A stretch of DNA of 55,200 nt, filler included, from Heptranchias perlo (lineage: Eukaryota): the NCBI RefSeq assembly GCF_035084215.1. It is 2 parts of 2 records of this genome, joined end to end, with 100 filler letters (N's around TTAATTAATTAA, not from the genome) between each part and the next. Parts side by side here need not be neighbours in the genome. Positions count along the whole stretch, not along the records: positions 1 to 28,137 come from NW_027139821.1; 1 more part is not named here. One strand, 5' to 3'. The notes under the pieces are model-generated. The model was not told where the DNA came from. It saw only the letters and a list, made by a program, of their open reading frames with translations, and searched no databases. Shown piece after piece: positions 1-55,200 of the stretch. Positions within the stretch are counted from its first letter, which is position 1, and every line of letters starts with the position of its first letter. Both the position numbers and the translations under genes were made by a program.

Positions 1-592
1 CACCGACTCTCAGTCCCCCCCTCACTCACCGACTCTCAGTCCCCCCTCACTCACCGACTCTCACTCCCCCCCCACTCACCGACTCTCACTCCCCCCCTCA
101 CTCATCGACTCTCACTCCCCCCCTCACTGATCGACTCTCACTCCCCCCTCACTCACCGACTCTCGCTCCCCCCCTCACTCATCGACTCTCACTCCCCCCC
201 TCACTGATCGACTCTCACTCCCCCCTCACTCACCGACTCTCAGTCCCCCCTCACTCACCGACTCTCACTCCGCCCCCTCACTCACCGACTCTCTCTCCCC
301 CCCTCACTCACCGACTCTCACTCCCCCCTCACTCACCGACACCCACTCCCCCCTCACTCACCGACTCTCACTCCCCCCTCACTCACCGACTCTCAGTCCC
401 CCCCTCACTCACCGACTCTCAGTCCCCCCCTCACTCACCGACTCTCAGTCCCCCCTCACTCACCGACTCTCAGTCCCCCCCTCACTCACTGACTCTCACT
501 CCCCCCCCACTCACCGACTCTCACTCCCCCCCTCACTCATCGACTCTCACTCCCCCCCTCACTCATCGACTCTCACTCCCATCCTCACTCAC
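1..592. repeat. 25-26 bp minisatellite at the start of intron 3, about 23 copies visible, continues off-window
   Basis: Unit CACCGACTCTCA(C/G)TCCCCCC(C)TCACT; on the gene's sense strand most units read TCG-GTGAGTGAG. Confidence 0.95.
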
Positions 593-865
593 CGGCCCTC
601 AGTTCCCTCTTTCCGTAGTCGAGGTATTTCCTCAGCCACTCGATGCACTCCTCCTCCAGGTATCCCTTCCACCGCTGGTTCCAGGCCCTGTCCTGGTCCC
701 ACTTGTTCTTGGTGATCTCTCCCCACTGTACCGGTGTTACCCACACCATGTGTTCCAGATCGAAGCTGATGAAATCCTTCCCGTCCCAGCTGTCCTGATA
801 GAACCCTCTCGTGGTCCCATCATTCCCCAGCTCACAGCCGTACATCACCTGGATCGTGTGGATTC
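593..865 (-). CDS. UAA: MHC class I heavy chain, exon 3 (alpha-2 domain, 273 bp)
   Basis: Acceptor GACAG| and donor CCG|GTGAGT. Translates to (G)IHTIQVMYGCELGNDGTTRGFYQDSWDGKDFISFDLEHMVWVTPVQWGEITKNKWDQDRAWNQRWKGYLEEECIEWLRKYLDYGKRELRA, with the C101-C164 disulfide, T143, K146, W147, Y159 and Y171. Confidence 0.97.
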
Positions 866-974
866 CTGTCAATCAAACACAGGGGGTCAGTCAGACCCAC
901 ACCCCCCGGCTCACTGGCAACCCCCCAGGGTCAGGGGTCAGGGGTTAGAGATGGGGAATGCTGCGGAGTGATCA

Positions 975-2165
975 TCGACCCCCAGACCCCGCCTCCGCCC
1001 AGACCCCGACCCCCTGAGCCCACTCCCCCCGGACCCTGACCCACAGAGCCCACACCTCCCGGACCCCGACCCACAGAGCCCGGCCCACCCGGACCCCAAC
1101 CCCCAGAGCCCACACCTCCCGGACCCCGACCCACAGAGCCCGGCCCACCCGGACCACGACCCCCTGAGCCCACTCCCCCCGGACCCCAACCCCCAGAGCC
1201 CACTCCCCCCGGACCCCGGCCCCCAGAGCACACACCTCCCGGACCCTGACCCACAGAGCCCGGCCCACCCGGACCCCGACCCCCAGAACCTGCTCCATCA
1301 GGGCCCCGACCCCCAGAACCCGCACCCCCCTGACACCGACCGCCAGAGCCCACTCCCCCCGGATCCGGACCCCCAGAGCCCGGCCCACCCGGACCCCGAC
1401 CCCCAGAGCCCACTCCCCCTGGATCCGGACCCCCAGAGCCCGGCCCACCCGGACCCCGACCCCCAGAGCCCACTCCCCCCGGATCCCGACCCACAGAGCC
1501 CACTCTCCCCGGATCCCGACCCCCAGAACCCGCTCCGTCAGGACCCCGACCCCCAGAACCCGCTCCCCCCTGACATCGACCCCCAGAGCCCACTCCCCCC
1601 GGATCCCGACCCACAGAGCCCGCTCCCCCCTGACACCGACCGCCAGAGTCCACGCCGCCCGGACCCCAACACTCAGAGCCCACTCCCCCCGGATCCCGAC
1701 CCCCAGAACCCACTCCGCCAGGACCCCGAACCTCAGAGCCCGCTCCCCCCAGACCCCGACACCCAGAGCCCACTCCCCCCAGACCCCGACCCCCAGAACC
1801 CGCTCCGTCAGGACCCCGACCCCCAGAGCCCGCTCCGTCAGGACCCCGACCCCAAAGCCCACTCCCCCCGGATCCCGACCCCCAGAGCCCGCTCCGTCAG
1901 GACCCCGACCCCCAAAGCCCACTCCCCCCAGATCCCGACCCCCACAACCTGCTCCGTCAGGACCCCGATCCCCAGAGTTCGCATCGCCCGGACCCCAACC
2001 CTCAGAGCCGGCTCCCCCGGACGCTGACCCCCAGAACCCGCTCTGTGAGGACCCTGACCCCCAGAGCCCGCTCCCCCGAACCCCGACCACCAGAGCCCGC
2101 TCCCCTCGGACCCCCACCCCTACAGCCCTCTCCCCCGGACCCTGACCCCAAGAGCCCACTCCTCT
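975..2165. repeat. 30-bp GC-rich minisatellite, about 39 copies (intron 2), G-quadruplex-prone on the minus strand
   Basis: Unit approximately GGACCCCGACCCCCAGAGCCCACTCCCCCC; source of the Gly-rich spurious ORFs at 931-2159. Confidence 0.95.
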
Positions 2166-2762
2166 GGACCCTGATCTGCATATTTTAAGGATCCCCCGGA
2201 CCCCGATCTGTGTATTTAAAGGACCCCCCGGACCCCGATCAGTGTATTTAAAGGACCCCCCGGACCCCGATCAGTGTATTTAAAGGACCCCCGGACCCCG
2301 ATCAGTGTATTTAAAGGATCCCCCGGACCCCGATCTGTGTATTTAAAGGACCCCCGGACCCCGATCTGTGTATTTAAAGGACCCCCCGGACCCTGATCTG
2401 TGTATTTAAAGGACCCCCGGACCCTGATCAGTGTATTTAAAGGACCCCCGGACCCCGATCTGTGTATTTAAAGGACCCCCCGGACCCTGATCTGTGTATT
2501 TAAAGGACCCCCGGACCCCGATCTGTGTATTTAAAGGACCCCCGGACCCTGATCAGTGTATTTAAAGGACCCCCGGACCCTGATCAGTGTATTTAAAGGA
2601 CCCCCGGACCCCGATCTGTGTATTTAAAGGACCCCCCGGACCCTGATCTGTGTATTTAAAGGACCCCCGGACCCCGATCTGTGTATTTAAAGGACCCCCG
2701 GACCCCGATCTGTGTATTTAAAGGACCCCCGGACCCCGATCTGTGTATTTGAAGGACCCCCC
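2166..2762. repeat. 31-32 bp minisatellite, about 19 copies
   Basis: Unit GGACCCCGATC(T/A)GTGTATTTAAAGGACCCCC. Confidence 0.95.
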
Positions 2763-2909
2763 GTGCTTCCAGCGAGTGTCCCTCTCGCCTGCTCAGAATA
2801 GCGGGTTAAGATGGTGACCCGTGAGGGCAGTGAGATCAGGGAGGGCGAGTCCCATTGGCCATTTGACCTGCCCGGTTTCCCCAGGGCGGGCAGGTTAGAA
2901 TCGGCCTGA

Positions 2910-3080
2910 GGGACTTTCAGGAGGCCTCGGATAAGGTGCCATGTGAGAGACTCGTGAGAGGTCAGGGTGCGTGGGGTCAGGGGTCAGAGAGCAGAATGGA
3001 TTAAAAGACGGCGACAGAACAGAAAACAGAGGGTCAGAGTTAAGGGAAGTTTCTCAGACTGGCAGAAAGTGGGAAATGGC
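2910..3080 (+). mobile_element. Decayed CR1-type LINE reverse-transcriptase fragment
   Basis: Reads DFQEASDKVP...EWIKRR...RKQRVRVKGSFSDWQKVGNGV, matching the CR1 RT stretch DFQKAFDKVP...RKQRV..G.FS.W..V.SGVPQGSVLGP. Confidence 0.8.
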
Positions 3081-3761
3081 GTTCACCGGGGATCAGTGCC
3101 GGGAACGCTGTGTTCACCGGGGATCAGTGCCGGGAACGCCGTGTTCACCGGGGATCAGTGCCGGGAACGCTGTGTTCACCGGGGATCAGTGCCGGGAACG
3201 CTGTGTTCACCGGGGATCAGTGCCGGGAACGCTGTGCTCACCGGGGAGCAGTGCCGGGAACGCTGTGCTCACCGGGGATCAGTGCCAGGAACGCTGTGCT
3301 CACCGGGGATCAGTGCCGGGAATGCCGTGCTCACCGGGGATCAGTGCCGGGAACGCCGTGTTCACCGGGGATCAGTGCCGGGAATGCCATGTTCACTGGG
3401 GATCAGTGCCGGGAACGCCGTGCTCACCGGGGATCAGTGCCGGGAACGCCGTGTTCACCGGGGATCAGTGCCGGGAACGCCGTGCTCACCGGGGATCAGT
3501 GCCGGGAACGCCGTGCTCACCGGGGATCAGTGCCGGGAACGCCGTGCTCACCGGGGATCAGTGCCAGGAACGCTGTGTTCACCGGGGATCAGTGCCGGGA
3601 ACGCCGTGTTCACCGGGGATCAGTGCCGGGAATGCTGTGCTCACCGGGGATCAGTGCCGGGAACGCTGTGCTCACCGGGGATCAGTGCCGGGAACGCTGT
3701 GCTCACCGGGGATCAGTGCCGGGAACGCTGTGTTCACCGGGGATCAGTGCCGGGAACGCTG
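3081..3761. repeat. 31-bp minisatellite, about 22 copies, derived from the CR1 RT GVPQGSVLGP codons; last unit displaced to 5418-5452
   Basis: Unit GTTCACCGGGGATCAGTGCCGGGAACGC(T/C)GT (VHRGSVPGTL, compare VPQGSVLGPL); continues directly from the RT fragment. Confidence 0.92.
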
Positions 3762-4164
3762 GGTGCTCAATTGGGCCGAGTTGCGCCCGTTGTTTCGGCC
3801 TCTCCAACATCCCAGATGGCGTCTTGGATGCGCATGTACGTTTCCAGCGTGACGTGCCCCAGACGCCATCTTGGTCTAGGAGTTTGCGCCGGCGCAGATA
3901 ACGAACGCTGGAATCATGTAAAGTCGGGAGAAAATGGCTTCAATCAGTGTCCAACGCTGATTTAAAGTGATAGACACCATTTTGGGATTTAACGCTCAAC
4001 TCAACGCACAGTCTTAACCCCGACCATCTGAACGTGTCTTAGAGTGTCTGGAGGACCCCCCACCAGCGCTATTTAAAGGGACCATGCAGGATTTACAGGT
4101 TAGTGGCTGGATTATTGCTTCTGGCTGCCGAGACATTTGTAACTGTTTTTGGAGGTCTCCTAGA

Positions 4165-4447
4165 CTTCAATACTAGGACGTGGGGATATAGCCTAACATT
4201 TAGAGCCAGGACGTGCAGGAGTGAAGTTAGGAAATGCTTCTACACGCAAAGGGTGGGAGATGTTTGGAATGATCTTCTACAGACGGCAGTTGATGCGAGC
4301 TCACTTGTGAATGTTAAATCTGAGATTGATCGATTTCTGTGAACCAAGGGTATTATGGGATATGGGGCTAAGGCGGGTATATGGAGTTAGGTCACAGGTC
4401 CACCATGATCTCACTGAATGGTGGAACAGGCTCGAGGGGCTAAATGC
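4165..4447 (+). mobile_element. CR1 3' end fragment nested in the Harbinger-like element
   Basis: TRTWGYSLTFRARTCRSEVRKCFYTQRVGDVWNDL (CR1 ORF2 C-terminus) followed by the 3'UTR motif GGAACAGGCTCGAGGGGCTAAATG. Confidence 0.8.
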
Positions 4448-4959
4448 CACGGCCACTTGCTGCCTCTTGATATGCGCCAACTTCTCCTGCAAGAAAGCGG
4501 GACGTGTGTCTGGGTGATGTGCCTGTCATGGTTGAATAGCTGCCAGTGTGTGTGGCCTGTGAGTTGTGGGTGGGCAGCTTGAAACAGTGGTAATGTGTGA
4601 GGGTGAGAGGAAGCATCTGATGGGAAGAGTTGAGTACTGATGGAAAGAGTTTGTTGGTATGTGGGTGATGGGGGTGTCGTGTGTGGAGCAGTTGGTTGGA
4701 GACACCACTTGACAGTTGACCTCACTCACCTTGACCACTCATGTCAAAGCATTGAACTTCTTCCTGCACTGCATCCATGTTCATGATGCTGTGCTCCTGG
4801 CATTGACTTCGTCCCCCGCTGCCTCCCACTGTCTTTTGAGTATATGTCTGGAGGGCCTCTTTCCCTCCCCCGCGGATATAGGATGTCCCTCCTTCTGTCC
4901 ACCTCTTGCACCAAGGTCTCTCGTGCATCAGCAGAGAACCTTGGTGCACGCACTCTCAC
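4448..4959 (-). pseudogene. Harbinger Myb/SANT-like (trihelix) DNA-binding protein pseudogene, 2 exon remnants
   Basis: RAPRFSADARETLVQEVDRRRDILYP, a frameshift, then KRPSRHILKRQWEAAGDEVNARSTAS*TWMQCRKKFNALT*VVK; donor AAG|GTGAGT (exon ends 4730); acceptor TTGCAG| (exon starts 4486) followed by EKLAHIKRQQV. The two TGA stops are plausibly from CGA (CpG decay). Confidence 0.8.
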
Positions 4960-5683
4960 AGGCCTGGTACCAACTCAGATCGGCTGATTGGTGAGGTCTG
5001 GTGTGCAGATTGGAGGATGTGGGATTTAGTAGTGCGCAACCTTTATTCAAAGTTTTAACATAACTCATCATTGTGTAAACATAGGGATGGGACCTGCATC
5101 TGTGTTTTATGTGTGCGATGTCTGATCTCCGTTCAGACTCCGTGCAGACTGTTATTTTCAGCAAGTAACAGGTACCAGCTCCCTTTAAGAGATTTCGAAG
5201 AAACATCCTCCCTTTAAGAGATGGCGCTCCCCCTGGTGGTGGAAGGTGTGAATTGCATTGATTCCAGGTGCGAGGCCTGGGATGGAACGCTGATTGCAGG
5301 AAAGTGCTCCGGTGGGTCCGAACTCACGTCCTGCCTGCGCCGGGGTCATTGGACACGGGGTAATCGCCCATCACGCTGCCCGCGCCCAAAAACGGCCCCG
5401 ATCGAACATTTCCCCCACTGTGTTCACCGGGGATCAGTGCCGGGAACGCTGTTGATGGAGAGAGTTTCGGGGTGGGGCGGGGGACTGCCCCTTTAAACTG
5501 ATTAAATGTCGGCCGACTGTGGGGGCGGGGTCAGAATCCGAGCGCTGTCGAGGAGCCAATCGGTGAGCGCGGGACAACCGGCCGGTGCAAGGACGCTCCC
5601 GATTGGCCGCTCCCCCGCGGGGGGTGGGAGCGACCCCGGACCCCGCCCCCCCCCCCGGGCCCCGGATGAGGCCGAGGACTCAC

Positions 5684-5944
5684 CGCCCGATTGGTTGGTC
5701 CGGGACAGGGCGATCGGAATGTTGGCCTTTCCCCACTGCTCCGCGCTCTGTGCATTCCGTGTGTTCCGTTCCCAGTACTCGGGCCCCTCACGCTCCTCCA
5801 TCCAGCGCTGCCGCGGGATCATCGTCCTCCGCTCGCTGTTATATTCAACAAACTGGGCCTCGTCCACATAACCGACAACAACAAACTCCGGAAAACCAGG
5901 GATCGGGGTCATTGAGGTAAAGAAATACCGGAGAGAGTGAGAGC
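5684..5944 (-). CDS. UAA: MHC class I heavy chain, exon 2 (alpha-1 domain, 261 bp)
   Basis: Acceptor TTTCAG| and donor GCG|GTGAGT. Translates to GSHSLRYFFTSMTPIPGFPEFVVVGYVDEAQFVEYNSERRTMIPRQRWMEEREGPEYWERNTRNAQSAEQWGKANIPIALSRTNQSG, with Y7, Y59, R84 and the N86-Q-S glycosylation site (HLA numbering by eye). Motifs MIPRQRW, EGPEYWER, WGKANI and RTNQ recall shark UAA. Confidence 0.97.
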
Positions 5945-5952
5945 CTGAAACA

Positions 5953-8130
5953 CAGAGAGAGAGAGGTCAGGGCATGAACCCCAAAACACCAACCCCAGAG
6001 AGAGAGAGATCAGGGCATGAACCCCAAAACACCAACCCCAGAGAGAGAGAGAGATCAGGGCATGAACCCCAAAACACCAACCCCAGAGAGAGAGAGAGAG
6101 ATCAGGGCATGAACCCCAAAACACCAACCACAGAGAGAGAGAGATCAGGGCATGAACCCCAAAACACCAACCCCAGAGAGAGAGATCCGGGCATGAACCC
6201 CAAAACACCAACCCCAGAGAGAGAGAGATCAGGGCATGAACCCCAAAACACCAACCCCAGAGAGAGAGAGATCAGGGCATGAACCCCAAAACACCAACCC
6301 CAGAGAGAGAGATCCGGGCATGAACCCCAAAACACCAACCCCAGAGAGAGATCAGGGCATGAACCCCAAAACACCAACCCCAGAGAGAGAGATCAGGGCA
6401 TGAACCCCAAAACACCAACCCCAGAGAGAGAGAGAGAGATCAGGGCATGAACCCCAAAACACCAACCCCAGAGAGAGAGATCCGGGCATGAACCCCAAAA
6501 CACCAACCCCAGAGAGAGATCAGGGCATGAACCCCAAAACACCAACCCCAGAGAGAGAGATCAGGGCATGAACCCCAAAACACCAACCCCAGAGAGAGAG
6601 AGATCAGGGCATGAACCCCAAAACACCAACCCCAGAGAGAGAGAGAGGTCAGGGCATGAACCCCAAAACACCAACCCCAGAGAGAGAGATCAGGGCATGA
6701 ACCCCAAAACACCAACCCCAGAGAGAGAGAGATCAGAGCATGAACCCCAAAACACCAACCCCAGAGAGAGAGAGATCAGGGCATGAACCCCAAAACACCA
6801 ACCCCAGAGAGAGAGAGATCAGAGCATGAACCCCAAAACACCAACCCCAGAGAGAGAGATCAGGGCATGAACCCCAAAACACCAACCCCAGAGAGAGAGA
6901 GATCAGAGCATGAACCCCAAAACACCAACCCCAGAGAGAGAGAGAGATCAGGGCATGAACCCCAAAACACCAACCCCAGAGAGAGAGAGATCAGGGCATG
7001 AACCCCAAAACACCAACCCCAGAGAGAGAGAGAGATCAGGGCATGAACCCCAAAACACCAACCCCAGAGAGAGATCAGGGCATGAACCCCAAAACACCAA
7101 CCCCAGAGAGAGAGAGATCAGGGCATGAACCCCAAAACACCAACCCCAGAGAGAGAGAGATCAGGGCATGAACCCCAAAACACCAACCCCAGAGAGAGAG
7201 AGGTCAGGGCATGAACCCCAAAACACCAACCCCAGAGAGTGAGAGAGATCAGGGCATGAACCCCAAAACACCAACCCCAGAGAGAGAGAGAGATCAGGGC
7301 ATGAACCCCAAAACACCAACCCCAGAGAGAGAGAGATCAGGGCATGAACCCCAAAACACCAACCCCAGAGAGAGAGAGGTCAGGGCATGAACCCCAAAAC
7401 ACCAACCCCAGAGAGTGAGAGAGATCAGGGCATGAACCCCAAAACACCAACCCCAGAGAGAGAGAGATCAGGGCATGAACCCCAAAACACCAACCCCAGA
7501 GAGAGAGAGATCAGGGCATGAACCCCAAAACACCAACCCCAGAGAGTGAGAGAGATCAGGGCATGAACCCCAAAACACCAACCCCAGAGAGAGAGAGATC
7601 AGGGCATGAACCCCAAAACACCAACCCCAGAGAGAGAGAGATCAGGGCATGAACCCCAAAACACCAACCCCAGAGAGAGAGAGAGATCAGGGCATGAACC
7701 CCAAAACACCAACCCCAGAGAGAGAGATCAGGGCATGAACCCCAAAACACCAACCCCAGAGAGAGAGATCAGGGAATGAACCCCAAAACACCAACCCCAG
7801 AGAGAGAGAGATCAGGGCATGAACCCCAAAACACCAACCCCAGAGAGAGAGAGATCAGGGCATGAACCCCAAAACACCAACCCCAGAGAGAGAGAGAGAT
7901 CAGGGCATGAACCCCAAAACACCAACCCCAGAGAGAGAGAGATCAGGGCATGAACCCCAAAACACCAACCCCAGAGAGAGAGAGAGATCAGGGCATGAAC
8001 CCCAAAACACCAACCCCAGAGAGAGAGAGATCAGGGCATGAACCCCAAAACACCAACCCCAGAGAGAGAGAGAGATCAGGGCATGAACCCCAAAACACCA
8101 ACCCCAGAGAGACAGAGAGATCAGGGCATG
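5953..8130. repeat. About 41-bp minisatellite, roughly 50 copies with variable (GA)n, abutting the exon 2 acceptor
   Basis: Plus-strand unit (GA)nTCAGGGCATGAACCCCAAAACACCAACCCCA; sense-strand unit ends CCCTGAT(CT)n. Confidence 0.96.
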
Positions 8131-8183
8131 GAGTCCATGTAATAAAACACAACAGAGTCCCTGTAAATAATCCCCAACACAAC

Positions 8184-8667
8184 ACAGACTGAGGGAGAGG
8201 GGCCTGGGGTAACACACCCACTGACAGACTGAGGGAGAGGGGCCTGGGGTAACACACCCACTGACAGACTGAGGGAGAGGGGCCTGGGGTAACACACCCA
8301 CTGACAGACTGAGGGAGAGGGGCCTGGGGTAACACACCCCCTGACAGACTGAGGGAGAGGGGCCTGGGGTAACACACCCACTGACAGACTGAGGGAGAGG
8401 GGCCTGGGGTAACACACCCACTGACAGACTGAGGGAGAGGGGCCTGGGGTAACACACCCCCTGACAGACTGAGGGAGAGGGGCCTGGGGTAACACACCCC
8501 CTGACAGACTGAGGGAGAGGGGCCTGGGGTAACACACCCCCTGAAAGACTGTGGGAGAGGGGCCTGGGGTAACACACACACTGACAGACTGAGGGAGAGG
8601 GGCCTGGGGTAACACACCCCCTGACAGACTGAGGGAGAGGGGCCTGGGGTAACACACCCCCTGACAG
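8184..8667. repeat. 40-bp minisatellite, about 12 copies (intron 1)
   Basis: Unit CTGACAGACTGAGGGAGAGGGGCCTGGGGTAACACACCC(A/C). Confidence 0.96.
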
Positions 8668-8859
8668 GGGTACATATAGTTGGTTATATTTGATTCAGGG
8701 ACTAATTATCTTAAAATAACACGTACAATACACGGGTAAAAAGCAATCCATCAACTTTGAATCTGTAAATTGATCCAATAGGGTGAAATTTCTAAGCTGA
8801 GTGTAAGAGGAACATTGATGGGGATTCAGTTGACACTGGAGATAAATAAATATAGACTA

Positions 8860-11390
8860 GAAATGTCAGCATAGTCAGTGTGTTGGGACTGCAGTATGTG
8901 GGAGTTTGTGGACAGTGAGACTGTCCCGGATTGTCACACTACAGGAAATGTCTCTGCCTTGACTCACTCCGGCTCAGAGTCGTTGAGCTGGAGTGCGAGT
9001 TCGAGACTCTCTGACACATGAGGGAGGGGGAGGAATATCGGGATAGTTTACTCCAGAACTCAGTCCCACCAAGTCGAGAGGTACAGGTACAGGAAGAGGA
9101 GAGTGTGACTGACAGTCAGCAGGGTTGGGGAATCTAGTGGAGGCAGGGAAGGAGGGGCCGCAGAGTCTGGTCCTGTCCAACAGGTACGATGTACTTGCTA
9201 CCTGTGGGGGTAAGGAGAAAGGCTGTGGGAGGGACAGTCACAATGTTCACCAAGGCACCATGGAGCAGGAGGCAGTCCAAGGGGGGAGGAGCAGAACAGA
9301 AAGGCTGGAGTTCGAGGGAGTCAGTTTAACGTTAGTTGTGGGGAAGCAACTCGAATCTGTCATTCGGGACAGAGTGAGTGAGCACTTGAACAAGTATGAG
9401 CTGATCGGAGAGAGCCATGGATTTGTTAAGGGTGAATTGTCTGAATAATCTAGTTGAATATTTTGAGGAGCTCACTCATAATGTCGATAAGGGAGTGTCG
9501 ATGGATGTTATTTCGATGGACTTCCAGAGGCATTCGATGAGGTTCCACACAAGAGACTGTTTGCAAAAATGAGAGCGCATGGAATTGGAGGCATTCTTTT
9601 AGGAGCATAGGAACAGGAGGAGGCCATTCAGCCCCTCGAGCCTGTTCCATCATTCAATCATGGCTGATCTGTATCTTAACTCCATCTCCCGCCTTGGTTC
9701 CGTAACCTTTAATACCCGTGTCCAACAAAAATCGATCAATCTCAGTTTTGAAATTTTCAATTGACCCCCAGTCTCAGCAGCTTTTTGGGGGAGAGAGTTC
9801 CAGATTTCCACTCCCCTTTGTGTGAAGAAATGCTTCCTGACATCACCCTGAACGGCCGAGCACTAATTTTAAGGTTATGCCCCCTTGTTCTGGACTCTCC
9901 CACCAGAGGAAATAGTTTCTCTCTATCTACCCTATCAAATCCTTTAATCATTTTAAACACCTCAATTAGATCACCTCTTAATCTTCTAAACTCGAGGGAA
10001 TACAAGCCGAGTCTGTACAACCTGTCCTCGTAATTTAACCCTTTAAACCCCGGGATCATTCTGGTGAATCTGGGCTGCACCCCCTCCAAGGCCAATCTAT
10101 CCTTCCTGAGGTGCGGTGCCCAGAACTGAACACAGTCTCCAGATGTGGTCTGACCAGAGCTCTGTACAGCTGGAACATAACTTCCTCCCCTTTGTATTCC
10201 AGTCCCCGAGATAAAGACCAACGTTCCATTCGCCTTTTTAATTATTTTCTGTACCTGTCTACGACCTTTTAGTGATTTCTGTACTTAGACCCCTAAATCT
10301 CTCTGCTCACCCAGTTCCCAGCTTCTCACCATTTAGACCTGGGTTGAACATTGGCTGGGAGGTTGGAGACAGAGAGTGGGGAGAAAGGGGATGTCCTCTG
10401 ATTGGCAGGATGTGACCAGTGGTGAACCCCAGGGATCTGTACTAGTCATGACTTGGATGAAGAATAGAGAGCTGGATATCCAAGTTTACTGACGACACTA
10501 AATTAGGAGGGACAGGAAATAGTGTAGACGGGAGCAGGGAGTTGTGAAGGGACAGAGACAGATTAAGTGAGTGGGCAAAACTGTGGCAAATGGAGTTCAA
10601 TGTGGGAAAGTGTGAGGTCATCGACTTTAGACCGAAGAAAGATAAATCAGAGTATTTTCTACACGGTGAGAAACTAGGAACTGGAGAGGAACAGAGAGAT
10701 TTGGGAGTCCAAGTACAGAAATCATTAAAAGCCAGTGGAGAGATACAAAAAGGATTGGGAAAGGCTAATGGAACGTTGGCCTTTATCTCGGGGGCTGGAA
10801 TACAAAGGGGAGGAAGTTATGTTCCAGCTGTGCAGAGCTCTGGTCAGACCACATCTGGAGACTGTGTTCAGTTCTGGGCACCGCACCTCAGGAAGGATAG
10901 ATTGGCCTTGGAGGGGGTGCAGCCCAGATTCACCAGAATGATCCCGGGGCTGAAAGGGTTAAATTACGAGGACAGGTTGTACAGACTCGGCTTGTATTCC
11001 CTCGAGTTTAGAAGATTGAGGGGTGATCTGATCGAGGGTGTTTAAAATGTTAAAAGGATTTGATAGGGTAGATACGGAGAAACTACTTCGTCCAGTCGGG
11101 GAGACAAGAACAAGAGGACGGAATCTTCAAATTCGAGCCAGGCCGTTCAGGGGTGAAACCAGGAAGCATTTCTTCACACAAAGGGTGGTGGGAATCTGGA
11201 ACTCTCTCCCCCAAAAGGCTGAGCATTCTGGGGGTTCATTGGAGCTTTCAAAACTGAGATTGATCGATTTTTGTTGGGTCAGGACATCAAGGGATATGGA
11301 GCAAAGGGGGAAAATGGAGATGAGGTTCAGATCAGCCTTGATCCAATTGAATGGCGGAACAGGCTCGAGGGGCTGAATGGCCTGCGATGT
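8860..11390 (+). mobile_element. Internally deleted, decayed CR1 LINE (ORF1 remnant, ORF2 RT and 3'UTR), interrupted by an antisense CR1
   Basis: ORF1 Cys-rich/zipper remnant VCWDCSMWEFVD...LRLRVVELECEFETL and LSNRYDVL; RT pieces VSLTLVVGKQLESVIRD, MDFQR..., SKFTDDTKLGG, WQMEFNVGKCEV and HFFTQRVVGIWNSLP; 3'UTR ends near 11385. Confidence 0.88.
9601..10335 (-). mobile_element. 5'-truncated CR1 LINE inserted antisense into the preceding CR1
   Basis: CVQFWAPHLRKD...LYSLEFRRLRGDLIEVFK...SRTRGHNLKI. The host RT sequence stops at AHGIGG (about 9590) and resumes at WVEHWL (about 10340). Confidence 0.9.
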
Positions 11391-11485
11391 TCCTCTCTCC
11401 ACTCCCACTCTCCAGCCCTGTGCCCCTGTCCGTCTTTCTCTCCCTCTCCATCTCCCCGCTCCCCAACCCCGCACCCCGGTCTCTC

Positions 11486-12124
11486 AATGCCCCAATACCC
11501 AGCCTGGCACTGAGCCCATCTCAGACCCCATTACCCACTGACCGAGGGTGAATGCCCCAATACCCAGCCTGGCACTGAGCCCCTCTCAGACCCCCATTAC
11601 CCACTGACCGAGGGTTAATGCCCCAATACCCAGCCTGGCACTGAGCCCCTCTCAGACCCCATTACCCACTGACCGAGGGTTAATGCCCCAATACCCAGCC
11701 TGGCACTGAGTCCCTCTCAGACCCCATTACCCACTGACCGAGGGTTAATGCCCCAATACCCAGCCTGGCACTGAGCCCCTCTCAGACCCCATTACTCACT
11801 GACCGAGGGTTAATGTCCCAATACCCAGCCTGGCACTGAGCCCCTCTCAGACCCCATTACTCACTGACCGAGGGTTAATGCCCCAATACCCAGCCTGGCA
11901 CTGAGCCCCTCTCAGACCCCATTACTCACTGACCGAGGGTTAATGTCCCAATACCCAGCCTGGCACTGAGCCCCTCTCAGACCCCATTACTCACTGACCG
12001 AGGGTTAATGTCCCAATACCCAGCCTGGCACTGAGCCCCTCTCAGACCCCATTACCCACTGACCGAGGGTTAATGCCCCAATACCCAGCCTGGCACTGAG
12101 CCCCTCTCAGACCCCATTACTCAC
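11486..12124. repeat. 65-bp minisatellite, about 10 copies, beginning exactly at the exon 1 donor
   Basis: Plus-strand unit TAATGCCCCAATACCCAGCCTGGCACTGAGCCCCTCTCAGACCCCATTAC(T/C)CACTGACCGAGGGT. Confidence 0.96.
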
Positions 12125-12173
12125 CTGCAGAGACCCCTCCACACAGAATGACCAGAACGATCAGTCCAATCAT
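12125..12173 (-). CDS. UAA: MHC class I heavy chain, exon 1 (signal peptide MIGLIVLVILCGGVSA|G)
   Basis: ATG at 12173-12171 in context ACAATG; 16 mostly hydrophobic codons ending VSA plus 1 nt; donor CAG|GTGAGT (12124-12119); phase 1 joins exon 2 to give the mature N-terminus GSHSLRY. Not in the ORF track (too short). Confidence 0.93.
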
Positions 12174-12319
12174 TGTTGACAGGCTGGGATGAGCAGTTTG
12201 TGGGAAATCCTTTTCTGGGAGACGGTCTCCTCTGTCCCTGTGCTAACACTGTACCTCCTGGTCTCTCCCTCTCTCTGTCTGTGAGCTTTGCCCAGTGCTG
12301 ATTGTATTAAACTAGCAGT

Positions 12320-12549
12320 CACTTCTATATTGATTGGTTGGACAGTCAGTTTGTGCCCAATCAGAATGAAAGCAGCCTGTGAATCAGCAAACTCCGGCCA
12401 GAGTAGTCCCAGAGAGTTTGTGTCGGTGTAAAAATAAACTGTCCAAATATCCTGAACCGTCCAATCAGAGAAATACTGCTCGGTACATGTTCAGTTGCCA
12501 GGGAGAATGAACTGAACAGGATTTGATCATTAAACAAGAAACTGAAAGT
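12320..12549 (-). promoter_or_regulatory. MHC class I proximal promoter: ISRE, S-like, X1, Y, second Y, CCAAT, TATA-like
   Basis: Sense strand: ISRE ACTTTCAGTTTC (12549-12538); S-like AATCCTG (12523-12517); X1-like CCTGGCAACTGAAC (12502-12489); 20-bp spacer; Y box CTGATTGG (12468-12461); second CTGATTGG (12364-12357); CCAAT (12337-12333); TATAGAAG (12329-12322). Confidence 0.8.
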
Positions 12550-12575
12550 AGTTTGTTGCAGAAAGTGACAGAGGG

Positions 12576-13195
12576 AAGAACATAGGAACAGGAGGAGGCC
12601 ATTCAGCCCCTCGAGCCTGCTCCCCATTCAATCAGATCATGGCTGATCTGTACCTCATCTCCATTTTCCCGCTTTGCTCCGTGTCCCTTGATCCCGTTAC
12701 CCAACAAAACTCTGATCAATCGCAGTCTTAAAAGCTCCAATTGTCCCGACATCCACAGCCTTTTGGGGGAGAGAGTTCCAGATTTCCACTTCCCTTTGTG
12801 TGAAAATGGGATTCCTGATTTCCCTCCTAAATGACCTCACTCTAATTTTAAGATGATGTCCCCTCGTTCTTGACTCCCCCACCAGAGGAAATAGTTTCTC
12901 CGTCTCACCCTATCGAATCCTGTGAACATTATAAACCCCTCAATCAGATCACCCCTCAACCTTCGATACTCAAGGGAATACAAGACAAGTTTCTCCACCC
13001 TCCCTTTAAACCCCGGGATCATTCTGGTGAATCTGCACTGCACCCCCTCCAAGGCCAATCTATCCTTCCTGAGGTGCGGTGCCCAGAACTGAACACAGTC
13101 GCCAGATGGGGTCTGACCAGGACTCTGTACAACTGAATCATAACTTCCTCCCCTTTGTAATCCAGCCCCCTCGAGATAAAGACCAACATTCCATT
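12576..13195 (-). mobile_element. CR1 3' fragment
   Basis: ALEGVQCRFTRMIPG, YSLEYRRLRGDLIE and SRTRGHHLKI; same 3'UTR as the 9601-10335 copy. Confidence 0.9.
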
Positions 13196-15736
13196 AGACA
13201 GACTGGTGAAATGGGCAGACACACGGCAGATCAAATTTAACACAGAGAAGTGTGGAGTGATGTATTTTGGAAGGAAGAATGAGGAGAGGCAATAGAAAGT
13301 AAATGGTACAATTTTAAAGGGGGTGCAGGAACAGAGAGACCTGGGGGTGTATGTACACAAATCATTGAAAGTGGCAGTTGAGAAGGCTGTTAAAAAAGCA
13401 CACGGGATCCTGGGCTTTATTAATAGAGGCATGGAGTACAAAAGCAAGGAAGTTATTCTAAACCTTTATAAACACTGGTTAGGCCTCAGCTGGAGTATTT
13501 TGTCCAATTCTGAGCACCGCACTTTAGGAAGGATGTGAAGGCCTCAGAGAGGGTGCAGAGGAGATTTACTAGAATGATTCCAGGGATGAGAGACTTCAGT
13601 TATGTGGAGAGACTGGAGAAGCTGGGATTGTTCTCCTTAGAGCAGAGAAGATTAAGGGGAGATTTAATAGAGGTATTCAAAATTATGAGGGGTTTTGATA
13701 GAGTAAATAAGGAGAAACTGTTTCCATTGGCAGGACGGTCAGTAACCAGAGGACACAGATAGAAGGTAATTGGCAAAAGAGCCAGAGGGGAGATGAGGAG
13801 AAATATTTTCGTGCAGCGAGTTGTTATAATCTGGAATCCACTGCCTGAAAGGGCAGATTCACCATCTTCAGCCAGAAGTGTCGAGTGGATGATCCATCTT
13901 GGCCTCCTCCCGATATCCCCACCATCACAGAAGCCAGTCTTCAGCCAATTCGATTTACTCCTCGTGATATCAAGAAACGGCTGAGTGCACTGGATACAGC
14001 AAAGGCTATGGGCCCCGACAACAGCCCGGCTGTAGTGCTGAAGACTTGTGCTCCAGAACTAGCCGCACCTCGAGCCAAACTGTTCCAGTACAGCTACAAC
14101 ACTGGCATCTACCCGACAATGTGGAAAATTGCCCAGGTATGTCCTGTCCACAAAAAGCAGGACAAATCCAATCCGGCCCAATTACCGCCCCATCAGTCCA
14201 CTCTCAATCATTAGCAAAGCGATGGAAGGTGTCGTTGACAGTGCTATCAAGCGGCACTTACTCACAAATAACCTACTCACTGATGCTCAGTTTGGGTTCC
14301 GCCAGGACCACTCGGCTCCAGACCTCATTACAGCCTTGGTCCAAACATGGACAAAAGAGCTGAATTCCAGAGGTGAGGTGAGAGTGACTGCCCTTGACAT
14401 CAAGGCAGCATTTGACCGAGTGTGGCACCAAGGAGCCCTAGTAAAATTGAAGTCAATGGGAATCAGGGGGACATCTCTCCAGTGGCTGGAGTCATACCGA
14501 GCACAAAGGAAGATGGTAGTGGTTGTTGGAGGCCAGTCATCTCAGCCCCAGGACATTGCTGCAGGAGTTCCTCAGGGCAGTGTCCTAGGCCCAACCATCT
14601 TCAGCTGCTTCATCAATGACTTTCCCTCCATCATAAGGTCAGAAATGGGGATGTTCACTGATGATTGCACAGTGTTCAGTTCCATTCACAACCCCTCAGA
14701 TAATGAAGCAGTCCGAGCCCGCATGCAGCAAGACCTGGACAACATCCAGGCTTGGGCTGATAAGTGGCAAGTAACATTCGCGCAAGATGAGTGCCAGGCA
14801 ATGACCATCTCCAACAAGACAGAGTCTAACCATCCCCCCTTGACATTCAATGGCATTACCATCGCTGAATCCCCCACCATCAACATCCCTGGGGGTCACC
14901 ATTGACCAGAAACTTAACTGGACCAGCCACATAAATACTGTGGCTACAAGAGCAGGTCAGAGGCTGGGTATTCTGTGGCGAGTAACTCACCTCCTGACTC
15001 CTCAAAGCCTTTCCACCATCTACAAAGCACAAGTCAGGAGTGTGATGGAATTCTCTCCACTTGCCTGGATGAGTGCAGCTTCAACAACACTCAAGAAGCT
15101 CAACATCATCCAGGACAAAGCAGCCCGCTTGATTGGCACCCTATCCACCACCCTAAACATTCACTCCCTTCACCACCGGTGCACCGTGGCTGCAGTGTGT
15201 ACCATCCACAGGATGCACTGCAGCAACTCGCCAAGGCTTCTTTGACAGCACCTCCCAAACCCGTGAGCTCTACCACCTAGAAGGACAAGAGCAGTCGGAA
15301 CATGGGAACAACACCACCTGCACGTTCCCCTCCAAGTCACACACCATCCCGACTTGGAAATATATCGCCGTTCCTTCATCGTCGCTGGGTCAAAATCCTG
15401 GAACTCCCTTCCTAACAGCACTGTGGGAGAACCTTTACCACACGGACTGCAGTGGTTCAAGAAGGCGGCTCACCACCACCTTCTCAAGGGGCAATTAGAG
15501 ATGGGCAATAAATACCGGCCTCGCCAGCGACGCCCACATCCCATGAACGAATAATAAAAAAAATTCAATAATAACTTTCAAAAGGGAATTGGATAAATAT
15601 TTGAAAGGGAAAACTTTGCAGGGCTATGGGGAAAAAGCAGAGGAGTGGGACTAATTGGATCGCTCTTTCAAAGAGCCGGCACAGGCACGATGGGCCGAAT
15701 GGCCTCCTCCAGTGCTGTCCGATTCTATGATTCTAT
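13196..15736 (+). mobile_element. CR1 3' half (second subfamily), split by a younger LINE at 13862-15562
   Basis: ERVQRRFTRMIPGMRDFSYVERLEKLGLFSLEQRRLRGDLIEVFK; resumes at about 15563 and ends in the CR1 terminal octamer GATTCTATGATTCTAT. Confidence 0.9.
13862..15562 (+). mobile_element. 5'-truncated CR1/L2-group LINE (RT domain, frameshifted) with A-rich tail
   Basis: NYRPISPLSIISK, QFGFR, ALDIKAAFDRVWH, GVPQGSVLGP and FTDD motifs; tail AATAATAAAAAAAA; possible 5-bp TSD ATTCA (13857-13861 / 15563-15567). Confidence 0.9.
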
Positions 15737-16370
15737 TGAGGGTCACATTCACTAAACTTTCACCTTTCAAATAAAATATCCACTTTTACTCACAGTGCTG
15801 AACCTCTCTGATTTCAATCTGTTCCTTTCCTGTTACTTTCAGTTCAATCTCCCATTTTTAATCAATATTTATTTTCTGCCACTTTTGCTCCCCTTCTCCT
15901 GTTGTGGCATCAAACGTTGCACGAAAGCACCTGGAGCAAGGGGTCATGAGAGAGGGGAATCAGCAATCGGAACGGTCTCAGATTGCCCGGTACTGGGAGA
16001 TGGGCCTGGAATCACTGCTCCATTTACTCTACACCTTCCTCTCTCCAACTCTCAGCTTTGATGGATTTGTGGTGCACAATGTCTGACCAGGCAGCACAAT
16101 TCAGGATTTGCCTTACTCTCCCCAGATTTAGAAACCCCTCATCGAGAGAACAAATAAAGGGTTAATTATACTGGGGATTAAAAACGTGTTTAATCCAGAG
16201 AGGTGAAAAGCTGCTGTAAAAATGTCAGGTTTCACTGACTGATGTCCTTGTCCATCAATAAATGTCTTTCTCAGTTGGCCCCAATGCAGTGTCAATCTGT
16301 CACTTCTCAAAGACAAGGAGGGTCTGATGGGACACGGGATTGGAGCAACAGCTAAAGCAAAAGAGAAAGG

Positions 16371-17492
16371 GCTCGTAAGAACGGGATATGACGCTCGACT
16401 CGTCGATCGACAGTTCCGACGGGCCACAGCGAAAAATCGCATAGACCTCCTCAGAAGACTAACACGGGACGCAACCAGCAGAGTACGCTTCGTCGTCCAG
16501 TACTTCCCCGGAGCGGAGAAACTACGCCATGTTCTCCGCGGCCTTCAACATGTCATCGATGACGACGAACACCTCGCTAAGGCCATCCCCACACCTCCAC
16601 TACTCGCCTTCAAACAGCCACCCAACCTCAAACAGACCATCGTTCGCAGCAAATTACCCAGCTTTCAGGAGAACAGCGTCCACGACACCACACAACCCTG
16701 CCACGGCAACCTCTGCAAGACATGCCAGATCATCGACACAGATACCACCATCACACGAGAGGACACCACCCACCAGGTACATGGTTCATACTCCTGTGAC
16801 TCGGCCAACGTTGTCCACCTCATACGTTGCAGGAAAGGATGCCCCGGAGCATGGTACATTGGCGAGACCATGCAGACGCTGCGACAACGGATGAACGGAC
16901 ACCGCGCAACAATCGCCAGACAGGAGGGTTCCCTCCCAGTCGGGGAACACTTCAGCAGTCAAAGACATTCAGCCACCGATCTTTGGGTAAGCGTTCTCCA
17001 AGGCGGCCTTCGAGACACACGACAACGCAAAATCGTCAAGCAGAAATTGATAGCCAAGTTCCGCACCCATGAGGATGGCCTCAACCGGGATCTTGGGTTC
17101 ATGTCACGCTACACGTAACCCCACCAGCGAATAAAAGTTATCTGTTTTTAATACAATGGGTCATTCTCTGTCTTTTCCTTCCGGATGTTTCTCCCTCTCT
17201 CTCTCTGTCTTTTGTTCTGGCCGTTTGTATATTCGGTGGTCCTGTAGGTAACATCTCTCTGTCTGAACACTTTGATTGCCTTGACAACGGGCAGTTGGAA
17301 AGATTATCTGTAATCACCAGGTCTTGTTCTCTGACTATAAATGCGAAACGTTCAAGGAATCCCACACTCACCTGACGAAGGAGATAATCTCCGAAAGCTT
17401 GTGATTTTCAAATAAAACTGTTGGACTATAACCTGGTGTTGTAAGATTCCTTACATTTGTCCACCCCAGTCCATCACCGGCATCTCCACATC
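16371..17492 (+). mobile_element. 5'-truncated Penelope-like retroelement: GIY-YIG endonuclease ORF and pseudo-LTR
   Basis: Open frame to 17118 with CHGNLCKTC, SCDSANVVHLIRCRKGCPGAWYIGETMQTLRQRMNGHR, VGEHF and GLNRD; downstream TATAAA (17337), hammerhead and AATAAA (17411). Confidence 0.92.
17368..17404 (+). ncRNA. Minimal type I hammerhead ribozyme in the Penelope pLTR
   Basis: Stem I TCAC/GTGA; core CTGACGA; stem II GGAGA-TAA-TCTCC; GAAA; palindromic AAGCTT in place of stem III. Confidence 0.82.
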
Positions 17493-17767
17493 ATTATCCT
17501 GGGCACTCGATGAAACTTCCCTCAATACAAGAGCAGTGTAAACACCGTCAAGGGTGGAAGGAGCTGGGGATCCCTGATGAGAGCAGTCTGAGACACAAGA
17601 CAAAATATCACAAGTAAAAAATGGGAAAAGGCCCAGAGAATGTCAGGACAGGAAGTCCCTGTTGTATTATTGGGAACGCTGTTCACCTGCTTCACAAAAC
17701 CTGCTGCTGATGTAACGTTGGGGTAAACGCTCTGCTCTACATATTAATGGAGGGGAATTCATGGAGA

Positions 17768-17978
17768 TCTTTACCCAGAGAGTGGTGAGAATGTGGAATT
17801 CACGACCGCATGGAGTGGGTGAGATGAATCACATCGATGAATTGAAGCTCGATGAGTACATGAGGGAGAAAGGAATAGAAGGATATGCTGATAGGGTGAG
17901 ATGAAGTCAGGTCGTGTGGAACAGAAACCCGTTGGGCCGAATGGCCTGTTTCTGTCCCTTCAATGTAATTCTATGTCT
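17768..17978 (+). mobile_element. Old CR1 3' terminal fragment
   Basis: FTQRVVRMWNS followed by GGGCCGAATGGCCTGTTTCTG...AATTCTATG. Confidence 0.75.
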
Positions 17979-18694
17979 GTAATTCATGGGCTGTGGCTGC
18001 ATGGTTTGAGATCTGCTCACTCTCTGTGTCCGTTCCTGTTTGTTCTTCCCTCCCTCAAACCTCTTAGTCCCAGTTATTGACATTCTGAAATGTACCCCCC
18101 ACAATGGATCTGCAATATTTACTAAAGATGGAAGGACTTGATTTCCTCATTCTTCCCTCCTCTCTCCCCAGAACCTTTCTGCTTGCTCTGTTATTTACAG
18201 GATTCTGAAAGATATTCCTCCCTCCCCTCCTTCTCACCATGGGTTTCTACTTCCTGTCCAGTCTGCAATGAGCAGCACCCAAACAAGTGGCCATTGGCCG
18301 TGCTCCGGACCTGACCGATTATCTCCAGACACAATCCAAGTAGCTCAGAAACACCTCCCTCTGACTGTGGTCCATCAGAGTGACTCCCGAAACCTCATCC
18401 CCCTCCCCAGGCAGCTCACAGTTTCAGTTTCGTGCCGATGTCTCTTTCTCTCTGGAGGATTCCCACAGCCCCCAGGATACGGTAACTGGTGAGTAAAGTT
18501 ACCCCACAATAGCAGGCACCCATACAGTTCTGGTCAAAGTTGTATGTTTTACTGGGCATGGAGCTTCTATTAAATGAAGATTACATTGCTGTATATAAAT
18601 ATAGAAATTGGGATGTACGACATTGGCTAACCGGTTAAACTAAATTAAAAAATGGAAAGCAGAAATCTTTTTATTTTTGATGTTTGTTCCAGTA

Positions 18695-19715
18695 TCATAG
18701 TAGTATGTTACAGCACAGAAGGAGGCCATTCGGCCCATCGTGCCTGTGCCGGCTCTTTGAACGATCTATCCAATTAGTCCCACTCCCCCTGCTCTTTCCC
18801 CATTGCCCTGTAGCTTTTTTCTCTTCAAATATTTATCCAATTCCACTTTGAAAGTTATTATTGAATCTGCTCCCACCGCCCTTTCAGGCAGTGAATTCCA
18901 GATCAGAACAACTCGCTGTGTAAAATAATCTTTCCTCATCTCCCCTCTGGCTCTTTTGCCGATCACCTTAAATCTGTGTCCTCTGGTTACTGACCCTTCT
19001 GCCACTGGAAACAGTTTCTCCTTATTAACTCTATCAAATCCCTTCATGATTTTGAACACCTCGATTAAACCTCCCCTTAACCTTCTCTGCTCTAAGGAGA
19101 ACAATCCCAGCTTCTCCAGTCTCTCCACATAACTGAAGTCCCTCATCCCTGGGACCATTCCAGTAAATCTCCTCTGCACCCTCTCTAAGGCCTTCACATC
19201 CTTCCTAAAGTGCGGTGCTCAGAATTGGACACAATACTCCAGCTGAGGCCTAACCAGTGATTTATAAAGGTTTAGCATAACTTCCTTGTTTTTTGTACTC
19301 GATGCCTCTATTAATAAAACCCAGGATCCCATTTGCTTTTTTAACAGCCTTCTCAACTTGTCCTGCCACTTTCAATGATTTGTGTACATACACCCCCAGG
19401 TCTCTCTGTTCCTGCACCCCCTTTAAAATTGTACCATTTACTTTCTATTGCCTCTCCTCATTCTTCCTTCCAAAATCCATCACTCCACACTTCTCTGTGT
19501 TAAATTTCATCTGCCGTGTGTTTGCCTATGTTCTCCTGAAGTCTGTTACTATCCTCCTCTTTATTTAATACATTCCCGAGTTTTGTGTCATCTGCAAACT
19601 TTGAAATTATACCCTCTATACCCAGGTCCAGGTCATTAATATATAACAAAAAGAGCAGTGGTCCTAATACTGACCCCTGTGGAACACCACTGTAAACTTC
19701 CCTCCAGTCTGAAAA
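18695..19715 (-). mobile_element. CR1 3' portion, same subfamily as 13196-15736, opposite orientation
   Basis: ORF 18766-19197 (KALERVQRRFT...FTQRVVLIWNSLP); upstream RT motifs KFADDTKL and GVPQGSVLGP on the minus strand. Confidence 0.9.
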
Positions 19716-19720
19716 AGGGA

Positions 19721-21650
19721 CCTCAGAGTGTCACGCCTCAGAGTATCACGCCTCAGAGTGTCACGCCTCAGAGTATCACACCTCAGGGTGTCAGGCCTCA
19801 GAGTGTCGCACCTCAGAGTGTCAGGCCTCAGAGTGTCACACCTCAGAGTGTCGCACCTCAGTGTGTCACGCCTCAGAGTGTCACACCTCAGGGTGTCAGG
19901 CCTCAGAGTGTCACACCTCAGAGTGTCGCACCTCAGAGTGTCGCGCCTCAGTGTGTCATGCCTCAGAGTGTCACACCTCAGGGTGTCACACCTCAGGGTG
20001 TCACACCTCAGAGTGTCACACCTCAGTGTGTCACGCCTCAGAGTGTCATACCTCAGAGTATCACGCCTCAGAGTATCACGCCTCAGAGTGTCATACCTCA
20101 GAGTATCACGCCTCAGAGTGTCATACCTCAGAGTATCACACCTCAGAGTATCACGGCTCAGAGTATCACGCCTCAGAGTGTCATACCTCAGAGTATCACG
20201 CCTCAGAGTATCACGCCTCAGAGTGTCATACCTCAGAGTATCACGCCTCAGAGTATCACGCCTCAGAGTGTCATACCTCAGAGTATCACGCCTCAGAGTG
20301 TCATACCTCAGAGTATCACACCTCAGAGTATCACGCCTCAGAGTGTCATACCTCAGAGTGTCACACCTCAGTGTGTCACGCCTCAGAGTGTCATACCTCA
20401 GAGTATCACGCCTCAGAGTATCACGCCTCAGAGTGTCATACCTCAGAGTATCACGCCTCAGACTGTCATACCTCAGAGTATCACACCTCAGAGTATCACG
20501 GCTCAGAGTATCACGCCTCAGAGTGTCATACATCAGAGTATCACGCCTCAGAGTATCACGCCTCAGAGTGCATTACCTCAGAGTATCACGCCTCAGAGTG
20601 TCATACCTCAGAGTATCACGCCTCAGAGTGTCATACCTCAGAGTATCACGCCTCAGGGTGTCAGGCCTCAGAGTATCACGCCTCAGAATGTCATACCTCA
20701 GAGTATCACGCCTCAGGGTGTCAGGCCTCAGAGTGTCATACCTCAGAGTGTCACACCTCAGGGTATCACGCCTCAGAGTGTCGCAACTCAGGGTATCATA
20801 CCTCAGAGTGTCGCACCTCAGTGTGACATACCTCAGAGTGTCGCAACTCAGTGTGTCACGCCTCAGAGTGTCATACCTCAGAGTGTCGCACCTCAGAGTA
20901 TCATACCTCAGAGTGTCATACCTCAGGGTATCACACCTCAGAGTGTCACACCTCAGGGTATCACACCTCAGAGTGTCACACCTCAGGGTATCACACCTCA
21001 GAGTGTCACACCTCAGAGTGTCACACCTCAGAGTATCATACCTCAGAGTGTCACACCTCAGAGTGTCACACCTCAGAGTGTCACACCTCAGTGTGTCACA
21101 CCTCAGAGTGTCACACCTCAGAGTATCACAACTCAGTGTGTCACACCTCAGAGTGTCACACCTCAGAGTATCACACCTCAGAGTATCACAACTCAGTGTG
21201 TCACACCTCAGAGTGTCACACCTCAGAGTGTCACAACTCAGTGTGTCACACCTCAGTGTGTCACACCTCAGAGGATCACAACTCAGTGTCACACCTCAGA
21301 GGATCACAACTCAGAGTGTCACACCTCAGAGTGTCACACCTCAGAGTGTCACACCTCAGTGTGTCACACCTCAGAGTGTCACAACTCAGTGTGTCACACC
21401 TCAGAGTATCACAACTCAGTGTCACACCTCAGAGTATCACAACTCAGTGTCACACCTCAGAGTATCACAACTCAGTGTGTCACACCTCAGAGTATCACAA
21501 CTCAGTGTCACACCTCAGAGTATCACAACTCAGTGTCACACCTCAGAGTATCACAACTCAGTGTGTCACACCTCAGAGTATCACAACTCAGTGTCACACC
21601 TCAGAGTATCACAACTCAGTGTGTCACACCTCAGGATATCACACCTCGGC
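19721..21650. repeat. 15-bp minisatellite, about 130 copies, with 13-bp variants at the right end
   Basis: Unit CCTCAGAGT(G/A)TCA(C/T)(A/G); produces the spurious PQSVT, LRVSH and SECHT ORFs. Confidence 0.97.
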
Positions 21651-22239
21651 ACTAAACCTCCAAACACTCTGAGGTGTGATATCCTTACGTGTGACACCTA
21701 ACACTGTGACGGCCATGAGGTGTGACACCCTGAGATTGAACACAGACACTGGTCTAGATTGATGATTGTGGGGCGAGTCGGGTGCAGTTGTGACTCGCAC
21801 ACTTTGAGTGTGAGTGATGTGCTCGATGTGAGGGTTTTATTAGGAGAGCAGGTGGAATATACATTGGCCGCTCGGAGGAACCTGGAATGCAGCCAGTGAA
21901 CAGACTCTGGACTGAGGACTGTGACAGGGGATTCCCAGGATGTGTAACAGCATCGTGCTGACCTCACCGGGCAGGATTCAGGCCCAGATACTCAGCTACC
22001 TGTTACTGTGTTTGTCTAAAACAACAGTGACTACGCATCAAATAATTCCCTGTCTATGAGGCGGTTTGGGGCGTCCCGGGGACATGAACGGTGCTGGACA
22101 GACTGGAGTTTGATCAACAACTTTATAAAACTCAGCTCAGGGACTTTCCAACACAGATAAAGACAAGGGAGGGGCTGGAAGGAACCAACTGCATGGGGGG
22201 GGGGAGTCCAGACAGAACGAGACTGAGCAACAGAGGAGT

Positions 22240-25200
22240 GTGAGGAGATAGAGTGAGGGGATAGAGTGAGGGGATAGAGTGAGGAGATAGTGTGAGGGGA
22301 TTGAGTGAGGGGATAGAGTGAGGGGATAGAGTGAGGGGATAGAGTGAGGGGATAGTGTGAGGGGATAGAGTGAGGGGATAGTGTGAGGGGATAGAGTGAG
22401 GGGATAGTGTGAGGGGATAGAGTGAGGAGATAGAGTGAGGGGCTAGAGTGAGGGGATAGTGTGAGGGGATAGAGTGAGGAGATAGAGTGAGGGGATAGTG
22501 TGAGGGGATAGTGTGAGGGGATAGAGTGAGGGGATAGAGTGAGGGGATAGTGTGAGGGGATAGAGTGAGGAGATAGAGTGAGGGGATAGTGTGAGGGGAT
22601 AGTGTGAGGGGATAGAGTGAGGGGATAGAGTGAGGAGATAGAGTGAGGGGATAGAGTGAGGGGATAGAGTGAGGGGATAGAGTGAGGGGATAGAGTGAGG
22701 AGATAGAGTGAGGGGATAGTGTGAGGGGATAGAGTGAGGGGATAGAGTGAGGAGATAGAGTGAGGGGATAGTGTGAGGGGATAGAGTGAGGGGATAGAGT
22801 GAGGGGATAGTGTGAGGGGATAGAGTGAGGGGATAGTGTGAGGGGATAGTGTGAGGGGATAGAGTGAGGGGATAGAGTGAGGGGATAGAGTGAGGGGATA
22901 GAGTGAGGGGATAGTGTGAGGGGATAGAGTGAGGGGATAGAGTGAGGGGATAGTGTGAGGGGATAGAGTGAGGGGATAGAGTGAGGGGATAGAGTGAGGG
23001 GATAGTGTGAGGGGATAGAGTGAGGGGATAGTGTGAGGGGATAGAGTGAGGGGATAGTGTGAGGGGATAGAGTGAGGGGATAGAGTGAGGAGATAGAGTG
23101 AGGGGATAGTGTGAGGGGATAGAGTGAGGTGATAATGTGAGGAGATAGAGTGAGGGGATAGAGTGAGGGGATAGTGTGAGGGGATAGTGTGAGGGGAGAG
23201 AGTGAGGAGATAGTGTGAGGGGATAGTGTGAGGGGATAGAGTGAGGGGATAGTGTGAGGGGATAGTGTGAGGGGAGAGAGTGAGGAGATAGTGTGAGGGG
23301 ATAGAGTGAGGGGATAGAGTGAGGGGATAGTGTGAGGGGATAGTGTGAGGGGATAGAGTGAGGAAATAGAGTGAGGGGATAGAGTGAGGGGATAGTGTGA
23401 GGGGATAGAGTGAGGGGATAGAGTGAGGGGATAGTGTGAGGGGATAGAGTGAGGGGATAGAGTGAGGGGATAGTGTGAGGGGATAGTGTGAGGGGATAGA
23501 GTGAGGGGATAGAGTGAGGGGATAGAGTGAGGGGATAGAGTGAGGGGATAGTGTGAGGGGATAGAGTGAGGGGATAGTGTGAGGGGATAGAGTGAGGGGA
23601 TAGTGTGAGGGGATAGTGTGAGGGGATAGAGTGAGGGGATAGAGTGAGGGGATAGTGTGAGGGGATAGTGTGAGGGGATAGTGTGAGGAGATAGAGTGAG
23701 GGGATAGAGTGAGGAGATAGAGTGAGGGGATAGTGTGAGGGGATAGTGTGAGGGGATAGAGTGAGGGGATAGTGTGAGGGGATAGTGTGAGGGGATAGAG
23801 TGAGGGGATAGAGTGAGGGGATAGAGTGAGGGGATAGAGTGAGGGGATAGTGTGAGGGGATAGAGTGAGGGGATAGTGTGAGGGGATAGTGTGAGGGGAT
23901 AGTGTGAGGGGATAGAGTGAGGAGATAGTGTGAGGGGATAGAGTGAGGGGATAGAGTGAGGAGATAGAGTGAGGGGATAGAGTGAGGGGATAGTGTGAGG
24001 GGATAGAGTGAGGGGATAGAGTGAGGGGATAGTGTGAGGGGATAGAGTGAGGAGATAGAGTGAGGGGATAGAGTGAGGGGATAGAGTGAGGGGATAGTGT
24101 GAGGGGATAGAGTGAGGGGATAGTGTGAGGGGATAGAGTGAGGGGATAGAGTGAGGGGATAGTGTGAGGGGATAGAGTGAGGAGATAGAGTGAGGAGATA
24201 GAGTGAGGGGATAGTGTGAGGGGATAGTGTGAGGGGATAGTGTGAGGGGATAGAGTGAGGGGATAGAGTGAGGGGATAGTGTGAGGGGATAGTGTGAGGG
24301 GATAGAGTGAGGGGATAGAGTGAGGGGATAGAGTGAGGGGATAGTGTGAGGGGATAGAGTGAGGGGATAGTGTGAGGGGATAGAGTGAGGGGATAGTGTG
24401 AGGGGATAGTGTGAGGGGATAGAGTGAGGGGATAGAGTGAGGGGATAGTGTGAGGGGATAGTGTGAGGGGATAGTGTGAGGGGATAGAGTGAGGAGATAG
24501 AGTGAGGGGATAGTGTGAGGGGATAGTGTGAGGGGATAGAGTGAGGGGATAGTGTGAGGGGATAGTGTGAGGGGATAGAGTGAGGGGATAGAGTGAGGGG
24601 ATAGTGTGAGGGGATAGAGTGAGGAGATAGAGTGAGGGGATAGTGTGAGGGGATAGAGTGAGGGGATAGAGTGAGGGGATAGTGTGAGGGGATAGTGTGA
24701 GGGGATAGTGTGAGGGGATAGAGTGAGGAGATAGAGTGAGGGGATAGTGTGAGGGGATAGAGTGAGGGGATAGAGTGAGGGGATAGTGTGAGGGGATAGT
24801 GTGAGGGGATAGTGTGAGGGGATAGTGTGAGGGGATAGAGTGAGGAGATAGTGTGAGGGGATAGAGTGAGGAGATAGAGTGAGGAGATAGAGTGAGGGGA
24901 TAGAGTGAGGGGATAGTGTGAGGGGATAGAGTGAGGGGATAGTGTGAGGGGATAGAGTGAGGAGATAGAGTGAGGGGATAGAGTGAGGGGATAGAGTGAG
25001 GGGATAGTGTGAGGGGATAGAGTGAGGGGATAGTGTGAGGGGATAGAGTGAGGGGATAGAGTGAGGGGATAGTGTGAGGGGATAGAGTGAGGAGATAGAG
25101 TGAGGAGATAGAGTGAGGGGATAGTGTGAGGGGATAGTGTGAGGGGATAGAGTGAGGAGATAGTGTGAGGGGATAGAGTGAGCGGATAGAGTGAGGAGAT

Positions 25201-28137
25201 AGAGTGAGGGGATAGAGTGAGGGGCTAGTGTGAGGGGATAGAGTGAGGGGATAGTGTGAGGGGATAGTGTGAGGGGATAGAGTGAGGGGATAGAGTGAGG
25301 GGATAGAGTGAGGGGATAGAGTGAGGGGATAGTGTGAGGGGATAGTGTGAGGGGATAGTGTGAGGGGATAGAGTGAGGGGATAGAGTGAGGGGATAGAGT
25401 GAGGGGATAGTGTGAGGGGATAGAGTGAGGAGATAGAGTGAGGGGATAGAGTGAGGGGATAGTGTGAGGGGATAGAGTGAGGGGATAGAGTGAGGGGATA
25501 GTGTGAGGGGATAGTGTGAGGGGATAGAGTGAGGGGATAGAGTGAGGAGATAGTGTGAGGGGATAGAGTGAGGAGATAGAGTGAGGGGATAGAGTGAGGA
25601 GATAGTGTGAGGGGATAGAGTGAGGGGATAGTGTGAGGGGATAGTGTGAGGGGACAGTGTGAGGGGATAGTGTGAGGGGATAGAGTGAGGGGATAGAGTG
25701 AGGGGATAGAGTGAGGAGATAGAGTGAGGAGATAGAGTGAGGGGATTGAGTGAGGAGATAGAGTGAGGGGATAGAGTGAGGGGATAGAGTGAGGGGATAG
25801 AGTGAGGGGATAGTGTGAGGGGATAGTGTGAGGGGATAGTGTGAGGGGATAGTGTGAGGGGATAGTGTGAGGAGATAGTGTGAGGGGAGAGTGAGGGGAT
25901 AGAGTGAGGGGATAGAGTGAGGAGATAGAGTGAGGGGATAGAGTGAGGGGATAGTGTGAGGGGATAGAGTGAGGGGATAGTGTGAGGGGATAGTGTGAGG
26001 GATAGAGTGAGGGGATAGAGTGAGGGGATCGTGTGAGGGGATAGAGTGAGGAGATAGTGTGAGGGGATAGAGTGAGGGGATAGAGTGAGGGGATAGTGTG
26101 AGGGGATAGAGTGAGGGGATAGAGTGAGGAGATAGAGTGAGGGGATAGAGTGAGGGGATAGTGTGAGGGGATAGTGTGAGGGGATAGAGTGAGGGGATAG
26201 AGTGAGGGGATAGTGTGAGGGGATAGAGTGAGGAGATAGTGTGAGGGGATAGAGTGAGGAGATAGTGTGAGGGGATAGTGTGAGGGGTGTGAGGGGATAG
26301 AGTGAGGGGATAGAGTGAGGGGATAGAGTGAGGGGATAGTGTGAGGGGATAGTGTGAGGGGAAAGAGTGAGGAGATAGAGTGAGGAGATAGTGTGAAGGG
26401 ATAGTGTGAGGGAGTGAGGGGATAGAGTGAGGGGATAGAGTGAGGGGATAGAGTGAGGGGATAGTGTGAGGGGTGTGAGGGATAGAGTGAGGGGATAGAG
26501 TGAGGGGATAGAGTGAGGGGATAGTGTGAGGGGAAAGAGTGAGGAGATAGAGTGAGGGGATAGTGTGAGGGGATAGTGTGAGGGGATAGTGTGAGGAGAT
26601 AGAGTGAGGGGATAGAGTGAGGGGATAGTGTGAGGGGATAGAGTGAGGGGATAGTGTGAGGGGATAGAGTGAGGGGATAGAGTGAGGGGATAGAGTGAGG
26701 GGATAGAGTGAGGGGATAGAGTGAGGGGAGAGTGTGAGGAGATAGAGTGAGGGGATAGAGTGAGGGGATAGAGTGAGGGGATAGTGTGAGGGGATAGAGT
26801 GAGGGGATAGTGTGAGGGGATAGAGTGAGGGGATAGAGTGAAGGGATAGTTTGAGGGGATAGAGTGAGGGATAGAGTGAAGGGATAGTGTGAGGGGATTG
26901 AGTGAGGGGATTGAGTGAGGGGATAGAGTGAGGGGATAGTGTGAGGGGATAGAGTGAGGGGATAGAGTGAGGGATAGTGTGAAGGGATAGAGTGAGGGGA
27001 TAGTGTGAGGAGATAGAGTGAGGGGATAGTGTGAGGCGATAGTGTGAGGAGATAGTGTGAGGGGATAGAGTGAGGAGATAGAGTGAGGGGATAGAGTGAG
27101 GGGATAGTGTGAGGGGATAGTGTGAGGGGATAGAGTGAGGGGATAGAGTGAGGAGATAGAGTGAGGGGATAGTGTGAGGGGATAGTGTGAGGGGATAGAG
27201 TGAGGGGATAGTGTGAGGGGATAGTGTGAGGGGATAGAGTGAGGGGATAGAGTGAGGAGATAGAGTGAGGGGATAGAGTGAGGGGATAGAGTGAGGGGAT
27301 AGTGTGAGGGGATAGAGTGAGGGGATAGAGTGAGGGGATAGTGTGAGGCGATAGTGTGAGGAGATAGTGTGAGGGGATAGAGTGAGGAGATAGTGTGAGG
27401 GGATAGAGTGAGGGGATAGTGTGAGGGGATAGAGTGAGGGGATAGAGTGAGGAGATAGAGTGAGGGATAGTGTGAGGGGATAGTGTGAGGGGATAGAGTG
27501 AGGGGATAGAGTGAGGGGATAGTGTGAGGGGATAGTGTGAGGGGATAGAGTGAGGGGATAGTGTGAGGGGATAGTGTGAGGGGATAGAGTGAGGGGATAG
27601 AGTGAGGAGATAGTGTGAGGGGATAGTGTGAGGGGATAGAGTGAGGGGATAGAGTGAGGGGATAGTGTGAGGGGATAGTGTGAGGGGATAGAGTGAGGGG
27701 ATAGAGTGAGGGGATAGTGTGAGGGGATAGAGTGAGGGGATAGAGTGAGGGATAGTGTGAGGGGATAGTGTGAGGGGATAGAGTGAGGGGATAGAGTGAG
27801 GGGATAGTGTGAGGGGATAGTGTGAGGGGATAGAGTGAGGGGATAGTGTGAGGGGATAGTGTGTGGGGATAGAGTGAGGGGATAGAGTGAGGGGATAGTG
27901 TGAGGGGATAGAGTGAGGGGATAGAGTGAGGGGATAGAGTGAGGAGATAGTGTGAGGGGATAGTGTGAGGGGATAGAGTGAGGGGATAGAGTGAGGGGAT
28001 AGTGTGAGGGGATAGTGTGAGGGGATAGAGTGAGGGGATAGTGTGAGGGGATAGTGTGAGGGGATAGAGTGAGGGGATAGTGTGAGGGGATAGTGTGAGG
28101 GGATAGAGTGAGGGGATAGAGTGAGGGGATAGTGTGA
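22240..28137. repeat. 13-bp purine-rich satellite, about 450 copies, truncated by a gap
   Basis: Unit GG(G/A)GATAG(A/T)GTGA. Confidence 0.98.
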
Positions 28138-28237
28138 NNNNNNNNNNNNNNNNNNNNNNNNNNNNNNNNNNNNNNNNNNNNTTAATTAATTAANNNNNNN
28201 NNNNNNNNNNNNNNNNNNNNNNNNNNNNNNNNNNNNN
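28138..28237. other. Artificial contig-joining spacer: N44-TTAATTAATTAA-N44
   Basis: Exactly 100 nt and symmetric; the 12-mer gives TAA stops in all six frames. Confidence 0.93.
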
Positions 28238-29206
28238 GTGGAACAGAGGCAGTGGAGAAGGAGGGGTTAGGCCGGTGTGGGAGGAGCGGAGGGGGCATGT
28301 GGGGGCATGAGATTGTGGGGAGATTGCGGAGGTGGGAAGGGAGGAGGACAGAGAAGGCTTTAAAGGTGAAGAAATGAACCTTCGAGTCAATTCTGTGGAG
28401 TTGGAGGAGCCGATGGGGTTTTGGCACGAACAAGGGATGGGGGTGAGAGGGAGGAGGCAGAACACATCGATCAGAACACAATCTCTGAAAGGTTCACACG
28501 TGTCTGTGGTCCAGTAATATTGAGGTCGATTTTCACCTTTACCACCTGGGTGTTCAGCATCAACTGGGCGGGGCAGAGAGAGAGCAAAATCTGGAGAGGA
28601 GGATCACACGGCAGGAACAGAACCTGGAGCATTTTCCATCTATTGAAATCCCCCCCCGCCCGGCCAGATTTCCGTTCTGAACTCAGCCCAGGTGATGCCT
28701 AATGTCTCGGAGCTAAAACCACAATCGAGCCCGTTATGTGAAAGGAGATAATGGAATCCTCCTTCAAACACCATCCGAGGGAAAGGGTTTTCCTTCCCTC
28801 CCCTTCCATTCCCTTTCCCTTCCTTTCCGATTCCTTCCCTTCCCTTTCCCTTCCTTTTCTTTCCTGTCCCTTCCCATTCCCTCCATCCCCTTCCCTTCCA
28901 CTGCTTCCGAGGTACAGCTCTAATACCTCACCCCCCAAAATGGCTGTTATTTGTCTGTGAGCCTTGACAATAATTGAAGAAAAGTGCCTCGATCAAACAC
29001 TTTGCAAACAGATCAGTGACACAACCTCTCCCAGTGACCCCTCCCCAGAACAGGGATCATCCTTAACCTGAATCGCTCACACACCCAAGGCAATGAGATA
29101 GTCCAAACCCAGGGGCCGCTCGAGAGCATCTTGTGATGGAAGATGGGTTCAATCTCGGTGTCCCCTCAAATACTGTCCACAGATAGAAGCTGTTTGATTT
29201 GCTTAC

Positions 29207-29258
29207 CAGAGGAGACGTTGGGCACACAGTAAACGTTCAGTAAAGTAACAAGCAGCAT
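29207..29258 (-). CDS. Candidate orphan signal-peptide exon MLLVTLLNVYCVPNVSS|G (MHC/Ig-superfamily-style leader)
   Basis: ATG with A at -3 (ACAACATG); 17 codons plus 1 nt; hydrophobic core and small residues at -3/-1 (V-S-S); strong phase-1 donor CTG|GTAAGC; CCAAT about 105 bp upstream (29365-29361). No downstream exon is seen before the gap. Confidence 0.55.
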
Positions 29259-29629
29259 GTTGTAAAGTCACCCGAGGCGCTGATTAACCAGGAGAGAAGC
29301 TGCTGTAACAGGAACTTAATCTCTTGCGCTTTTCAACACCACTCGAGTCTGAAGCTACTTATTGGTGCTTGTGTGCAGCAGGTCTGATAACCAGATCCAG
29401 TTAGAATGGAGGGACTTGTTCTGGTCACTGGGTCCCAGGGAGTGGAGTCTGAGCCTGCATCTTACAGCAGGGGTTCACACTGAGGCCCAGCCCAGTATTA
29501 ACACCGAACCATCGCATCTGTTTACATCCCCCTGTATTTCAATGGTCTATTCCAGACTCCCACTTTCACCCCTCCCATTCTCTTCCCAATGCACCGACTC
29601 TCACTGGCAATGGGACCACAAAGAAAAGA

Positions 29630-29800
29630 GAGACTCACATTCCTATTGTGATTTCACCACCTCAGGACCTCCCAAAGAGTTTTACAGACAGTGAAGTGTT
29701 AGTGAAGTGTAGTCACTGTTTTAATGTAGGAAACACGGCAGCCAATTTGCACACAGCAAGATCCCACAAATAGCAATGAGATAATAGCCAGATAATCTCC
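29630..29800 (-). mobile_element. SINE fragment with L2-like tail (related pieces at 30735-30835 minus and about 22025-22110 plus)
   Basis: Shared text CACNACCTCAGGA...CCCAAAG...GTCACTGTTGTAATGTNGGAAAC; tail related to the L2 end at 32810-32852. Family not verifiable without a search. Confidence 0.6.
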
Positions 29801-30236
29801 CACCCTCTCCCTGCCCACTCCCTCTCCCTCCACTCTCCCTCCTCATACCCCTCTCCCTCCCACAATCCCTCTCTGCCTCTCCCACCCTCTCCCTCTCCCT
29901 CCCCCTCCCCATCTGCCTTGTCCTCTTCCCTTTCCTCTCCCTCTCTTTGTCTGACTCCCCCTCTCCTTCCCCATCTCCCCACCTTTACCCTCTCTCTTCA
30001 CTCACACCCCCTCCTGCACCTCTCCCTCTCGATCCCCTTCTCTGTCCCTTCCCCATCACCCTCCCTCTCTCCCTCTAGCTCCCCCACCCACTCCCTCCCG
30101 TCCACTCTCCCTCCCCTCCACTCTCACTCCCCTCCCCCTCAGCCTCTGCCTCCCACTCTCCCTCCGACTCCCCCTCCCCTTCTCCCTCTCCATCTCCCTC
30201 CCACTATCCCTCTCCCTCCCTTTCCCCCTCCCCCTC
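29800..30236. repeat. CT-rich low-complexity tract
   Basis: Almost purely C/T on the plus strand; a similar short tract lies at 28787-28900. Confidence 0.85.
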
Positions 30237-30859
30237 AGTTTGAGCATGACGTCCACTGACTGGATTTGGTGACATTGTTCAATGTTCTGTTATCCTCATG
30301 GATTGCTGTTCTGAGGAGCCTCATGTTAAGCGCGACTCGAAGACGGTGCATTGAAAATTAACATAAAAATCTGTCTGTGAATTTGTTTCGATGCCAATTT
30401 ATTCTAATTCACCCAGATCAACATCACTGTGAGTATTTTTGCGTCGAGCACCAGTTGATTATTGAAGAGTCAGCAGCTCATTCTCCCCACAATCGGACAC
30501 ACAGAGTTCACTTTGGCCTTGACCCGCTCAGAGACTATAATAAACGGGCAGTGTTTGCTCAGAAATAAAAGTCAGTCGTGGGCCTGAGCAACACATCGGA
30601 CATCGGACAGTCCAAAGTCCATTGTGTTGCTGTGAGGTGAAGGTGGGAACGGGGGGCCAGGCTTCGAATCTGCTTCGATTTCAGTGTCACCCTGCTGAAG
30701 CAGCACAAGAAGGTTCGGAAAGAACAAAAGATCTTTTTATACATCACCTTTCACAACCTCAGGATGTCCCAAAGTGCTTCACAGAAAGTGAAGTAATGTG
30801 AAAGTGTCATCACTGTTGTAATGTCGGAAACGCCATTCATTATGAGAAGTACTTTCATA

Positions 30860-31305
30860 CCGGGGGCTGAAAGGGTTAAATTATGAGGACAGGTTGCACA
30901 GACGAGGCTTGTATTCCCTTGACTGCAGAAGATTAACGGGTGCTGTAATTAAGATCACTGAAGGATTTGATAGGGTAGATAGAGAGAAACTATTTCCTCC
31001 GGTGGGAGAGTCCAGAACAAGGAGGCGTCACCTTAAAATTAGAGCCAGGCCGTTCAGGGGTGATGTCAGGAAGCGTTTCTTCACACAAAGGGGAGTGGAA
31101 ACCTGGAACTCTCTCCCCCAAAAAACTGTTGAGGCTGGGGGTCAATTGAAAATTTCACAACTGAGATTGATCGATTTTTGTTCGGCAAGGTTATTAAGGG
31201 ATATGGCACCAAGGATGGAGTTAAGATTCAGATTGGCCATGATCTAATTGAATGGCGGAACAGGATCGAGGGGCTGAATGGCCTCCTCCTGTTCCTATGT
31301 TCCAA
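30860..31305 (+). mobile_element. CR1 3' fragment
   Basis: GLYSLDCRRL...GFDRVDREKLFP.VGESRTR...FFTQRGVETWNSLP followed by 3'UTR. Confidence 0.88.
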
Positions 31306-31489
31306 TGAGGTGCTTTGACTGTGTGCAGCAACTTACAATAAAACAGTGTACAGGGAGACACCTCAGAGCACAGAGCAGGAGGAAGGAGACCAAAGAGAGG
31401 ATTTAAGAGGAGCCAGAATCACGGACAGAAGGGGATTCAGGAACTGTGTGGAGACAGGAAGGAACAAGACAGGAATCCTGAGGGAGACT

Positions 31490-31797
31490 GCTGGAGAACC
31501 AGAGAGGTTTAGGGACGGAATTCCAGAGCTTAACGCCGAGGCAGCTGAAGGCACGGCCGCCAATGGTGGAGCGATTAAAATCGGGGCTGCGCTAGAGGCC
31601 AGAATTGGAGGAGTGCAGAGATCTCGGAGGGTTGTAGGGCTGGAGGAGGTTACAGGGATAAGGAGGGGCGAGGCCACGGGAGGATTTAAAACAAGGATGA
31701 GAATTTTAAAATCGAGGTGTTCCCGGACCGGGGGCCAGTGTAGGTCAGCGAACGCAGGGGGTGATGGGAGAACGGGACTTGGTGCGAGTTAGAATAC
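31490..31797 (-). mobile_element. L2-type LINE 3' fragment
   Basis: Reverse complement of 32460-32690 (shared text CTCCACCATTGGCGGCCGTGCCTTCAGCTGCCT). Confidence 0.8.
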
Positions 31798-32424
31798 GGA
31801 TTTCAAGCACTGAATCGAAAGCAAATTCTCGACACTCCTTCCCTCACCAACTCCCTTCTCTCCTCCTCCTCCTCTCTTGAATCCATTAACCTCTTGCTGG
31901 ATAGGGTTCCACAGACAGGGGTCACTCTCCAGTATATCGCCCCAGTGACCATTAAACACCTGTGAGCCTTGACACTAAGCATCAATAGGCTTTTCAACAC
32001 AGCCTGGCCAGATCCTGGCCCGTCCGATGTCCAGACACGCACAGTTCCAACACTGTTTGATTGAGAGTGGGGATAACAGTCCCCTCCCTAACCCAGGGGC
32101 CCTGAGGCCACATGTAGCGGCCCTACTACCATCACCCCAGTTGAGGTCAGTTTAAAGTGGCTTTTAACCACCCAGCACAGAGAGTGTCTAAAACAGTGAC
32201 TGGTGACCCTCTGTGCACAGTCTCTTTGAGTTACAGTCCAGTCTACCTCCAATCCTGAGATACCAGCCGAGTCACCCCACTGGCCACAGGTACTGGAGCA
32301 TCATTCGATTGCTCAAGCCCACTTACTCTTGCTCAGGCGACTATAAAATATGACCCAGAAACTACCTAATAGCATCCAGAAAATGTGGTGTTCCCTTCCC
32401 TCCCTGTCACCCGTTCCCCTCCCA

Positions 32425-32892
32425 CCCCGTGCTAGCTGACCTACATTGGCTCCCGATCCGGGAACACCTCGATTTTAAAATTCCTCCATGTGTTCAAATC
32501 CCTCCCTGGTCTCGCCCTTCCCTATCCCTGTGACCTCCTCCAACCCTACAACGCTCCGAGATCTCTGCACTCCTCCAATTCTGGCCTCTTGCGCATCCCC
32601 AATTTTAATCTCTCCACCATTGGCGGCCGTGCCTTCAGCTGCCTCGGCCCTCAGCTCAGGAATTCCCTCCCTGAACCTCTCCGCCTCTCCACCTCTCTCT
32701 CCTCCTTGAAGATGCTCTTTCAAACCTACCTCTTTGACCAAGCTTTTGGTCACCTGTCCTAACATCTCCTTACGTGGCTCAGTGTCAAGTCTTGTTTGAT
32801 AATCGCTCCTGTGAAGTGCCTTGGGACGTTAAAGGCGCTATATAAATGCAGGTTGTTGTTATTGTTGTTGTTGTTGTCGTCGTCGTCGTCGT
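32425..32892 (+). mobile_element. L2-type LINE 3' end with (GTT)n/(GTC)n tail
   Basis: LADLHWL...FKSL...TIGGRAFSCLGPQLRNSLP...QTYLF; tail AAGGCGCTATATAAATGCAG then GTT/GTC repeats. Confidence 0.85.
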
Positions 32893-32894
32893 CA

Positions 32895-33383
32895 CAGCAT
32901 GCCATGAAGGGAGTGAATGTTTAGGGTGGTGGATGGGGTGCCAATCAAGCGGGCTGCTTTGCCTTGGATGGAGTCGAGCTTCTTGAGTGTTGTTGGAGCT
33001 GCACTCATCCAGGCAAGTGGAGAGGATTCCATCACACTCCAGACTTGTGCCTTGTAGATGGTGGAAAGGCTTTGGGGAGTCAGGAGGTGAGTCACTCGCT
33101 GCAGAATACCCAGCCTCTGACCTGCTCTCGTAGCCACGGTATTTATATGGCTGGTCCAGTTCAGTTTCTGGTCAATGGCGAGCCCCAGGATGTTGATGGT
33201 GGGGGATTCGGCGATGGTAATGCCGTTGAATGTCAAGGGGAGGTGGTTAGACTCTCTCTTGTTGGAGATAGTCATTGCCTGGCACTTGTCTGGTGCGAAT
33301 GTTACTTGCCACTTATCAGCCCAAGCCTGGATGTTGTCCAGGTCGAGCTGCATGCGGGCACGGACTGCTTCATTATCTGAGGG
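32895..33383 (-). mobile_element. Internal fragment of the same LINE family as 13862-15562
   Basis: DLDNIQAWADKWQVTFAP...TLNIHSLH, near-identical to 14700-15172. Confidence 0.9.
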
Positions 33384-34414
33384 GACTGAGACTACAAAAA
33401 CATCACCTGGTGTTTACGATGGTCTCCCACAATATTTCAAGGCCTCCTTATCTCCAGCCTTCCAGGCAGTTCGAATAACACTTTTCCAACGTGGCCAACC
33501 TGCCCAGCATGCCGCCTTGAACAGTCAGTTCAACAGTTCCGATGTTGAATTAATACTTTTAACCAAACTCAGCTCCTTTAGCAGGTAATTAATCCTTAAA
33601 ACTGGTATTTAAAAGTCCAAAATCCTTCACTGTAAAGTGCTTTTGGTCACTTCCACGGGGATCTAGTCCTGATACGGACCCTACAGGAGTACTTAGTGTT
33701 GGGGGGCACTGGGGAGCGGAACTGAGGGAGTTCTGATGGATGGTGCCATGTTTACAGTCCCATCTCTTCCAATGATGTCCGCATGGAGTGGGGGTGGAGG
33801 GGGGTGGAAAGGACACAAGAGGTGACCCCTCACACTCTCGGTGAAATTTCCCAACTTTGGGAAAAAAGGGATGGAGACCTGGAGCAGCCGGGTCCAGTTC
33901 CAGAATCCAGCCCCGATTACATTGCCTCTGCCACCACCCCACTCCCCAAAGGAATTTCGGGCCCAGATTTTGTGAGGAAAGCAGGGACTTGAGAGAGGGA
34001 GAGGTTGGGGAGGGTGTCCGCCTGGAGAGAGATGGGGGCAGCGGGGCAGCCAAGGATCGTACAGCATAGGAGAGCAAACAGAAGCGGGAGCAGTCGGGAA
34101 AAATCAAATGAGGAGCAGTGTGAGAGACGGAGAGACCAGTAAAGAATGGGGCCCTGGGGTAGAGGTAGGGAGCAGCAGCAGAACAGAGGCCTGAAGAGGG
34201 AGGGAGTGGCAAGCAGATCATGGGCCTAGGAAGGAGCTTTTAAATTCAAGTGCCAAGCCAGAAGTCTTGCATTACAGTCTCGTGCAGAACCTCAGCGTCC
34301 GGGCACCGGGCTTTTTTTAATGGATGAAAGAGACCATTTTTATTTTCCCAACAGTATTCTCCATCTAATTATGTCGGAAACTAATTCTGAATCAGGGACG
34401 GGGACTTACCATAA

Positions 34415-35897
34415 TTAACAGTAATGAAGAAAATAATGGCACTAAAGAGTGACAAATCCCCAGGACCAGATGGTTTCCATCCCAGGGTTTTAAAGGAAGT
34501 GGGTGAGAACATTCCAGAAGCCCTAACGAGAATCTTCCAAAGTTCTCTCGATTCAGGAACCGTTCCTTTAGATTGGAAAATTGCACACGTCACTCCGCTA
34601 TTTCAGAAAGGTGAGAGAGAGAAACCAGGGAATTATAGACCAGTTAGCCTAACATCTGTTGTTGGGAAATTACTAGAGTCTATAATTAAGGATCGAGTGA
34701 CTGAACACCTCGAGAATTTTCAGCTGATCAGAGAGAGCCATCATGGATTTGTAAAGGGTCATGCGTTGAAGAGGTGACTAAAGTAATGGATGGGGGAATG
34801 TCTATGGATGTTGTTTAGATGGACTTCCAGAAGGCAATCGATAAAGTCCCTCAGAAGAGACTGTTAGCTAAAGTTGAAGCTCATGCAATTGAGGGCAAAT
34901 TATTGACTTGGTTAGGAAATTGGCTGAGCGGCAGGAGACAGGGAGTAGGGATAATGGGCAGGTACTCAAATAGGCAGGATGTGACTAGTGGTGTCCCACA
35001 GGGATCTGTGTTGGGACCTCAACTATTCACTGTATTTATGATGACAGAAAGAAAGACAGCATTGTAAGCAGTGTAGATGGAAGCATAAAATTACAGAGAT
35101 ATGAACAGATTATGTGAATGGGCAAAACTGTGGCAAATGGATTTCAGTGTAGGCAAGTGTGAGGTCATCCACTTTGGACCTAAAAAGGAGAGATCAAAGT
35201 ACTTTCTAAATGGTGAAAAGCTGGAAACAGTGGAGGTCCAAAGAGACTTAAGGGCCCATGTACATAGATCATTAAAATGTTATGGACAGGTGCAGAAAAT
35301 AATCAAAAAGGCTAATGGGATGCTGGCCTTTATATCTAGAGGACTAGAATACAAGAGGGTAGAAGTTATACAGCTGTACAAAGCCCTGGTTAGACCACAC
35401 CTGGAGTACTGTTCTGGGCACCGCACCTTAGGAAGGGAGAGCAGTGCAGATTTACTAGAATGATACCTGGGCTCCAAGGGTTAAATTACGAGGAGTGATT
35501 ACACAAACTAGAATTGTATTCTGTGGAATTTAGAAGATTAAGGGGTGATTTGATCGAAGTTTTCAAGATATTAAGGGGAACTGATCGGGTCGATAGAGAG
35601 AAACTATTTCCGCTGGTTGGGGAGTCCAGGACGAGGGGACACAGCCTAAAAATCAGAGCCAGGACTTTCAGGAGTGACGCAAAGGGCGGTAGAAGTTTGG
35701 AACTCTCTTCCGCAATCGGCAGTTAATGCGAGCTCCATTGGTTTTAAATCTGAGTTTGATAGATTTGTGGTAACCAAAGATATAAAGGGATGTGGGGATA
35801 AGGCTGGTGTCTGGAGTCAGCTCACAGATCAGCCAGGATCTCAATGAATGGCAGAACAGGCTTGAGAGGCGAAATGGCCGATTCCTGTTCCTGTGTC
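34415..35897 (+). mobile_element. Decayed CR1 ORF2 (RT) and 3'UTR
   Basis: KSPGPDGFHPRVLKE, GNYRPVSLTSVVGK, DFQKAIDKVP, GVPQGSVLGP and LRGDLIEVFK, with stops and deletions. Confidence 0.92.
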
Positions 35898-36451
35898 CTG
35901 TGTCCCTCGGCGATCAGCGCCCCTGGACTGGGGGGGAAGCAGGTTGTGTGGGGAGAGGGGGCACATTAGGAAATTACACATTCCAGTCCATGATTTTATG
36001 ATCGTTAATTGAAATAGATGGAAAGTCACGGGCTGTTGGGGGACAATTCTCTGACACTCAGAAGGGGAAAGACTCCTTGCTGAGCTGTGAGTTTCAATCA
36101 CCCACTGATTCCTCTCCAATCAGCCCTGTGGGTCGCGCATTTACTTTGTGGGAACTTGTTGATTTTCCTGAAACTAAAAGTATTTTACAGTTTTCTCTGT
36201 AAAAAGAATCTCTGCGTGGAATGGAATTCGAGCTGCTGAAGAACAACCTGGGCCAAGTGACAATTCCTCATGGAAGCCCATCAGTCTCAAATGTAACGGG
36301 GAATCGATGGGGAACTGGACACTTCCCGGATAATAATGTCTCTTGATCGGGAACTGGATTCTCTTTTCTCTCTCATCCAATTCCACTTGGATATTCACGG
36401 AAGATCGAGGCATGAAAGCGATCCAGCTTCACAGCGCATCCCGGCTGATCA

Positions 36452-39400
36452 ATGGTGGGATTCCCCCTGTCTGTCTGGTGTTTTGGTCAGTCTGGGAGCG
36501 GTGATTGATGGTGAGATTCCCCCCTGTCTGTCTGGTGTTTTGGTCAGTCTGGGACAGGTGATTGATGGTGAGATACCCCCCTGTCTGTCTGGTGTTTTGG
36601 TCAGTCTGGGAGCGGTGATTGATGGTGAGATTCCCCCCTGTCTGTCTGGTGTTTTGGTCAGTCTGGGAGCGGTGACTGATGGTGAGATTCCCCCCTGTCT
36701 GTCTGGTGTTTTGGTCAGTCTGGGAGCGGTGACTGATGGTGAGATTCCCCCCTGTCTGTCTGGTGTTTTGGTCAGTCTGGGAGCGGTGATTGATGGTGAG
36801 ATTCCCCCCTGTCTGTCTGGTGTTTTGGTCAGTCTGGGAGCGGTGATTGATGGTGAGATTCCCCCCTGTCTGTCTGGTGTTTTGGTCAGTCTGGGAGCGG
36901 TGATTGATGGTGAGATTCCCCCCTGTCTGTCTGGTGTTTTGGTCAGTCTGGGAGCGGTGATTGATGGTGAGATTCCCCTCTGTCTGTCTGGTGTTTTGGT
37001 CAGTCTGGGAGCGGTCACTGATGGTGAGATTCCCCCCTGTCTGTCTGGTGTTTTGGTCAGTCTGGGAGCGGTGATTGATGGTGAGATTCCCCTCTGTCTG
37101 TCTGGTGTTTTGGTCAGTCTGGGAGCGGTGACTGATGGTGAGATTCCCCCCTGTCTGTCTGGTGTTTTGGTCAGTCTGGGAGCGGTGATTGATGGTGAGA
37201 TTCCCCCCTGTCTGTCTGGTGTTTTGGTCAGTCTGGGAGCGGTGACTGATGGTGAGATTCCCCCCTGTCTGTCTGGTGTTTTGGTCAGTCTGGGAGCGGT
37301 GATTAATGGAGAGATTCCCCTCTGTCTGTCTGGTGTTTTGGTCAGTCTGGGAGCGGTGATTCATGGTGAGATTCCCCTCTGTCTGTCTGGTGTTTTGGTC
37401 AGTCTGGGAGCGGTGATTGATTGTGAGATTCCCCTCTGTCTGTCTGGTGTTTTGGTCAGTCTGGGAGCGGTGATTGATGGTGAGATTCCCCCCTGTCTGT
37501 CTGGTGTTTTGGTCAGTCTGGGAGCGGTGACTGATGGTGGGATTCCCCCCTGTCTGTCTGGTGTTTTGCTCAGTCTGGGAGCGGTGATTAATGGTGAGAT
37601 TCCCCCCTGTCTGTCTGGTGTTTTGGTCAGTCTGGGAGCGGTGATTGATGGTGGGATTCTCCCCTGTCTGTCTGGTGTTTTGGTCAGTCTGGGAGCGGTG
37701 ATTCATGGTGAGATTCCCCTCTGTCTGTCTGGTGTTTTGGTCAGTCTGGGAGCGGTGATTGATGGTGGGATTCTCCCCTGTCTGTCTGGTGTTTTGGTCA
37801 GTCTGGGAGCGGTGACTGATGGTGGGATTCCCCCCTGTCTGTCTGGTGTTTTGGTCAGTCTGGGAGCGGTGATTGATGGTGAGATTCCCCTCTGTCTGTC
37901 TGGTGTTTTGGTCAGTCTGGGAGCGGTGATTGATGGTGGGATTCCCCCCTGTCTGTCTGGTGTTTTGGTCAGTCTGGGAGCGGTGACTGATGGTGAGATT
38001 CCCCCCTGTCTGTCTGGTGTTTTTGTCAGTCTGGGAGCGGTGACTGATGGTGAGATTCCCCCCTGTCTGTCTGGTGTTTTGGTCAGTCTGGGAGCGGTGA
38101 TTAATGGAGAGATTCCCCTCTGTCTGTCTGGTGTTTTGGTCAGTCTGGGAGCGGTGATTCATGGTGAGATTCCCCTCTGTCTGTCTGGTGTTTTGGTCAG
38201 TCTGGGAGCGGTGATTGATTGTGAGATTCCCCTCTGTCTGTCTGGTGTTTTGGTCAGTCTGGGAGCGGTGATTGATGGTGAGATTCCCCCCTGTCTGTCT
38301 GGTGTTTTGGTCAGTCTGGGAGCGGTGACTGATGGTGGGATTCCCCCCTGTCTGTCTGGTGTTTTGCTCAGTCTGGGAGCGGTGATTAATGGTGAGATTC
38401 CCCCCTGTCTGTCTGGTGTTTTGGTCAGTCTGGGAGCGGTGATTGATGGTGGGATTCTCCCCTGTCTGTCTGGTGTTTTGGTCAGTCTGGGAGCGGTGAT
38501 TCATGGTGAGATTCCCCTCTGTCTGTCTGGTGTTTTGGTCAGTCTGGGAGCGGTGATTGATGGTGGGATTCTCCCCTGTCTGTCTGGTGTTTTGGTCAGT
38601 CTGGGAGCGGTGATTGATGGTGAGATTCCCCCCTGTCTGTCTGGTGTTTTGGTCAGTCTGGGAGCGGTGATTGATGGTGGGATTCTCCCCTGTCTGTCTG
38701 GTGTTTTGGTCAGTCTGGGAGCGGTGATTGATGGTGGGATTCCCCCCTGTCTGGTGTTTTGGTCAGTCTGGGAGCGGTGTCTGATGGTGAGATTCCCCCC
38801 CTGTCTGTCTGGTGTTTTGGTCAGTCTGGGAGCGGTGACTGATGGTGGGATTCCCCTCTGTCTGTCTGGTGTTTTGGTCAGTCTGGGAGCGGTCACTGAT
38901 GGTGAGATTCCCCTCTGTCTGTCTGGTGTTTTGGTCAGTCTGGGAGCGGTCACTGATGGTGAGATTCCCCCCTGTCTGTCTGGTGTTTTGGTCAGTCTGG
39001 GAGCGGTGACTGATGGTGGGATTCCCCTCTGTCTGTCTGGTGTTTTGTTCAGTCTGGGAGCGGTCACTGATGGTGAGATTCCCCTCTGTCTGTCTGGTGT
39101 TTTGGTCAGTCTGGGAGCGGTGACTGATGGTGAGATCCCCCTCTGTCTGTCTGGTGTTTTGGTCAGTCTGGGAGCGGTGACTGATGGTGAGATTCCCCTC
39201 TGTCTGTCTGGTGTTTTGGTCAGTCTGGGAGCGGTGACTGATGGTGAGATTCCCCTCTGTCTGTCTGGTGTTTTGGTCAGTCTGGGAGCGGTGACTGATG
39301 GTGAGATTCCCCTCTGTCTGTCTGGTGTTTTGGTCAGTCTGGGAGCGGTCACTGATGATGAGATTCCCCTCTGTCTGTCTGGTGTTTTGGTCAGTCTGGG

Positions 39401-42400
39401 AGCGGTCACTGATGGTGAGATTCCCCCTCTGTCTGTCTGGTGTTTTGGTCAGTCTGGGAGCGGTCACTGATGGTGAGATTCCCCCCCGTGTCTGTCTGGT
39501 GTTTTGGTCAGTCTGGGAGTGGTGATTGATGGTGAGATTCCCCTCTATCTGTCTGGTGTTTTGGTCAGTCTGGGAGCGGTGATTGATGGTGAGATTCCCC
39601 CCTGTCTGTCTGGTGTTTTGGTCAGTCTGGGAGCGGTGATTGATGGTGGGATTCCCCCCTGTCTGTCTGGTGTTTTGGTCAGTCTGGGAGCGGTGACTAA
39701 TGGTGAGATTCCCCTCTGTCTGTCTGGTGTTTTGGTCAGTCTGGGAGCGGTCACTGATGGTGAGATTCCCCTCTGTCTGTCTGGTGTTTTGCTCAGTCTG
39801 GGAGCGGTGATTGATGGTGGGATTCCCCCCTGTCTGGCGTTTTGGTCAGTCTGGGAGCGGTGTCTGATGGTGAGATTCCCCCCCTGTCTGTCTGGTGTTT
39901 TGGTCAGTCTGGGAGCGGTCACTGATGGTGAGATTCCCCTCTGTCTGTCTGGTGTTTTGGTCAGTCTGGGAGCGGTGACTGATGGTGAGATTCCCCCTCT
40001 GTCTGTCTGGTGTTTTGGTCAGTCTGGGAGCGGTGACTGATGGTGAGATTCCCCTCTGTCTGTCTGGTGTTTTGGTCAGTCTGGGAGCGGTGACTGATGG
40101 TGAGATTCCCCTCTGTCTGTCTGGTGTTTTGGTCAGTCTGGGAGCGGTGACTGATGGTGAGATTCCCCTCTGTCTGTCTGGTGTTTTGGTCAGTCTGGGA
40201 GCGGTGATTGATGGTGAGATTCCCCCCTGTCTGTCTGGTGTTTTGGTCAGTCTGGGAGCGGTGATTGATGGTGGGATTCCCCCCTGTCTGTCTGGTGTTT
40301 TGGTCAGTCTGGGAGCGGTGACTAATGGTGAGATTCCCCTCTGTCTGTCTGGTGTTTTGGTCAGTCTGGGAGCGGTCACTGATCGTGAGATTCCCCTCTG
40401 TCTGTCTGGTGTTTTGGTCAGTCTGGGAGCGGTCACTGATGGTGAGATTCCCCCTCTGTCTGTCTGGTGTTTTGGTCAGTCTGGGAGCGGTCACTGATGG
40501 TGAGATTCCCCCTTGTCTGTCTGGTGTTTTGGTCAGTCTGGGAGCGGTGATTGATGGTGAGATTCCCCTCTGTCTGTCTGGTGTTTTGGTCAGTCTGGGA
40601 GCGGTGATTGATGGTGAGTTTCCCCTCTGTCTGTCTGGTGTTTTGGTCAGTCTGGGAGTGGTGATTGATGGTGAGATTCCGCCCTGTCTGTCTGATGTTT
40701 TGGTCAGTCTGGGAGCGGTGATTGATGGTGGGATTCCCCCCTGTCTGTCTGGTGTTTTGGTCAGTCTGGGAGCGGTGATTGATGGTGAGATTCCTCCATG
40801 TCTGTCTGGTGTTTTGGTCAGTCTGGGAGCGGTGATTGATGGTGAGATTCCCCCCTGTCTGTCTGGTGTTTTGGTCAGTCTGGGAGCGGTGATTGATGGT
40901 GAGATTCCCCCATGTCTGTCTGGTGTTTTGGTCAGTCTGGGAGCGGTGACTGATGGTGAGATTCCCCTCTGTCTGTCTGGTGTTTTGGTCAGTCTGGGAG
41001 CGGTGATTGATGGTGAGATTCCCCCCTGTCTGTCTGGTGTTTTGGTCAGTCTGGGAGCGGTGATTGATGGTGAGATTCCCCCATGTCTGTCTGGTGTTTT
41101 GGTCAGTCTGGGAGCGGTGATTGATGGTGGGATTCCCCTCTGTCTGTCTGGTGTTTTGGTCAGTCTGGGAGCGGTGATTGATGGTGAGATTCCCCCCTGT
41201 CTGTCTGGTGTTTTGGTCAGTCTGGGAGCGGTGATTGATGGTGAGATTCCCCCATGTCTGTCTGGTGTTTTGGTCAGTCTGGGAGCGGTGATTGATGGTG
41301 AGATTCCCCCCTGTCTGTCTGGTGTTTTGGTCAGTCTGGGAGCGGGGATTGATGGTGAGATTCCCCCATGTCTGTCTGGTGTTTTGGTCAGTCTGGGAGC
41401 GGTGACTGATGGTGAGATTCCCCTCTGTCTGTCTGGTGTTTTGGTCAGTCTGGGAGCGGTGATTGATGGTGAGATTCCCCCCTGTCTGTCTGGTGTTTTG
41501 GTCAGTCTGGGAGCGGTGATTGATGGTGGGATTCCCCCATGTCTGTCTGGTGTTTTGGTCAGTCTGGGAGCGGTGATTGATGGTGGGATTCCCCTCTGTC
41601 TGTCTGGTGTTTTGGTCAGTCTGGGAGCGGTGATTGATGGTGAGATTCCCCCATGTCTGTCTGGTGTTTTGGTCAGTCTGGGAGCGGTGATTGATGGTGA
41701 GATTCCCCTCTGTCTGTCTGGTGTTTTGGTCAGTCTGGGAGCGGTCACTGATGGTGAGATTCCCCTCTGTCTGTCTGGTGTTTTGGTCAGTCTGGGAGCG
41801 GTGATTGAAGGTGAGATTCCCCCTCTGTCTGTCTGGTGTTTTGGTCAGTCTGGGAGCGATCACTGATGGTGAGATTCCCCCCTGTCTGTCTGGTGTTTTG
41901 GTCAGTCTGGGAGCGGTGACTGATGGTGAGATTCCCCCCTGTCTGTCTGGTGTTTTGGTCAGTCTGGGAGCGGTGATTGATGGTGAGATTCCCCCCTGTC
42001 TGTCTGCTGTTTTGGTCAGTCTGGGAGCGGTGACTGATGGTGAGATTCCCCCCTGTCTGTCTGGTGTTTTGGTCAGTCTGGGAGCGGTGATTGATGGTGA
42101 GATTCCCCCCTGTCTGTCTGGTTTTTTGGTCAGTCTGGGAGCGGTCACTGATGGTGGGATTCCCCCCCTGTCTGTCTGGTGTTTTGGTCAGTCTGGGAGC
42201 GGTGATTGATGGTGAGATTCCCCCCTGTCTGTCTGGTGTTTTGGTCAGTCTGGGAGCGGTGATTGATGGTGAGATTCCCCCCTGTCTGTCTGGTGTTTTG
42301 GTCAGTCTGGGAGCGGTCACTGATGGTGAGATTCCCCTCTGTCTGTCTGGTGTTTTGGTCAGTCTGGGAGCGGTGATTGATGGTGAGATTCCCCCCTGTC

Positions 42401-43572
42401 TGTCTGGTGTTTTGGTCAGTCTGGGAGCGGTCACTGATGGTGAGATTCCCCCCTGTCTGTCTGGTGTTTTGGTCAGTCTGGGAGCGGTCACTGATGGTGA
42501 GATTCCCCTCTGTCTGTCTGGTGTTTTGGTCAGTCTGGGAGCGGTCACTGATGGTGAGATTCCCCCTCTGTCTGTCGGGTGTTTTGGTCAGTCTGGGAGC
42601 GGTGATTGACGGTGAGATTCCCCCCTGTCTGTCTGGTGTTTTGGTCAGTCTGGGAGCGGTCACTGATGGTGAGATTCCCCCCTGTCTGTCTGGTGTTTTG
42701 GTCAGTCTGGGAGCGGTCACTGATGGTGAGCTTCCCCTCTGTCTGTCGGGTGTTTTGGTCAGTCTGGGAGCGGTGATTGACGGTGAGATTCCCCCCTGTC
42801 TGTCTGGTGTTTTGGTCAGTCTGGGAGCGGTCACTGATGGTGAGATTCCCCCCTGTCTGTCTGGTGTTTTGGTCAGTCTGGGAGCGGTCACTGATGGTGA
42901 GATTCCCCCTGTCTGTCTGGTGTTTTCGTCAGTCTGGGAGCGGTCACTGATGGTGAGATTCCCCCCTGTCTGTCTGGTGTTTTGGTCAGTCTGGGAGCGG
43001 TGACTGATGGTGAGATTCCCCCCTGTCTGTCTGGTGTTTTGGTCAGTCTGGGAGCGGTGACTGATGGTGAGATTCCCCCCTGTCTGTCTGGTGTTTTGGT
43101 CAGTCTGTGAGCGGTGACTGATGGTGAGATTCCCCTCTGTCTGTCTGGTGTTTTGGTCAGTCTGGGAGCGGTCACTGATGGTGAGATTCCCCCCTGTCTG
43201 TCTGGTGTTTTGGTCAGTCTGGGAGTGGTGATTGATGGTGAGATTCCCCCCTGTCTGTCTGGTGTTTTGGTCAGTCTGGGAGCGGTGACTGATTTTTTTT
43301 TTTTTTTTTTTCAAAAAATATACTTTATTCATAAAAATTTGCAGCAGTACATACAAAACAGTTGTCATATCGCTTTCCAAATGTACACAATACAGATTAT
43401 ACAATTTGCAGGTTACGTCAAGTACAGTTCAATGAACACATTGGACATAATTACAGTTCATGACACTCTAGGGTGTCTCATTGCATCATACTCAACACAG
43501 ATTATTGCTTACAGCGGTGACTGATGGTGAGATTCCCCTCTGTCTGTCTGGTGTTTTGGTCAGTCTGGGAGC
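36452..43572. repeat. 57-bp minisatellite, about 120 copies, with higher-order block duplications
   Basis: Unit GATGGTGAGATTCCCC(C/T)CTGTCTGTCTGGTGTTTTGGTCAGTCTGGGAGCGGT(G/C)A(T/C)T; 57 = 19 codons, which explains the 1044-aa and other long ORFs. Confidence 0.98.
43294..43512 (-). mobile_element. About 220-bp poly(A)-tailed retroposed 3'UTR (L1/Tx1-like or processed mRNA end) with 13-bp TSD
   Basis: T19 at 43293-43311; AATAAA on the minus strand (43329-43324); TSD AGCGGTGACTGAT at 43281-43293 and 43513-43525. Confidence 0.88.
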
Positions 43573-43728
43573 AGCAATGGCGGTGCTCATTACCCACAAG
43601 GCCGCGCGGCTCGGAAAGCGGTCCGCCCGCGGCCCCGGTGCACTCTGGGGAGACGGTCAGAGGCTCCGTCACGGAGAGAGAGAGAAGGAGAAAGAGAGAG
43701 AGGAGAGAGAGAGAGAGGAGGAGGACAG
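43573..43728 (+). promoter_or_regulatory. CpG-rich unique island: candidate promoter and first exon of an unidentified plus-strand gene
   Basis: GCAGCAATGGCGG (strong Kozak context, YY1-like); two oppositely oriented ZNF143/Staf-like sites (TACCCACAAGGCCGCGCG at 43591-43608; CCCCAGAGTGCACCGG on minus at 43650-43635); donor CAG|GTGAG at 43728/43729. Confidence 0.5.
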
Positions 43729-46700
43729 GTGAGGGGGAGAGAGAGGAGGACAGGTGAGGGGGAGAGAGAGGAGGACAGGTGAGGGGGAGAGAGAGGAGGA
43801 CAGGTGAGGGGGAGAGAGAGGAGGACAGGTGAGGGGGAGAGAGAGGAGGACAGGTGAGGGAGAGAGAGAGGAGGACAGGTGAGGGGGAGAGAGAGGAGGA
43901 CAGGTGAGGGGGAGAGAGAGAGGAGGACAGGTGAGGGGGAGAGAGAGGAGGACAGGTGAGGGGGAGAGAGACGAGGACAGGTGAGGAGGAGAGAGAGGAG
44001 GACAGGTGAGGGAGAGAGAGAGGAGGACAGGTGAGGGGGAGAGAGAGGAGGACAGGTGAGGGGGAGAGAGAGGAGGACAGGTGAGGGGGAGAGAGGAGGA
44101 CAGGTGAGGGGGAGAGAGAGGAGGACAGGTGAGGGGGAGAGAGAGGAGGATAGGTGAGGGGGAGAGAGAGGAGGACAGGTGAGGGGGAGAGAGAGGAGGA
44201 CAGGTGAGGGGGAGAGAGAGGAGGACAGGTGAGGGGGAGAGAGAGGAGGACAGGTGAGGGGGAGAGAGAGAGAAGAGAGAGAGAGAGGAGGACAGGTGAG
44301 GGGGAGAGAGAGGAGGACAGGTGAGGGGGAGAGAGAGGAGCACAGGTGAGGGGGAGAGAGAGGAGGACAGGTGAGGGGGAGAGAGAGGAGGACAGGTGAG
44401 GGGGGGAGAGGAGGACAGGTGAGGGGGAGAGAGAGGAGGACAGTTGAGGGGGAGAGAGAGGAGGACAGGTGAGGGGGGGAGAGGAGGACAGGTGAGGGGG
44501 AGAGAGAGGAGGACAGGTGAGGGGGAGAGAGAGGAGGACAGGTGAGGGGGAGAGAGAGGAGGACAGGTGAGGGGGAGAGAGAGGAGGACAGGTGAGGGGG
44601 GGAGAGGAGGACAGGTGAGGGGGAGAGAGAGGAGGACAGGTGAGGGGGAGAGAGAGGAGGACAGGTGAGGGGGAGAGAGAGGAGGACAGGTGAGGGGGAG
44701 GGAGAGGAGGACAGGTGAGGGGGAGAGAGAGGAGGACAGGTGAGGGGGAGAGAGAGAGAGGACAGGTGAGGGGGAGAGAGAGGAGGACTGGTGAGGAGAG
44801 AGAGAGGCGGACAGGTGAGGGGGAGAGAGAGAGAGAGAGGACAGGTGAGGGGGAGAGAGAGGAGGACAGGTGAGGAGAGAGAGAGAGGAGGACAGGTGAG
44901 GGGGAGAGAGAGGAGGACAGGTGAGGGAGAGAGAGAGGAGAGAGAGAGAGAGGAGGACAGGTGAGGGGGAGAGAGAGGAGGACAGGTGAGGAGAGAGAGA
45001 GAGGAGGACAGGTGAGGGGGAGAGAGAGGAGGACAGGTGAGGGAGAGAGAGAGGAGGACAGGTGAGGGGGAGAGAGAGGAGGACAGGTGAGGGGGAGAGA
45101 GAGGAGGACAGGTGAGGGGGAGAGAGAGAGGAGGACAGGTGAGGGGGAGAGAGAGGAGGACAGGTGAGGGAGAGAGAGAGGAGGACAGGTGAGGGGGAGA
45201 GAGAGGAGGACAGGTGAGAGGGAGAGAGAGGAGGACAGGTGAGGGGGAGAGAGAGGAGGACAGGTGAGGGAGAGAGAGAGGAGGACAGGTGAGGGGAGAG
45301 AGAGGAGGACAGGTGAGGGGGAGAGAGAGGAGGACAGGTGAGGGGGGAGAGAGAGGAGGACAGGTGAGGGGGAGAGAGAGAGGAGGACAGGTGAGGGGGA
45401 GAGAGAGGAGGACAGGTGAGGGAGAGAGAGAGAGGAGGACAGGTGAGGGGGAGAGAGAGGAGGACAGGTGAGGGGGAGAGAGAGGAGGACAGGTGAGGGG
45501 GGAGAGAGAGGAGGACAGGTGAGGGGGAGAGAGAGGAGGACAGGTGAGGGGGAGAGAGAGGAGGACAGGTGAGGGGGAGAGAGAGGAGGACAGGTGAGGG
45601 GGAGAGAGAGGAGGACAGGTGAGGGGGAGAGAGAGGAGGACAGGTGAGGGGGAGAGAGAGGAGGACAGGTGAGGGGGAGAGAGAGAGGAGGACAGGTGAG
45701 GGGGAGAGAGAGGAGGACAGGTGAGGGGGAGAGAGAGAGGAGGACAGGTGAGGGGGAGAGAGACGAGGACAGGTGAGGAGGAGAGAGAGGAGGACAGGTG
45801 AGGGAGAGAGAGAGGAGGACAGGTGAGGGGGAGAGAGAGGAGGACAGGTGAGGGGGAGAGAGAGGAGGACAGGTGAGGGGGAGAGAGAGGAGGACAGGTG
45901 AGGGGGAGAGAGAGGAGGACAGGTGAGGGGGAGAGAGAGGAGGACAGGTGAGGGGGAGAGAGGAGGACAGGTGAGGGGGAGAGAGAGGAGTACAGGTGAG
46001 GGGGAGAGAGAGGAGGACAGGTGAGGGGGAGAGAGAGGAGGACAGGTGAGGGGGAGAGAGAGGAGGACAGGTGAGGTAGAGAGAGGAGGACAGATGAGGG
46101 GGAGAGAGGAGGACAGGTGACGGGGAGAGAGAGGAGGACAGGTGAGGGGGAGAGAGAGGAGGACAGGTGAGGTGGAGAGAGGAGGACAGATGAGGGGGAG
46201 AGAGGAGGACAGGTGAGGGGGACAGGTGAGGGGGAGAGAGAGGAGGACAGGTGAGGGGGAGAGAGGAGGAAAGGTGAGGGGGACAGGTGAGGGGGAGAGA
46301 GAGGAGGACAGGTGAGGGGGAGAGAGGAGGAAAGGTGAGGGGGACAGGTGAGGGGGAGAGAGAGGAGGACAGGTGAGGGGGAGAGAGAGGAGGACAGGTG
46401 AGGTGGAGAGAGGAGGACAGATGAGGGGGAGAGAGGAGGACAGGTGAGGGGGACAGGTGAGGGGGAGAGAGAGGAGGACAGGTGAGGGGGAGAGAGGAGG
46501 AAAGGTGAGGGGGACAGGTGAGGGGGAGAGAGAGGAGGACAGGTGAGGGGGAGAGAGGAGGAAAGGTGAGGGGGACAGGTGAGGGGGAGAGAGAGGAGGA
46601 CAGGTGAGGGGGAGAGAGAGGAGGACAGGTGAGGAGGAGAGAGGAGGACAGATGAGGGGGAGAGAGAGAGGAGGACAGGTGAGGGGGAGAGAGTGGAGGA

Positions 46701-48754
46701 CAGGTGAGGGGGGAGGGAGAGGAGGACAGGTGAGGTAGAGAGAGGAGGACAGATGAGGGGGAGAGAGGAGGACAGGTGAGGGGGAGAGAGGAGGAAAGGT
46801 GAGGGGGACAGGTGAGGGGGAGAGAGAGGAGGACAGGTGAGGGGGAGAGAGGAGGAAAGGTGAGGGGGACAGGTTGAGGGGGAGAGAGAGGAGGACAGGT
46901 GAGGGGGAGAGAGAGGAGGACAGGTGAGGTGGAGAGAGAGGAGGACAGGTGAGGGGGGAGAGAGAGGAGGACAGGTGAGGGGGAGAGAGAGGAGGACAGG
47001 TGAGGGGGAGAGAGAGGAGGACAGGTGAGGGGGAGAGAGGAGGACAGGTGAGGGGGAGAGAGGAGGACAGGTGAGGGGGAGAGAGGAGGACAGGTGAGGG
47101 GGAGAGAGGAGGAAAGGTGAGGGGGACAGGTGAGGGGGAGAGAGAGGAGGACAGGTGAGGGGGAGAGAGAGAGGACAGGTGAGGGAGAGAGAGAGGAGGA
47201 CAGGTGAGGGAGAGAGAGGAGGAAAGGTGAGGGGGAGAGAGAGGAGGACAGGTGAGGGGGAGAGAGAGGAGGACAGGTGAGGGGGAGAGAGAGGAGGAAA
47301 GGTGAGGGGGAGAGAGAGGAGGAAAGGTGAGGGGGAGAGAGAGGAGGACAGGTGAGGGGGAGAGAGAGAGGAGGAAAGGTGAGGGGGAGAGAGAGGAGGA
47401 CAGGTGAGGGGGAGAGAGAGAGGAGGGCAGGTGAGGGAGAGAGAGGAGGAAAGGTGAGGGGGAGAGAGAGGAGGACAGGTGAGGGGGAGAGAGGAGGGCA
47501 GGTGAGGGGGAGAGAGAGGAGGACAGGTGAGGGAGAGAGAGAGAGAGGACAGGTGAGGGAGAGAGAGAGGAGGACAGGTGAGGGAGAGAGAGGAGGAAAG
47601 GTGAGGGGGAGAGAGAGGAGGGCAGGTGAGGGAGAGAGAGGAGGAAAGGTGAGGGGGAGAGAGAGGAGGAAAGGTGAGGGGGAGAGGGAGGAGGACAGGT
47701 GAGGGGGAGAGAGAGAGGAGGAAAGGTGAGGGGGAGAGAGAGGAGGAAAGGTGAGGGGGAGAGAGAGGAGGACAGGTGAGGGGGAGAGAGAGGAGGGCAG
47801 GTGAGCGAGAGAGAGGAGGAAAGGTAAGGGGGAGAGAGAGGAGGACAGGTGAGGGGGAGAGAGAGAGGACAGGTGAGGGAGAGAGAGGAGGACAGGTGAG
47901 GGGGAGAGAGAGGAGGGCAGGTGAGGGGGAGAGAGAGGAGGACAGGTGAGGGAGAGAGAGAGAGAGGACAGGTGAGGGAGAGAGAGAGGAGGACAGGTGA
48001 GGGAGAGAGAGGAGGAAAGGTGAGGGGGAGAGAGAGGAGGGCAGGTGAGGGAGAGAGAGGAGGAAAGGTGAGGGGGAGAGAGAGGAGGAAAGGTGAGGGG
48101 GAGAGGGTGGAGGACAGGTGAGGGGGAGAGAGAGAGGAGGAAAGGTGAGGGGGAGAGAGAGGAGGAAAGGTGAGGGGGAGAGAGAGGAGGACAGGTGAGG
48201 GGGAGAGAGAGGAGGGCAGGTGAGCGAGAGAGAGGAGGAAAGGTGAGGGGGAGAGAGAGGAGGACAGGTGAGGGGGAGAGAGAGAGGACAGGTGAGGGAG
48301 AGAGAGGAGGACAGGTGAGGGGGAGAGAGAGGAGGGCAGGTGAGGGAGAGAGAGGAGGAAAGGTGAGGGGGAGAGAGAGGAGGAAAGGTGAGGAGGACAG
48401 GTGAGGGGGAGAGAGAGAGGAGGAAAGGTGAGGGGGAGAGAGAGGAGGACAGGTGAGGGGGAGAGAGAGAGGAGGGCAGGTGAGGGAGAGAGAGGAGGAA
48501 AGGTGAGGGGGAGAGAGAGGAGGACAGGTGAGGGGGAGAGAGGAGGGCAGGTGAGGGGGAGAGAGAGGAGGACAGGTGAGGGAGAGAGAGAGGAGGACAG
48601 GTGAGGGAGAGAGAGGAGGACAGGTGAGTGGGAGAGAGGAGGACAGGTGAGGGAGAGAGAGGAGGACAGGTGAGGGGGAGAGAGGAGGACAGGTGAGGGA
48701 GAGAGAGGAGGACAGGTGAGGGGGAGAGAGGAGGACAGGTGAGGGGGAGAGAGA
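43713..48754. repeat. About 25-bp polypurine minisatellite, about 200 copies
   Basis: Unit GAGGAGGACAGGTGAGGGGGAGAGA. Confidence 0.97.
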
Positions 48755-49088
48755 CGGTTGTTCAGAGGGAGAAGGTCTGAGACTGACTGAGTGTGAGAGA
48801 GTGAGTGAGTGTGTGCGAGTGAGTGTGCGACTGTGTGTGTGAGTCAGTGTGAGATTGTGACAGTGGATGTGAGTGTGAGATTGAGCGAGTGTGAGATTGT
48901 GTGTGTGAGAGACTGACGGTGAGTGTGCGNNNNNNNNNNNNNNNNNNNNNNNNNNNNNNNNNNNNNNNNNNNNNNNNNNNNNNNNNNNNNNNNNNNNNNN
49001 NNNNNNNNNNNNNNNNNNNNNNNNNNNNNNNNNNNNNNNNNNNNNNNNNNNNNNNNNNNNNNNNNNNNNNNNNNNNNNNNNNNNNNNN

Positions 49089-52000
49089 GAGAGCGGGACG
49101 GAGGGAGGGAGGGAGAGAGAGCGGGAGGGGGGAGGGAGAGGGGGGAGTGAGTGTGTATGTGAGAGTGGGAGGGAGGGAGGGAGAGGGGGGAGTGAGTGTG
49201 TATGTGAGAGTGGGAGGGAGGGAGGGAGAGGGGGGAGTGAGTGTGTATGAGAGTGGGAGGGAGGGAGGGAGAGGGGGGAGTGAGTGTGTATGAGAGAGTG
49301 GGAGGGAGGGAGGGAGAGGGGGGAGTGAGTGTGTATGTGAGAGTGGGAGGGAGGGAGGGAGAGGGGGGAGTGAGTGTGTATGAGAGAGTGGGAGGGAGGG
49401 AGGGAGAGGGGGGAGTGAGTGTGTATGTGAGAGTGGGAGGGAGGGAGGGAGAGGGGGGAGTGAGTGTGTGTGTGAGAGTGGGAGGGAGGGAGGGAGAGGG
49501 GGGAGTGAGTGTGTGTGTGAGAGTGGGAGGGAGGGAGGGAGAGGGGGGAGTGAGTGTGTATGTGAGAGTGGGAGGGAGGGAGGGAGAGGGGGGAGTGAGT
49601 GTGTCTGTGAGAGTGGGAGGGAGGGAGGGAGAGGGGGGAGTGAGTGTGTCTGTGAGAGTGGGAGGGAGCGAGGGAGAGGGGGGAGTGAGTGTGTATGTGA
49701 GAGTGGGAGGGAGGGAGGGAGAGGGGGGAGTGAGTGTGTATGTGAGAGTGGGAGGGAGGGAGGGAGAGGGGGGGAGTGAGTGTGTATGAGAGAGTGGGAG
49801 GGAGGGAGGGAGAGGGGGGAGTGAGTGTGTCTGTGAGAGTGGGAGGGAGGGAGGGAGAGGGGGGAGTGAGTGTGTATGAGAGAGTGGGAGGGAGGGAGGG
49901 AGAGGGGGGAGTGAGTGTGTATGAGAGAGTGGGAGGGAGGGAGGGAGAGGGGGGAGTGAGTGTGTCTGTGAGAGTGGGAGGGAGGGAGGGAGAGGGGGGA
50001 GTGAGTGTGTCTGTGAGAGTGGGAGGGAGCGAGGGAGATGGGGGAGTNNNNNNNNNNNNNNNNNNNNNNNNNNNNNNNNNNNNNNNNNNNNNNNNNNNNN
50101 NNNNNNNNNNNNNNNNNNNNNNNNNNNNNNNNNNNNNNNNNNNNNNNNNNNNNNNNNNNNNNNNNNNNNNNNNNNNNNNNNNNNNNNNNNNNTGTATGAG
50201 AGAGTGGGAGGGAGGGAGGGAGAGGGGGGGAGTNNNNNNNNNNNNNNNNNNNNNNNNNNNNNNNNNNNNNNNNNNNNNNNNNNNNNNNNNNNNNNNNNNN
50301 NNNNNNNNNNNNNNNNNNNNNNNNNNNNNNNNNNNNNNNNNNNNNNNNNNNNNNNNNNNNNNNNNNNNNNNNNNNNNNNNNNNNNNNNNNNNNNNNNNNN
50401 NNNNNNNNNNNNNNNNNNNNNNNTGTATGTGAGAGTGGGAGGAGGGAGGGAGGGGGAGGAGGGGGTTGAGTGAGTGTGTGTGGAGAGTGGGGGGAGGGTG
50501 TGAGTGAGTGGGGGGAGGGAGGTGGGGATGTGAGTGTGTGAGGTGGGAGGGAGGGAGGGAGGGGGGAGTGAGTGTGTATGTGAGAGTGGGAGGGAGGGAG
50601 GGGAGAGGGGGGAGTGAGTGTGTATGTGAGTGGGTGGGAGGGAGGGAGAGGGGGGGTGAGGTGTGTGTGTGAGAGTGGGAGGGAGGGAGGGAGGTGGGGG
50701 GAGTGAGTGTGTGTGAGAGTGGGAGGGAGGGAGGGAGAGGGGGGAGTGTGTGTGTGTGTGAGTGGGAGGGAGGGAGGGAGAGGGGGGTGAGTGTGTTGTG
50801 TGAGAGTGGGAGGGAGGTGGGAGGGGGGAGTGAGTGTGTTGTGAGTGGGTGGGAGGGTGGGAGAGGGGGGAGTGTGTGTGTTGAGAGTGGGAGGGAGGGT
50901 GGGAGTGGGGGGGATGTGAGTGTGTGTGTGAGTGGAGGGGGGTGGGAGAGGGGGGGGAGTGAGTGTGTGTGTGAGAGTGGGAGGGAGGGTGAGGGGGGAG
51001 TGTGAGTGTGTGTGTGGAGTGGGAGGGAGGGAGGGTGAGGGGGGAGTGGTGTGTGTGTGAGAGTGGGAGGGAGGGGTGGGAGAGGGGGGTGAGTGTGTGT
51101 GTGTGAGGTGGGTGGGAGGGGGTGGGTGGGAGTGGGGGGTGTGTGGGTGGTGTGGGGGTGGGTGGGTGGAGTGGGGGGGTGGTGGTGTGGGGGTGTGGTG
51201 GGTGGGTGGGTGGGGGGAGGAGAGGGGGGAGTGAGTGTGTTTGTGAGTGGGAGGGAGGGAGGGTGAGGGGGGGTGTGGGTGTGTGTGGGTGGGAGGTGGG
51301 TGGGTGGGGGGAGTGGGTGTGGGTGTGGTGGAGGGGGGGGGTGTGGGAGTGTGTGTGTGAGTGTGGGAGGGAGGGAGGGAGAGGGGGGAGTGTGTGTGTG
51401 TGTGAGTGGGTGGGAGGGAGGGAGGGAGAGGGGGGAGTGGTGTGTGTGTGAGTGTGGGAGGGAGGGAGGGAGAGGGGGGAGTGGTGTGTGTGTGTGAGTG
51501 GGAGGGAGGGAGGGAGAGGGGGGAGTGGTGGTGTGTGAGTGGGAGGGAGGGTGGGGAGGGGGTGTGAGTGTGTGGGAGGTGGGAGGGTGGGAGGGTGGGG
51601 GAGTGGTGTGTGTGTGAGAGTGGGGGAGGGAGGGTGGGAGAGGGGGGTGTGGTGTGTGTGAGTGGTGGGTGGAGGGAGTGGGGGGAGTGAGTGTGTGTGT
51701 GAGTGGGGTGGGTGGAGGGTGGGAGAGGGGGGGTGGTGGTGTGTGTGAGGTGTGGGTGGGAGGGGTGGGGAGGGGGGGTGTGTGTGTGTGTGAGTGTGGG
51801 TGGGAGGGTGGGAGGGAGTGGGGGTGTGGTGTGTGTGTGGGAGTGGGAGGGGGGGGGGTGGGGGGGGTGGTGTGTGGGGTGGTGGGTGGTGTGGGGGGGA
51901 GGGTGGTGGTGTGGTGGGGTGGTGGGTGGGAGTGGGGGTGTGTGTGGTGTGGGTGGGGGGAGGGAGGGAGAGGGGGGAGTGAGTGTGTATGTGAGAGTGG

Positions 52001-55000
52001 GAGGGAGGGAGGAGTGGGGGTGAGTGTGTGTGTGAGGTGGGAGGGAGGGAGGGAGAGGGGGGAGTGGTGGTGTGGAGTGGAGGGAGGGGGGAGTGGGGAG
52101 TGAGTGTGTGGAGAGTGGGAGGGAGGGAGGGAGAGGGGGGGAGTGAGTGTGTGTGTGAGAGTGGGAGGGAGGGAGGGAGAGGGGGGAGTGAGTGTGTATG
52201 AGAGAGTGGGAGGGAGGGAGGGAGAGGGGGGAGTGAGTGTGTGTGTGAGAGTGGGAGGGAGGGAGGGAGAGGGGGAGTGAGTGTGTATGTGAGAGTGGAG
52301 GGGAGGGAGGGAGAGGGGGGAGTGAGTGTGTATGAGAGAGTGGGAGGGAGGGAGGGAGAGGGGGGAGTGAGTGTGTGTGGAGAGTGGGAGGGAGGGAGGG
52401 AGAGGGGGAGTGAGTGTGTGTGTGGAGTGGGTGAGGGAGGGAGAGGGGGGTGAGTGTGTATGAGAGAGTGGGAGGGAGGGAGGGAGAGGGGGGAGTGAGT
52501 GTGTGTGTGAGAGTGGGAGGGAGGGAGGGAGAGGGGGGAGTGAGTGTGTATGAGAGAGTGGGAGGGAGGGAGGTGGGAGAGGGGGGAGTGAGTGTGTGTG
52601 AGAGTGGGAGGGAGGGAGGGAGAGGGGGGAGTGTGTGTGTGTGAGGAGTGGGAGGGAGGGAGGGAGAGGGGGGAGTGAGTGTGTGTGTGAGAGTGGGAGG
52701 GAGGGAGGGAGAGGGGGGAGTGAGTGTGTGTGTGAGAGTGGGAGGGAGGGAGGGAGAGGGGGGAGTGAGTGTGTGTGAGAGAGTGGGAGGGAGGGAGGGA
52801 GAGGGGGTGGTGGTGTGGTGTGGGGAGGGTGGGGAGGGGGGGTGGGTGTGTGTGGAGTGGGGGGGGGAGGGAGAGGGGGGAGTGAGTGTGTTGGAGGTGG
52901 GGGGAGTGAGGGGTGGGTGTTGTGGAGTGGAGGGAGGGTGGGTGTGGGGGAGTGAGTGTGTATGTGAGAGTGGGAGGGAGGGAGGGAGAGGGGGGAGTGA
53001 GTGTGTATGTGAGAGTGGGAGGGAGGGAGGGAGAGGGGGGAGTGAGTGTGTGTGTGAGAGTGGGTGGGTGGGAGGGAGAGGGGGGTGTGGTGTGTGGTGT
53101 GGGTGGGAGTGAGGGTGTGGGGGAGGGTGGGTGTGAGTGGTGGGAGGGGGGTGGGAGGGGGGAGTGAGTGTGTGTGTGAGAGTGGGTGGGAGGGAGGGAG
53201 GGAGAGGGGGGTGTGAGTGTGTTGTGAGAGTGGGAGGGAGGGAGGGAGTGGGGGAGTGAGTGTGTGTGAGAGTGGGAGGGAGGGAGGGAGAGGGGGGAGT
53301 GAGTGTGTATGTGAGAGTGGGAGGAGGGAGGGGAGGGGGGAGTGAGTGTGTTGTGAGTGGAGGGAGGAGGGAGAGGGGGGTGAGTGTGTGTGTGTGAGTG
53401 GGAGGGAGGGGGGAGTGGGGGTGAGTGTGTGTGTGAGAGTGGGAGGGAGGGAGGGAGAGGGGGGAGTGAGTGTGTATGTGAGAGTGGGAGGGAGGGAGGG
53501 AGAGGGGGGAGTGAGTGTGTTGTGAGTGGGTGGGAGGGAGGGAGAGGGGGGTGTGAGTGTGTGTGTGTGTGAGTGGGTGGGGAGGGTGGGTGTGGGGGGT
53601 GGTGTGTGTGTGGTGTGGGGGTGGGGGGAGGGGTGTGGGTGGTGGTGGTGTGTGTGTGTGTGTGGGAGGGTGGGGTGGGAGGGTGGGTGAGGGTGGTGTG
53701 TGTGTGGGAGTGGGTGGGTGGTGGAGGGGGGGGTGGTGTGTGTGGTTGTGGGGGAGGGTGGGAGGAGTGGGTGGGTGGGGGTGGGTGTGTGAGGTGGTGG
53801 TGAGGGTGGGGTGGGGGTGTGTGTGGTGTGGGTGTGGGAGGGGGTGGGAGGGGAGGGGAGTGGGGGGAGTGTGTGTGTGTGTGTGAGTGGGTGGGAGGGA
53901 GGGGTGTGAGGGGGGGGTGTGTGTGTGGGTGGTGAGAGTGGGGTGGTGGGTGGGGGTGTGGGGAGGGTGGGTGTGTGTGTGTGTGTGGAGTGTGGGAGGG
54001 AGGGGGGTGGGGGGTGTGTGTGTGTGGTGGGAGGTGGGGGGGGAGTGGGGGTGTGGTGTGTGTGAGTGTGGGTGGGAGGGGAGGGTGGGGGTGGAGTGTG
54101 TGTGTGTGGTGTGAGGGTGGGTGGGAGGGGGGTGTGGGTGTGTGAGTGGGAGGGAGGGTGGGTGTGGGGGTGTGTGGGTGTGTGGGGGGTGGAGGGAGGT
54201 GAGGGGGGAGTGGTGTGTGTGTGAGTGGGAGGGAGGGAGGGAGGGGGGGAGTGAGTGTGTGTGTGAGTGGGTGGAGGTGGGGAGGGGGGAGTGAGTGTGT
54301 GTGGTGAGTGGGAGGGTGGGTGGGAGAGGGGGGTGAGTGTGTGTGTGAGAGTGGGAGGGTGGGAGGGAGAGGGGGGAGTGAGTGTGTAGTGTGAGAGTGG
54401 GAGGGAGGGAGGGAGAGGGGGGAGTGAGTGTGTGTGTGAGAGTGGGAGGGAGGAGGGAGAGGGGGGAGTGAGTGTGTGTGTGAGAGTGGGAGGGAGGGAG
54501 GGAGAGGGGGGAGTGAGTGTGTGTGTGAGAGTGGGAGGGAGGGAGAGGGGGGAGTGAGTGTGTGTGAGAGTGGGAGGGAGGGAGGGAGAGGGGGAGTGAG
54601 TGTGTGTGTGAGAGTGGGAGGGAGGGAGGGAGGAGGGGGGGAGTGAGTGTGTATGTGAGAGTGGGAGGGAGGGAGGGAGAGGGGGGAGTGAGTGTGTGTG
54701 TGAGAGTGGGAGGGAGGGAGGGAGAGGGGGTNNNNNNNNNNNNNNNNNNNNNNNNNNNNNNNNNNNNNNNNNNNNNNNNNNNNNNNNNNNNNNNNNNNNN
54801 NNNNNNNNNNNNNNNNNNNNNNNNNNNNNNNNNNNNNNNNNNNNNNNNNNNNNNNNNNNNNNNNNNNNNNNNNNNNTGTGTATGAGAGTGGGAGGGAGGG
54901 AGGGAGAGGGGGGAGTGAGTGTGTGTGTGAGAGTGGGAGGGAGGGAGGGAGAGGGGGGAGTGAGTGTGTGTGTGAGAGTGGTGAGGGAGGGAGGGAGAGG

Positions 55001-55200
55001 AGGGGGGAGTGAGTGTGTGTGAGAGAGTGGGAGGGAGGGAGGAGAGGGGGAGTGAGTGTGTGTGTGAGAGTGGGAGGGAGGGAGGGAGAGGGGGGAGTGA
55101 GTGTGTATGTGAGAGTGGGAGGGAGGGAGGGAGAGGGGGGAGTGAGTGTGTATGTGAGAGTGGGAGGGAGGGAGGGAGGGAGAGGGGGGAGTGAGTGTGA
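49089..55200. repeat. 45-bp G-rich minisatellite with (GGGA)n G4 motif; gapped and partly low-quality
   Basis: Unit GAGAGTGGGAGGGAGGGAGGGAGAGGGGGGAGTGAGTGTGT(A/G)TGT; N gaps at 48930-49088, 50048-50192, 50234-50423 and 54732-54876. Confidence 0.92.

Follow-up and report, generated by a model that had tools for sequence, protein, structure and literature searches.

Why should tandem arrays in a shark MHC class I gene begin at the ends of its introns, with units that hold the splice signal of the neighbouring exon, and are the copies of any use to the gene? The question is raised by a 55,200-nt stretch of Heptranchias perlo DNA (GCF_035084215.1), referred to here as the window, in which two records are joined through 100 N's and positions 1-28,137 come from NW_027139821.1. 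One haplotype was analysed. The answer that we consider probable, though far from certain, is that these are locally born minisatellites which expanded at intron ends and are tolerated by the gene, not a dedicated decoy system.

The class I gene and its junction arrays

The gene lies on the minus strand. Its three visible exons are open and all in phase 1; exons 4 onward are outside the window, and "each exon" below means these three only. The coding part of exon 1 (12173-12125; leader peptide, 49 nt, phase 1) ends at the donor CAG/GTGAGT at 12124 (the slash marks the splice position), and its leader is that of the database protein P0052. Exon 2 (5944-5684) encodes the alpha-1 domain (Pfam MHC_I 1.8e-24; PDB 6lup 3.2e-33) and exon 3 (865-593, 273 nt) the MHC class I alpha-2 domain (Pfam MHC_I 1.5e-27; PDB 6lup 1.3e-34), both being identical to P0052. 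The true donor of exon 3 is CCG/GTGAGT at 592. The motifs SLRY, PEYW, SRTN, EITKNKW, KGYL and RKYL were located, and the residues anchoring the peptide ends are present; we take this set, and its numbering, to be Y7, Y59, R84, T143, K146, W147, Y159 and Y171. As judged from sequence, the gene is an MHC class I heavy chain of the shark class Ia-like kind. Several close class I paralogues exist in the same species, and extra class I genes of the Ia-like kind have been described (PMC10751288).

Tandem arrays were called with TRF, and the resulting coordinates bear out the first-pass annotation, which had placed arrays at the exon 1 donor, the exon 2 branch point and pyrimidine tract, and the exon 3 donor. 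Its 65-bp unit stands and its 25-26 bp unit is 26 bp, whereas the 41-bp unit given for exon 2 has to be replaced by a 43-bp consensus (units of 39-47 bp).

The exon 1 array (11486-12124, minus strand, 9.8 copies of 65 bp) does not span the exon-intron boundary, since its first unit begins at intron 1 position +1. In all nine downstream copies the donor's intronic half is present, with the GT kept in 9/9, and the exonic AG is missing; they read TCA/GTGAGT (4) or TCA/GTGGGT (5), as against the true CAG/GTGAGT. No significant copy of the exon 1 end was found in the 65-mer (4/12 match, P 0.38).

The 26-bp array of exon 3 (1-601 by TRF, or 1-592 from the exon 3 donor; minus strand, ~23 copies) runs off the start of the window. 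Its unit is composed of the last ~15 nt of exon 3 (12/15 match) and the first ~11 nt of intron 3, and the first unit lies across the exon-intron boundary, as in VNTRs that span a splice site. The 12/15 match has a shuffle P of 0.00085 and was equalled in 0/1,236 background windows and 4/500 dinucleotide shuffles; among the three junction arrays, only this one clearly copies exon sequence. The GT is kept in 16 of the 22 downstream copies and lost in the two nearest to exon 3, where selection for its loss is not significant (P 0.065, adjacent copies being non-independent). The donor consensus is repeated in the downstream units of both the 26-mer and the 65-mer.

The exon 2 array (5953-8130 by TRF, minus strand, ~51 copies of the 43-bp consensus) stops 8 nt short of the acceptor, and its units repeat a branch-like CTGAY motif with a CT tract. 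Its 2,178 nt contain no AG on the sense strand, and the nearest upstream AG is 2,214 nt away. As 47% of shuffled 43-mer units also lack AG, this absence is weak evidence of filtering. An origin of the 43-mer in the start of exon 2 (its first 44-80 nt; 0/338 background windows, shuffle P ≤0.001) was set aside as only suggestive: against one target, a window from the unrelated exon 3 did just as well, and among 24 control pairings one (the 40-mer described below against the same exon start) likewise gave 0/300.

Predicted use of the copies

The array copies are, on the sequence evidence, poor decoys, because use of a donor copy would meet an immediate stop, the exonic AG is absent from the exon 1 copies and no AG occurs in the branch-point array. 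Read-through from either amplified donor gives G-E-stop, with the stop at +6..+8. P0052, a database gene model that matches the window gene identically in both domains, uses the true splice sites, and an insert at the alpha-1/alpha-2 junction occurs in 1 of 51 proteins of ≤420 aa, the skate model P0041. None of the database cluster members examined represents an alternative model of the window gene.

It is highly improbable that the copies form functional banks of U1/U2/U2AF sites tuning class I expression through unproductive splicing, exon definition or recursive splicing. Retention of a near-consensus donor in those 16 of 22 exon 3 copies would fit such a role, and nearby pseudo-sites are used in IFI6 and CBS (PMC1557585). 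Against it stand the stop that would follow any use, the inactivated or weaker state of the nearest copies, the lack of an alternative model among the examined cluster members, and the F7 experiments, which gave the repeat donors no regulatory role (PMC1557585). The useful decoy banks proposed in the first-pass annotation are thus not upheld, since donor use runs into the stop and the copies are weaker or without AG.

The gene likely tolerates the arrays because the true splice site remains the first, or the sole complete, one. Intact downstream donors would be kept silent by first-site preference, as in human F7, and rare mis-spliced products would be cleared by nonsense-mediated decay. Arrays would persist only where they leave splicing undisturbed. 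The presumed silence of the decoy donors is read from the database gene model.

Position and origin of the arrays

The same two introns hold four further arrays away from splice sites, so that 4 of the 7 arrays in the gene are off the junctions. The earlier statement that each class I exon has an amplified site therefore applies to the three visible exons, with later exons outside the window and four more arrays off splice sites. The first of these four, a 40-bp array (8184-8667, minus strand, 12 copies), has acceptor-like pyrimidine and CAG motifs on the sense strand and is situated 2.2 kb from exon 2; its interpretation as a displaced exon 2 acceptor was rejected, equal scores being found in 49/906 background windows and 205/300 shuffles. 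A 31-bp array (3083-3761, minus strand, 22 copies) has CCG/GTGAGC in 11 copies on the sense strand. It was likewise rejected as a displaced exon 2 donor, as 45/1,236 background windows and 112/500 shuffles score equally, and a control pairing of this 31-mer with exon 3 outscored the pairing with the exon 2 donor. A lone unit of the same array is found at 5419-5452. As had been claimed, amplification is seen at neither the exon 2 donor nor the exon 3 acceptor.

A second 31-bp array (2166-2761, no strand assigned, 19 copies) is without splice signal, and its 10-nt seed motif also occurs at 4070. The fourth array, G-rich with a 30-bp unit (976-2162, minus strand, ~40 copies), has a sense strand with 33 G4-like motifs and begins 110 nt upstream of the exon 3 acceptor. 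Arrays make up 53% of intron 1, 51% of intron 2 and 100% of the visible intron 3, while the exons are free of them; over the window, tandem arrays account for 60% of the sequence. Intron 1 also contains interspersed LINE-like repeat remnants (9319-11383, no strand assigned), of which 2,058 nt were matched elsewhere in the window by self-BLAST, some of the matching copies carrying RVT_1 matches. No second gene was found in the window by a Pfam scan of 232 of 300 listed ORF-sized stretches (113 including two class I exons, 119 including two array ORFs), where nothing was above the cut-off except RVT_1, MHC_I and an RPE65 score that was inflated by repeats and had no passing stretch.

A fourth case of an amplified splice site had been proposed at 43728. 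The candidate donor CAG/GTGAGG at 43728/9 turns out to be merely the first full unit of a 25-bp array (43711-48754, plus strand, ~200 copies) whose unit contains that motif, and the upstream exon is unconfirmed. The ORF upstream of 43728 had no Pfam match at E 0.001, no Atlas match and none among five candidate homologues (0/5); a non-coding first exon there is possible.

An array edge lies ≤10 nt from 3 of the 5 visible splice sites, which has P 2e-6 under uniform placement and supports the suspected junction preference for this gene; the statistic is post hoc and comes from one gene. When each array is collapsed and the LINE matches are taken out, P is 4.5e-5, and with ancestral introns of 300-150 nt, a length that is assumed, it is 0.008-0.05. 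A true junction-directed mechanism of array birth is possible, because P reaches 0.05-0.008 only under those assumed introns of 150-300 nt. In its general form, splice junctions would actively seed neutral arrays genome-wide, beyond any effect of sequence content, through co-transcriptional R-loops or pausing of polymerase or spliceosome. The positional P values of 2e-6 to 4.5e-5 are consistent with such seeding, as are the G-rich non-template strands of both donor arrays (skew 0.82 and 0.38) and the position of chicken stuttering sources at exon borders (PMC12954441). We nevertheless regard it as unlikely, given one post hoc statistic in a single gene, the four arrays of the gene that are off junctions, and the GTGAG arrays that occur without a known exon: GTGAG is present in 5/9 arrays off class I splice sites versus 0.95 expected (P 6e-4), and the motif may itself favour repeats. 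A canonical G4 motif is found in 0/3 junction arrays, and G4 was rejected as their shared cause; the sense strand is C-rich in 2 of the gene's 7 arrays.

Under the preferred explanation of local birth and tolerance, short stretches at class I intron ends would have been duplicated in tandem by slippage or unequal exchange, within this array-rich region, and then expanded. The bias towards junctions would arise from the G-rich, GTGAG-bearing starts of introns, which would be good repeat seeds, and from short ancestral introns in which the spread of an array was halted at the exon. The mode of action would resemble avian sequence stuttering.

The arrays might also be shared homology blocks, kept because they help class I paralogues or alleles to exchange sequence exon by exon, which seems to us quite improbable. 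Class I proteins of this species look exon-shuffled. In domain trees of 27 chondrichthyan proteins the 7 same-species genes are placed incongruently, which suggests past exon swapping in H. perlo: P0043 belongs to the alpha-1 clade of the window gene (100/99), yet has an alpha-3 of the other lineage (54% identity), while P0010 and P0046 take their alpha-1 from another lineage (98/93) and have an alpha-3 identical to that of the window gene. Recombination in intron 2 is also established in trout and zebrafish (PMC6523485). However, any long homologous intron would suffice for exchange, without splice signals being required in a repeat unit; the mosaic proteins come from database models and could be chimeric; and much of the variation is patchy within exons. 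We give little credence to the combined proposal that junctions nucleate minisatellites in shark MHC genes, as an ancient form of the supposedly bird-specific stuttering, and that the arrays mediate swaps of alpha-1, alpha-2 and alpha-3 exons between class I genes. If junction seeding or array-mediated exchange were true, this would tie splicing to the origin of repeats and to the diversification of the MHC.

Comparison with known systems

The arrays extend splice-site minisatellites and intron stuttering of the bird type to a shark MHC gene, and make shark class I introns hard to assemble and genotype. With donor, branch-point and array-free junctions together, this one gene is a compact natural test case. 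A literature search, with most subscription journals outside its scope, returned no paper that deals with arrays of splice signals in the introns of shark MHC genes, and none, within the same scope, on a branch-point/pyrimidine-tract VNTR. Among metagenome contigs, 33 pattern matches to related loci were obtained and 0 were confirmed. The first-pass view of an undescribed system does not hold, given avian exon stuttering (PMC12954441) and the donor VNTRs of human F7 intron 7 (37 bp), CBS intron 13, IFI6 (6-16) intron 2, LMNB2 and PDGF intron 4 (PMC1557585).

In teleost classical class I genes, recombination between alpha-1 and alpha-2 across the long intron 2 is attributed to the length of that intron and not to splice-signal arrays (PMC6523485). 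The shark sequences are similarly mosaic exon by exon, but between paralogues and with alpha-3 also involved. Variable internal tandem repeats at exon-intron boundaries are known from large human paralogue families (De Grassi and Ciccarelli 2009, PMC2812944), where they alter splicing or create introns; the shark gene model shows no such effect.

Splicing at the F7 VNTR is confined to its most upstream donor (PMC1557585). The exon 3 26-mer resembles the F7 and CBS VNTRs in its boundary-spanning first unit and in the donor repeated along the intron. The shark gene differs in having three junction arrays, versus one array per gene in that type, in its branch-point/pyrimidine-tract array without AG, and in a 65-mer that copies the intronic half only. 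Site use was measured in the F7/CBS type, whereas in the shark it is predicted from sequence and the gene model.

Sequence stuttering on avian dot chromosomes affects introns and exons (Hron et al. 2026, PMC12954441). Exon stuttering in the chicken copies donors and acceptors, >90% of its sources lying ≤1 base from an exon border; stuttering is reported in birds and gerbils and as "not found" in other vertebrates, and the study's list of 115 chicken genes may include MHC genes. Shark exon copies are short and diverged enough to fall below the exon-stuttering screen, which asks for at least 20 nt and 42.1 bits in the adjacent intron; the best shark copy has 23.8 bits, a score that is only roughly comparable, the shark run having used -task blastn, not blastn-short. 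Shark intron 1 also retains its 2,058 nt of interspersed repeats, unlike the euchromatin of the avian dot chromosomes, which is devoid of such repeats, and on both counts the shark gene departs from the avian pattern. Its introns nevertheless agree with intron stuttering: they consist largely of locally expanded units, tens of bases long and particular to each intron, some of which copy an exon edge, and the exons are intact. The junction arrays are likely a harmless local intron expansion of the kind known in human genes and bird microchromosomes.

The class I gene and the arrays in its introns

Exons 1 to 3 of a gene for an MHC class I heavy chain lie on the minus strand in region 1-12173. 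The leader (12173-12125), alpha-1 (5944-5684) and alpha-2 (865-593) exons are open and in phase 1; the latter two match Pfam MHC_I, with 6lup as best PDB match. The peptide-anchor motifs are present. The closest database relatives are class I proteins of cartilaginous fish. The database protein P0052, whose source labels it Heptranchias perlo, has both its alpha-1 and its alpha-2 domain identical to those of the window gene, and its exon joints are the junctions inferred here. The gene may be the bona fide UAA locus, or it may instead belong to a set of several Ia-like paralogues.

Tandem Repeats Finder (TRF) detects seven arrays in the introns, three of which adjoin splice sites, in agreement with the first-pass annotation: the exon 1 donor, the exon 2 acceptor side and the exon 3 donor. 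All three have the minus strand as sense. The 65-mer array (11486-12124) begins at position +1 of intron 1. In each of the nine copies downstream, the sequence is TCA/GTGAGT (four) or TCA/GTGGGT (five), the true donor being CAG/GTGAGT, and the unit contains no significant copy of exon 1 (4/12 match, P 0.38). The 43-mer array (5953-8130) stops 8 nt short of the exon 2 acceptor. Its units, previously given as 41 bp, which is one variant only, range from 39 to 47 nt and repeat a CTGAY motif and a CT tract; the sense strand lacks AG, within an AG-free zone of 2,214 nt. The 26-mer array (1-592), cut by the window start, begins directly at the donor of exon 3. Aligned with the final 15 nt of that exon, its unit agrees at 12 positions (shuffle P 0.00085), a match equalled in none of 1,236 background windows and in 4 of 500 dinucleotide shuffles; the unit is therefore a true junction-spanning duplication. 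GT is kept in 16 of 22 downstream copies and is absent from the two nearest.

Neither the exon 2 donor nor the exon 3 acceptor is amplified, as the first-pass annotation had stated. The first 240 nt of intron 2 (5444-5683) are CpG-rich, with two CCAAT motifs (0.69 expected) and three GC boxes (0.05 expected); a constrained regulatory stretch there could explain the array-free exon 2 donor. A lone 31-mer unit (5419-5452) lies 1.66 kb from its array (3083-3761), as if an insertion had divided the array.

Junction bias and the arrays elsewhere

When seven array edges are placed uniformly at random, at least three of the five splice sites have an edge within 10 nt with P 2e-6, or 4.5e-5 after arrays are collapsed and self-matching LINE DNA is taken out. 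With assumed ancestral introns of 300 and 150 nt, P is 0.008 and 0.048. In this post hoc test of one gene, array density does not simply account for the association. It could reflect seeding directed to junctions, which the uniform-chance values favor; however, GTGAG also occurs in five of nine arrays away from class I splice sites (expected 0.95, P 6e-4), which speaks against a junction-specific cause. We consider such seeding rather unlikely. The proposed preference for junctions holds against uniform chance in this gene. The motif is found in units of 7 of the 12 window arrays (expected 1.4); either it favors repeat birth or the arrays away from class I splice sites mark unrecognised exons.

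We consider it reasonably probable that the arrays arose by local duplication followed by expansion, in a region of which 60% is tandem array. G-rich GTGAG seeds would give rise to the bias, together with ancestral introns that were short and with the exon as a barrier. A preference for the first site, which the available text of PMC1557585 demonstrates for F7, would keep intact copies silent. Array positions, the origin of the 26-mer unit, degraded copies and stops are observed; we infer the local expansion, the cause of the bias and the silence of intact copies.

The candidate donor at 43728, proposed as a fourth case, is not supported: CAG/GTGAGG at 43728/9 belongs to the 25-mer array, as its first full unit, and the upstream 152-nt ORF, set in weakly CpG-rich sequence, gave no match to Pfam at E 0.001, no Atlas match and no homologue. 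Gaps in the assembly and a stretch of low accuracy within the 45-mer array occur at 28139-28238, 48930-49088 and 50048-54300; copy numbers of the right-hand arrays are unreliable. The 57-mer array (36452-43570) has 120 copies of a unit that is a multiple of three, with long open frames. It ends directly before an ATG at 43577, and ATG/GTGAGA occurs in 88 units. Its last unit is interrupted by a 220-nt insert (43293-43512) that ends in poly(T), or poly(A) when the minus strand is read, is flanked on both sides by a 12-nt direct repeat and looks like a 5'-truncated retroelement. An 84-codon open frame (36177-36428, minus) without Pfam match adjoins the array. A candidate exon (29208-29383, minus) ends in a leader-like peptide and a phase-1 donor, CTG/GTAAGC; no downstream exon was identified for it. 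The CpG-rich 291-codon open frame at 16243-17115, without Pfam match, looks similar to a Penelope-like element's 3' end.

Possible decoys and probable exon exchange

At both amplified donors, read-through gives G-E-stop within eight intron bases, so use of any downstream donor would yield a truncated product, likely an NMD target. Copies are weaker than the true site, downstream of it or without AG. On these grounds the suggestion of useful decoy banks is not supported, and functional decoys are highly improbable. The pattern fits a filter through which only harmless arrays persist, with weak statistics: AG is also absent from 47% of shuffled 43-mers, and GT loss in the first two 26-mer copies has P 0.065. 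Evidence on splicing consists of the database model and the near-absence of junction inserts, seen in one (P0041, a skate model) of 51 proteins of up to 420 aa, seven longer ones being left out. The database class I models P0045 and P0015 end in G-E right after alpha-2, which is where read-through into intron 3 is predicted to stop in the window gene, and are likely truncated.

Separate domain trees of 27 proteins appear incongruent among the seven same-species genes included. In P0043, alpha-1 groups with the window gene (100/99) and alpha-3 is of the other lineage (54% identity); in P0010 and P0046, alpha-1 is of another lineage (98/93) and alpha-3 is identical to that of the window gene. 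Because these groupings conflict, exon-scale exchange, suggested earlier as shuffling, has probably occurred, although the database models could be chimeric. Alpha-3 is identical or nearly so in eight of nine compared. P0043, P0010, P0046 and P0052 appear as mosaics of three ancient alpha-1/alpha-3 combinations, possibly through inter-lineage exon exchange or chimeric models. Nothing observed ties such exchange to the arrays, whose retention as recombination platforms is a quite unlikely reading. In teleosts, alpha-1/alpha-2 recombination is put down to intron length (PMC6523485, in the part available).

Comparison with known systems

The first-pass annotation was not aware of a description as a system; donor-spanning VNTRs are already known in F7, CBS, IFI6, LMNB2 and PDGF (PMC1557585, available text), and the 26-mer is a member of this F7 type. 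Hron et al. describe sequence stuttering on avian dot chromosomes, where each intron carries locally expanded units of its own and some units copy an exon edge together with its donor or acceptor; it is reported for birds and gerbils and as absent from other vertebrates. As in the stuttering genes of Hron et al. (PMC12954441, as far as its accessible text goes), the introns are repetitive (53%, 51% and 100%). Unlike in those genes, the best exon copy scores 23.8 bits against a 42.1-bit threshold and LINE remnants are kept, so that the gene appears to work like stuttering without strict membership.

In the literature searched, no description of splice-signal arrays in shark MHC introns was found; one may exist in supplementary material or in subscription journals. 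The chicken MHC lies on chromosome 16. This is a dot chromosome (PMC12954441), and simple tandem repeats are richer on small shark chromosomes (PMC10620051), both according to the accessible text. The chicken MHC setting may be a parallel to the shark case. The splice-site arrays of this shark MHC gene are real and beyond uniform chance, and represent a known kind of repeat in a new setting.
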